DNA of 64,000 nucleotides from Oopsacas minuta (taxonomy: Eukaryota > Animalia > Porifera). A model generated the notes under the pieces. The model saw nothing but the letters and a program-made list of their open reading frames with translations. It had not been told where the DNA came from and made no database searches. This document shows positions 1 to 64,000 of the stretch, piece by piece. Position numbers and translations under genes: made by a program. Each line of letters opens with the position of its first letter. The first letter of the stretch is position 1. The DNA lies in the NCBI GenBank assembly GCA_024704765.1, contig JAKMXF010000288.1:310001-374000 (forward strand). Reading direction: 5' to 3'.

Positions 1-348
1 GTCAAATATTCAGACAAATGACCTTTTGTTTTTATACACATCAAATAACACCTTTACAATGTTAATAACATATACACTCAACTCACGTTATAACGAACAC
101 GGATATATCGAAGTGGGAAATCGTACAAATATGGTCAAAGTAACATATATATTACATTGGCAATATATAAGTAATTATCACGGTCCCTTGAGCTTCGATA
201 TAACAGTTGACTGTACTCAATTGAAAATGGGTCTCTATTCTTTCAATAACTAGAAATAATCACACCCCTCACTATGGCGTTTAAATAATTTCCGAGTTTA
301 TATAATTTACATTTTTCAAAAGAAATCATCACTCAAACAGCACACAAT

Positions 349-5088
<4,740 letters not shown>

Positions 5089-5389
5089 CACTAATTCCAG
5101 ACTCAAATCAAACGAATTAAAATACATAAAAACGGAAAATCTGAACTACAATTCAAGTCGTTTGTTTTATAGAATATTTCACACCAAACAATAAACAAAT
5201 ATACATATTTTCTTGTACGCATATATACGTCTAGGTTAATAACACATCATCATCATCATCATCTTTAACTAAAATAAATACGAAAGCATAACTCAAGGAA
5301 TAAATAGAAATCACATAGCCAGGAGGGAGGAGGAAATATTCCCCTCTGGAAAGAGGCAAGGGCCATAGAAAACCGATGAGATATTGGTC

Positions 5390-8300
5390 TCAGGGACAGG
5401 ATACCGAATCCTCGGCTGGACGGGGGAACAAAAATACTGCTTGGAACTTACTCAATTGCTCAGCTTCCAGATCTTTTGCTTGATACATAGGATTAGGTAT
5501 TTCTGTAGCTACAAACAAGATTTGATTTATAAGTTTGTTTACTGTGAAGTAGAGTAACCAATATACATATAAAGTGCACAAACTTACGGTCATCTATTGT
5601 GTCAGGGACATCAGAAGCGACTAAGAGACGAGATTTGAACTGATTATTCCTTCTTATTCTAAAAGGAATAATAAATATGCTTGAATTGCCCTCTCAGTTC
5701 CCAGATGAGAAACACCCCGGGTGTTAGGAGAGCGTTTCATTCACAATACTTGGGGATTTAACTTTTGAAACAATCCAGACGGGCCCGGCGGCGGGGGGTA
5801 AGTATAAGTACAGTAGAGCTCGGATAAGACCTATCCCTCAGGAAACAAATTATGAGGGACTACCTTAAGCACGTATGATTCGAATATTCTTGATTATCCG
5901 TTTTTGGAGAAGAGTACGTATTAACTTAGTTCTCCTGTATTTACCTCTGAATTATTTGGTGATATGATATGATATAACACAGGGAAAACCATTGGGTATT
6001 TCTCGGGAAAGTTTTTGACAAAATATTGAAAAATTCATATACAAAATTAGAAATCCAGGGAAATTGGTAGAAAGCAGGGCATGTGCCGACTATTTTGGCT
6101 AGTGAGTGTCTAACAACCCTGCCATAGAGGGCAATACAAAAGTCTTTCATGACAGTGGGTGTCTGAACAGCCAGCCAGATCACCCCTGGTAGCACCAGCC
6201 CTGGAAAGTGTCGGTAAATATGTATTAACTTACACGATAACGATCATCACAAGCACAGCCATGAAAAAGAAAATAATAGCTAAAATGCCCAAAACAGCTC
6301 CGATACCTATCCCAATATACGTAGCTAGGAATCCACTAGAAAGTGTCGGAATGACGACACATTCAAGATAGAGAATAGAATCACATCCTGATAGTGTATA
6401 AGTACATCCTTCAATAGTTTCAGCTCCTTCGGGACAGTTTAAAACGACTGCCCTTGTTTCATATGTTTCTGTCATAAATATATTTCCTTGTGTATTACTG
6501 TAGTTAAGGAAATCACAAGTAAATTCGATCAATCGAATGGATTCAATTTCTATACTGTTTGAACAAATATTGAACCAATTTCCTTGTGTGAATAGACGAA
6601 GTGGTCCTGAGGCTTCGTGTGAATGACTAAGGTCTGTAAGAATCTCTATTGAATTGTCAACTACACAAATATAGAGAGACCGCGTTAATACGAACACCAA
6701 CATACGCTCAGAATATGTTCGCATTATCCACCACGAAAAGTTCGGGGCGAATATTCCCTGATGCACTCACCTGGACATTTCTCTTTCTCAATACAATAAT
6801 CATCAAACAAAACAAACCCAGCATTACATTGACAACCAGATACACATTTAAGAATGCATTGATCCAGAGAGCTAGAGCTACAATTAGCAGGACAGGCTGT
6901 AGAACAGTTAGAGTATTGTGAGTTGATAGGACATGGTGCTGTGGGAGTTGGAGTAGGCACTGTTGTTTGTGGTGAATGTGTTGTTTGTGTTGTTTGTGTA
7001 GTTTGTGTAGTTTGTGTTGTAGCTGTTGGGAATATATTGTTAGTGGTTGTTTGTTTTTTATATACTTATTGAATATTAATCATGGATGGTGGATTTGGTT
7101 CATTTCTGTTTTATTGAAATTTTCCCTCCCTCCAATCCCGCATCAAACAACATCTAGGCAGATAAACAAATTCACCATCCATGGTTAAATATCTAAGAAG
7201 CATATAGGAGAACAGTAGGTCTTCTCTAGTAGTCCGTTTCGGCCCCCATTGCCCACTAGTAGACAATTAGAGAGGACCAACTGTATTTAGAAATAGAGTT
7301 ATTGTAATATTTCCATGAATTGGACACTTTGTATTTTGATAACGTCATCAAATAATGAGATATGAGATGCCATCCGTTAGGTGTACATCATGTGGCGCTG
7401 AAACAAGTATAAAGTGAATAGAAATTAAATACACCTACTTTCACAATCGGCTTCTAACACACATTCCCCAACTGTCCCATGTCTCCTTACGTATCCGTCT
7501 TTACATCCACACCCCATGGTACAGGCTAACAGGTTACAGAAGTTGAAGGGAGGATCTTTATAAGTATCACAGTTATACTGACAAGCTGGTACGCAATGAT
7601 AGTGTTCATTCTCTGTACAGTAGTCTGTAGGAATAGAAATTAGATACCGAAGCTCAAGGGGCCGGGTTATAACCGATGAAGTATATGTTACTTTGAAGTT
7701 TTAGGATCATATTTTGCATAATTTGACACTTCTATATAACAGGAGCTGATTTTATTAAGAACTCTAGGATAAATACAGATCCCAGATATGCAGTTAGTAC
7801 GTACTTTTCTCCAAAAGAAACTCCCGGTATAAAGAAGTGACTCTTTACCCCCTAAAGCTTGGAATTAATCTACTTATAACGAACTGAAACCAATTACTGA
7901 GCACTTCATTATAACGGAGTTACTGTAGTATATTACTTGGACAATCTCTTTTCTGTATACAAACATCCTGTTGAGTTGTATTCCATATATAGTCATAGAA
8001 ACACTCGCACTTTTCCAAACATACTGCTGGACATGAAACGGTGTCAATATCTTGATAACAGGTCTCACTACATTTACTTCCACAGCTGTTGATTGAGGAG
8101 TATTGGGGACAGAACACTAGAAGTAAATTACAGAGGCTATTAAAACGGGGAATCACAGGCGACTGTGTATAGGTAGCCGTTAAGCAGCTTTGACTGTCAA
8201 TGCATTAACCTTCAATCTGAATGGCTAACTTCAACCAGCAAGAAGTTGTGAAAATATTCACATTAAGAATCTATACGTATCTCTCCATCTACACCCCGAA

Positions 8301-11300
8301 TGTATCCATGTACAAATTCTCATATAAATTAGACCTCTAGATTTATCAGGACACCTCGAACGGATGAAAGGACTGACCTACATCGTCCATACCAATAGGG
8401 CATCTCCCTAACAGTAACGGTCCCAGAGAGGGGCATCCTGTTACCGCCTCTGTCCCTATATTAGCTACACAAATAAGAAAGTATTTTAACTCACAATCTT
8501 TGCAGGATAAAGTCGCTACTTCATCAATATCACATTCAGATGTAGCTATATGGTAACAATCAATTAGCTTAGTTTCAGTTCCGTAACAGTCAAATTCAGT
8601 TCCGAAATACGTGTAACCTTCCTTATCAACGGTTATACTTGAGAAGCTACTAACTGTGGTAAAGCCCAGCTGCGTACAGGCAATATTAGCGTCCTGATAG
8701 CTCCATTTATCTGCACAGATATATTGCCAATCAGCGCCATTGTGTATTTGTACTGTTCCGTTTGTTGGTGACGTATCTCCGTCTCTTCCGATCAGACGGA
8801 TTAGGCCAGCTAAGAAGTAAACAATATTATTAATTACTAGTAAACAAACTACACTTTATGACAGAAAGTAGTCACGAAATGAATCCTCGAATTAAGAAGT
8901 ATTTTCATGCAAGGACCATTGAAATAAAGTCTCTCAGCTCTCACTATCCCGTCTCAAGTCTCAAGATTTTGTGTCAGTATAAATACAGAAGTCTTACCTT
9001 CAAAATATACTATTTCTGTCACACTTTGCATACTAACCTCGCCTTGGTACGTCACATTCACCCCCCAGTTTTGAATTTTACGTTTCGACAGTTACCTACA
9101 ATTATAACTTACTTGGGTCAGTGCACTTTAGATTCCCAACAATGGCACAAGTGTCTGCATCCCGAAACTGACAATCTGTTACATTTTCTTCCTCTCCAGA
9201 ACATGCTATGAATTTAACATCCGGATATAGTTGGAGACCGTTAGCACCTACTGACGTATTTCCTACACTATCAGCGCGTACCAAGCCTACTTGGTTACAT
9301 ATTACAGATGCGGAATATATAGTAAATCTACCTGCGTCAGCACAGATATAATGGAATGCGTTGTCAAGGAATATGAGAGGAATGTCACCTTCGAATTTGA
9401 TTGTGCCATCATCTGTAAATAAGAAAATTCGTAATTGAATTTATACAAATAGTAAGAACCGCTGGACAAGATCCACCCTTGTCAGTATACATTAAACGCC
9501 CCGTTATATCGAGTAGATTACACATTTCATTGAGATAGGGATGTAGTCAAGAAGTGAGGTGACATCACCCTGTCTACGCCCCTGTCCTGGAAGTTGTATC
9601 CATAACTTACAATGAGGTGCACATGTAACATCAACACCTTCACGAGCGTAACAATTCTCGAATCCGAATTCATTAGATGTACAATCAGCAAGTGAAACCT
9701 CATTTCCTGAACACAAGAGGTTGTCTAACCAGAAAAAGTCATTCAAAACCTCAACTGCGATTCGGAAACTTGTAGCCGAAGGGTAGCCGAGGTGTCGACA
9801 AGCCACATTAGCATCTGTCTTATCAAATGAATCGTCACAGATATAGCCCCACTTCATATCATGGAATATTTCTAATGCATTATTGTGACCTCTTCTTAGA
9901 GTGTTTTGAGCTATAATAGAAATAAAGAATAAGTATAAGAGGTGTTACACAAGGAAGTGTTCAAAACGCTAACTGTTCAAACGGAATCCATTGCATTATT
10001 TGAGGTGTCAAAATATGATTAATCACTTGATAAACTTACGAGGAGTATTGCATTGGATATTTAGAGCATCATCTCTACTGCAATTAGCATTGATACTCAC
10101 ACAGGCTTGTATATACTCATCTGGTATCTCACAAGATATACTGACTTGAACTCCTAGTTCTGTAACACTTGCTTCTTCTGTTAACTAAAGTCAATGGCAA
10201 ATCACTACAGTCAATTCCGGTTATATCGAAGTATGAAATTGTACAAATATGATCACAAGCCGTCAAAGAAACATATATTTTCATTGGCTATATCAATGTA
10301 ATTATCGCGGTCCCTTGAGCGAATTGCTAGTCCTTACAAATGACCTCCACAAACGGGTAAGCAGAGAAGCATTTTTCTCTCACCGTTTAAGGAGATCACC
10401 CTGTTTATCAAATATTTACTTACACTATTAATACCGTATTCCCATCCTAATGCATTACACAGCACTGCTGCTGTATCATTATCTGTACCAGTATAACAAA
10501 CAGAACTCCATCCTTCTTCCAGATATACTTCAACCTGTCCGTCAAAGTCGTACTCTCCTTCTACCAACCGAACTGTGTAAATGTCTATAAATAGAATGTG
10601 TTATGTGAATATAAACTAGATTGACTATACAGCATAGAACCTCTGAGATTCGAACAGTCTCATCCGCGCCCGTTATCTCGAACAGATTTTGATTTCTCCT
10701 GTGGGTTCGAGTTACCGGATATGGTACCCGTATATGTATTATTAATACCTTCATCAGTACAGTTGATATATGCATCTACTCGATAACAGCTAGAAGCTTC
10801 CACCTCAAACTCCACACATTCTAAAACAGAATCTTCACTGCCATCACAGTCTAGAGTTAGTTCAGAATTCTGTATAGCTGCTTGACCGGAGTCTAGGATC
10901 TCTCCCTTGGCGTATCCCAGCTGCTTGCAGATTACTGACACTTCTGGCGGTCCGAAATTGTCGTAACAGACCGGACGGTATCTCCCTTGTGTGTAGACAC
11001 GTACCCAACCGGTGTTATTCATTGTCCCATTGATTAGTTCAACTTGTCCTTCTACATAATATATGAATTATAAAGATTTTGTCACCTGGAGACGCCCCCG
11101 GGGGTAAGCTATAGAACACTTCTCACCTAAAGTTGTGCAAATAACTCCAGCAAATTCGTTGGAACAATTTCTAAGTGAGTCATAGAATAATAGTTCACAT
11201 TCTGCCAAACTGTAATCATTTTCTTGACAATTGACGTTCTCTGTCCAAGACATTCCTACAGCATTGGGATGGAAACTCTGCTTAGTTATACGTTGGAAAC

Positions 11301-14300
11301 CTTGGAATCCAAGCTGTCGACAGGCCGTCTCTCCATCTTTATCGTCCCAAGTTGTGTCACAAATATATCCCCACTGGTTCAGATGGTAAACTTGCACGTG
11401 TCCCTTGTAGAATACAGCATCATCTGTATCAACCAATCGAATACCAAACTCTGTTAAATAGAAAATTGTTGTTGTAACCATGGATGGTGGAGTTCGTCCA
11501 TTTTATGATAATTATATATGGGAATCCCCTCCAACAAAGCGAGGAGTGCCTTAAAATGACCCAGAACAACCTCCAAGCAGATAAATAAAATCAGCCATCC
11601 ATGGATAAATTACTAATAAAGCTGGTAAGGAGGGAAAAGAGAACAAACCTTGAGGAAGTACACATGTAGGCATATCTCCTATCCAGTTAGAGTTAATACA
11701 CTCTAACGTCCTACTGCCTCTAACCACATAGTTATCGTTACATACTAGCTCTATTGTTGAACCGTGTGTAGTGTTACCGATGTATTCCCCATTAAGTATT
11801 GTTGGTAGAGAAGTACAGTCTGAAAAATGATAAATAAAATAACAAACATATGAATAAACAAATAATCAAATGGGTAGTTCGTGTATTTGTTTGTTTGTTC
11901 AATGGTTTGCTTCATTGTTTGTTTATCTGTAATCAACACAAACAACTTACTATTAGGGATACATACAACTCCGGCATATTCATTTCTATAACAATTAGAT
12001 ACATCCCATGATCTGAAAGGACAATGATCCAAATAGCTCTCATATCCTTCACAATTAACAATAGTCAGCCAGAAGCTAATAAACTCTTTTGTGAGAGAAG
12101 ATATAGCTCGTATGGCACCTGTGAATCCCAGCTGTCTACAGGCGACGGTAGCATCCCTTATATCCCATCCGTCATCACAGATTCCTCTCCAGCTACCTTC
12201 ATGGTTAATTTCTAACAGACCAGAGAATCCTGTAGTCGTTATGAGCCGTGTTTGATTGTCTGAGAATGGAAATTATTTGAAGGCTAAATTTGCACCCATG
12301 GGGGCAAGGTGTCCCTATTAATTCAGACCCCACGAGGCTGCGAAAGAAGCGAGACTTGGACCATACCTATCAACTTTGATGAAACCTCCAGAAACAGGGA
12401 AACGGGATAGCATTTTTCGGCGTCCAAGAGACATCGTTTCCAGTTTACAAAATGCCGAATATTTATATCAAATGAATTCTATACATTTCAAAGTACCCAC
12501 AATACAACTATGATAATAAATATTTATTAACAGAGACAGATTTTGTTAGCTAAGGTCCCCAATTAGAGTTACGTGCAGCTGATTAGCTTAACGTGCTAAC
12601 ATTGGGAATATGAATAGCTAATTTATACATAACAACCATATTGATGGATAGTTATCACCAATTAGCGTATATACGTTACGGAAGATGTTGGCAATTGTGT
12701 ATACAAGGAATTTTATGAATGTAAGCATTCCTCACTTAAAAGGCCGCAGAGTAGGTGTTGTGTTTACATTTTGTACATTGGCATATATATATATATATAT
12801 ATATATATACACTCAGATTCTTATAATCTTTACGTAAACTACCGTTACCGTCATATTTGTGTTAGATTAAATTCTGATTCTTTGTAGTCTTATTTCTGGG
12901 GATTTTTGGAAAATGTATATATTTGGCAATTTTCGGGCAAACTTAGTTGATTTCGGGTTTACGATGTGAACCCTAAAATGGTAAATCATAGGCAAGTATA
13001 CACCTCCACCAGCAAAACCCTTAATATGCTGAAAGAAGCCATGTATATGCAATCGCGAACATCTTCCATGACAATATATACATATGTTTGTTTGTATTTT
13101 TCAGCATGAAAATTATAAACAAATATTGTTTGCAAATATGTTTACTTACCAAGACTCAGGCATTTAATTCCCAGAACTTTATCAGTTGGACAAACACCAA
13201 CTCCTCCAACACAATCTGTCAAATTGTCGAACTCATATGGACACGAAACTAAAACAATACTTTCAGTAGACCCCGCGGGTGGTTCAAGTTCCAGAGCCAT
13301 ACTGACATTAGGCATATCCTCTAGTTTAAAATATGTACACAGTTGGTTGGCGAATCCTGGAGTGACTTCATTAGGACATATATTATACCAAATGTCTTGG
13401 TAGCGTATTCGTACACGAGCTGTGAGGTCATCATCTGCGTACTTTATGTCTGTTAGTACGAGACCTGTTTCAGCTATGGGAAAGTTTTATGATAAAACAA
13501 ACTGACAGAGAAGCAAACAGAAAGACAAACAAGCAAACCAACCGAAAGGTAAACATTGCAAGAATATTCCCTCTAATCCTCTACAATTATGATCTCCCCA
13601 TTCATTATGAGAACAATTAGACAGGAACAATTCATCACCAGTACACTTAACATTATCAAGCCATACTTCACTATATATAGCACTACGAATGCGGTATGAG
13701 ATTGAGTCCTTCGCACCTAGCTGTTTACACGCTACCTCGCTTTCCGGTGTGGCCCAACTGTCGTCACAGACAGCCCCCCATCTGCCTAGATGGAATACTT
13801 CTAGTACCCCAGAGTATTCATCCTCACCTTCCAGTAACCGTAGAGTCCCATCAGCTAAAATAAAATAATTTAAAATAAGGAGAGCATTACATAGTTACCG
13901 TTAAACTCACCAGGAACGTTACACTCAACATATACAGCCTCATTCCTAGTGCACTTAGAATGAATATCAGTATCCATGGCGCAGTTACATATATCTACTT
14001 CTCCAGGACTACAAGTCACATTTTGGAAATGGAATGGAATAGCTCCGGACGTCATAACGTCATATCCTATATTTAACGCGCCATCCGTCCAGCCCAGCTG
14101 TTGACATAATACATTAGCTTCTGTCAATGTGAATCCTCCGTTACAGACACCACCCCACCTACCATCTCTCCAAAATTCTACTAGACCCTTGTAAGAGCCT
14201 TCTGCTCCATAGAGACGAGCTGCACATCTATCTGTATTATTGAGTAATTGTAAAAAGTGTTTGTTTGTTTGTTAGTTAACTCACCATTAATAGTACAAGT

Positions 14301-17300
14301 TAAATTCACAGCAAAATTCTGGAAGCAGTTAGTTACATGTTCCAAGAGACAGTTAGGGTATAAAGGAATGTTATTGTTGAGACAAAATAAAGACTTGAAT
14401 TCGGTTGTATTCACAACTGCTGACGTAGAAGACCCTGTAGTCTGGAAACCAAGCTGTGTACAAGCTGGACCTATCCCTCCTACAAACTGGAAATGACAGA
14501 AATAATGCCAAGTTCCATTTTCATATATTTGGAGTAGTCCGTTTAGATCTGTGGTTCCGTCGATGAGACGTAAACTCCCCTCTATAAGATGGAATAGGAT
14601 AAAGGTAAATTGACGGGGCCGAGGGACAGACGGACAAACAGACAGACTGACTGACAGACAGACAGATAGACAGACAAACAGACAGACAGATAGACAGACT
14701 GACAGACAGACAGACAGACAGACAGACTCCCGTTATATTTAACACGGATATATCGCAATACCCGCTTTTGTTGAGTCTGGAATTGTACAAATATATTCCC
14801 CAACCAGGGTCCCTTGTGCTTCTATATAACAGGAGTATAATATAATCACTAATAAACTAACCATCAGCAAAGCATTCTACTCCAGCGTATTCATTAACAC
14901 TACAATCATGTGTATTGTAATTAATTCCATTACACTCAGTAAGAATAGATTCATTACCGACACAATTCACACCATCCAACCAAATTCTACTCACACCAGA
15001 ATCTGTGGGGTAGTAGGAACTCGTGGAAATTCCTTTGAAATTAGGCGCGTAACCAAGTTGACTGCATACCACTCTCCCATCTTGGTTGTCCCAGCTGTCA
15101 TCACAGATATAGCCCCATTCACCAGCATGGAATATCTGTATGTGACCTTCAAAGCTTGTGGGACCGTCAACCAATTGGATGTCTCCCTCTAAATGAAAAA
15201 CAGGCTTGGATTAATATAGGCTTAATCATGTCAAAATTGTGGATATAGTCTAGGTTAGTTGGGAATTGTTTCAGCTCCACCGCCCGCATGCTTAGATGGA
15301 CATCATGTGGAGCTGAAACAAGTTTTTCTTGAACAGGGCCTTACTTCCATATAAGGTCATGTTCTTAAATGTAAATTGTCAATAAAAACGACCATACCAT
15401 TAGCTGTAATACAATCAGGTAAACTCCCATCCCAAGTACTCCATAGACATCTAACAGTTTGAAGGCCATTTAGTTTGTATCCGTTATCACACGAGAAAGT
15501 GGCATATCCACCGTGTGACACATTCTGATCCACTGAGCCATTCTGTGGTGCATCAAGGAGGGGGCAATCTATATGAATGACGTCATTAATATTATGCTTA
15601 CAAATTCCCCGGTATCCTCGCATTGTCAATAATTTCCGTGTATTTCAAGTTACACAGGATAATACCCAGAAATGAGGACAAGGCCTCCACACTCACCTTC
15701 AGGTAAACACTGCACGCCTGCTAGCTCATAACCTCCACAGTTATGTTGTCCCCATCCGTTACTTGGACAATCGGCTAATCGTTCTTCTGTGCCGACACAC
15801 CTAACATTGTCAAGCAAGAAATCTGCCTCTCTGGTGCCGAATTGAGAATAACTAAACAAAGAGGATGTAGATACAGTATGCTCTCGTTATAACAAAATAC
15901 TCCGGTTTCATTTTGTTATAAGCGGAGTAAAATCAATTACTTCTAAGATATAGGACAGCTTGAACTCTTTGGTGACCCACCGACGACAGCAGGCGACAGA
16001 GGGGTCAATAATCATTTGATTATAACCGAAGTTTACTGTATTATATTTTGAAAAATGTGAAAGAATTACATTTACTATTTATTTAATAATTTTGGGGCAA
16101 AAAGTGTGGAAATTTTAGCACCGTTTTGATACCGAAGTTATTGTGAATAGAGAGAATCTCGGGGGCAAGAAATTCCTGCGACGAAACATGGAAATTTCGA
16201 AGTTACTTAATTGTATTCAGCGAGAGCAAGGGATACAGGATGTAAAGTTCTCAAAGTGGGAAGCGGGAAACTATCCTCAAAGGGCACTCTTAAACGAAGT
16301 GAAAGAAGATTCATTTAGTTCAAGAATACCCAAATCTGATACCATTACCTTCTGAGAGGTATTGCTTACTATTTTAATTCATAAATACAAACAAACTAAC
16401 AAACAAACTAGTAATATATTTGTAGACCGTAGTTTCTATTATTTGACACACTAACTAATCTCCCGTTTAGAGTTATAGCTATTCCTCCGGATTCAAATAA
16501 CATTCCTTGTTGGTGTCCCTCTGTTCCTATCGTGTGTAGGAGATTGCCTTCTGGAGAGAATACCCGAATTGAGCCAGAGTCTTGATCGCTAATAACAAAG
16601 TTGTTAAATGGATCTAGACAGAAGAAGCAAGGGTTATACACATCCATTCCTAGTCCACAGGTAATGAGGGAGTGTAGCTTGTCTCCCTCTAGGGTTAACA
16701 CGTGCATACACGGATTGTTATCTGGACACAGTACGTACACGCGGTCACGTGACACTTTAACATCAAATGGTTCTGTCATTGACTGATGAGTAATGTTACG
16801 GAGATGGTTCAGGTTTGTGTCGTGTACGCTGATTCTGTTGTTATCTTCATCTGCTATAAACACGTGACCAATGGGATCTGTTGTTAGTTGTCTAGGATTA
16901 ATAAATTGTCCGTTGTTTGATCCCTCACCTCCTATCTCCCTAACAAGACTCATGTCAGTTAGTGTGAATTGGTTAATAGTGTGATATCTACAGCTGCTGA
17001 CATACACATTCTCTCAGTGTATAGCTATACCCCATGGCTGATCCAGCTGTCCTACACCCAGCTGATTGAGGTACTCGCCTGTGTCAGAGAATATCTCTAC
17101 TCTCTTATTGAGACAATTAACTACAAATATTCGGTGTGTATCTTCATGTATAGCTACACCTGATGGACAATACAACTCGCCAGGACCTGAACCTCTCTTC
17201 CCAGTAGCAACAGTGGACGTTTGGAATTTAGCATAATCTGGTACTCCTACTTGTACCTGTACGATCTCTCCTAGATGGGAAATGCTCGTTTCTAGGTCAC

Positions 17301-20300
17301 GTGTGTCACACTGCCACTTTAATTGTGTCTCTACGGGGATGTTATTTCGTAGATCTCGTAATTTGTCGTTCATTTCTTGGACCATTCTCTCCTGCATGGA
17401 CTGGAGGGGATTTTCTCTTAAGTCTCCTTGGAGGTGTACTTGGGCCTCTGTCAGTTGGGCGATCATTTGATCTCGAGCGATCTCTGCGGCTCTATTCTCT
17501 TCGCGTGTGTTACGGACTAGCTCCAGGAGCTGAACTCTTCGGACATTCAGTAGCCCTATGAGACCATCTATGGTGTAGTTTATGTGTGTCTCTATGGGGT
17601 CTACGACTTGTGGGGCGATTGGGTATCGTTCTGCCATTTGATGATGAATTTTTGGAATAGTTTAGATATGAATTGGTTGCTAGGGATAATCTTGTGTATT
17701 TATAGTTGTAATATGATTTAGTTTGTAACAACAAAACAAACAACAATAATTAGAAGATGTGAGTATATTTCTTGTTAGAATAAACACGAGGTTATGCAGG
17801 TGTATGTTATTATGTCTCGTTGCTAGGATACTGTAAGGAATGTGGTTGAAAGTTCATTCTCAGTAAAGTTGTTTCGTATAATTGCAAGTTTTGTAAACAA
17901 TATCACTTCTTTAATCAAATTCAATTAAACTGGAAGTGTCCAAATTTAACAAATTCTCAGTACGTCATCAGATATATTCGATCCCAACAATAATTCTAGT
18001 GCCACTATAAGCCACTTTATGGAGTGATTTTAACTAACATCTTCACATAAGGAGGACAAAATTTGTTATAATATGAGTTGAAGGTGAGTGGCGATGCTGG
18101 CGGACAAACAGGGCGAAAATCGTCCTGAGACCGCCACCGTCTATCATAGAATAGATTTTTCCTCGGGTTTGAAAATCCTACCCCTAGGAGGCTCCATACC
18201 ACCACTGTATTGCCTTGCACCTGCGTATTAAGATAATCCCACAGGACAATGGTAACCTCATTAGCTCATAAATATGTACTCAATCAGAGACAAATCTGAT
18301 TGGTGGAAGTGGTATATAGCCCTATCGGCAAAAGTATAAATAGACAAAATAAAATTTCGGAAAAATGGAATATTTTTTGAATTTTCTGACTAAAAATATT
18401 ACGAAAGAATTCAACGAATCTGAGGTTGACCAATTCTCCCTGACAACCAAAAAACTAAAGAATGTTATTACATGTTTGGATCATGGTCTATTCGTAACTG
18501 AATGCGAACTTCATTTCGAATCGGACAAGATACAACAAGATCTTAAACATTGGGTGGACAAAGAAAGACAGAAGATACATTATCTTGATGAAGCACGACA
18601 CGCATTATTAGAAAGAAACATGAAAAAACAATCCAAAATTCGGGAAATTCAGGATTACATGATGTCGGGACGACTTAAAAATGAGGAGATAATTCTTAAT
18701 AATTCGGAAGTTTTGAAAGATATAAATGTATTACAGGAAAAGAACCGCACTTTAAGAGAAACTTTCGTTTGTGTAATCGAACAAACACGCAATCTTGAAG
18801 CAAAGAGAAGAGAACAGATAAAAATGTTTAAAAAACTTAACGAAAACACTCCCAAATATAAAAATCAATCTATACAGACAGATAGTGACGTCATGAATAT
18901 GGTGAATATACGTACGGATCGTCGAGGTAGAGGGGGGAGGAAGGTTTATAAAGATAGAGGGGTACAATGTGTAATCCTAGCGGAACGGGCACGGATAATT
19001 GGACATAAAGGGTGCATGACTGATCCGATAGAAGAGGAAATAGATCTTATTCCATTAGAATTAGAAAGTGAGATAATGACGGAGATGAGTGGAGATAGTT
19101 TGTTGACAATATCAAGTGAAAGGTTTGAAGATTGTTTACAAAATTTGGACGTGTTCAATAGTCTATAAATACAAACAAATGTAACAGAAATAATGTGTGT
19201 TTTGTGAGTTCATGAGGGAAATATTATCTCTTGTTTGGACCATGGATCATTTTCGCGAAAGCAAACTGATATTTTGAACCCAATTAGAGTCTAGAAGTAA
19301 TGTAGACTACGCTTCGGTAACTTTTACCCGATTAACCGGAAGTACTTCACACTATTTGCATGGTTCTGTTTCTGGCCAAGTGGCGGAGTCTATTGTATCA
19401 ATATGCTCGCATGGATGCAAGAGAAATAGTAGAATTCAGATAAGACGCACACCCTCAGGGACAAATATTTGCAAGCACAAACCGAAATACCCTTTAAGAA
19501 ACTCAGGGAAGTACAGTATAACTCGGTTAGTACGTAATTTTCTCAAAAACCGATAATCAATTCTTGTCGGATATGACTTACCGACGAGGGTCTACGTCAT
19601 ATTCGAATTCTACAGTATTTAACTCACAGAATAGCCTTAAGAGCTCCTCTCTGGAACAGCTGTCTACACACAACGTTAGCATCTTCTATACCCCATAGAT
19701 CATCACACACATCTCCCCATCTACCTGCATGGAATATCTGTACGTGTCCTGCTGTCTTATTTCCATCTAATAGACGTACTCTACCATCTAGGAATGTATA
19801 AAAGTAATCGCAGGGATGCTATTCTAGAAATTACCGTACAAACAAATGTTCATCCAATAGACTGGCGAGTGTATAACAAAACGTGTCAAAATATGATATA
19901 TCATATGATAAATATCCATGTTTGATATTTGTAAATGTCAGAATCAAATTATACGCACACGATTACTACGGACTAACCGTTGAAAGGAAATCTTTAGAAA
20001 AATTCTCATCCCCAAATGCATATCTACACCACAGAATACACCCATAGTGATGTGACCAATATGTACCAATTTTGATGTCAATTGGGCTGATAGATTTCTC
20101 AGGACACCGTGGACGGACGGACGTCGTATACCGTCCATGCCAATATCTCAACTCAGGAGCTCTAACTAACCATTATTAATACAGCTGATCTGAACAGGTT
20201 TTCCGGAGGGGCAATCCACTTTTGGACCAGGTTCTGGTAGACACTGACTGATACTCTGATCGCCAGTACAAGTAAAGTTATTGAATGAAAAATCAGTGAT

Positions 20301-23300
20301 GATTTCCTCACTAGAGGTTATAGGAACACTAGCATTCCCGTAGCCAAGTACTTCACAAAGATACTAGTATAGGATAATATATAAATCTGGTACTAAAAAG
20401 GGAGGGAGGACAATAGCCCCCTGTTCCCTCCTCCTCTAGTAAATATTGTTTGTTTTGTGAAGTGTTTACCTCTGATATATTATCGTTTTTAGAACAAATT
20501 GGATACCATTCTCCTTCATATCTAATCTCTACAATTCCAGTAATTAAATCTCCAATTTTGAGTGTATCTTCTCGTATCTTGATGTCATAATCAACTGTAA
20601 ATAATAAATGGATATAAACAACAAACAAACAAACAAACAAACAAACAAACAAACAAACAACAAACAACTCACCATAATTTCCACAAGTAACACCAGCACC
20701 TTCACTCCTATAACAACTAGCAAAAAAGAAACTAGAAACAGTAGTATTCCTATATTCACAATCTCCAAAACTAGTCTCATTCCCCACACAATTAACATAA
20801 TTCCATCCTCTATCAGCTGTAATGGTTGAATATCCAGCAATAGCGTTAATAGTGAAATTATATCCTAAACTCCTACAGACAACCAAGGCATCAGGAAACC
20901 CCCAGTCATCGTCACATACTCCAATCCAATTCCTATCTACATATACTACTACACGTCCTGATATGTTGTTTATATTGTCTGTGGTGTCGCGGAGTTGTAC
21001 TTGGAATTGACCTATAGGATTATGGTGTAAGAAATATAGTGATATATGCTACAACACACACCAAATGGGGGCTATAAACTCACTAGGAATACCACATGTG
21101 ACTGTCGCAGGATTTCCTCTATCACAATCAGAAGTATCTGTCAAATATGGACATTCCGATAGCGTAGTTTCGTTCCCATAACAACCTACGTTAGTTATTC
21201 CAAATCCTATTGGGGATACAGCTGGGCCATAGTTTGTACCAATATTTTGTAAATAGTCCCAGCCTAGCTCCTTACAGACGATACGACCGTCTGTGTCATC
21301 CCAGTTCTGTTGACAAATACTCTTCCATGAATACTCTTGATATATCTCTACAATTCCTTCATAAGGATTGTCACTCCCAACCAGTCTGATTGTACCAGTC
21401 TCTATGGATAGAAGTAATGTTAAACAGCTGATGGAACATACCTGGAGCGTGTTTTGGGTGTCAAAGCATATGGCTTGAATTTTTTAAATTATATTCTGAA
21501 TAAATACTGGTAACAGTCCAGTCTTGGCGGGAGATCCAGATTTCGTGGATTGAGTGCCATGTCCCGCCAAAACGCTGGTACCCGTTAACGTAACGTAAGC
21601 ATTCCTTTCCCATATAAGACTTACCAGGAGGAGTACAAACCAGATATAATCCTTGATTATCACACTCAGAAATACTGTGACTGCATTCTCCTATATTATC
21701 ATTATCTCCTAGGCAAAGTAAGTCTATAGTTGTATTACCAACAGGTTCCCCGTATATCTCACTTCTATCTTCGTGATCATATTCACTGTTAAATGTGTAG
21801 CCCAGCTGATTACAAACTGTTGGACCAACTCGTGAGAAAATTGAGAGATAGCGTTGACAGACTTCAATCCATGCCCCGTTAAAGAAGACCTGCACTCTCC
21901 CAGCGGTCTCGTTGGAGTTTGGTCCAACTAAGCGTACTTCAAATTCTAGAGGGAATGGTTATTCATATTTTCACACCTTTAAGGGTGAATTAACGTATCG
22001 AATATTAGCCACATTTAATGATAGCCTCCCTCACTGAAGGGTGTAGCCAAATACCAACGAGGTAACCATGGAAACTGGGACATAACACGTCACAGAGGCA
22101 CGTTAGGGAGTTGGTGAATACATTCATGTATAGAATGCTATGATTCATGGAATGTAGTATGTGATTATATGTTATGTCCCTGTACAAGGGTGTTAAAATA
22201 TGAATAATCATCCCAGTTACTATTCGAGGTAACTGGTATTCAAATAACATACGTAGATTTCCACAAATAACTCCAGCTGCCTCACTAATAGCACAATCTG
22301 ATTGGGTAGTACAGTTTGTAATATTACATTCCAGAGATGAATTCTGTTGTCCGGAAGTAGAATTAAAATAATTAAATTTCGTCACCTCCAAGGCGCCTTC
22401 ATATCCTAAATCTTCACATTTTCTAGTTCCAACTTCAAGGTCCCAATTTCTGTCACAAACAAAATTCCATTTTCCATTTTGGAAGATTTGGATATTTCCT
22501 TCTTTTGCACTTGATCCATCAATAAGTCGAATTGAGTTTTCTAGAAAACAGTAGATGTAAACAGTGTTTAGAGAGGGCAAATGTGGCCCCTGTTAATGAG
22601 AAACTTGTTTCAGCTCCACATAATGTACATCTTAAGCATACGGACGGGCGGCTTCTCATATCTCATTATTTGATGACGTTATCATAATACAAAGTGTCCA
22701 ATTCATGGAAATATTCCAATGACTCTACTTCTAAACATCAGGAGGTCCTCTCTAATTGTCCGCCAGTGGGCAATTAGAGAGGACTTACTGATGTTAATTA
22801 AGCGTGTTAAAGGAAATCTGTGTAGATAGAATCATTACTATTCACCTGTTAGTTAGTAAATATATTGTGTAGTTGACTTTCATTGATAAAATGGTATTGA
22901 CATGATACGGGCGGTGGAGCTGATACAATTTCCAACTAACAGCGGGCTAAATGTAACCAAATTTCCAACTAACCTGTAGCATCAATACACTGAGGGGGCA
23001 CACTTGACCATATACCACCTTCACACATTAATTCACTACTACCAGACACTACTGAATTTCCTATACATGAATATCTCAGTACTTCTCCATGAGGTATTAA
23101 CCCAGGTTTTGTAGAGTTCGTCCTTAGCAAAGAAGAGTTGTTGAATGGAATGCAGCAGCCTATATAATACATGAATATAATTAATGATCAGAAATATGGT
23201 GATAAATGTTATGAAGATTTCGGGAAGCTCGCTATAAATCCTGTTTCCATATATTTGACTGAATTAACCTGTGTCTACTTGACAACCAATTTGTGGAATA

Positions 23301-25877
23301 TGGTGGAAAGGAATGTGTGAATAACTAGGCATGGTTTTTGTATATTGTAGTTGGCAGTGTAGCATAGCGGCCACTTTGTAAAGGCTCATGATTGCCATTA
23401 GTCAGGCTTAACTCCAGTTATATCTAACACGCTTATACCGAAGTGTGAAAATGTACAAATATGGTCCCAAACCGTCGAAGTAACATACTTTGATCGGTTA
23501 TATCAAATTAATTATCGCAATCCCTTTAGCTTCGATATACGTAACGAGGAAAGTAACACCTGTTCTATTAATACACCATATGGACACTGCTTCATCTGGA
23601 TCATTACATCTACTCTCTGTAAGGAATTGACATGAGCTATAATTAGTAGCATCAACTGGACATTTAACCCTCTCTACTGCATAACTATCTCCCTCTCTAT
23701 CACCATAGATACCCTTAGGGGCGGCTAGGAATGTCTCAAACCCCAGCTGCCTACAGGCGACCTCTGCTTCTGTGGAGTAGAAAGCTTCCCAGCAAATATC
23801 TCCCCAACTTCCTGCTTTGTATATCTGTAATTTCCCTGTGTGTAGGTCTACAGCTCCGGTTAGACGAAGAGAATTCTCAACTAAAATACAAAAATGTCAA
23901 TTACAGTGTCAAAAGTATGAAAATATGATAAATTCCTGAATTCCTTATAGTAGAAGCTGTTGGTCCGTCGCTAGGGGGGGTGAGGCACCATCGGACGTAC
24001 CCTAGGCGGCGGTTCGTAAGACTCACTGGGCATTCCTTGGAGGGGAAACTGTTAGATCCAATAGGGTAACAATTAACTCACCATCAGTTTCTCTGCACTC
24101 AATCTTCATAAAGCCATCTACACAACTGTCATTCAGAGTAACAACACAATCACCAAAATTTCTCATTGAAGGAAGACAAACCACTTTCGTAACCACTTCA
24201 GATCCAACTTGTGTCGCATTAACTGATGTCATAGTAGCTCCACCTAGTTTCCCAAGTAATTTACAATATATGTCAGCTGTTTGTTGATCGATACTGTTGC
24301 TACAGACGTCTAGTGTGTCGTTGTCATAGTACATACGGATACGGTCAAGGGTGAAGTCATGAGTCATCGTAGCATCTGAGAAATAAAGTATCAGTAAAGA
24401 TTGTAATGAGAATTTGGACCAGCGATTCACAACCTGGAGTCCATGGTGGTACATGGAGGATACCAGGGGCCCACAGGATCTCAAAATTTGTATTGCAGTC
24501 TATGGAAGGGAGTCCACCAGTGAAAATGTTTGGGAAATGCTTTCTTACGAATTCTAATACGAATAATTCTCCAATTTTGAATTTTGAATATCAAAAAATT
24601 TGAGTTTTCTATAAGAAATATGTCTGATTTTCAATGGAAGAGACCTGTCAAAAATTTGAAAGGGGGTTTCCAAATACGAATTCAGGGCCATGGGAACACC
24701 TGGTTACCCTACTAAACCGTATAAGAAAGTACTTACATGGGAAACAAGAAATACCCAAAACACCATCACTACAGTCTGGAGATATTTCGATTGAACCAAA
24801 AGTACATTCACTAAAATGTTCCTCATTTCCAACACAAGTTATATTATCCGCGGTTACATACGGGCCACTGACTTCAATTCCGAAATCAAGATCTATTCTG
24901 TGGACGGAGACAGCACCTACTCGGCCTGCTACGTAACATAGAAGGTTAGCAAAATCTATGGAATAGTCATTCCAGCAAGATCTGTAGAATGTGCCTTGAT
25001 AATTGAAATTAGGGATGATTTGGTACTCAGGGTCGAAGCGGACATCTCCCTCAGATAGTTCACCTCCTAGAAATATCAATTATATATACAGACATATATA
25101 CAGGTTACGAGATGAGGACATAATTATTCGGATGGAAAATGTGTAAACATTTTTCGTGTTTTTTGTTAATTCGACGCACAAATCCTAGGCACGAAGTGTG
25201 CCGACTCTTCTCGAACACATTTGAATGTGATGCCCTGTAAAACGGGTCAAAAGCGGAAAATTCACCCTTTTGGTAGGCCAGATTATGAACTACGTCTCAC
25301 TTAGGTAATATATTAAGGTGACAGAAAAATCACACATAATTCTACACAAGTGTAATCTAATTAATATCAATCACAATTGGCCCAAAATCGAATATGTCCA
25401 AAAGTTCTAGACTGAAACTAACAACGGTGTGTCAGGTAGACCGATAAATGCTATCCGTTTCGTCTTTTATGGAAGTTCATTTGTATGGGACTATGGATTC
25501 GCTCTAAGTATTTTCACTCAGTTTCCAGTCCCATAGCCCCTTTTGTGAATGTTACACTGTACTCATAAGGGGCCTAAAATGTCTCTTTAAACAAACCCAG
25601 ACTGATTTCACAGGTCGGTTGAGTTCCAGACCAATCCCCATTAACACAGAGTCTTGTGATAGGACCTCTGATAGAGTACCCCTGGTCACAGAAGAATTGG
25701 TACTGTCCACCTTCCGATAAACACCCGAATGAGGTTCCATTCTGTAACGGGTCAGGTCGTGGACAAGCTATAAACAAATAATAATAAACAAATTCCATAG
25801 AGACCGTCTTGTTGCTACGAACCTGAATTAGAAGAATGGAAGAGTATAAATAGGATTAAAAGCTTTAAAATTTTCAT
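5390..25877 (-). CDS. Large type I membrane scavenger receptor: signal peptide, ~22 SRCR, 4 CCP/sushi, 3 TIL, Thr-rich linker, TM, NPMY tail
   Basis: Exon 1 25823-25877 encodes [18 protein letters not shown]. It is followed by ~30 exons, mostly one domain each with phase-1 GT-AG ends. SRCR motifs (G.VQIFH.G.WG.ICDD.W, VVCRQLG, LDNV.C.G.E..L..C). CCP exons at ~25600-25778, ~22973-23160, ~15400-15570, ~11650-11820. TIL exons at ~7940-8118, ~7440-7620, ~6757-6940. The TM exon (to 6234) joins in frame to [12 protein letters not shown]...TEIPNPMY... SRCR count is by eye (+/-1-2). Confidence 0.8.
12784..12808. repeat. (TA)n microsatellite
   Basis: atatatat run in an SRCR gene intron. Confidence 0.9.
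15874..16038. mobile_element. MITE-like element
   Basis: TA-cagta...gttataac / ttataaccgaagtttactg-TA imperfect termini. Confidence 0.5.
16408..17637 (-). pseudogene. Coiled-coil + NHL-repeat beta-propeller protein (TRIM-NHL-like), intronless, with one in-frame TGA
   Basis: ORFs 17014-17637 and 16408-17007 share a frame, joined by ...GIAIH-TGA-ENVYVSS. NHL repeats: [37 protein letters not shown]. Confidence 0.75.
17819..17831. promoter_or_regulatory. RFX X-box-like site upstream of NHL gene
   Basis: GTTGCTAGGATAC; a second similar site GTTGCTAGGGATAA at 17676-17689. Confidence 0.4.
18365..19168 (+). CDS. Orphan coiled-coil protein (267 aa), intronless, nested antisense in SRCR gene intron
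   Basis: Long open frame with heptad-like charged middle region; no family recognised. Confidence 0.55.
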   Translation: MEYFLNFLTKNITKEFNESEVDQFSLTTKKLKNVITCLDHGLFVTECELHFESDKIQQDLKHWVDKERQKIHYLDEARHALLERNMKKQSKIREIQDYMMSGRLKNEEIILNNSEVLKDINVLQEKNRTLRETFVCVIEQTRNLEAKRREQIKMFKKLNENTPKYKNQSIQTDSDVMNMVNIRTDRRGRGGRKVYKDRGVQCVILAERARIIGHKGCMTDPIEEEIDLIPLELESEIMTEMSGDSLLTISSERFEDCLQNLDVFNSL

Positions 25878-26029
25878 CTCCTAATTAGAATAAATGTAAA
25901 TAACAACAAAAGCTGTGAATAAATAAGAACAAACAAGAACTTACAATAATCTGCTACTTCTTCATTAATTATATAAAATTCTAGAAAACTGAGAAATAAT
26001 CGGAAATTCAATCTTAAATATTTTCCGGT

Positions 26030-26127
26030 GTTTGTTTGTTTATTTGTTTATTTATTTGTTTGTTTGTGTTGTTTGTTTGTTTGTTTGTTTGTTTGTTTGT
26101 TTGTTTGTTTGTTTGTTTGTTTGTTTA
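26030..26127. repeat. (GTTT)n microsatellite between espin-like and SRCR genes
   Basis: Long imperfect gttt run; related runs at ~14625-14727 (CAGA) and ~20617-20665 (AAAC). Confidence 0.9.
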
Positions 26128-26223
26128 CAAAAGGCAAAACACAACATCTTTAGCTAAAAATTAGAAATACAGTGAGATATTTATGTGTTGGATATATCAC
26201 ATAAACGGAGGGAAGTTAATTTG

Positions 26224-29200
26224 CTAATTAGCAAGAGATACATTAGTCTTAACGGTTGCTACTTTAGCACGAGCTTTCAGGCCCTGTACGATCTCATTCT
26301 CCTTCTGGAGGTCTTCTGTCTCGTCTGCTTCTTTCGCCTCCTGGATCAAGGCCTCGAGGACTTGTCGCTTCTTGCTAGGGTCCATTCTAGCGTATAGACC
26401 CATTAAAGCTTCATCAGATAGCTGTCCTATATGTAATCAGATTAATTAATGGGAGCGTATTGTTACTCCCAAGGGTGTTGTCGAAACCAACATCCACTGT
26501 ATTTGTTACTATTTCAACTAACAAACAATTTCCAAGATATACAGATATCCTTACCTACATCGAAACCTTCCAGAGTTTGTCCTGTACTAATAGGTCGACG
26601 CTCCTTAGGCTCAGTATCAGAGAAAATAACAAACTTTCCCTTCCCACTTCTCTCCTTCAATTGTTCCTCTGTTAATTCCTTCTCTAGACGAACCTCTGCT
26701 TGAGAGATTTCTCCAACGAATGAGGTCCGTTGGGTCAGGATAATAGGCTCTTGGTGTTGCTAATAATAGATTATTCCACATAAGCACTTTTTGGTATATT
26801 TCTGCATATTTTCAAGTGAACACATGAATATCGTAAATCAAGGGAAATACGTTAGTAACTATGTCCGCTATAATATTATACAGCAGTATGCATCGCTTAT
26901 GAGAACAGACAGGATATAAGCACCGTCCTCTGGAAAACTGTCCTCGCATATTCCTGTATATTTATACCGGTTATAAGAACTTGTATTGCTACTCCCAAGG
27001 ATGTTCTTATAACCGATAAGCACTGTATTCCATATTTATACACATACCTTTCCTTTCTTTGGCTCATAAGGAGATATCTCCTCACTAATAGGTAGGAGAG
27101 GGTGCTCATTTAGATCCACCTGTGAACTGTGAACACTGTCCTCACTATCCTCAGGGGTCATGGTGCCGTCATCTGACGGGGAGGACGGCTCCTCAAGGTA
27201 ATCAGAGATACCTGGGATACCCTCTCCGTGCTTTTTCTTCAGGTTCCTGCTAAGCTCACGCCGTGATGAGGCTGGGCCAGTTTCTGTCGGGAACTATAGG
27301 CATAGAGGAGTAAATATAAATAACAAACAGGCAAATACATATGCAGACGAGTAAACTAACAAACAAATAAACAGACAAACAGACAGACAGACTAATAGAG
27401 GCAATAGCAACAAACAAACCCAATGCAGAAACAAACAAACAAACAGACAGACAAGTTGATAATAAACTATAACTTTTAAACTGTAACTATTCCTAATTAT
27501 TTTATATGTGAATCCTCCTCGGCAGTTAATTTTAACTTTTAATATATGAAATTACTTGTAAAACACTTTCACTTTCATAAATTAATTCATATAATATAGA
27601 GGAGAGGTCTTATGTCATAAAATTGTGCCTCGAGGTATCAGTCCTCTAACTGGGGGCCATGGACCTCTTGGCGGTTAACGGAGGATAGCAGGGGGTCTAT
27701 TAGTCAACTACCAGCTACTTAAGGTGATAAAATTGTCTCCATTGGATCACAAAATTCAAATTTTCAGATACCCTAATATGTTACATAATTAGAATGGCTA
27801 GTAAGCATAGCAACAGTTCATCAGAAGAGGAATGTGATGAATTATCTATTAGACTATTCCTTTGGGATTTTAATCAGTGTGATCCTAAGAAATGTACAGG
27901 TAAAAAGCTGGTGAGGATGAAATTGGCGAAAGAAGTTCCAATCGGACGGAAAATACCCGGACTTGTCTTGTCGCCGCACGCAGAAAAGACCCTTTCACCA
28001 GCTGATAGGGAGCTTGTCACCTCAAAAGGACTCGGTGTTATAGATTGTTCCTGGACACAAATTGATCAACTACCTGCTTCCAAACTTAAGGCTGGGGCGA
28101 ATAGACTACTCCCTTTCCTAGGTAGTAAATAGGGACACAATTGCCATATAAACGGACACTTTTAAGTCGCAGAAAGTGGGCGTTTATTGTAACGGGGTGA
28201 TGGCGGACAACTAAGATAACCATTTTATTGTGTCCAATTTTGCCCAATACACAAAAAGTTCAGAAACAAATACTCAACTATTCTTGGTTCCAGAAGGGTC
28301 GTTGCTTTTCGTATAAACACGATAAAAAATACTAAATATCAACACGCAGGTAATTCCAGTTATATCTAAGCTCAAGAAACCGCGAAAATTCGATCAAATA
28401 TTTGTTACTCTAACGGTTTGGGGACCATATTTGTACAATTACAAACTTTGATATAAGCGGGTATTTCTATATGTCCGTGTTCTATCGTAGTTATAATTTG
28501 GTTGCATTTAGTGGCCGCTAACCCCGTCAAATATGGACAGCAGTGTCGCCTGTCGTGTGTAGAGGCCCTGGCAGCAGCTCTAACAATCCTTGGCCTCAGA
28601 CAAGACGGAGAAATCATATTAGGGAAGTTCAAGTGGGGACACTCGTTCCTATCACTGAATGGAGATCTTTTAAGCAGATATGCATTATGTATAGATGGGG
28701 GTGATGTGATTAAAGTACAGGGTGAGTATTTGAGAGAGGAGGGAAACAAGAAAGGTGTTAAGAAGGGGAAAGGATATGATCAGCTGGAGGATCTAATGCC
28801 CCCGCAGGATAGTGATGATGAATATGATATCTAGTTGTTTATTTACTTGCTTAGTTTCTTTTAGCAATTATTAAATTTTATTCGCATAAATATACTCACT
28901 TCAGGCCACTCTGTCTCACCGACCAAAGGTGTGACAATATGATTATACACATCCAAGTAAAGTAAACTCCGATTAATAGGGTCACATCGGGATCATCCAC
29001 TGGTTACCCGATTAATCGGAGTCTACTTTAGTTAATATCCATAAACCAACACCTCTATTTCTATCTGTTGTATCTGTGTTTCATTTATATCCTTTTTATC
29101 AACAGGTGGACTATGGATTGGTGCAAACTGAGGAATCACATTCTTTAGAATATGTCTGGATTCCCGTCTACTAGGTGTGTCTGCCTCGGCCGGGGGGTCT

Positions 29201-31913
29201 AGTGTTGTCACTGTCTAAACAGCAAAATAGTAAACAAATGTCTGATGGCATAGAAAGGTGTGAAAATATACACGTAAGGAATTTCAATTGTCAGTTGCAA
29301 ATCTAGAGATCACTACGAGTATACATGACAAAATTGGTGTCTGAATCTCTAAAGGTGTGAACAGGAGAGTGAACAACGTATTTGGAAGTTAGGAATGTTG
29401 GCAATAGCATTACTGAACCATGGATAATTTGTATGAAATTTTGAGCCACAATGTGTCGAGAATCGAGGTGTTATCTGAACACACTTGAATATATTTATCA
29501 GATTATCCATGCTCCATTTATTTGTATTTACCTTTTGCCAAGTAAATTGCATTTCATTGAATTGTTTGTTTAACTCGTCGATCTCTTTCTCAAGTTTATC
29601 CAAATCAAAGAAATCGTCTCCCGACAGATCCTGTGAGGTGTAGAGAGAAGGTGTCTTAAGTAGCTCCCCCTGCTGGGACCGGCGCCCGCTACGCTGTGTG
29701 GACGTTTCCTTGGTCTCTTCCTCAAGGACCGAGGGGGTCGATTTCTTCTCGATAGATTCGGTCTCCATGCTTTCTTTACTGGGGATTTCTTGTAAGGTTG
29801 ATAGAGCTTCAGGTGAATCGGGTTGCTGTTCTGATTCAGTTTCTGAATCTTTTGGAGCTTCTCTCTAAATTTGATAATTTACAATAAATACAGTCAATTC
29901 CGCTAATATCGAAGTGTTAATAGTATAAATATGGTTCAAAACCATCAAAGTAACATATATTCCATTGGTCATATCGAAGTAATTATCACGGTCCCTTGAG
30001 CTTAGATATAACAGGAGTTAACTGTAATAAATTCATATCCATGGTCCAGTAACACAAACACAAGGAACATACACTTACCAATTTCTCCTGAACTTGTGTA
30101 GCATACTTCATAGCATCAAATGAGACCCGTGCTGTTCTAACTTCATCTGCCTCCCTGTCCTCGCCTTCCCTGGTCAACGTTACGGGCCCCTCCCCATCAT
30201 CCCTGGTCTCAAGGACAATGTTACTCCCACGTCTCGACCCTCTAGCTGATGGTGCCTTGCTACCAGGCAGCTTTCCTATAAATAGGCGTATAGACTGTAA
30301 TTCTATTGGTTTAGAAATGTATATTTCAACCAATAAAATTGCAGTGTTTATGTACCTAAACTCATAGCCAGTTTTCTGAGGTAAGATTTGACGTCATCAT
30401 TACCAGATTCTAGGCCCAGTATATAAGGAGTAGCTTTATTCAGATCCTCTGCGAATATACTCGCCCCCCTTTCAACCAATAAAGTTAGGCATTCCAGTTC
30501 TCCATTGTCCGCTGCGTCGTGGGCAGGAGTTCCCCCAACTTCGTCTGTTACTTTCACACCTGTGCCACTTGTGTCGTGATCCAAGAGCCACCTCAATGTG
30601 TCGACATGACCCTTGCTGGAAGCGAAGTGGATTGGCGTAGCTCCATCACCTAATAGTATTAAGAGGATTCCCATAGGATTCGTATTAAGACTATTCGTCC
30701 TCAAATTTAGAGAATCATCCTTACAATGTAACCTCCACAAACGAGGAAAGGCTACAGTGCATCGAAACTAACCAGTTTGTCCCAGTATTGCCTCTTTCCC
30801 TTGATGTTCAATCAGATATTTAACCACACGAGTATGTCCATTCTGAGACGCAGCGTGTAACGCCATCATCCCATCCTTAGCCCTCATACCCAGACTACAC
30901 CCTAGAGTACCCACCAGATGTTCTAGAACATTCAATCGTCCCTCTTGTGCTGCGTAGTATACAGGGGTAGTACCGTCGTCTACTGTTAGGTTAGCGAGAC
31001 TTGGGGAGTATTTGAGGAGAACCTTAAATAAGGAGAACTTGGGAACATGTGTTGTAAGAGTTAAATGAAAGTCGCGAAACTAAATGTCAGATCAGTAAAA
31101 ATAGTTTCACGCAATACAATGAATTTAATCCCCCTAGCAACGCAGGTAGGTCTCGGGAATGTATCAACATTCCATTCCTATGTAACCATTTATCACTCTT
31201 ACCTTTAAACAGGCCAAGTGTCCCAGTGCGGCACATATATGCACATCACTTTCCTCAGATTTATTCGGATCACCAAAAGCCGCGGTGCCAAATTCCTCAA
31301 GTAACCATTCCAATATACTCGGATGGTCTCTAAGGATAGCTAACTTCAGAGGTGTGAAACCGAGATTGTCATAAACTGTAGCAGCTTCTATTCTCTTGTT
31401 CAGATCGTAGTTTATTATTAGTTTCAGCATATCTAGGTTCCCTTGGGCTGCTGCTACGTGGCTAGGGGTCTCTCCGTTGTTAGCTCGCTCACAAATTGTC
31501 AGTTCTAAAGAATTGTTTTGACATCATTTATAGAAATACTCGCTTATATCAAAGTGTGAAATAACACAAATATGGCCCCCAAACCGTCAAAGAAATATAT
31601 AGTAGACTCTGCTTAATAGGGCAACATCGTGGCCCCATTAAGCTGACTTTACTGTCCTCTCAAACTTACCCGTATTGGTCAGTATCCACCTAAAAGCTCT
31701 AATTTGATTCTCCCTGGCCGCTAGATGTATCGGCGTAGCACCGTTAGCATCATTCAGTTTGAATAATTTTGGTTTTTGTCTGTTAGCTAACTCCAAGCAA
31801 GGAATATGACCGAGCATAGCTGCTTTATGAGCCTTCATATCAATAGCGTTACATAGCGTACAGAAGGTTTGTTCCTTCCTGTTCTTAGATTTAGGGACGA
31901 TTATCTTCTTCAT
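26224..31913 (-). CDS. Espin-like ankyrin-repeat protein with divergent acidic/coiled-coil C-terminus, multi-exon
   Basis: Ankyrin repeats resemble espin's N-terminal array (GTTPVYYAAQEGRL, DGMMALHAASQNGH, GATPIHFASSKGH, GGTPAHDAADNGELECL). Downstream exons (~29532-29865, ~29050-29215, ~27120-27294, ~26553-26760, 26224-26425) join in phase to a TAG at 26224. One donor is uncertain. Confidence 0.65.
26884..27025. mobile_element. Second intronic MITE family
   Basis: Imperfect cagt...actg termini and core cctctggaaaac; related copies at ~1557-1680 and ~38925-39045. Confidence 0.55.
27794..28834 (+). CDS. TSR3: 18S rRNA aminocarboxypropyltransferase TSR3, two exons, nested antisense
   Basis: Exons 27794-28121 and 28512-28834 give WDFNQCDPKKCTGKKL, VIDCSW, RLLPFL|VAANPVKYG, LSCVEALAA, FKWGHSFL. 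Confidence 0.93.
28958..29030. repeat. Short inverted repeat (mini-MITE)
   Basis: taaagtaaactccgattaat / attaatcggagtctacttta, 20-bp arms with one mismatch. Confidence 0.75.
29891..30024. mobile_element. Abundant intronic MITE family, complete copy
   Basis: TA-cagtcaattcc...ggagttaactg-TA with core cacggtcccttgagcttcgatataac. Partial copies at ~95-213, ~4141-4410, ~10208-10320, ~14730, ~23420-23530, ~28350-28480, ~37320-37452. Confidence 0.75.
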
Positions 31914-32176
31914 TTGGTGATGATTCCTATGTGGAGGGTGTGTTGCTAGGGAGAGGCGTGTATAGAATATTAAGGGTTACAAATATGATCAATAATTCAT
32001 GTGTGATCGTATAACAATCCATTTTCATCTGATTCCATCGCCCCTATGGTCCCTTTTGGTCCGTTAATGGGTGTTTATTACCATCAATAATATTCCTAAT
32101 TGTAACTATTATTTGCCTATTCACTAAAGAAAAGATGACTAGTAAACATCAACAAACTCATAAACAAATTCTAACT

Positions 32177-32719
32177 CTATTTCCCGGGGAGAATAATCCC
32201 ATCGTACTTGGTCTGGAACCACTTCATTGCCTCGTCTTTCGCGATCCGGTGTTTCCTTCCGACGCGGGACTGACAGCGTTTCCTTTTAGACACGTTGAAT
32301 CCGGCGCGACCCAATACGATAAATATATCCATACCAAATATACCGATACTTGGATCATACTTGATTCCCAAGTCGATATGCTCTTTGATGCCAAACCCAA
32401 AATTGCCCTGATTCGAGAAATTCCCCTGTCTCAATTCGTATTCTTTTACTTTCAGAGCGTTCTCCAGGATCGATTCAGCTTTCGGGCCGCGGACAGTGCA
32501 GTGTACGGCGATCTTCTCGTTACGACGGATGCCAAAGGATCGGACGGTGAATCTTGCTTTTGAATAAACGAGCTTTTTCTGGTCAGAAACAGCTGTAAGG
32601 ACTTTCGACGCTTTTGTTAATCTATCCCCACTCTCTCCAACGCAGATATTAAGACACAACTTGTCAATGAATATCTCACGCATTTTGTTCTCTGTCTTTT
32701 TACGTTTCTCCTCCGCCAT
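32177..32719 (-). CDS. RPL11: 60S ribosomal protein L11 (uL5), intronless
   Basis: [65 protein letters not shown]; full length and intact. Confidence 0.97.
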
Positions 32720-32855
32720 TTTTGTAGTTTAGCTATTTATGATTAATCAGTAATAACAACATATATTATTAGTAAACAAATAACAAACAAATGTTGATAT
32801 AAACAAATAAAACCATGAATTTACACATAAAAATATCTCAAAAGTTCAGAAATAT

Positions 32856-34064
32856 TTACAATTCTATTCCAGAATTCTTAATGTTTGAGTATGCAAATGA
32901 AACGTTAAAACTTCTTCTGCGACGTATTTCTAAAAATAGAATTAAGACAATTACAAACACAAGGATCACTATGACTAGCAAAACCACAAAAATGATTATG
33001 CCAGTTATCGCGCCACTTGACACCTTGTTAGGTAAGGTTGCGCTTATTACAGAGTTATTGGTTCCAATTTGGATGTGTTGTGTAGTTCCAAGTTGATGAG
33101 TTGTTGATGATGCAGTGGATGATATTACCGAACTTTTTCCAGTAACGCTAGTTCCCACGGTTCCGGTAGTTTCCATAGTTCCAGTTGTACCCATGGTTCC
33201 GGTAGTTTCCACGGTTCCTGTAGTTACCATGGTTCCGGTAGTTTCCACGGTTCCTGTAGTTACCATGGTTCCGGTAGTTTCCACGGTTCCTGTAGGTCCC
33301 ACGGTACCGGTAGTTTCCACGGTTCTTGTAGGTCCCACGGTACCAGTAGTTTCCACGGTTCCTGTAGGTCCCACGGTACCGGTAGTTTCCACGGTTCCTG
33401 TAGGTCCCACGGTACCAGTAGTTTCCACGGTTCCGGTAGTTTCCACGGTTCCTGTAGGTCCCACGTTTCCGGTAGTTCCCACGGTTCCGGTTGTTGTCAC
33501 CATAGGCGTTGTAACCATAGGTGTTGTAGTTGCAGTAACACAAAGAGGGTTTTGAGTAGTGCTAGTAGTAGCTCCCTCGCAACCACTCTTATCAATTGGT
33601 ACGTCAGTTTGTGGAATAACAGTATATGTTTTAGTTCCATATGAAACTGTTAACTTGAACTGGATTTTTCTAGCAAACTGTTTCATTCTAACATGACCAG
33701 TAACAGTATAGGTTAAGCCGAGGGGATGAATTTGTTCTTGGAAATTTTTGTTACCAGTAAAATTTCGGTTCAGATCAATATTGGAACCCAAAAACTGTCC
33801 TTTTACTTGTATATTAACAATCACTGGTGTCTCACAGGGGTATATTTGTACGCGGGGTTTAGCTACGGCGCCATAATTACTCGCTTCTGTGGGTGTGTCA
33901 CATTTCAAGATCAGACAATCGGAGGATTTGGTGCAAGTGGCGTGTAAACTGACGGCTATTTTATCCATAGCATCGCATGTACCTTGACAAACCTCAGAGT
34001 AACAACTGGATACAAATAGTAGAGATAGGAATGTTAGGGTCAAGTACATTGTTGTGCTTATCAT
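32856..34064 (-). CDS. Type I membrane mucin-like protein: signal peptide, Cys-rich domain, TTGTVx repeats, TM
   Basis: Hydrophobic N-terminus, ~150 aa Cys-containing domain, Thr-rich hexapeptide repeats, TM GAITGIIIFVVLLVIVILVFVIVLILFL followed by RRRR. Confidence 0.85.
   Translation of the reverse strand: MISTTMYLTLTFLSLLFVSSCYSEVCQGTCDAMDKIAVSLHATCTKSSDCLILKCDTPTEASNYGAVAKPRVQIYPCETPVIVNIQVKGQFLGSNIDLNRNFTGNKNFQEQIHPLGLTYTVTGHVRMKQFARKIQFKLTVSYGTKTYTVIPQTDVPIDKSGCEGATTSTTQNPLCVTATTTPMVTTPMVTTTGTVGTTGNVGPTGTVETTGTVETTGTVGPTGTVETTGTVGPTGTVETTGTVGPTRTVETTGTVGPTGTVETTGTMVTTGTVETTGTMVTTGTVETTGTMGTTGTMETTGTVGTSVTGKSSVISSTASSTTHQLGTTQHIQIGTNNSVISATLPNKVSSGAITGIIIFVVLLVIVILVFVIVLILFLEIRRRRSFNVSFAYSNIKNSGIEL
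33150..33495 (-). repeat. 18-bp coding tandem repeat (mucin VNTR)
   Basis: Variants of ggtagtttccacggttcc repeated in tandem, encoding TTGTVE/TTGTVG/TTGTMV. Confidence 0.9.
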
Positions 34065-34379
34065 AGCTAATTAGTAAACAAATAAACAAATAAACAAATA
34101 AACAAGACATAAATAAGTATTCCTTCCAAATATGGAGTTCTGTATAGACAATATTTTTGAAAAAATCCTCAGTGCCTATGAATTTGAAAATTGAAACTGA
34201 AAGTGAAAGTGGACCCCAAAGCAGCTTCGGGTATACAACTAAGGACAGTTGGGCCCTGGAGGTGTGAACAGGCCCGGTTTATCCGACTATGACTGGTGCC
34301 AACAGTGGGCATAAATTTTCAAAATTACCTGTGCCACAATAATTCGTAACACCGCCTCCAAAATTAATAAAATGATAAA

Positions 34380-35612
34380 CTAATCAGAATTAGAATCTAA
34401 CAACTCACTCAACTGTATTTCCCTATTCACATATTTAAGTCTGTTCGTAAACACATCACTAAGCTCCCCTGACAAATACGAACTTACACCTTTTATAGTT
34501 TGTCCGATACGGTGATCAGTTATACGATCGTCAGGGAAATTATATGTACGTATCTTCTCGGATCGGTCCCCGTAACCAACTTGGTTCCTCCGCGTTTCTA
34601 ATCTCTCATTTTTTGTTTTGGAGTTTTTCAAATCGAATAGTTTCGCGCGTAACATGTCCAAAGCTTTTTGTTTGTTTTTGATTTGTGAGCGGTGAATTTG
34701 GCAGGCAACGATAATGCCAGTTGGAATGTGTGTTACTCGTACTGCACTATCTGTCGTGTTTACGTACTGACCGCCGGCTCCTGTAGCTCTTACAGCCTCA
34801 ATACGTAGGTCACTATTGTTGATGACAACCTAGAAAGATTCAGTGTTATAATAAGTAAATCGAATTCAGAAATCCAGAATAAACTGGCATAAACCACTCG
34901 ATGCGGACACATCCAAATCCTACTCACCTCTTCTTCCTTAGGAACAGATAGCACAGCTACTGTGACAGTACTAGTATGTATTCTACCAGCACCACTCGTA
35001 TAAGGAACCCGCTGTACTCTATGCACACCAGCTTCAAATCTCAAATCATCGTAACAAGAATTTCCTTGTAGCCCGAATGAGACACTTTTGAACCCTCCTA
35101 GTTCTGTTTTATTCGATTCAAACTCTTCCAGAATCCATTTACGTCGGTTAGCTAGTTGCGCGTACATTGAGTAGAGGTCACGGGCGAATAAGGAAGCCTC
35201 TGCGCCCCCAGCAGCCGAACGGATCTCAATTATGCATTCATTAGGGAAAGCGTCCAGCACGAGGTCATATAGAATAGCTAGGATATCTGTGTGTAATGCG
35301 TCGATTGTATTTGAGATTGTTTCAGAGTCTTTTTGACCAATTTCTGATAGTTCCGGATTAGTTTGTGTCAGATATTTCAATTCTTGTAATTCCGTTTCGC
35401 AGGTTTGAATTTGAGAATTCAAAAATTTGATTTTTTGTATTTTTATTGATTTTTGAGGGAAATTTGGAATATTTTTAGGATTAATATTTTGTAAGAAGTT
35501 TGTTATTTTATCTCTCGAAGGTGGAGGTGGCGCTGATAATAATGTGGATAAAGGTGTTATGTGTCGCGACTGAAAAGTAGCTAATCTGAATATAACAAGC
35601 ATCTGGATCATA
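34380..35612 (-). CDS. MTRF1L: Mitochondrial class I peptide chain release factor (mtRF1a-like), two exons
   Basis: Exons ~35612/35603-34928 and 34829-34380. Motifs EIRSAAGGAEASLFA, FEAGVHRVQRVPYT, GRIHTSTVTVAVL, ATGAGGQYVNTTDSAVR, RSEKIRTYNF. Start codon uncertain. Confidence 0.88.
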
Positions 35613-35944
35613 AAAATATAAATAGAATAAAGACCGATTCCACCGTAAAAGGAGGACAATTATTCATATCAAATAGCCCACATTAAGAGGAGTACTTGGA
35701 TGTACAAAACAATTTCAATTATCCAATAGGTTAGCAACCAACATGGACCTAAAATATGTTGTTTTGACAAATAGAGTCCCCAATGCGAGGAGTGACTCAA
35801 AAAGAACTAGAACAACATCCAAGGTCATTACGTCAAAACAGCCGCATATATAGTTACTAATAAATAAACACAAAATTCGTCAAAAAATAAAAGAATAAAC
35901 ACAAGTGTTTGGGTTACCGACATTCCATTATACAATTTGTGTTG

Positions 35945-38900
35945 CTAAGGAACTGCTACAGTATCAAACTTAGAACTATCAATGTCACCTGTCTCTTCTT
36001 TGATTGGTTGAGAGGATAATCTCTCAGAAAGTTTAGTTTCTAATTCTTGATCTGATTTGGAGTCTCTTTTCGATTCATCACCCTTTTGAAAACAAAAATA
36101 AACACAATAGACTCTGCTTAATCGGATCAAATGGTCTGTGGTCCCAAAGAGACCCTATTAAGTGGAGGCTATTGTAAATACGGTGGACCCCAGAGGCTCA
36201 TGGTAGCGTTTCCTTGGAAAAACTGTCTGACTATAACTACAGTCAAGATTTTATGGGAGTTGACTGTATGAGTGACTTACTTTTACGGTTTCCTTGTTCA
36301 GGATAGATCTTCTAGCATTCCTCGGGGTGTCTTTTCGTTTCAAAGCAGGGGGTGTCGGGGTAGCAGAGACGACCGTTCCCTCGGGTAAGATAGGAGTGGG
36401 TACTGTTGAAGTTGGTCTACTCGGGACCTCTTCTATCGCGGGAAGAGGTTGGGGTCTTGAGCCTATAGTTGTCCGCTTTTCTGGTGTCCGTACGGATTCC
36501 TCTGATTTGGGACGAGTTAAACTTGTTTGTCCTGTCTGTTTATTAAACCAAAATGATTTTACCTGTCAAAGGAACTGAATTAATACAGTCACTTGTTAGG
36601 AGGGGAACATGTTCTTCTCTTGGATCCTAGGTGTCCCCCTAGTTCATGAGTGTCTCCCCTAACATCGCAATTTTCGGATTTGATGAGCACATGGGAATCA
36701 TGGAAAACTCAGAGAAACATGAAATTATTATGTAGAACACTTTGTCACATATCTTAATGAATTCTACTTACCTTTATGCTTGGTAATTCAACCCATACAG
36801 ATTTCCCTGGCAACATATTCTGGTAAAGGAATTTGATCAGCTGGTGAGCTAATTCTACAAACCCATTGTAATGCAGATAGAATACTCCATCTTTTGTTAC
36901 ATTAGCCAAGGTGTTAAAACCATCTCTTAACTCTGAGATTTGATTGGTTGTAAGTGTTGATTGTAGGGATATGAAGTTATTGAATTCATCTTGGTCGATT
37001 ACTCCATCTTTCCTTGCGTCTGTTAAGAATATCATTTCTATGACGACCTCCTCGAATAAATCGTCTTTGAGTGAGGGACGGAAATCCTCTGGCCTTTCAT
37101 CTGTCAGCTGTAAATATATTAATCCTAATATATACAGTCGAGTCTTGTTAATGCGAACACGGTTAAGGCGTAACTCAAGCAGTCCCCTGGTGTACGCATT
37201 AACGCGAGTCTACTGTATGCATATCGGCACATGACGTCATTGACATGTTTGTTCAAGCAAATGTGTTAAAAGAAGTCCCTGCTTAACCGAAATATATCAA
37301 GAAAATACTCTTCGTTATATCTAACACGGATATACCGAAGTGTGAATTATACAAATATGGCCACAAACCGTCAAAGTAGCATATATTCTATCGGTGATAT
37401 CGAAGGAATTGTCACGGTCCCTTGAGCTTCGATATTACGGGTGTTGACCGTATAATTACTCATATTTTGACACGTGTAGCACACGCTCGTAGGACTCTGG
37501 CTACACTACCAGTCTGTCGGCTAGATATTTATTCAAATTATAATGCTACCTGTTTCCCCGTCTGTGGAGGTTTAACTGTACCTGTTGAGAGAATTTATTG
37601 AAGTATAGATATCCTGTGTTAGGATGATACAATTGACACCACATTTCTTCAAATGAATAACTGTAGTTAATCAGCTGCTGCTGAGATCTCTGATGATATA
37701 TGGCAGATAGTATTTGAGGAATATTTGGTAGAATTGTATTGTAGTTAACTGTTTGGAAGCGATTTGTCCCAAACTGTGATCCAATAAAGTGAAGTTCCTC
37801 ATCAGTAAGATAGAGTCCTATGTTGATATTTAAGTTTTTAGGTGACAAATCAAACCGAGAGAGAATTGGTCAATTTCTCAAAATATGTGAATATTCGCGT
37901 AAACAATTGAACCAGCAATAAGTCACATCACTTCGCAACTACACCTCAAATACACACGTCATAGTTCTGGTTCCAATTGAATATATTAATGAACATTACT
38001 CCTCCCATATACTGACCTAAATTGGGCTGTTTGAGAACCTGTAACAACCCCTCTAACATAACACTTCCAGTATCCTCTGGGTCTACAGATCTCAGAGATT
38101 CATTCATTATATAATAGAACTTCTCCATAGGTGTCAAATATGTCAAATCAAATTCCTCTTCTCCTGAAAACGCGTCTGTCTCTGAGGGTCTGTCTAGATC
38201 ACTAGCGGTGTCCTCTGGGGATCTAGGTTCAACAACTACATTCTCTGGTTCCTTGAGTATTCCATCTAAAATAGAAAATGAAATATTTATAAATAGAACA
38301 AAACAGCTGATAAATTAGATATTTTAGGAATAATCTGATTGGTGTGAGTTGCCCAATCAATTTGCAGGCAAATATGGGTACAATAACCATTTTCACGACC
38401 ATGGGACGGATTTTTGGTGGTAGCTATAGACTTGAAATTTGGTATAGGTGTAGATTGTGATAAATAGATACCATTTCAAATATCTAAGCGATATCCATGT
38501 TGTGGAAGGTGTTGGTGTTATAATTATATACGGCTTCTCTTAAACACATATGGCTCTATGTATTATTATTACAGTCAGCAAAATGACTAAGACAATTCGC
38601 CAACACCTTCCACAACATCCACAAAACTCTCTGAGATAGGTCATAAACTGTGTCGACGGTATATATACATATTCTAACACCTATAGAGACAGGAAATTGA
38701 TTGAATTAGCATGTACGTATATACCTTGGGTGTCTAGCTCGATATCTTGTTCTATCGGCGAATAAGATATTTCAACAACTTCATCTGCTCTTGATGAGAC
38801 AGTTGGTGAAGGAATAGTCTCTATAGCTAGAGGAACATTATCAGGTGTTGTATCACCTCTTCTCTCTTCAATTGGAGTAATAGATTCTTTAGAAATATCT

Positions 38901-40951
38901 AAAATATGGATACAGCTGTTTGATAGAGTGATTATCGCTTATAAGAACAGGCTTAAGAGTAGAAAAGTATGTTCTTATAACCGATATGAATTATACAAGA
39001 ACATAGGAGAACAGTTTTCCAGAGGATGGTCCTTATAAGCGATACACCATGGATACGAGTATGGCTATAAGGAATGCCATAACATACCAGATATTATCTG
39101 CTCAATCAATTCCTGTCTTTCATTATCATCTGCTAAATAACCTATAACAGATTTCTGATCTTCTCCCTGCTCACTGAGGGGTGTTAGATCCTCTATTCTT
39201 AGACGTTGTAAATAGCTAAATATAGTAACAATAATGACAGTCCGTTGGTGCATCGGTTCCACTGTATTGTTACGTGGTATTACCTAGTTACGGTATCGTC
39301 CAATTGGTATGCTGGAGTGTCAGGTTGTTTCTCAGTCCATTTGAGGAGTGTCATGTGAATAATTCTGTTATGAATTCTGTCAGATTCCATCCGCCAGAAT
39401 GCGATATCTTTCCCTCTCTTCTTATCAGCAAATCGACGCTAGAAAAAGGATTAATATCCATAGTCCAAAGTCTAATTTTCTTAACAATTTATGGTTCAAA
39501 CCACTTAAAATAAGATACTTTTGACGATTGTTAAGTGAACTAAATACCTCCAATTATTGTGCCCACATTTGTCCACATTTTGACCACAATCTGAGTGCCA
39601 TTGTTACATATAATTACCTCGACTACGCTTATGGTTTTAAGAATGTTACCAACCTCATAATCTTGTTTCAATTGTCTATTGAATCTCTGTTCATTTTCCA
39701 ATTTATATTTCTCTCTTTGAAGTTCTAAATTCTCCAAAAGTGCTTCGATTCTTTTTGCTAGAAAATATCGAAAATATATTACAAATTACAATGGAACCTC
39801 GTTAATAAGAACACCAAAGGAAGGCCAAAATTTCCAATTTATTATATCCTTGGGGAAACTAAAGTGATGTATCTCGTACTATATAACACATTCCAGGAAG
39901 GTTTTTTCGTTGTTAAGGAGGGAATTTTGTGAGTTGTAATGGGACATAATTTGCAATTCTAATCAACCTTCTTTCTCGGCCAAATCTTGCAGATTTTTCT
40001 TGGTTTCAATCTCTGTAATTCTTTTGTAACTTTTCAGTTTATGAATATTGAATTGCTTTTGCTTTTCTCTTGCTTGTGACTTCTCAATCGACCATTTTAA
40101 GATTTTGGGTAGCTTTGTCGGTGTCTCCCTCAAACGTAGTTTCCTATCCTCATTCCTCTCTCGTAACTGTAAATAATAAACAAACAAACAACAACAAATG
40201 GAAATAATAATGTGATTAACAACCAATCATATTCTAGCGTATGAAACTAACTTTCTCAATCAGCATTTCGCGTCTTTCTAGTAATTCATGAGCTCTGACT
40301 CTCTGTCGCTGTTCACTGGGGGCAGCCACAACCCTCATATCTGACGTCACGAACCCCTGGCGCTCCAAGTGCCGTCGGAACACCCGGCTATTTAGTAAAA
40401 ACCCTCGGCAGTGAGGATCATGCAAACTATCATATGCATTGTATGTTAGAGGACGTTCTGCCATACGGTCTGGTAGCCTATAAAGAGATAACCAATAAGA
40501 ATGCAGAGTTAAGATAGGCATAATGACACAACTATAAATACAGCCGAATTTCGTTAAAACCAAATTCGAACAAATCGAAAGAATGAAAGTATATCCTCTT
40601 GACTGGGTCAAATTGGAACTAAGTAGTGCTAATTGGCAGGATTAACCATGGACACATTTATACAATGTAATCAAGTAAATCCTACTTTCTAGTTGGTGGA
40701 ACTTCTTTAATAAATACTTCCTCGTACATAACAGGGTCCGAATAGACATGAGGGGGGAGATCATATCTGGGAGAACCTAAGAACGCTTTATGAGCCGGTT
40801 CAGGAGGTATCACCGAGCCTAATGGGTCGGTAGCTAGGTCCCTTGTCTGTTCTCTCAACCATGAATAGCTCTGTGCCGTTACAGGGAGGGTTCCTACCCT
40901 CATATGAGAGGGAGGGAGTCTGGGCAGATATATCCCATCTGTCCTGCTCAT
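35945..40951 (-). CDS. FSIP2-like N-terminal domain + coiled coil + two EF-hand/WW-like modules, multi-exon
   Basis: YNAYDSLHDPHCRGF...RHLERQGFVTSDMRVV resembles the FSIP2 SLHDPH motif. EF-like loops DPEDTGSV and DARKDGVIDQDEF. WW-like splice joins WCQLYHPNTGYLYFNKFSQQ|LTDERP and WVELPSIK|VKSFWFNKQTGQTSLTRP. Middle exons not all verified. Confidence 0.55.
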
Positions 40952-41021
40952 GAAGCTTATTGATGTAATGAAATTATTATTTGTAAGACAGCTGATTATG
41001 ATAAAATGGTTTCAGCATGAC

Positions 41022-41035
41022 GTTAGCATAGCTAC
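41022..41035. promoter_or_regulatory. Degenerate X-box upstream of FSIP2-like gene
   Basis: gttagcatagctac (reverse complement GTAGCTATGCTAAC), ~70 bp upstream of ATG. Confidence 0.3.
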
Positions 41036-42303
41036 CAAACAGAGTAAATGGAATTTTGTATATTTTAGCGGGATGTATTATATCATTAATCCGGTCCTCC
41101 TTTTGCCAAGTTTGGCGGGACATAACACTCGCATAATTCCAAAAAAGCGGGACGTACTGCGAAAACGTGGCAGTCAGTATACACCCTGGATCCCGGAGGG
41201 TTTACAAGTGTCCCGATTAACCGGTGTCTACCGTATTTATGACGTCATAATAGAAAATTCCCTTCCACATACAATATAATTTCACTTGACATATAATCCA
41301 TGGTCCAATGTCCCAAAAAATGTAATGTCACAGAACATAAACTCCGAAAGCCATAAACACACAAACCAAGCAGACCAACCAAATTACCGTCCAGCGAAAA
41401 CACATAATAACACGGCGAATATATGAATAATTGAGATACCATATTATGAAATATGTCACCAAATATGAAGCCATTTGTATAAGAACTTCGTACTTGTGAA
41501 AAGTGTTATTAGTTATCCACAGGAACAGATAATTGGTTTAACAGCGAAGAGGCTAGAATTACTGAATTATTAGGCAAGCTATTAAAGGAGGTGAATTGTA
41601 TATTAGAATGTTAAATATTTGAATTGTGGCTCGGTGTTATGTGACACCATAACGTGGAATTGTGTCGCATCTCGGTAGGTATTATAATATGTTCCGTCAA
41701 GCACCCCATGGTCCGGAACCTTCCCTCTTGATCTCTTTTTCAATCTGTTTGGCATATATAGCATAGTACAATGAAAATTATACTATTTTCACGATAGAAC
41801 CGTGAATGACACAATTTCGAAATTCACATTCGAGAGCCTTGGAAATTGGGCAGAGATATTCGTGAGAATGGGACAAATATGTCCCCCTCCGAGATTAGAG
41901 TGTTAGGTAGGTCAGTGACCACCTTTACCAAGTTAAACACATTCTGGGACCCCCTCCCATAAACTGCAATACAAATTCTGAGTGGACTCCCTGCTGTCGT
42001 CCGTGGACCACCTAGTGATCAATAGACCCCAGCTCAGAGACCGCTGACCTATACGGTCCACTACCTTCAAGAATTACCCTTCAAAAAATGAAATTGTGTA
42101 AAAATACTGTTAATGAGCATATACAAGTTGTTGTTTAGCTCAACAATGAGAGATAAAGACAAGTAAATAACAACAAAGAGCATACGTATAATTATATTTG
42201 TAATTTTAACTGGTAGTTTAAAGAACACTAGTGTAAAGCTTTACAGTTTTTACACACTTTAAGACCCACACGGACCCCTGTCCTCCCTCCCCTCCCCGTT
42301 GTT

Positions 42304-42873
42304 TCAAAACTTTTTAATTTTCTCTGCGACGACAACTGGGTTTGCTTTCTTAATTTGGTCTCTACCCATTTTTTTGTAATCTATCTCGCAGTGGTGTTCG
42401 TCTGGGTATTGGTGTTCCGGGCAGAATAATCGTTTGCAGCGACACGTGAATCCGGTTAGTCCGACTTTCTTGTTACATACATCACAGCGGTTACGTTTCT
42501 TCTTCGCTTCTGGGGTGCTCTCGGGTGTGAGACGAGATGCGCCGGCGGTCTGCTTGTCAGGGAGGCTCGGGGGAGCTTCGTTATCGATGATATCATCTTC
42601 TATGAGGTCTAATTGTGGTTTAGTTACCGTTTCTTGGGCTGGAGGGTTCCCAACAGGTTTGTGAGGTATATTCGCGCCTAAAACTGTAGCTTCTGACGAA
42701 GGTGTGATAATATCTGTGATCTCCTGGGGGGCGTCTAGGGGTTTGGTCCGATTTTTGAAACATTTCGAGCAAAATCCATCCGTGTTTTGTGCCCCAAAAA
42801 AACCACAACCAGCTCGACATAAATTGGTAGGTTGTGATTGTAGGCCTTGATTGGCGTCTTGAGAATGTGCCAT
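42304..42873 (-). CDS. ZFAND5: A20/AN1 zinc finger protein (ZFAND5/6 family), intronless
   Basis: A20 finger LCRAGCGFFG...CSKCFK; AN1 finger RCDVCNKKVGLTGFTCRCKRLFCPEHQYPDEHHC; ends KANPVVVAEKIKKF. ZFAND5 versus ZFAND6 cannot be resolved. Confidence 0.9.
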   Translation of the reverse strand: MAHSQDANQGLQSQPTNLCRAGCGFFGAQNTDGFCSKCFKNRTKPLDAPQEITDIITPSSEATVLGANIPHKPVGNPPAQETVTKPQLDLIEDDIIDNEAPPSLPDKQTAGASRLTPESTPEAKKKRNRCDVCNKKVGLTGFTCRCKRLFCPEHQYPDEHHCEIDYKKMGRDQIKKANPVVVAEKIKKF

Positions 42874-43183
42874 CTGTTTTTCAGTTCTAATTATAGCCGG
42901 GTTTATATATATATAGAGAGTTAAGTAGGCCTATTTCACATATAAATATATATAAATGGAGGTATATACATATGTGTGTTTGGTTGGTTTCAGTATTATT
43001 TAGTTTAGTTCCATATTATAAAAATTTTGAAAATTGAAATTAGAAATTCGGTTTTTGGTTGAAAACAATTCGTATATGAAACTGAAACTAATATTTTAAC
43101 CAATCCGCTTGTATAAACAAACTCGACATTCAAAGAGAAAACTTGTATTTATACTAAAACCGATTGTGCCTATTGAATGGTGC

Positions 43184-45016
43184 TCAAGCCTGGATAGTAG
43201 CGCGTAGAAGAGATATACTTTTGGTGTCCGTCGCCACCAATTGTCCGCCAAAAACTTCCTCAAACATTTGTTTTCGAATTTCTGGATTCGCTTTAGACAT
43301 AGCCGATTCCAAAACCAAAGCCCCACGATTAGATTTTGCCCATTGCGCCATTTCTAGTACCCCAATTCGATCAAGTGCCAATTCCAGCAGGTTAGGGGTG
43401 TCAGAATTGTGTCGCTTGAATGCGGAGATAACCACAATATGTGCGCTGTCATCTTCAACAATTTCTGGTGAGGATTTGAGTGTTTCCACCATGGATAAAT
43501 TCAAACTATTCAAATCAACAGATGACGAACTCAGAGCGGCCAAGTATAAAATAGAATTCGACTTATTTTTGACATATTCTGGTAGGAATTTGGCCAGAGC
43601 GTGTATAAATGGCGGTAATATTTTCTCTTGTAACTCACGATAACGGGTTTCACTTGGTTTACGACTTGTTGAATTCCCATCGCCGATTTTCAGCACCTTG
43701 ATTATGTCAGGATGGAAATATCTGGCGTCGCGAGGTGTCATAAGATATAGATATATCTTCCTACCATGGTGATGAGAAAGAATGTCGGAAAACTCATCTT
43801 GAGACAAACTTAGAAATATCTTTGAAACCAAAACGGTGTCGTCAACTGAATCAAAAATTGAGATAATCGGTAAGTAACCATGATCTTCGATACAAATCTT
43901 CTTTAGATGTATTTTGAAGGAATTCAGAATGTTTTTGCGGTCTTTCGCTGTTCCCGTCCAAATAAAATACATGATTGAGTAGGCGCCGTCTCGAGTATGT
44001 ACCATTTCGACACATTTTTTGGACAAAATTTGAACCAAATCTATTTTATCTTGGTCAATAGCGATAGAGAAGAATTCGACTATTATGCGATGAATAATGG
44101 AATACCCCCATACTGGTTTGGTTTCCATGGAAACAAGAAAATCCTTTAAGTTTTTAGAAATTTTGTTATGTTTTGTGCTGTCACTTTCAACCACTTCTTT
44201 CAGAGAATAGAAATCTGGTTTGAAATGAATGAATTCAGTTGAAAAGATTTCTAGAAGAATTTCTCGCCGCTCGTCTTTGTTTGCGTAATCATTGTAAGCT
44301 AATTCAAGAACTTGCCCGCCTTCAGTATGGCGCAATAGCTCACGAACGTGACCAAGAAATAGGTTTATAATTTGGGCGCGTTGTTTCGGATTGCCATTTT
44401 TTAGAAAACTCGTGACTAGAAATTTGGAATATTTGGTTTTACAAATCAGAACTATGTGAGATTTCAGTTCCTCAAGTATGCGAGATAATTGATCTTCGTT
44501 TCCATACCTAACCATCGTTTGTATCACTCGGCTGGTGTCATGTCGCAAGGCAAATAAATGTATTTTGCCCGCTAACTCATGCAATAATTGCCCAATCAAT
44601 TCCTCACGTTTGGAGGAATCATACTTTTTGAGTCGTAGCTTCTCCCAATAAGATTTGGTCTTTTTCGCTAATTCAAAATTAGGCTTTGCTTGTTGCCGAA
44701 TTTCTTTTCTCTTCTTTTGGGGTAAAAGTCGTAATTTTGGGAGTTTTTCAATTTTACCATTTTCCCCCTCAAGTGGTTTCGTTTTTATAACTTGCGGACT
44801 TTTCTTGACAAATTTACCAATCGTTTTGCCATCTGACGCTTTGGGTTTGATGGTTTTGAAATTAGATTTTGAAGAATTTTTCGATAAATATTTTTTCGGC
44901 TTTTTTTTGTCAATTTTTTTCGTCCTAAACTGTTTCTGAGTGGATTTCAATTTGGATGAATTCCGGCTTGGTTTTCCTTTAGAATTTCGGGTAGTTTGTT
45001 TGAACTTTTTCGCCAT
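43184..45016 (-). CDS. PUM3: Pumilio homolog 3 (Puf6/Puf-A), intronless
   Basis: Lys-rich N-terminus; HDTSRVIQTMVRYG, EMVHTRDGA, GTAKDRKNILNSFK, DSVDDTVLV, HHGRKIYLYL (CPL domain). Confidence 0.92.
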   Translation of the reverse strand: MAKKFKQTTRNSKGKPSRNSSKLKSTQKQFRTKKIDKKKPKKYLSKNSSKSNFKTIKPKASDGKTIGKFVKKSPQVIKTKPLEGENGKIEKLPKLRLLPQKKRKEIRQQAKPNFELAKKTKSYWEKLRLKKYDSSKREELIGQLLHELAGKIHLFALRHDTSRVIQTMVRYGNEDQLSRILEELKSHIVLICKTKYSKFLVTSFLKNGNPKQRAQIINLFLGHVRELLRHTEGGQVLELAYNDYANKDERREILLEIFSTEFIHFKPDFYSLKEVVESDSTKHNKISKNLKDFLVSMETKPVWGYSIIHRIIVEFFSIAIDQDKIDLVQILSKKCVEMVHTRDGAYSIMYFIWTGTAKDRKNILNSFKIHLKKICIEDHGYLPIISIFDSVDDTVLVSKIFLSLSQDEFSDILSHHHGRKIYLYLMTPRDARYFHPDIIKVLKIGDGNSTSRKPSETRYRELQEKILPPFIHALAKFLPEYVKNKSNSILYLAALSSSSVDLNSLNLSMVETLKSSPEIVEDDSAHIVVISAFKRHNSDTPNLLELALDRIGVLEMAQWAKSNRGALVLESAMSKANPEIRKQMFEEVFGGQLVATDTKSISLLRATIQA

Positions 45017-45610
45017 AATCCAATAAATATGCTACGATTCAGTAAGTATACACATACTCAATTTTACTCATTGCCTATATTAATTGACAAAACCACTGAT
45101 AATTATAATGGAAGCTTAACTAATAATATTGGAATATTCTAGATGAAAACATCTTTAATATGATCATCATTACCAAGCTTTACTAGAGCATTTTTACCAG
45201 AAAACTGTAGAAAATGATTCGATCATGAGATGTTTATCAATTGTCCTATTATTTATATGTACATTCTGAAGTGTAAGTATGATGAAGTGCAGGTGGTGAA
45301 CATACATTGCTCAATTGTATTGCATCTAATTGGTAGGGCGTGAATTGGACCCTCCGTAAGCTGGCGCCAAAATTATGACATAACGAATTCAATGAATTTA
45401 TGACGAAACTTTTATTTAGAAACGTCAAATCTACGAAAATATTATTCCGTATAAGAAATTTTGGCGCTCAAAAAGAAGCGCTACAAATTAATTAATACTG
45501 CCTCTTTGGCGCCATTTATTTTCCCGCCTAAATACAAACGTTCCAAGTTAAAAATTCAGAAATAAGTGAATACAAATAGAAGATATAAAATGCGAATAAA
45601 ATACAAAAAT

Positions 45611-48600
45611 TCATTTTTTGGCAGGTTTTGGTTTACTCTGGGTGGTATAAACTGAGAAAGGGTGACTACTCAATTGTCTTGATTTGGCTGTCGAAGGTGT
45701 TGAAATGGATCTCGATAAGGCGCCAGATTTTATCGACCTTTTATCTTCACTAGCGATAGAATACGCTGAGGTTATCGGTCGTTGTTTTGGCATGCAGTAT
45801 TGACATTTTTGGGTGGAACATCTGTTGTCTAACACCCTTTGAGTTGTGTGGATTAGGAAAGACTCAAAATCTGAGAAATCTTTGGACGCATGCCGGCCTA
45901 ACCAAGCTAGCGAACCGTTAGAATAGAACACGGCGAAGGTTGGCACGCCAATAATGGAATACACATCCACTGGATTTGGTTTTAGGCATTGACCGCATGC
46001 ACAGAAAAATTCGATAGAGGTAGTAGTTTGTTCCACTATTGACAACGCATTTGTGTGATTGGAATTCACGTGGCTATCTCCACTATTGATACAAACGCAA
46101 ACAAGTTTCATTTCTGTTGAATGACATTCGGCGAATTCTGTGAATAATTCAAGAAGTTTTATGGAAGATTTGCACCAAATTGTGAAGAAAAGGGCTACGA
46201 TTATGTTTTCAGATTTAGGCGGGAAAATCTCGATTCTTTCCTTGCTAACATTCCATACTTTCGTATTGTGGGTATTCTTGTTTTGTGTGTATTCTTGTTT
46301 ATCAAAATAACCTCTTGTTGTCAATTCTTTGAGTGTGAGTTTGGTATGTGAACACTCGGCCTCGAAAGAAGGTAAATAACAACAAACGGAAGCTTCACTG
46401 TGACAATTTTTTAGGCAAAATGAAGAAAAACTTGGAAAATCTTTTTCCCAGCTGATTGACAAACTTTCAGAAACTTCGCCAACACCAATTGGGTGTTCCG
46501 TACACGCGCGTACACAAATAGAGACACTTTCTGGATATTTATTTTTGTTTACTTCGACACTACAGTTTGTTTGTTTACTTGACAGATTCATATGTTTATT
46601 TCCATTCACACATACCTGGTATCCACTTATCAACACCTCAGGAGTGTCAACAACAACTTCCCAGCGTAGCAACACAGATATCAACATGGAATGTGATTGA
46701 AGATATTTTAACATAACAGAAATACTTTTCTCCATTTTAAGAAGCTCACTAGATAGCTCAGCAATTTCTTGGCATATTTTTTGCCCCTTAGGGGTCCGTG
46801 TGTCCACCCTCTTGGTTTGCTGCCAGCATAATTTCAACAATAAACTGTCTCTTTCATTTATCAAATTCAAAAGTTCTCCGATGCAATTCGTGCGTTTATT
46901 TAAACTCAAATTCGTGAAAAACACGATTGGTGGATCTGGCGTGATCGCCACTGACATTTGAATTATTTCTGAATAATATTCGGCGCCTAAGTTATCAGTT
47001 GCTCTTATGAAAACTACGAAATCTGATTGGTTCATGAGAGAATGGAATGTGTCCTTGCGTGTGTCGGGGGCCAAATCGACATGTGCGATACAATCGGGAT
47101 GCAACAAATAATTTTCAATTTTCTCAAAAAATTCATTTTTTGGTGCGCAAAATACGTCAATTTTTTCAACCTTCACATTCCCCATCTTTACAACGGTATC
47201 CATGGCAACAGCAATAGAATGTAGTTTGCCGGATGAAATTTGTTTTGGCGTAGGCACTTTCAAACCGGAAGTTTCTATAATCAAATTATTCGACAGTTTT
47301 GAATTCCCTACCAAATGATTGGTCAAGGCTTGCAATCTGAAAAAATACTCTCTGCATGGCAACGCATCATAACTAAAGGAATTCGCACCACTGTCAATTT
47401 CCACAGAATCCGTCTGATCTATAAATAGAACAAACCCGGTGACAGTAGCATCACCGTATTCAATAGGGTGCTTCCATTCTAAATGAATTTTATTGGAGGT
47501 TACTTCTTTTAAGGACAATCTCGGCATTGATGGTGTCGCTGGCGTTTGAATTTTTATCTGGGAAGAAGTGGCGATTAATTTGTCAGATTTTGCCATTGCC
47601 TTGACATGTATAAAGTAAATGGCGCCTGGGACACATTCTCGGATGGTGTAATATGAAATGGTATGTGTTAGTTTTGACACCTTTGGGATGGGGTGTGAGA
47701 TGGAACTCCACTCAACTCTAAAATGATTTGGAACCCTATCTTCTGGTGTGTAATAATTCCATCCCACTTCAATCGATTGACTTTTCACTTCCTTCAAAAA
47801 TGCATCGATATTTTTGCGGGCAACGCCATTTTTTGGATGTTTTTTCGTATGAACCAACGTTTGGATGATGTTTGAGAAAATCCGTTTCGGAATTTCTTCA
47901 CTCACCAAAGCTTGTAGTTTCAAATTATAATTTTCAGAGGCTTTTATAGGTAAGAAAGCCTCGAAATTGATTGGTTGTAACTCAGGGCCTATCACTATAT
48001 CATCACTGTACATTTGATATCCACATATGAGGAAGTCACAATATTGACGTGGCTCGTGCCATTTTATGTTCACACCTCTTGGACTGGGTATATCTGAGAA
48101 TTGTATGAAAGGTGGTTCAGGTGGCGAAGAAATCTGGGAGTGAAAAATTGGCGAAAAAATAGTTTTTTCAGCAAAGTTTAAACAAATTTGGACAACGCAA
48201 ACTAATTTCGGAATTGGATTTTCTATTTGGAATTCAGTCTGTGTATTCGTGAGCACAGTTTCATGTTTGTAGTCATCATTTTTGTACCACCAAATGAGCT
48301 TAATCGTCATTAGGTCCTTCAAATTTGATAGATTCAACCTCCACGACACATTCACACATCCTAAAACGGAATCTGATTGGTCAGCACAACCCTTAAGATC
48401 GATATAATGCATCGAACAAAACACAAAATATTGCGCAAAATTTCGAAAATCGACCAGTAAAGATTCGGACTCATTTTCCTCATCAAATACTAACATTTTT
48501 TCGTTATTCGCTCGACAGGAAGTTCTCCCTAAGGCAACCAACTTAATCTCAAATAAACTATTTTGCGTACGATTCACACATACGCTATATTTGGTCGTAT

Positions 48601-51600
48601 TCCTATTCAATATACGTTGAGATGTTCCGTTAACATAAATACGATAGCCTTTGAAAATACTTCTAATATTGCCGTCAATAGATTGATGAGTCAAAGACTT
48701 ATTCCATGATATCATTAGAGTCGATGGGTTAATCTCTGAGAGGAATAAAATGGGCTTCTCCGGCGGCGCTGGCAACCGGAAAATATTCTTTACCAACAGG
48801 ACTCTATACATTTCAGAGGGTTCATCTGGTTGCAAGAGATTACAATGCAATAGGATTTGATATATTAAACCTGTAGGCAAATTTTTGAAAACATGGTCAG
48901 TTGCAATTTTGTCCAAATCGAGTATTTGTGGCTGATTCGAAGTCTCCTCACAATGAATATCAGATGGTTCATTACCGATACAACACTCCAACGTGTATGA
49001 AAATAATTTCACACTTTCGGGGAACTTTATCTGCCCCCAAACAACTAGAACCTCTCCTTCCTCGTTGGATGTCACTTGAAGTTGAGTATTAAGGTCTAAT
49101 GACAATGTGCGGACGTCGAGTCTCACAGCTGTATGCAGGGACAATAAAATCCGAGATTTCATCTCGTAGGCCTCGATAGGGTCCGAACTTTTCTCCCAGA
49201 TTAGCTTCAAATCGTCACGGACACTATAAAACTCGATAAAGTAGGCAGTATTCGACTTTAAATCGTCCATCTCAAAATGGGATTGTGTGAAATTGACTTT
49301 TTCAAATCGGACAAATACTTTATTTTCGTAATACACAAATGCCCAAATATGCCATGAGACCAGTTTGATGAGTTCAGCAGACCTTGAGTCCCATTTCACA
49401 CGGATTCTATCGAACCATAAGATATCTGGGTTGAGGTTTAATGGGGGTAAAGGTGGACCAGGGGACATGAAGGTAAACGGTTCTGTTTTTGCCTCAATGA
49501 ACTCTCCATTTCTATTTTTGTGGAAAACTGTAATTTCTAATTTATAAAGCGTCCAAGGTAAAAGTCCTAAAAGTTTATAAGAGTACTCATCGATAGATTT
49601 GTAAACTATTCGTTTCATATCACATTCCAAAGGATCCTCAACTGGTTTCCATAACAACGCGAAACTATCTGGCACTAGAAAAACTCCATTTTTCCGTTCC
49701 ACCTTCCAAAAGACCTTGACGCTGGTGCCGAAACATGGGATCACTTTTTGTACCAACGGTAATGGGAGAATTCCAGAAAATTCGAATTCCAAAGGATCAC
49801 TCATGTTGCAAGAATCGTATGCTTCTATTGGTTGAGATTCAGTATAGGAAATGCCATTAGAATTCCCACAAGGATGATTAGTCAGTGCTAAAATCGTGAA
49901 AACATATTTCATCCCAGGTGTTGGGTTGTTAAGTGAGAAGGAAAGGTGTGAAAATGTGATTATTTCGTTGAAAGCGGTTTCGTTTATGAAGACGACATAC
50001 CCCAAGATAGGCGCGGTAACTATGGTAGCTTCTTCCCATTGAATATGAATCGCTGATCGGTTGAATGAAGTGAGAATTGGTCGTTTAGGTATTGGAGGTC
50101 CAGGTGTAGTAAAATTCACTACGTAGCTTGGAGATTCAATGGGTAGAATATATAATATGTTATTTGAGGTGTCGATATGATGTTCTGGGTATAACACCTT
50201 TGTTGATAAAGTATATGAGTGCCCCAGTTTTGAGTTGAAAAGTATGATTTCATTTTCAAAGAATGTCAGGTAGGGAGTGCCTTGCATTTCATCACTGGTT
50301 GAACCTTCAAATGTACACGATTGGCCGTCAGGAGAAATGCATGTAATGTGGTAGTGGATTTTGTTAGGTTTTATTTGTGAAGAATTTTGGCCAATCTCAG
50401 ACCGGAAAAATTCGGTTTGTTTTGTAAATCTCAAATCTAGCGAATCTAGAGATAGAGATAGATCGTTTTCAGCGATAAGTTTCACAGAATTTTTAAAATT
50501 TTGATTCGGTTTAAGTGACACGGGTTGTATTCCAACGCTTTTTGCGAAGAAAATGTTCTTTGACAAACGGACAGGATTTGTATTTTCCTCATCCACAATT
50601 GCTACCAAACTCACACAATTCACAAGTCCAGTTTCAAATTCCTTTATGATGAAGTCCCCTACCGATGCGGACCCTGAAAATATTCCAACACCGTTCAGTT
50701 CTAGCATGGTCCGCTCCAAATTTATTTTCATAAAACACTCATTTCCATCAGAAATTTTCCAACACACTTCAATAAAACTTATCGCAAAATCTTTCGGCAA
50801 AAATTCTATTTTATATTCGTTCATTTGTTTGTTTACAGAATTGACTGATGAGTTTTTGCCAACTAAACTTATCAATGATGCTGTTCTGCTATTTTCACAC
50901 CTCTCAGAATTAGGCGCTAATTCATGTGAATCATTTTCCAATTCGCTTTCTATTATTGGAGTCATTGTAGAAGTAGAAAGTTGAGATATCGTCCGTTGTA
51001 TATGACTCAAAATTTCCCTACCAACCGACAACTCATGGATATTATTTTGCATCACAACAATATCCTCTTGGACAAAATTAGCTCCTTGCGGTCCAAAATG
51101 TTCCCCTATTTTCATAGAATCCCAGTCGTTGGCACAAATATCATCGCTTTCGACACTGAAACTTCTCCCATCTATATCTGTAGATGAAATTTTGGGAGAT
51201 TCGGTACTCAAACTTTTACTAAAAGGATGATTATATGTGAGTTGTGGAGATTCAAAAACAAGAGTTGTACCGTCAGAAGAGGTCGCAAGGGCCGACACCT
51301 GTATCACGTACACCTCCCCTTCTTCCAAATCCTCTAGAAACACGACACATTTTGATTCGTCACCTTTTTCAAATGGGCCTTCCTCAAATTCTGCTGGGAT
51401 ACAACAATTAAGTCGATCATCGACATGAACTGTGTATTCCCTAACAACGGGAATGGAATTTGTTTGGCGTTGCCAACTAATACGCACCAATTCCAATGCA
51501 GAATCTTTCCCAATGGACACTTCCGGAACAGTTGTAATTTCATAAAACGGAAATTCAAATTTAAAAGTGGCCGATTCGAGTAAAATATCACTTCCAATAT

Positions 51601-54166
51601 CGAAAATTTCCAAAAGAATTTTTTCGTCGTTTCCAGAGGTAAGATCTTTCAAAATACAAGAGTTATACGTGTTTAATGGAACGCTCATGTCTCTATGAGT
51701 AACCACGTGTTTGAAAATATGTTCCACTCCCTCTCGAGGATACCGCCATTGGACACGAGCACTGGAAAACGTCACAGGTTCGAAAGAAATTTTTGGTTGA
51801 TAAATCCGATTTTCCGTCCGATCAGATATTCGTAGAGGCTGTGATGTATGAATTTTACTATTAATACAACCATCTTCATCAAATGCAACCACACGCATAA
51901 CAACGAAACCTTCACTATGGAATTTAATAGCATTCTCCGACATAACTTGAGTGTCAGGTGAATTTGAAATCGGACACGAACCATCGAGGGTATAAATAAT
52001 ATTTTGTCCTGTCTCGAAATAAACTGAATCGCCGACAACAGCTTCATTCCACTCAACAATTGGCATATTAGGTGTCGGACAGACACAAGTGTCATGTGAT
52101 ATCTTAACCACAATCAGCTGATTCATGAATTCTAATTGATACATTCCTTCTTTCCAAAATGTAACCATGATCAATTCAAGTGGATTCAATGTGATAGTGA
52201 TGGGCACCATTACAACCAGATTGGAATTCAGTGAAACCTCAATTTTAGAGTCAAAATTCGAACACAAAACTAGGAAATCGCCTGGATTCAAATACCTTTC
52301 ATTTCTAGCGAGAAATAATGGCAACAGAATGGTATTTTGAGCCAATATTTGGTCCGAAACTATGAAATAAGGAATAGGGACGACTGGGGCATTTTCCATT
52401 TCAACAAATCTCACATTCAAAAGAAATTGCAGGAGGCCTTGGACCGAGACATTTAATACTGAGCACCCTTGGCTAAGTTGTGTGACATAATCACTGAATT
52501 CAAATTCATTGGATACCACTTCTATTTGTAGATGAGGTGGACATACCCACACAATCCAGTCGTTTACACAAACTTTCAAAAGTTTCGGCTTAAGCACGAT
52601 TGATGGCGAACAGATTATCGTATGTACTTTCGTCGCTGGCCAGACTATGATTTCCCCACGGACCGGATGGTCATGTCCTTCACTGATGAAATAGAAATTT
52701 CCTAATTTGTCGAACCGCTGGTGAAAACCTGAATTGGAAGAGGGGTAGCCGTTATTTATCGGAGATAATCGACCATGAATTCGCTCACCATCGAAAGAAA
52801 CTTGTACAATATTATGCGAAGAAGCATCCTTACCCCAATACCACAAGATAGAGTCCCCTAGCGTGATGTCACAATTTTGTGGAGCAAACCCGGTCTGGTT
52901 TACCATAATATTATGGGTCTTATTCGAAGCAGAGGCAATAGCGATTAGTTTTTGTTCCGTTTTAAATAAATGCACTCCGAGATTTAAGACTCGATACTCG
53001 ATATACCTGCCCGCGAATATTTTCTCCATAAGCCTACCGGATAGTATGAATAAATCCTGATTATTTGATTGGCGGGTTCTAGCAGTTGTTACAGACAGTA
53101 ACGGAGGGTCTGTTTTTGATTGGCTGTTGAAACAAAGAAAGTCTCCTACTTTACATTCGAGAATTACTGAATCGAATCCTTGGCGGGAATATATGATTTC
53201 GTGACGCTTGGGGGCCGATTGGACTATTAGGAACCCAGAGGTGCTATTTGTCTCCCCGACTGTCGCAAAATTGTAGATCCCCGGTTTGGAAAATGTTCTG
53301 TAAAAATAGGGTCTTTTCATCATAGGTTCTGAGTTGAAATCTGAGTCATCAGTGAAGGTAATTTCTGTTTCAGATAAATGGAAAAGTACGGGGATGCCTG
53401 TGATAATTTCTGAGACCAAAGGCTCGACCCCTTCATCCCTGATCTCGACAAGATGTGACAAAGTTTGCGAGTAACTACGTAGACTACAAATATCCAATAT
53501 AAAATCAGTGCCTATAAAAATCGCGAATGTTGAAACTCCAGACCGCGAAGGGGTAAAAGTAATCTGCCCAGACCGTCCGACCTCAAAATCATAATGTGTG
53601 AAATTTCGAAAAACTTGCAATTCCAGATCGATTTCGCCTCTCGCAATTGAAATTGGAGAAGTCAAATTTTTCCATGTAAACACTACTGGCAATCCAATGT
53701 GGCCAATTAAATACGGGTATTCAAAGCCAGCGTCCGTTACAGCGCACTTTATTGGATTTCTAGTCAACACCATGACATTTATGAAATAAGAAATTCTTAC
53801 ATTTGGATTGAATTCAACCGCATTCTCAATCACAGCGAAAGTTAACCTAATCGGAAAATGGAATATCGTTTCGAATTCTGAGTTGTCCTCGTCTAAAACA
53901 AAATTGGTACCACCTTGGATGGGTGCATATTGTTGTCCACTTTTGAACACCTCAATCACGCGCCATTTTGATATCAGCCCAGGTGTGAACGTCCAGTGGA
54001 CACTATCATTGGTGGACATGTATAATTTATACTGGGTGTTACTCGTGGGTTGAGAAATGGCAATATTGTGGCGGTGTATTGGTTCTGTTTCAGACCATCC
54101 TGGTTGCTGGGGAACATTCTGTGTGGAATGTTGTACGTGTTTAGGTGTTGAACAACCTGTACCCAT
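45611..54166 (-). CDS. Giant single-exon protein (~2850 aa): acylation signal, cupredoxin-like repeats, Fn3-associated domain, FN3 array, C-terminal thioredoxin-like fold
   Basis: Uninterrupted 8.5 kb ORF. Likely start MGTGCS at 54166 (follows an AG acceptor). Cupredoxin-like VNQTGFAPQNCDITLGDSILWYW...HNIVQV; IIYTLDGSCP; many FN3 motifs (W..P...GY.V..N, Y...L.AL); C-terminal FFTIWCKSS...IIGVPTFAVF..NG..AWLG. Confidence 0.85.
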   Translation of the reverse strand: MGTGCSTPKHVQHSTQNVPQQPGWSETEPIHRHNIAISQPTSNTQYKLYMSTNDSVHWTFTPGLISKWRVIEVFKSGQQYAPIQGGTNFVLDEDNSEFETIFHFPIRLTFAVIENAVEFNPNVRISYFINVMVLTRNPIKCAVTDAGFEYPYLIGHIGLPVVFTWKNLTSPISIARGEIDLELQVFRNFTHYDFEVGRSGQITFTPSRSGVSTFAIFIGTDFILDICSLRSYSQTLSHLVEIRDEGVEPLVSEIITGIPVLFHLSETEITFTDDSDFNSEPMMKRPYFYRTFSKPGIYNFATVGETNSTSGFLIVQSAPKRHEIIYSRQGFDSVILECKVGDFLCFNSQSKTDPPLLSVTTARTRQSNNQDLFILSGRLMEKIFAGRYIEYRVLNLGVHLFKTEQKLIAIASASNKTHNIMVNQTGFAPQNCDITLGDSILWYWGKDASSHNIVQVSFDGERIHGRLSPINNGYPSSNSGFHQRFDKLGNFYFISEGHDHPVRGEIIVWPATKVHTIICSPSIVLKPKLLKVCVNDWIVWVCPPHLQIEVVSNEFEFSDYVTQLSQGCSVLNVSVQGLLQFLLNVRFVEMENAPVVPIPYFIVSDQILAQNTILLPLFLARNERYLNPGDFLVLCSNFDSKIEVSLNSNLVVMVPITITLNPLELIMVTFWKEGMYQLEFMNQLIVVKISHDTCVCPTPNMPIVEWNEAVVGDSVYFETGQNIIYTLDGSCPISNSPDTQVMSENAIKFHSEGFVVMRVVAFDEDGCINSKIHTSQPLRISDRTENRIYQPKISFEPVTFSSARVQWRYPREGVEHIFKHVVTHRDMSVPLNTYNSCILKDLTSGNDEKILLEIFDIGSDILLESATFKFEFPFYEITTVPEVSIGKDSALELVRISWQRQTNSIPVVREYTVHVDDRLNCCIPAEFEEGPFEKGDESKCVVFLEDLEEGEVYVIQVSALATSSDGTTLVFESPQLTYNHPFSKSLSTESPKISSTDIDGRSFSVESDDICANDWDSMKIGEHFGPQGANFVQEDIVVMQNNIHELSVGREILSHIQRTISQLSTSTMTPIIESELENDSHELAPNSERCENSRTASLISLVGKNSSVNSVNKQMNEYKIEFLPKDFAISFIEVCWKISDGNECFMKINLERTMLELNGVGIFSGSASVGDFIIKEFETGLVNCVSLVAIVDEENTNPVRLSKNIFFAKSVGIQPVSLKPNQNFKNSVKLIAENDLSLSLDSLDLRFTKQTEFFRSEIGQNSSQIKPNKIHYHITCISPDGQSCTFEGSTSDEMQGTPYLTFFENEIILFNSKLGHSYTLSTKVLYPEHHIDTSNNILYILPIESPSYVVNFTTPGPPIPKRPILTSFNRSAIHIQWEEATIVTAPILGYVVFINETAFNEIITFSHLSFSLNNPTPGMKYVFTILALTNHPCGNSNGISYTESQPIEAYDSCNMSDPLEFEFSGILPLPLVQKVIPCFGTSVKVFWKVERKNGVFLVPDSFALLWKPVEDPLECDMKRIVYKSIDEYSYKLLGLLPWTLYKLEITVFHKNRNGEFIEAKTEPFTFMSPGPPLPPLNLNPDILWFDRIRVKWDSRSAELIKLVSWHIWAFVYYENKVFVRFEKVNFTQSHFEMDDLKSNTAYFIEFYSVRDDLKLIWEKSSDPIEAYEMKSRILLSLHTAVRLDVRTLSLDLNTQLQVTSNEEGEVLVVWGQIKFPESVKLFSYTLECCIGNEPSDIHCEETSNQPQILDLDKIATDHVFKNLPTGLIYQILLHCNLLQPDEPSEMYRVLLVKNIFRLPAPPEKPILFLSEINPSTLMISWNKSLTHQSIDGNIRSIFKGYRIYVNGTSQRILNRNTTKYSVCVNRTQNSLFEIKLVALGRTSCRANNEKMLVFDEENESESLLVDFRNFAQYFVFCSMHYIDLKGCADQSDSVLGCVNVSWRLNLSNLKDLMTIKLIWWYKNDDYKHETVLTNTQTEFQIENPIPKLVCVVQICLNFAEKTIFSPIFHSQISSPPEPPFIQFSDIPSPRGVNIKWHEPRQYCDFLICGYQMYSDDIVIGPELQPINFEAFLPIKASENYNLKLQALVSEEIPKRIFSNIIQTLVHTKKHPKNGVARKNIDAFLKEVKSQSIEVGWNYYTPEDRVPNHFRVEWSSISHPIPKVSKLTHTISYYTIRECVPGAIYFIHVKAMAKSDKLIATSSQIKIQTPATPSMPRLSLKEVTSNKIHLEWKHPIEYGDATVTGFVLFIDQTDSVEIDSGANSFSYDALPCREYFFRLQALTNHLVGNSKLSNNLIIETSGLKVPTPKQISSGKLHSIAVAMDTVVKMGNVKVEKIDVFCAPKNEFFEKIENYLLHPDCIAHVDLAPDTRKDTFHSLMNQSDFVVFIRATDNLGAEYYSEIIQMSVAITPDPPIVFFTNLSLNKRTNCIGELLNLINERDSLLLKLCWQQTKRVDTRTPKGQKICQEIAELSSELLKMEKSISVMLKYLQSHSMLISVLLRWEVVVDTPEVLISGYQVCVNGNKHMNLSSKQTNCSVEVNKNKYPESVSICVRACTEHPIGVGEVSESLSISWEKDFPSFSSFCLKNCHSEASVCCYLPSFEAECSHTKLTLKELTTRGYFDKQEYTQNKNTHNTKVWNVSKERIEIFPPKSENIIVALFFTIWCKSSIKLLELFTEFAECHSTEMKLVCVCINSGDSHVNSNHTNALSIVEQTTTSIEFFCACGQCLKPNPVDVYSIIGVPTFAVFYSNGSLAWLGRHASKDFSDFESFLIHTTQRVLDNRCSTQKCQYCMPKQRPITSAYSIASEDKRSIKSGALSRSISTPSTAKSRQLSSHPFSVYTTQSKPKPAKK

Positions 54167-54275
54167 AAATCCTAATTGAATAGAAATATGATAAATATAT
54201 TGCAAGCTTGGCGATCACACTGTTACAGAAAACTTAGTTCTAAGACTGATAAGGCTTGTAAGCAGCCCACTATTC

Positions 54276-54289
54276 GTTACCATGGCAAC
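54276..54289. promoter_or_regulatory. Consensus RFX X-box upstream of the giant gene
   Basis: GTTACCATGGCAAC, 110 bp upstream of ATG; AAAC repeats (forkhead-like cores) at ~54335-54361; duplicated at 60863-60876. Confidence 0.6.
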
Positions 54290-55486
54290 AAAAGCCGTTT
54301 GGCTAATTGATACACATTCAATTGTCAATTATATACAAACAACAAACAAACAAACAAACAAATTTCTATAATATTAGAATATTGGAGATAAAATAGAAAG
54401 TTTTGAGTGTTTAAAGACAACCAAATGCAATAATTCTATATTCTAAACTAGGAAAATTCGCCTTTTCCCGCCATAAAATGATGTCTCAAGGTGGCACACG
54501 GATATTTCTAAGAAATATTTTCAAGAAAGATACACAATTGATTTCAAAGCTAAACATCTGGCAGAATGGAATTCAGTTCAAATCTATTTCAAAGACTTTG
54601 AAACAAATATTATACATCTTAACTTGGGCACAAATATGGCAACAAAGACGCAAAAAATGGGTCAAGTGGTTGTTAGAAATTCAAGGTGACAGATGGGGTA
54701 TTTGGAAAAGTGGGACACTATTGGCGGGAGTGTTTTTCAGGTTTGATAAAGAAGGAATAAAGAATGAAGAATTGATCAAGTGAGTTTATTCTTCATTTAG
54801 TATTATTGTAATATCCATAGTTGTTATTCTCTGTATAGTAACCAGGATTACTTACGAACTGTGCCGACCACGAAGTGATTCACGTTCCCGCTGCTAGCAC
54901 TCCCTTCGATTTACTTACCCCTAAATCAGACAATTAGTGTTACGATATAAGGAAAGATCCCTGATTTCAATTCCTTAAATAATATTTCGTCAATAATCAG
55001 AGAGGCGTCCGACGCTCTTAGATAAATCCTTCTTGCATACAATATTCGTTTGTTTAAAAGTGGCAGTATCATAATATTAGTACAGAAGGTGAATGAATTT
55101 GTAGAATTTACTCCCTAACAGTCATAGACATGTGTCCAATAGGGGGGCGAAACCGTTAGCGTTTAAGGCTCGTAAGCCCTCTAAAATGTGCTTAAGGGGT
55201 ATATTTACCCTATATTTTTCCAAAATATTGGAAAAACTGGAAAATTTCACGATTAGTGGATTATTGCGTTTTCGGCAACGTTAGACACTTCCTAACTTCT
55301 TTTTCAAATTTTGTATAGCTATCTTTTATAGTTATTAAAATATTCCACTTTTCCATAACTCATTTTCTGAATTTTGATCTAGATTTTGTCATAAAAATTT
55401 TATTTTCCATTTTTTCGCCAAAACCTCATTTTATTGTTCTTTTGACATTTGATAAATATTTCTATATGATTATATTTTGTTGAGAT

Positions 55487-55598
55487 GTTGCTATGGCCTA
55501 GTGGACGTGTGCTAAAGACTTAACTGCTGTATAGAGGCGAGGTCCGGGTTCGAATCCGGGACAGGAAGAAAATTTGATTTATCAGCTATAACACACAC
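55487..55598 (+). mobile_element. tRNA-derived SINE-like element
   Basis: A box tggcctagtgg (55494-55504), B box ggttcgaatcc (55547-55557), AC-rich tail; no acceptor or anticodon stem. Confidence 0.6.
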
Positions 55599-56120
55599 AA
55601 CAAATCGCATCTTTCCTTCCATGTGAAGAAACGGCGACAAAAATACACGAAGTCACCTCAAGAAATCTTTTGTTAACATCAAGTATTTTTCTTAAAATAT
55701 TTTCTCCATTTCATTCAGTAAAATGAGAGAATCGTGTTTATAGAGTTTAATATCATCAAACATTTCAATTAAACAACCTTGCAAAGACTCATACTTTGTC
55801 CAATGGGCTGTCGCACTCTGAACACAAAGATTGACACTCCTCCGTGGCAAGGCTACCTACGTTATCCTCATTGGAAAATGGAGTTGTGTTAGGAAAGGTT
55901 GTGGTGGAACAATTTCGGAAATATTCGCACATTGCATTTGTATGGCGCGCAACTTGCGTTGCTCGACATATGAAAAATGATAGAATAGTTTCATATCATC
56001 AAGGGATATAAAGGTGACGTCAGTAATAGTTTTGACACCTAGCTCGAATCTAGATTCTAGATCGTGTTTGATGAAAATATCTCGCAATGTTCTTTCCTTG
56101 AGTGCTTGAGAATCAGCCAT
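55582..56120 (-). pseudogene. SAM-caspase N-half, copy 1
   Basis: SAM-like ORF MADSQ...EQRKLRAIQ, then in shifted frames YESLQGCLIEMFDDIKLYK and EVTSCIFVAVSSHGRKDAICC (caspase catalytic His motif). Confidence 0.75.
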
Positions 56121-56719
56121 TTGTTATATATTCTAATTGTTGAAGGATATTTTGGTCAGAATTTGCCTTTTTAAAATCTAAATTAGTCAAACTATAACTA
56201 CCCAAAAGGTGTGAAAATATTCACATATCCCCGAGGTACACATCTAAACCCCCAAAAGTATCCATGTGCCAATTTTCATGCCAATAGGATATCGCTGAGT
56301 ACGTTCAGCGCTGAACTACGTGCTGGGTACTTTTTATATACAGTATACATATTACTTCTAAGCAGAATTTGAATCTTCATATACATATCACATATGTCGA
56401 TGCTGGTTATAACAAACTCGCGTTTTAAATGGTCTATCTATTCTTAATGAATCGTGTTCTTATACACCCAACTGTGCAGTATTACCAGATTTTACAGTAG
56501 TGTTATTGGTTTAACTGTTTATGATTTTTACGATATTTCGTGTATAAGCGCTACAGGTACTTTCTTAATCACTGAGATTTACTCAAAATTGTAGGCTTTT
56601 TCACTTCAAAACTTCCAAGGAAAATAGAACAAGCAAGCATACTATTTTCATATTGTTTTTGCATATAACTAATAATGTAAATATTCAACTCAATACTACT
56701 ACTAGAATTGTGATATTGT

Positions 56720-57037
56720 TCATAGTTGCATTTTGTTGAATGAAATCACTAAAGTTGTGGGTGCAAACGATGATCCCACAGCAGATGAGTAAGGCCCCAT
56801 AGGTGGTAGTGGATCAATTCCTAAAATCTTTGCACACTGTATCTGTAACGCGCGTAACCTTTGTAGCTCGATATATGAAAAATTATGGACTTCTTTCATC
56901 TCCTCAGGCCAAAGAAATGTTACGTCACTAATTGTTTCGACGCCTAGCTCAATAAATAAATTGATTTTAGACTCGAAGCCGTATTCTATGACAATATCTT
57001 GCCATGTTCTTTGGTTGAATACTTGAGAAACTGCCAT
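56720..57037 (-). CDS. Stand-alone SAM-domain ORF, diverged paralog of the caspase prodomain
   Basis: WQDIVIEYGFESKINLFIELGVETISDVTFLWPEEMKEVHNFSYIELQRLRALQ fits the SAM pattern; no caspase sequence recognised downstream. Confidence 0.55.
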   Translation of the reverse strand: MAVSQVFNQRTWQDIVIEYGFESKINLFIELGVETISDVTFLWPEEMKEVHNFSYIELQRLRALQIQCAKILGIDPLPPMGPYSSAVGSSFAPTTLVISFNKMQL

Positions 57038-57157
57038 GTAAGTATATTTGCCTGTTTTAGAATTGAAGAATTGAAATATATTTCTATGATTCCATATTTA
57101 TAGTGTTGAAGGAAATAGAAGAATCATTAGGTTTCAAATAATGGAATATATTAATGA

Positions 57158-57307
57158 CAACTATCAATGACAGAATCCTTTGTTTGCTAAGTGTTATATT
57201 GATAATAGCAATTATTCTATTAGAGAAACAAAGGAATCAATATTGTGATATTAATAACAACTGTCAATGACAGAATCCTTTGTTTGCTAAGTGTTATATT
57301 GATAATA
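57158..57307 (+). repeat. 50-bp direct repeat, two copies with period 100
   Basis: caact(a/g)tcaatgacagaatcctttgtttgctaagtgttatattgataata at 57158 and 57258. Confidence 0.85.
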
Positions 57308-57319
57308 TTTCGTCGTGAT

Positions 57320-57430
57320 GTTGCTATGACCTAGTGGACGTGTGCTAAAGACTTAACTGCTGTATATACGCGGAGTCCCGGGTTCGAATCCGGGACAGGA
57401 AGAAAATTTGATTTATCAGCTATAACACAC
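57320..57430 (+). mobile_element. tRNA-derived SINE-like element, copy
   Basis: Same A/B boxes; tcccgg/ccggga T-arm-like stem; different 5' flank. Confidence 0.6.
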
Positions 57431-57880
57431 ACAACAAATCGCATCTTTCCTTCCATGTGAAGAAACGGCGACAAAAATACACTAAGGTCACCTCAAGAAA
57501 TCTTTTGTTAACATCAAGTATTTTCCTTAAAATATTTTCTCCATTTTCATTCAGTAAAATGAGAGAATCGTGTTTATAGAGTTTAATATCATCAAACATT
57601 TCAATTAACAACCTTGCAAAGACTCATACTTTGTCCAATGGGCTGTCGCACTCTGAACACAAAGATTCACACTCCTCCGTTGGCAAGGCTACCTACGTTA
57701 TTCTCATTGGAAAATGGAGTTGTGGAAACCAAGGGTGTTAGGGAAAGTTGTGATGGAACAATTTGGGAAATATTCGCATATTACATTTGCATGGCGCGCA
57801 ACTTGCGTTGCTCTATATGTGGTAAATTATAGAATTGTTAATTGTTTCATATCATCAAGGCTTGAGAATCTGCCATTTGT
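57416..57880 (-). pseudogene. SAM-caspase N-half, copy with deleted SAM start
   Basis: In one frame IEQRKLRAMQM*YANISQIVPSQLSLTPLVSTTPFSNENNVGSLANGGV*, then LIEMFDDIKLYKHDSLILLNENGENILRKILDVNKRFLEVT, frameshift, FVAVSSHG. Confidence 0.7.
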
Positions 57881-58127
57881 TATATATTCTATATTGTTGA
57901 AGGATATTTTGTCAATCATTATTTTCAGAGTGCGACTGCTCATTGAACACATGTTCGTCTTTGACAACAAACTTTTCAGGAATTGATTTGCTGAGCTGAG
58001 TAGGCTCTCTGGGTACAAAACACCTCCAAAATATATTGGCCTAACACTGGTAGTGAATATGAAATCAAATCTATTGAGAGCGAAGCCAAGAAATATTGAA
58101 TAAATTCGTTGAGTTGTTAATCTGTTA

Positions 58128-58241
58128 GCTGATAAATCAAATTTTCTTCCTGTCTCAGCTTCCTGTCTCAGGATTCGAACCCGGACCTCGCCTCTATACA
58201 GCAGTTAAGTCTTTAGCACACGTCCACTAGGCCATAGCAAC
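58128..58241 (-). mobile_element. tRNA-derived SINE-like element, inverted copy
   Basis: Reverse complement of the 55487 element with a small internal duplication (ttcctgtctcag twice). Confidence 0.6.
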
Positions 58242-59124
58242 ATCTCAACAAATATAATCACATAGAAATATTTATCAAATGTCAAAAGAACAATAAAATG
58301 AGGTTTTGACGAAAAAATGGAAAATAAACTTTTTATGACGAAATCTGTATCAAAATTCAGAAAATGAGTTATGTAAAAAGTGGAATATTTTCAAAACTAT
58401 AAAAGATAGCTATACAAAATTTGAAGAAGAAGTTAGGAAGTGTCTAACGTTGCCCAAAATGCAATAATCCACTAATCGTGAAATTTTCCAATTTTTCCAA
58501 AATTTTGTAAAATATACCCCTTAAGCACATTTTTGAGGCCTTACGAACCTTAAACGCCAACAGTTTCGCCCCCCTATTGGACACATGTCTATGACTGTTA
58601 GGGAGTAAATTCTACAAATTCATTCACCTTCTGTACTAATATTATGATACTGCCACTTTTAAACAAACGAATATTGTATGCAAGAAGGATTTATCTAAGA
58701 GCGTCGGACGCCTCTCTGATTATTGACGAAATATTATTTAAGGAATTGAAATCAGGGATCTTTCCTTATATCGTAACACTAATTGTCTGATTTAGAGGTA
58801 AGTAAATCGAAGGGAGTGCTAGCAGCGGGAACGTGAATCACTTCGTGGTCGGCACAGTTCGTAAGTAATCCTGGATATTACAATAATACTAAATGAAGAA
58901 TAAACTCATTTGATCAATTCTTCATTCTTTATTCCTTCTTTATCAAACCTGAAAAACACTCCCGCCAATAGTGTCCCACTTTTCCAAATACCCCATCTGT
59001 CGCCTTGAATTTTTAACAACCACTTGACCCATTTTTTGCGTCTTTGTTGCCATATTTGTGCCCAGGTTAAGATGTATAATATTTGTTTCAAAGTCTTTGA
59101 AATAGATTTGAACTGAATTCCATT
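58128..59124 (-). repeat. ~1 kb inverted duplicate of 54565-55590
   Basis: Reverse complement of the same block, with a 27-bp microhomology deletion. Confidence 0.9.
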
Positions 59125-59188
59125 AATAGATGATGTGTTCTTGTGCGATTAAATATAGTTAGAATTGTTAGTTTCTAATGAATAAGTA

Positions 59189-59598
59189 TTAAATGAATAG
59201 TAACTTGCTGAATGTAGATACCAAATACATTGTTTGTTTCAAATTCTATTTGCCATGTTGGAAGTTCCTATCCAACATGAGACTATTCGCAAAAGTCAGT
59301 ATACGACAAAATCTTCATTTCCAACAGTTTCATAAGCCTCTAAGAGTGCATTTACGAACCAAGATCCCTTGCTGGTGTCTCTATACGACACATAACCCGG
59401 AACACACGAGTACGCTACAAGGAAGTCACTCTCTTTCGTCGCAGCTCGGTAGGTAGCGAAATTTTCTGTGGTGGAGTCTGTTTCATCTTGGTCTCTTGAT
59501 TTATCCCCGCCGGCCTCAATCAATAAAACTTTTGGTTTGGAAATCAATTCTGGTATTTGCAGCATCGCAATCTTTCCAGTGGATCCATCAAAATACAA
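59189..59598 (-). pseudogene. Caspase C-half (end of p20 plus p10), degenerate
   Basis: FDG...KPKVLLIEAGGD (QACRG site lost), DFLVAYSCVPGYVSYRDTSKGSWFV, then frameshift and stop before STFSKLLFI*. Confidence 0.85.
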
Positions 59599-59906
59599 TA
59601 AAATCTAAAATTCAAACTGTGCGGACAGCTCAGTATACTAATTGAGTCTTTATAAAAGTGGCAGTATCATAATATTAGTACAGAAGGTAAAATGAATTTG
59701 TAGAATTTACTCCCTAACAGTCATAGACATGTGTCCAATAGGGGGGCGAAACCGTTGGCGTTTAAGGTTCGTAAGCCCTCAAAAATGTGCTTAACAGCCC
59801 AAGAGTGGTATCTTGCTGTGGGAGCGGGTGGGAGCGCCGCTTCCATTCTTTTTTTAACAAATCAAATTGGCAAGTAACAATTACTTCACAAGTTACTGAA
59901 TTTGTG

Positions 59907-60007
59907 TATCTGGGGCCTCATTTACTAAACAACTTAACTTAAGATTTGCTTAACTTAAAGTTAAGCAAATCTTAAGTTAAGTTGTTTAGTGAATGAGGCC
60001 CCAGATA
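59907..60007. repeat. Near-perfect 101-bp palindrome/hairpin
   Basis: 49-bp arms with one mismatch (T/G wobble) around a 3-nt TAA loop. Confidence 0.92.
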
Positions 60008-60469
60008 TCTACAGTAGCATACAATCAATATTTGAAATCAATTGAAATTTGTTCAAAATATAATTAAGTCGAGTTGAGAGAGCGAATGTTTACTTTATAG
60101 CGCCGTGAATGTATTGTACTTGTTTTGAAGAACAATGGGAAGTTTTACCTCTACTATGTATTATCCTATCCGAATCTAGCGTTAATCGTAAACAAAATAT
60201 TTATTTCAAATTATTCTTTTAATTAAGTAATAATTATATTATAAACTACGTATCCTGGAATGTAGGATATATAAAATTATTAATTATAATATTCTGAGCC
60301 CATAAACAAGAGGAATTTTGTAAGTATTATTAGTTAAATAATTTGGGGTACTCAATCACTTGTTAGAACTCTATTTTCAGATTTACTACTAAGCCTTTGA
60401 TATCATTCATATCTTATTAAGTCAATTACCGGTGTATTGTTTGAATTTTGTATTAGAAATTAGGATATA

Positions 60470-60777
60470 CAGTGGAACCTCCGAGATCCGGACAGTGTGG
60501 GACCGGAGGGTGCGCGGATCTCGGAAATATCTTTAACTCTATGGTAGTTACAACCCATAATGTACATATGAGTTCCCTTAGGTATTCGAATTCTGTTATT
60601 AAGTTTACATACTGTATGCAAACGTAATCTCGTCTGAAATATAGTAACTGAAGTCAACGTTAGTCTGAGGAGAATTATATGAAATGGTGAAATTCTTTTG
60701 GACTGATATAAAATAAGGGTTGCCCGGTTGAGGGAGGTGCACGGATCTTGGAGGTCCGGATCTCGGAGGTTCGACTG
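60470..60777. mobile_element. Tc1/mariner-pogo-type MITE
   Basis: TIRs cagtggaacctccgagatccggac / gtccggatctcggaggttcgactg, flanked by TA on both sides. Confidence 0.88.
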
Positions 60778-62067
60778 TATTCAATTGAATTAGAAATTAG
60801 AAATACCGCTCCCATACTTATAATTAGAGCAGGACATCCTGCTGATGAGTAGCCCACTATTCGTTACCATGGCAACAAAAGCTGTTTGGCTAACTGATAC
60901 ACATTCAATTGTCAATTATATACAAACAACAAACAAACAAACAAACAAACAAATTTCCATAATATTAGAATATTGGAGATAAATTAGAAAATTTTTGCGT
61001 GTTTAAAGACAACCAAATGCAATAATTCTATATTCTAAACTAGGAAAATTCGCCTTTTCCCGCCATAAAATGATGTCTCAAGGTGGCACACGGATATTTC
61101 TAAGAAATATTTTCAAGAAAGATACACAATTGATTTCAAAGCTAAACATCTGGCAGAATGGAATTCAGTTCAAATCTATTTCAAAGACTTTGAAACAAAT
61201 ATTATACATCTTAACTTGGGCACAAATATGGCAACAAAGACGCAAAAAATGGGTCAAGTGGTTGTTAGAAATTCAAGGTGACAGATGGGGTATTTGGAAA
61301 AGTGGGACACTATTGGCGGGAGTGTTTTTCAGGTTTGATAAAGAAGGAATAAAGAATGAAGAATTGATCAAGTGAGTTTATTCTTCATTTAGTATTATTG
61401 TAATATCCATAGTTGTTATTCTCTGTATAGTAACCAGGATTACTTACGAACTGTGCCGACCACGAAGTGATTCACGTTCCCGCTGCTAGCACTCCCTTCG
61501 ATTTACTTACCTCTAAATCAGACAATTAGTGTTACGATATAAGGAAAGATCCCTGATTTCAATTCCTTAAATAATATTTCGTCAATAATCAGAGAGGCGT
61601 CCGACGCTCTTAGATAAATCCTTCTTGCATACAATATTCGTTTGTTTAAAAGTGGCAGTATCATGATATTAGTACAGAAGGTGAATGAATTTGTAGAATT
61701 TACTCCCTAACAGTCATAGACATGTGTCCAATAGGGGGGCGAAACTGTTGGCGTTTAAGGTTCGTAAGGCCTCAAAAATGTGCTTAAGGGGTATATTTTA
61801 CAAAATTTTGGAAAAATTGGAAAATTTCACGATTAGTGGATTATTGCATTTTCGGCAACGTTAGACACTTCCAAACTTCTTTTTCAAATTTTGTATAGCT
61901 ATCTTTTATAGTTTTGAGAATATTCCACTTTCTACATAACTCATTTTCTGAATTTTGATCTAGATTTTGTCATAAAAATTTAATTTTCCATTTTTTCGTC
62001 AAAAGCTGATTTTATTGTTCTTTTGACATTTGATAAATATTTCTATATGATTATATTTTGTTGAGAT

Positions 62068-62180
62068 GTTGCTATGGCCTAGTGGACGTGTGCTAAAGAC
62101 TTAACTGCTGTATAGAGGCGAGGTCCGGGTTCGAATCCGGGACAGGAAGAAAATTTGATTTATCAGCTATAACACACACA
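62068..62180 (+). mobile_element. tRNA-derived SINE-like element, copy
   Basis: Matches the 55487 copy. Confidence 0.6.
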
Positions 62181-62710
62181 ACAAATCGCATCTTTCCTTC
62201 CATGTGAAGAAACGGCGACAAAAATACACGAAGTCACCTCAAGAAATCTTTTGTTAACATCAAGTATTTTTCTTAAAATATTTTCTCCATTTCATTCAGT
62301 AAAATGAGAGAATCGTGTTTATAGAGTTTAATATCATCAAACATTTCAATTAAACAACCTTGCAAAGACTCATACTTTGTCCAATGGGCTGTCGCACTCT
62401 GAACACAAAGATTGACACTCCTCCGTGGCAAGGCTACCTACGTTATCCTCATTGGAAAATGGAGTTGTGTTAGGAAAGGTTGTGGTGGAACAATTTCGGA
62501 AATATTCGCACATTGCATTTGTATGGCGCGCAGCTTGCGTTGCTCGACATATGAAAAATGATAGAATAGTTTCATATCATCAAGGCTAATAAGGGTTATG
62601 TCACGAATGGTTTTGACACCTAGCTCAAATAGCTCGAATCTAGATTCTAGGTCGTGTTTGATGAAAATCTCTCGCCATTTTCTTTGCTTAGGTGCTTGAA
62701 AATCTGCCAT
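62163..62710 (-). pseudogene. SAM-caspase N-half, copy 2
   Basis: Near-identical to 55582-56120 over the linker and caspase part; SAM start differs by substitutions and small indels. Confidence 0.75.
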
Positions 62711-62724
62711 TTATGTATATTCTA

Positions 62725-62977
62725 CAGTTCCGGCAAAAAGTCTGGAATATTGTTGACAAAATGCGAATATTCTAGTATTGGAACAAAAGGTTACAACATT
62801 ATTATTTCAGAACGTTTTTCTCAACCTATAGTGGAATGAATTACTATATTAAGGTAGGCTAATATTATCATCAATAATAATAGGCAGTAATTAGTAAATA
62901 ATATTATCAGGATATTCCTGAGTAAATTCAACAAAGTTGAAAAATAATGAAATATTCCAGACTTTTTGCCGGGACTG
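62725..62977. mobile_element. Tc1/mariner-type MITE, absent from the paralogous site
   Basis: 27-bp TIRs (cagttccggcaaaaagtctggaatatt, one mismatch), TA duplication; empty site at ~56134 in copy 1. Confidence 0.92.
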
Positions 62978-63444
62978 TAAATTGTTGGAGGATATTATGA
63001 TCTGAATTTGCCTTTTTAGAATCTAAATTAGTCAAACTATAACTACCCAAAAGGTGTGAAAATATTCACATATCCCCGAGGTACACATCTAAACCCCCCC
63101 AAAGTACCCATGTGCCAATTTTCTTGCCAATAGGATATCTCCCTGTAGGAGCTGTACTAAAAACGCCAAAACTTTAACCTATGCTGACACTTTGATATTT
63201 AACATATAAGTGTCGGCGATAACAAATAAAAATTCAATACCATCCGTCGTTCCAGTTTCCGAGGAAATTCCGGAAAGGGGCGTATCAGGATTATGCATAG
63301 TCCGGGGGAAAATGCCCCTGGGTTTTGCCTCCTGAGACCATCACTGGTTCTGATTGAGAAACTTCAGATTTCTATAAAACAAACTGATATTCATAATTTT
63401 TCGTATAAAAAAATAAAAAGCGAATATTATCCCATTTTAAATAT

Positions 63445-64000
63445 TCATATAAATAACTGAGCACAAAGCGTGTGTCTGACCTCTGGTGGTTGTTTTATAC
63501 ATTTCACATGGTCTGTATCATGTTTGTAGTTCTGTAGCATATGATTACTTGTAGCTGTCAACAGATCTAAGATATTGGAATGACCATGCATCTCATCGAA
63601 GCATTCCCGTAACGAGGTTACAAACCAAGATCCGTTGTCTTTATCACGCCAAGCTTTGTAGCCCTCCACGCATGAATAAGCGACGAATAAATCCGTTTGC
63701 CGGGTCGCAACTTCCGGGAGAGAGTCCGAAACTATTTGGCTGTCCATATTGTCTCCTCGACACGCCTGTATGAATAAAACTTTGGGTTTTCCCACCAAAT
63801 GGTCCACTTCTTGTAGTATATTTAGAATAAAACTTACTTCGATATCTCCGCCATCAAAACAAGCCAGTTTATCGGGCCCCGCGCCATGTGTCGAGATGGC
63901 AATGAAAACACTTCTCATTTTTGCATTGTCCTTCACTACATTTTTAATGAATTCTTTAAAACCCAACTCATCTCCCTTTTTATTACAACAAATATTAGTT
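63445..64000 (-). CDS. Caspase (peptidase C14A), catalytic dyad intact, 5' end beyond window
   Basis: VFIAISTHG (His), KPKVLFIQACRG (Cys), DLFVAYSCVEGYKAWRD...GSWFV; frame is open up to the window edge. Confidence 0.93.
   Translation of the reverse strand, partial: TNICCNKKGDELGFKEFIKNVVKDNAKMRSVFIAISTHGAGPDKLACFDGGDIEVSFILNILQEVDHLVGKPKVLFIQACRGDNMDSQIVSDSLPEVATRQTDLFVAYSCVEGYKAWRDKDNGSWFVTSLRECFDEMHGHSNILDLLTATSNHMLQNYKHDTDHVKCIKQPPEVRHTLCAQLFI

Follow-up and report, generated by a model that had tools for sequence, protein, structure and literature searches.

Caspase pseudogene fragments with a SAM-like prodomain in Oopsacas minuta, and an apparently undescribed SAM-caspase architecture behind them

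Initiator caspases (caspase-2, -8, -9, -10, Dronc and CED-3) carry a long N-terminal interaction prodomain, which in these enzymes is a six-helix death fold (CARD or DED). Clustering-dependent enzymes are also found fused to SAM domains, for instance in SARM1, where a SAM octamer accompanies a TIR NADase, and in tankyrase, where a SAM filament accompanies a PARP domain. Prodomains can also occur without the protease, as in ICEBERG (CARD18), COP (CARD16) and INCA (CARD17), which arose from caspase-1 duplicates. Less usual fusions are known from invertebrates, such as the caspases with dsRNA-binding domains of the sponge Geodia and of bivalves. Amphioxus has TNFR-caspase, LRR-caspase and death-caspase fusions, and the list of its domain combinations includes TIR-SAM and not SAM-caspase (PMC2575513). 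Our own search of the literature likewise found no description of a SAM-caspase.

The DNA analysed here, termed the window, is a stretch of 64,000 nucleotides of a glass-sponge genome, and its minus strand contains three copies of a SAM-caspase fragment (copy 1, 55582-56120; copy 2, 57416-57880; copy 3, 62163-62710). In each copy a SAM-like reading frame precedes the front half of a caspase p20, whose last motif is SSHGRKDAICC. These copies and the other coding pieces around them are as follows:

45611-54205, minus strand: giant single-exon ORF of 2864 aa, the synteny anchor (ORF list; loci L001, L004, L006)
55594-55843, minus strand: copy 1, p20 first half, GGVSIFVF ... SCIFVAVSSHGRKDAICC (translations; tblastn with P0005 201-261; DNA alignment A4)
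55857-56120, minus strand: copy 1, SAM-like ORF of 87 aa (ORF list; tblastn with P0001 12-76, E 4e-16; alignment A1)
56720-57037, minus strand: fourth SAM-like ORF, 105 aa, stand-alone, of the Oopsacas P0003/L003 type (ORF list; translations; L003 comparison)
57416-57880, minus strand: copy 2, SAM remnant, linker and p20 first half with indels of its own (translations; A4; tblastn with P0005 198-264)
59189-59598, minus strand: caspase p20-end/p10 fragment of the L001_7007 / Oopsacas P0003 type (Pfam Peptidase_C14, E 1.8e-16; translations; tblastn)
62175-62424, minus strand: copy 3, p20 first half, lesions as in copy 1 (A4; comparison of copies 1 and 3; tblastn)
62438-62710, minus strand: copy 3, SAM-like ORF of 90 aa (ORF list; tblastn with P0001; AlphaFold model from window ORFs)
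63445-64000, minus strand: intact caspase ORF (STHG, QACRG) continuing past the window end (Pfam, E 6.5e-24; open to the window end)

The caspase parts of the copies correspond to residues ~198-261 of intact caspases from related genomes (tblastn with P0001 and P0005), the matches of P0005 to 62347-62175 and 55766-55594 having E 7.5e-10. The most complete SAM part is that of copy 3, which is 58% identical to P0001 residues 13-76 (tblastn, E 2e-17); that of copy 1 is three codons shorter in helix 2 (A1), and only a remnant is left of that of copy 2, which has stop codons and has lost a large internal piece. The p20 half of copy 1 is split among three reading frames, and its caspase homology stops at ~55597. 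Alignment A4 shows that 13 nt of linker (57725-57737) are found in copy 2 only, where the end of the SAM part, the linker and GGV*IFVF share one frame, with TGA at the Ser position of copies 1 and 3. NENGEN is read through in copy 2 and frame-shifted in copies 1 and 3, the pattern is the opposite before SSHG (copy 2 shifted, copies 1 and 3 intact), and a frameshift between GGVSIFVF and LIEMFDD is common to all three. Because of this common frameshift and the same truncation beside a repeat, the copies are not independent and all come from one already broken fragment. Nothing of the caspase follows SSHGRKDAICC in any of the three, and the half with the catalytic cysteine is absent from each; the copies are pseudogene fragments, unable to make a caspase. 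The degenerate copies, their alignment to caspase p20 and the pattern of indels are thus as originally predicted. The gene had also been called reconstructable, and this does not hold, since the copies lack the catalytic-cysteine half and the only p10 fragment near them belongs to a different paralogue.

Intact SAM-like caspases in a single ORF exist in related genomes (P0001, P0002, P0005, P0009). At the syntenic position, four related assemblies encode such single-exon proteins of 403-414 aa, in which a divergent SAM domain (~10-76) and a linker of ~90 aa precede a caspase that is complete with its His and Cys motifs (Pfam Peptidase_C14, E 6e-32 in P0001 and 1e-33 in P0002). They lie within tandem caspase arrays, and in four ENA assemblies the gene order is tRNA synthetase, caspase array, SAM-caspase, Autophagy_act_C gene, caspase, small ORF and giant FN3 gene, the giant genes after the arrays (loci L001, L004, L006) being 2852-2894 aa long. 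A profile of the window SAM ORFs gave only three matches among 1.84 billion representatives (E 4e-19 to 1e-14), namely two full-length SAM-like caspases (404-412 aa) and one SAM-like/p20 fragment of 184 aa. Several genomes have kept the fusion, and within an array several paralogues carry it. When L001 is compared with L004, the dN of the SAM domain (0.18) equals that of the caspase domain, compared with 0.46 for the linker, and the dN/dS of the SAM domain is ~0.1; judged by these sequence comparisons, the prodomain and the caspase domain change at the same slow pace, and the linker evolves fast. Array members carry at least two, possibly three, SAM-like prodomain subfamilies, the first two being homologous (hhalign probability 95%, E 4e-8) and the third weakly linked (probability 27%). 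The caspase at 63445 is of the L001_5799 type (53% identity), which in relatives is without a SAM prodomain.

AlphaFold models of the N-terminal domain have five helices each (pLDDT 76 and 83), and their best Foldseek matches (PDB, Swiss-Prot, AFDB clusters, ESM Atlas) are almost all SAM domains, with weak E-values (0.03-1) owing to the small size of the domain. A Foldseek-independent VIA search finds ~30 SAM entries covering the whole domain at Z 6-8.1, though for so small a helical bundle a Z of ~8 does not settle the matter alone. The profile has the ARAP2 SAM as its top match among PDB sequences (E 6.5e-4), and SAM families make up ~80 of the nearest 100 named ESM feature clusters. Within Pfam, a few members match SAM_1, SAM_2, SAM_EPH or SAM_TNK at E ~0.01, under the curated thresholds, and neither Pfam nor any fold search matches the domain to CARD, DED, PYD or DD. 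In the models the prodomain adopts a SAM fold of five helices, and together with the single-ORF relatives this supports the predicted progenitor, a caspase that lacked introns and had a SAM-fold prodomain. The same searches leave some room for a reading that we consider unlikely, in which the domain would be a SAM-like helical hairpin module that does not self-associate, and would bind either nucleic acid, as do the SAM of Smaug/Vts1 and the C-terminal domain of RNA polymerase alpha, or an unrelated partner, the caspases being recruited to a ligand instead of self-clustered. Many SAM domains do not polymerise, the profile also matches the RNA polymerase alpha C-terminal domain (E 0.02-0.06), and NusA AR2, the RNA-binding SAM of Smaug and RAD51 N-terminal domains are among the structural matches. 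However, the best matches in both sequence and structure are canonical protein-binding SAMs (ARAP2, SLy1, BICC1, tankyrase, EphA2) with full-domain coverage.

Some of the fragments appear to be expressed. Loose ends of contigs in run X3 place one foreign leader at two TTAG sites:

56133-56134, minus strand: probable spliced-leader acceptor TTAG (loose end GTAAGTTTTTTTTTATGAA at 56134, run X3)
59638-59639, minus strand: second probable spliced-leader acceptor (shorter loose end GTAAGTTTTTT, with the same start, at 59639, run X3)

The sequence GTAAGTTTTTTTTTATGAA is absent from the whole window, and spliced-leader trans-splicing has been reported in glass sponges (PMC10282587). The first site precedes the copy 1 ATG by 12 nt and the second precedes the p10 fragment by ~40 nt, so that at least two pieces (the copy 1 SAM ORF and the p10 fragment) seem to be transcribed and trans-spliced. 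One might then suppose that the SAM-only ORFs (87, 90 and 105 aa) are expressed as decoys and, by binding to the SAM prodomains of full-length caspases, reduce the clustering of these enzymes, in parallel with the CARD-only proteins ICEBERG, COP and INCA. We regard this as improbable. All three ORFs are still open, one has the leader-like end described above, and the fourth SAM-like ORF, which has no caspase sequence after it, coincides with a depth peak of ~5700 in run X3 (56802-57077) and has an open counterpart of 104 aa in Oopsacas contig L003, with 90.6% nucleotide identity to 11782-12416 of that contig. But the depth of contigs carries no strand information and may stem from a paralogue at least 95% alike, and that ORF differs from its counterpart by 20 nonsynonymous and 2 synonymous changes, a pN/pS of 2.8 that indicates no purifying selection. 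The ratio of 0.41 between copies 1 and 3 comes from 20 changes only, the SAM domain is shortened in copy 1 and destroyed in copy 2, and a search of a collection of 5.8 billion proteins found no stand-alone proteins of the family of 44-140 aa.

That the copies are instead parts of a working gene, the frame changes being short introns or programmed frameshifts and 59189-59598 the downstream exon of copy 3, is very improbable and close to refuted. There is a GT after DAICC and a TTTTAG before the 59598 ORF, and FDG resumes where the caspase fold would have it; but the putative introns would be ~20 nt or less, the copy 2 linker reads without any, and the whole protein is in one ORF in relatives. 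The p10 fragment has EAGGD in place of the active-site motif QACRG, a frameshift after NEDFV and an in-frame stop after FQHGK, and with 69% identity to the Oopsacas L003 10545 ORF compared with 31% to P0001 (tblastn) it is assigned to another paralogue than the copies. Run X3 moreover has a leader acceptor and no cis-splice at 59639, and the sole joint observed is a 666-nt non-GT/AG skip between repeats. The notion that the lesions are assembly errors in intact genes is hardly credible, for although some indels fall in short homopolymer runs, and the P0003-type gene of the public Oopsacas contig is likewise frameshifted, the truncation, the 13-nt gap and the copy 2 SAM deletion exceed polishing errors, and public short-read contigs from four runs, which may share the sample of the assembly and so are not fully independent of it, match the assembly with no indel reported at the copy 1 lesions. 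The single indel reported in copy 2, an insertion at 57606 in run X4 only, is the version of the site seen in copies 1 and 3, and probably derives from a paralogue.

How the fragments came to be truncated and multiplied is suggested by two repeats:

54254-55650, strand not assigned: repeat unit of ~1.4 kb with a small conserved ORF (families D1, D2, D8, D10, I1-I6)
55467-55570, plus strand: repeat with the tRNA-like GGTTCGAATCC motif (repeat families D4, D6, I8, I10; sequence)

The tRNA-like repeat, which is called as a tRNA by neither ARAGORN nor Rfam, lies ~30 nt past the end of the caspase homology and marks the truncation point common to the copies; it recurs at 57300-57402 and 62048-62150, and in inverted orientation at 58159-58252. 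The ~1.4 kb unit has a further direct copy at 60841-62230 and an inverted one at 58171-59124, and the caspase fragments were duplicated together with it. Copies 1 and 3 lie in a duplicated segment of ~2 kb (repeat families) and are identical at 432 of 433 positions over the stretch that starts shortly before the SAM ORF ends and reaches as far as the repeat, and ~89% identical within the SAM part. Very probably, then, 54.3-62.8 kb is where a tandem array of single-exon caspase genes ends in decay, and there a founder fragment (SAM-like prodomain, short linker and p20 up to the catalytic-histidine motif) was severed beside the tRNA-like repeat and afterwards duplicated with the 1.4-kb unit. Behind these pseudogene fragments stands a real caspase architecture that is apparently undescribed.

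In the intact proteins the SAM domain may take the role of CARD or DED, with SAM-SAM contacts gathering zymogens that would be activated by proximity, a possibility we infer by analogy and rate at slightly below an even chance. On the original proposal, such a caspase would be a candidate switch in cell death or immunity that needs no adaptor. It has been stated that polymers of SAM domains do not supersaturate and seldom occur in innate-immune signalling (PMC13012725), so the analogy with death-fold nucleation may fail. The tankyrase and SARM1 SAM domains are themselves among the structural matches (Z 6.3-7.3).

Compared with known systems, these proteins share with initiator caspases the long interaction prodomain, the flexible linker and a complete Peptidase_C14 domain with its His and Cys, and the nearest non-sponge proteins among the word-filtered matches of the full-length profile are avian caspase-8. 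The prodomain, however, is a five-helix SAM of ~65 aa instead of a death fold, and to our knowledge no adaptor for SAM-caspases has been described. With SARM1 and tankyrase they have in common a SAM domain fused to a putatively clustering-dependent enzyme, but the catalytic domain is a caspase, SAM oligomerisation is only putative, and sequence identity between the SAM domains is only 10-20%. A similar picture emerges for the CARD-only proteins, which like the window ORFs of 87-105 aa are prodomain-only products of caspase gene duplication and truncation beside the parent cluster, although the window ORFs are SAM domains without sign of selection and are only putatively translated. Finally, as in the unusual caspases of other invertebrates, a lineage-specific fusion has joined a caspase to a non-canonical N-terminal module within an expanded family.

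A profile built from the SAM ORFs of the window, scored against 1.84 billion protein representatives, matched only three: P0001 (412 aa), P0002 (404 aa) and P0003 (184 aa), with E-values from 4e-19 to 1e-14. Subsequent searches added P0005 (414 aa) and P0009 (403 aa), while a word-filtered search with residues 1-80 of P0001 as the query matched P0001 and P0005 only. Apart from P0003, a fragment from Oopsacas itself, these are intact SAM-like caspases of related genomes, present in four ENA assemblies. Each full-length protein is encoded in one uninterrupted ORF, which bears out the ancestral SAM-caspase architecture put forward in the original prediction. They consist of a SAM-like domain (residues ~10-76), a poorly conserved linker of ~90 aa and a complete Peptidase_C14 domain (E 6e-32 for P0001 and 1e-33 for P0002), and the intact relatives have both catalytic motifs, SSHG together with QTCRG or HACRG. 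By tblastn, the pieces in the window align with residues 12-76 (E 2e-17) and ~198-264 (E ~1e-9) of these relatives, a match that, judged on the sequences, is far beyond chance.

The prodomain appears to be under constraint. Between the orthologues at loci L001 and L004 (two of the caspase arrays used for comparison), dN is 0.18 for the SAM domain, equal to that of the caspase domain, and 0.46 for the linker; dN/dS for SAM is ~0.1, with dS near saturation. The N-termini of the array members fall into three groups (A3, A5-A7). Homology is clear between groups 1 and 2 (hhalign 95%, E 4e-8), and group 3 is weakly linked (hhalign 27%). The SAM prodomain is thus older than much of the array expansion. 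Several members of the L001 array have open frames that have lost catalytic residues, and as read from their sequences those lacking the catalytic Cys or His are probably pseudo-caspases retained next to active ones.

Array members with open frames and lost catalytic residues
L001 7007-8221, IEASRC
L001 8442-9671, SSYG with IEAICN
L001 17966-18805, IEASKA
L001 19623-20363, IQASRY

Several lines of evidence identify the prodomain, with confidence that is good though short of absolute, as a divergent SAM domain. AlphaFold gave a five-helix bundle, as in the SAM fold that had been proposed, with helices at 5-18, 22-27, 35-39, 43-50 and 54-71 for the window's three SAM ORFs (pLDDT 76); on a 17-sequence alignment the pLDDT rose to 83, with a core of ~90. 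The top Foldseek matches in the PDB are nearly all SAM domains (TM 0.55-0.68, rmsd ~2-3 A), with weak E-values for so small a domain, and across the PDB, Swiss-Prot models, AFDB clusters and ESM Atlas the matches are almost exclusively SAM (TM 0.55-0.77), among them EphA2, SHIP2, SLy1, SAMSN1, tankyrase, BICC1, ANKS3, p63/p73 and SARM1. A VIA search, which is independent of Foldseek, returned ~30 SAM entries covering the whole domain at Z 6-8.1, including SLy1, BICC1, CASKIN2, tankyrase and EphA5/SAMD5. When the prodomain profile was compared with PDB chains, the SAM domain of ARAP2 came top over the full domain (E 6.5e-4), then SAMSN1 and the p63 SAM, with RNA polymerase alpha C-terminal domains ranking closely after the SAM domains. 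Of the 100 named ESM feature clusters that lie nearest, about 80 belong to SAM families. No death fold (CARD, DED, PYD, DD) occurs among the listed structural matches, hmmscan of P0001-P0003 gave no death-fold family, and no CARD, DED or Death Pfam family is on record for the ~45 caspases called in loci L001, L002, L004, L005 and L006.

Standard annotation misses this architecture, as Pfam sees Peptidase_C14 alone. No Pfam SAM family matches the window ORFs or P0001-P0003 at E up to 1, and SAM_1, SAM_EPH, SAM_TNK and SAM_2 match one or two of the 17 aligned members at E 0.008-0.13, below the curated cut-off, which explains the missing annotation. A narrow SAM profile finds this type of SAM in caspases only, a distribution that could fit homotypic use. 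A fair alternative is that the SAM-like prodomain serves in ligand docking or nucleic-acid binding.

The four assemblies (ERZ25072730, with two contigs, ERZ25766962, ERZ20067936 and ERZ25072740) share a gene order, namely a class-I tRNA synthetase, four to six tandem caspases, the SAM-caspase, an Autophagy_act_C gene, at least one further caspase, a small ORF on the opposite strand and a giant FN3-like gene of 2852-2894 aa. The window, which has a G+C content of ~35-40% and long, single-exon ORFs, shares with these loci the giant gene, the small ORF and the caspases.

Features of the window
63445-63966 (-), intact caspase ORF, Peptidase_C14 E 6.5e-24, open to the window end
62163-62710 (-), copy 3 of the SAM-like and caspase p20 fragment, then a repeat unit
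61070-61375 (+), small ORF
59189-59598 (-), caspase p20-end/p10 fragment
58906-59091 (-), small ORF
57416-57880 (-), copy 2
56720-57037 (-), stand-alone SAM-like ORF, the fourth SAM ORF
55582-56120 (-), copy 1, then a second repeat unit
54478-54783 (+), small ORF
45611-54205 (-), giant single-exon ORF, 2864 aa

Absent from 54206-64000 are the Autophagy_act_C (ATG3/ATG10-like) gene and the caspase of 366-372 aa that lie between SAM-caspase and giant gene in L001, L004, L005 and L006; these absences are consistent with a deletion or rearrangement, one breakpoint of which lay within the SAM-caspase. Counterparts of the giant ORF (2852-2894 aa, with faint FN3 and Ig_RIMBP2 matches) lie at the same array end in the relatives, so that the ORF represents a conserved gene rather than an artefact. 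The small ORF (91-102 aa, no Pfam match) lies on the strand opposite to the caspases, and its position between the last caspase and the giant gene is kept in four of the relatives' loci (L001 13942-14235, L002 18085-18360, L005 13892-14185, L006 14129-14437); in the window it occurs three times, inside the repeat unit. A long hairpin at 59902-60012, both strands of which score against several unrelated microRNA-precursor models, in every case under the model's gathering score (best 52.9 bits against 90), is probably a palindromic, MITE-like repeat and no known miRNA. Another Oopsacas minuta contig, JAKMXF010000107.1 (locus L003), matches parts of the window at 90-95%. There the public 184-aa 'hypothetical protein' KAI6658143.1 (P0003; L003 10001-10943) is the front of a SAM-like caspase, with a continuation from IEACRGN to TLTKLLVI in another frame and the SAM start in a third; these breaks are either two real frameshifts or assembly errors.

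At the level of the window the result is more modest, since the three copies, as their sequences indicate, are pseudogene fragments with respect to caspase function. The SAM-like ORFs are open in copy 1 (87 aa) and copy 3 (90 aa), and are followed in both by GGVSIFVF, with LIEMFDDIKLYKHDSLILLNE and NGENILRKILDVNKRFLEVTSCIFVAVSSHGRKDAICC next in order, each of the three in a frame of its own. Translations and DNA alignment A4 reproduced the predicted lesions near letter for letter. In copy 2, 13 nt of linker are retained (57725-57737), and the SAM end, linker and GGV*IFVF form one frame; this copy reads through NENGEN and shifts before SSHG. All three copies have in common the frameshift that lies between GGVSIFVF and LIEMFDD. 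The copies are too broken for the Pfam Peptidase_C14 model, and tblastn aligns them with residues 198-264 of P0005; of the catalytic dyad they keep SSHG, the sequence stopping before the Cys segment. Short-read contigs from four public runs agree with the assembly over the copy-1 lesions, with no indels reported, and copy 2 has a single reported insertion, at 57606 and in run X4 alone, which gives the site the form it has in copies 1 and 3 and probably derives from a paralogue. Short introns at the frame changes are ruled out, as they would be ~20 nt long and copy 2 needs none to read through.

The caspase sequence ends after DAICC at the same base in all three copies, and ~30 nt further on each enters one repeat with a tRNA-like T-arm motif. 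Neither ARAGORN nor Rfam makes a tRNA call for this repeat, whose likeness to a tRNA is confined to that motif. The common frameshift together with the common end and repeat shows that one already broken fragment was copied, carried along with a ~1.4 kb repeat unit (54254-55650, 60841-62230 and, inverted, 58171-59124). Copies 1 and 3 are identical at 432 of 433 positions downstream of the SAM part and ~89% identical inside it, a mosaic which suggests conversion or compound duplication.

The original prediction had also held the gene to be reconstructable from complementary lesions, and here it fails, because lesions are common to the copies and the C-terminal half, with the catalytic cysteine, is present in none of them. 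Nor does the p10 fragment (59189-59598) supply the missing half. Its identity is 69% with the second ORF of the P0003-type gene in Oopsacas, ~50% with the L001_7007 type and 31% with P0001. Its 59296-59598 part matches Peptidase_C14 (E 1.8e-16), and the fragment has EAGGD at the QACRG position and a later frameshift and stop. Joining copy 3 to the 59598 ORF over a 2.5-kb intron is likewise ruled out by the different paralogue type, the dead active site and the separate leader acceptor of that ORF, and no such junction was observed. With intact orthologues known, a consensus ORF built from the copies is unnecessary.

The window copies appear not to be silent. The depth profile of public run X3 differs from those of the other three runs, and from this and its leader ends we infer that X3 is RNA-like. 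Its depth reaches ~5700 over 56802-57077 (flanks 35-450) and ~4300 over 58872-59147, the latter peak covering the inverted small ORF. At 57042, 5 nt ahead of the fourth SAM ORF's ATG, one X3 contig breaks off into Illumina adaptor sequence; the peak there stems either from a short, abundant transcript end or from reads of a highly expressed paralogue. X3 contigs at 56134 and 59639, genomic TTAG sites immediately upstream of minus-strand ORFs, have a foreign end with a similar start at both sites, GTAAGTTTTTT (GTAAGTTTTTTTTTATGAA at 56134). On the RNA strand this leader ends in ...AAAAAACTTAC, the following AG also being matched by the genome, and the foreign sequence is absent from the window. 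Glass sponges have compact genomes with a majority of single-exon genes and reported spliced-leader trans-splicing (PMC10282587). We read the copy-1 SAM ORF and the p10 fragment as putative targets of spliced-leader trans-splicing, and such processing possibly resolves a polycistronic caspase array.

Open SAM-only ORFs with signs of transcripts in X3 raise the rival idea that they act as decoys, by analogy with CARD-only proteins. Against this, comparison of the fourth SAM ORF with its counterpart in Oopsacas shows 20 nonsynonymous changes and 2 synonymous ones (pN/pS 2.8), helix 2 is incomplete in copy 1 through loss, and a word-based, word-filtered search of a large protein collection found no stand-alone SAM-only homologues. 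Copies 1 and 3 give a pN/pS of 0.41, resting on few changes.

Induced-proximity activation of caspases is taught through CARD, DED or PYD prodomains and their matching adaptors. Full-text literature searches, with most subscription journals outside their coverage, gave no description of a SAM-caspase. A survey of odd caspase fusions in amphioxus has TNFR-, LRR- and death-caspases and TIR-SAM and lacks a SAM-caspase, and the partner domains in the 100 ESM Atlas clusters nearest to P0001 are CARD, DED, PYRIN and Dredd_N, with SAM in none. SAM polymers have been argued to be conspicuously missing from innate-immune and death signalling, for want of nucleation barriers (PMC13012725). A conserved, selected family of caspases with SAM prodomains would serve naturally as a counter-example and as a test case already at hand. 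It raises the questions of whether a caspase switch can be driven by a polymer module that is non-nucleated, and whether SAM is put to a different use in these sponges, for instance for graded rather than all-or-none activation.

What is known from sequence and models is the architecture, its conservation and the catalytic motifs of the intact genes. SAM-driven proximity activation, which we infer, would have the SAM domain gather zymogens via self-association or inter-paralogue pairing, and the gathered zymogens would then undergo proximity-induced activation. A broader scheme, tentative and on present evidence rather doubtful, is that glass sponges have built their whole expanded caspase family on SAM prodomains in place of death folds, that homotypic or inter-paralogue SAM-SAM assembly activates the zymogens without a CARD/DED adaptor, and that catalytically dead SAM-caspases and SAM-only remnants act as built-in modulators. 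If true, it would be a second, independently evolved answer to proximity-induced caspase activation, in a syncytial animal. The part proposed for SAM in these proteins would resemble that of CARD and DED in initiator caspases, and the proposed mechanism has its likeness in SARM1 and tankyrase, where a SAM domain clusters the enzyme.
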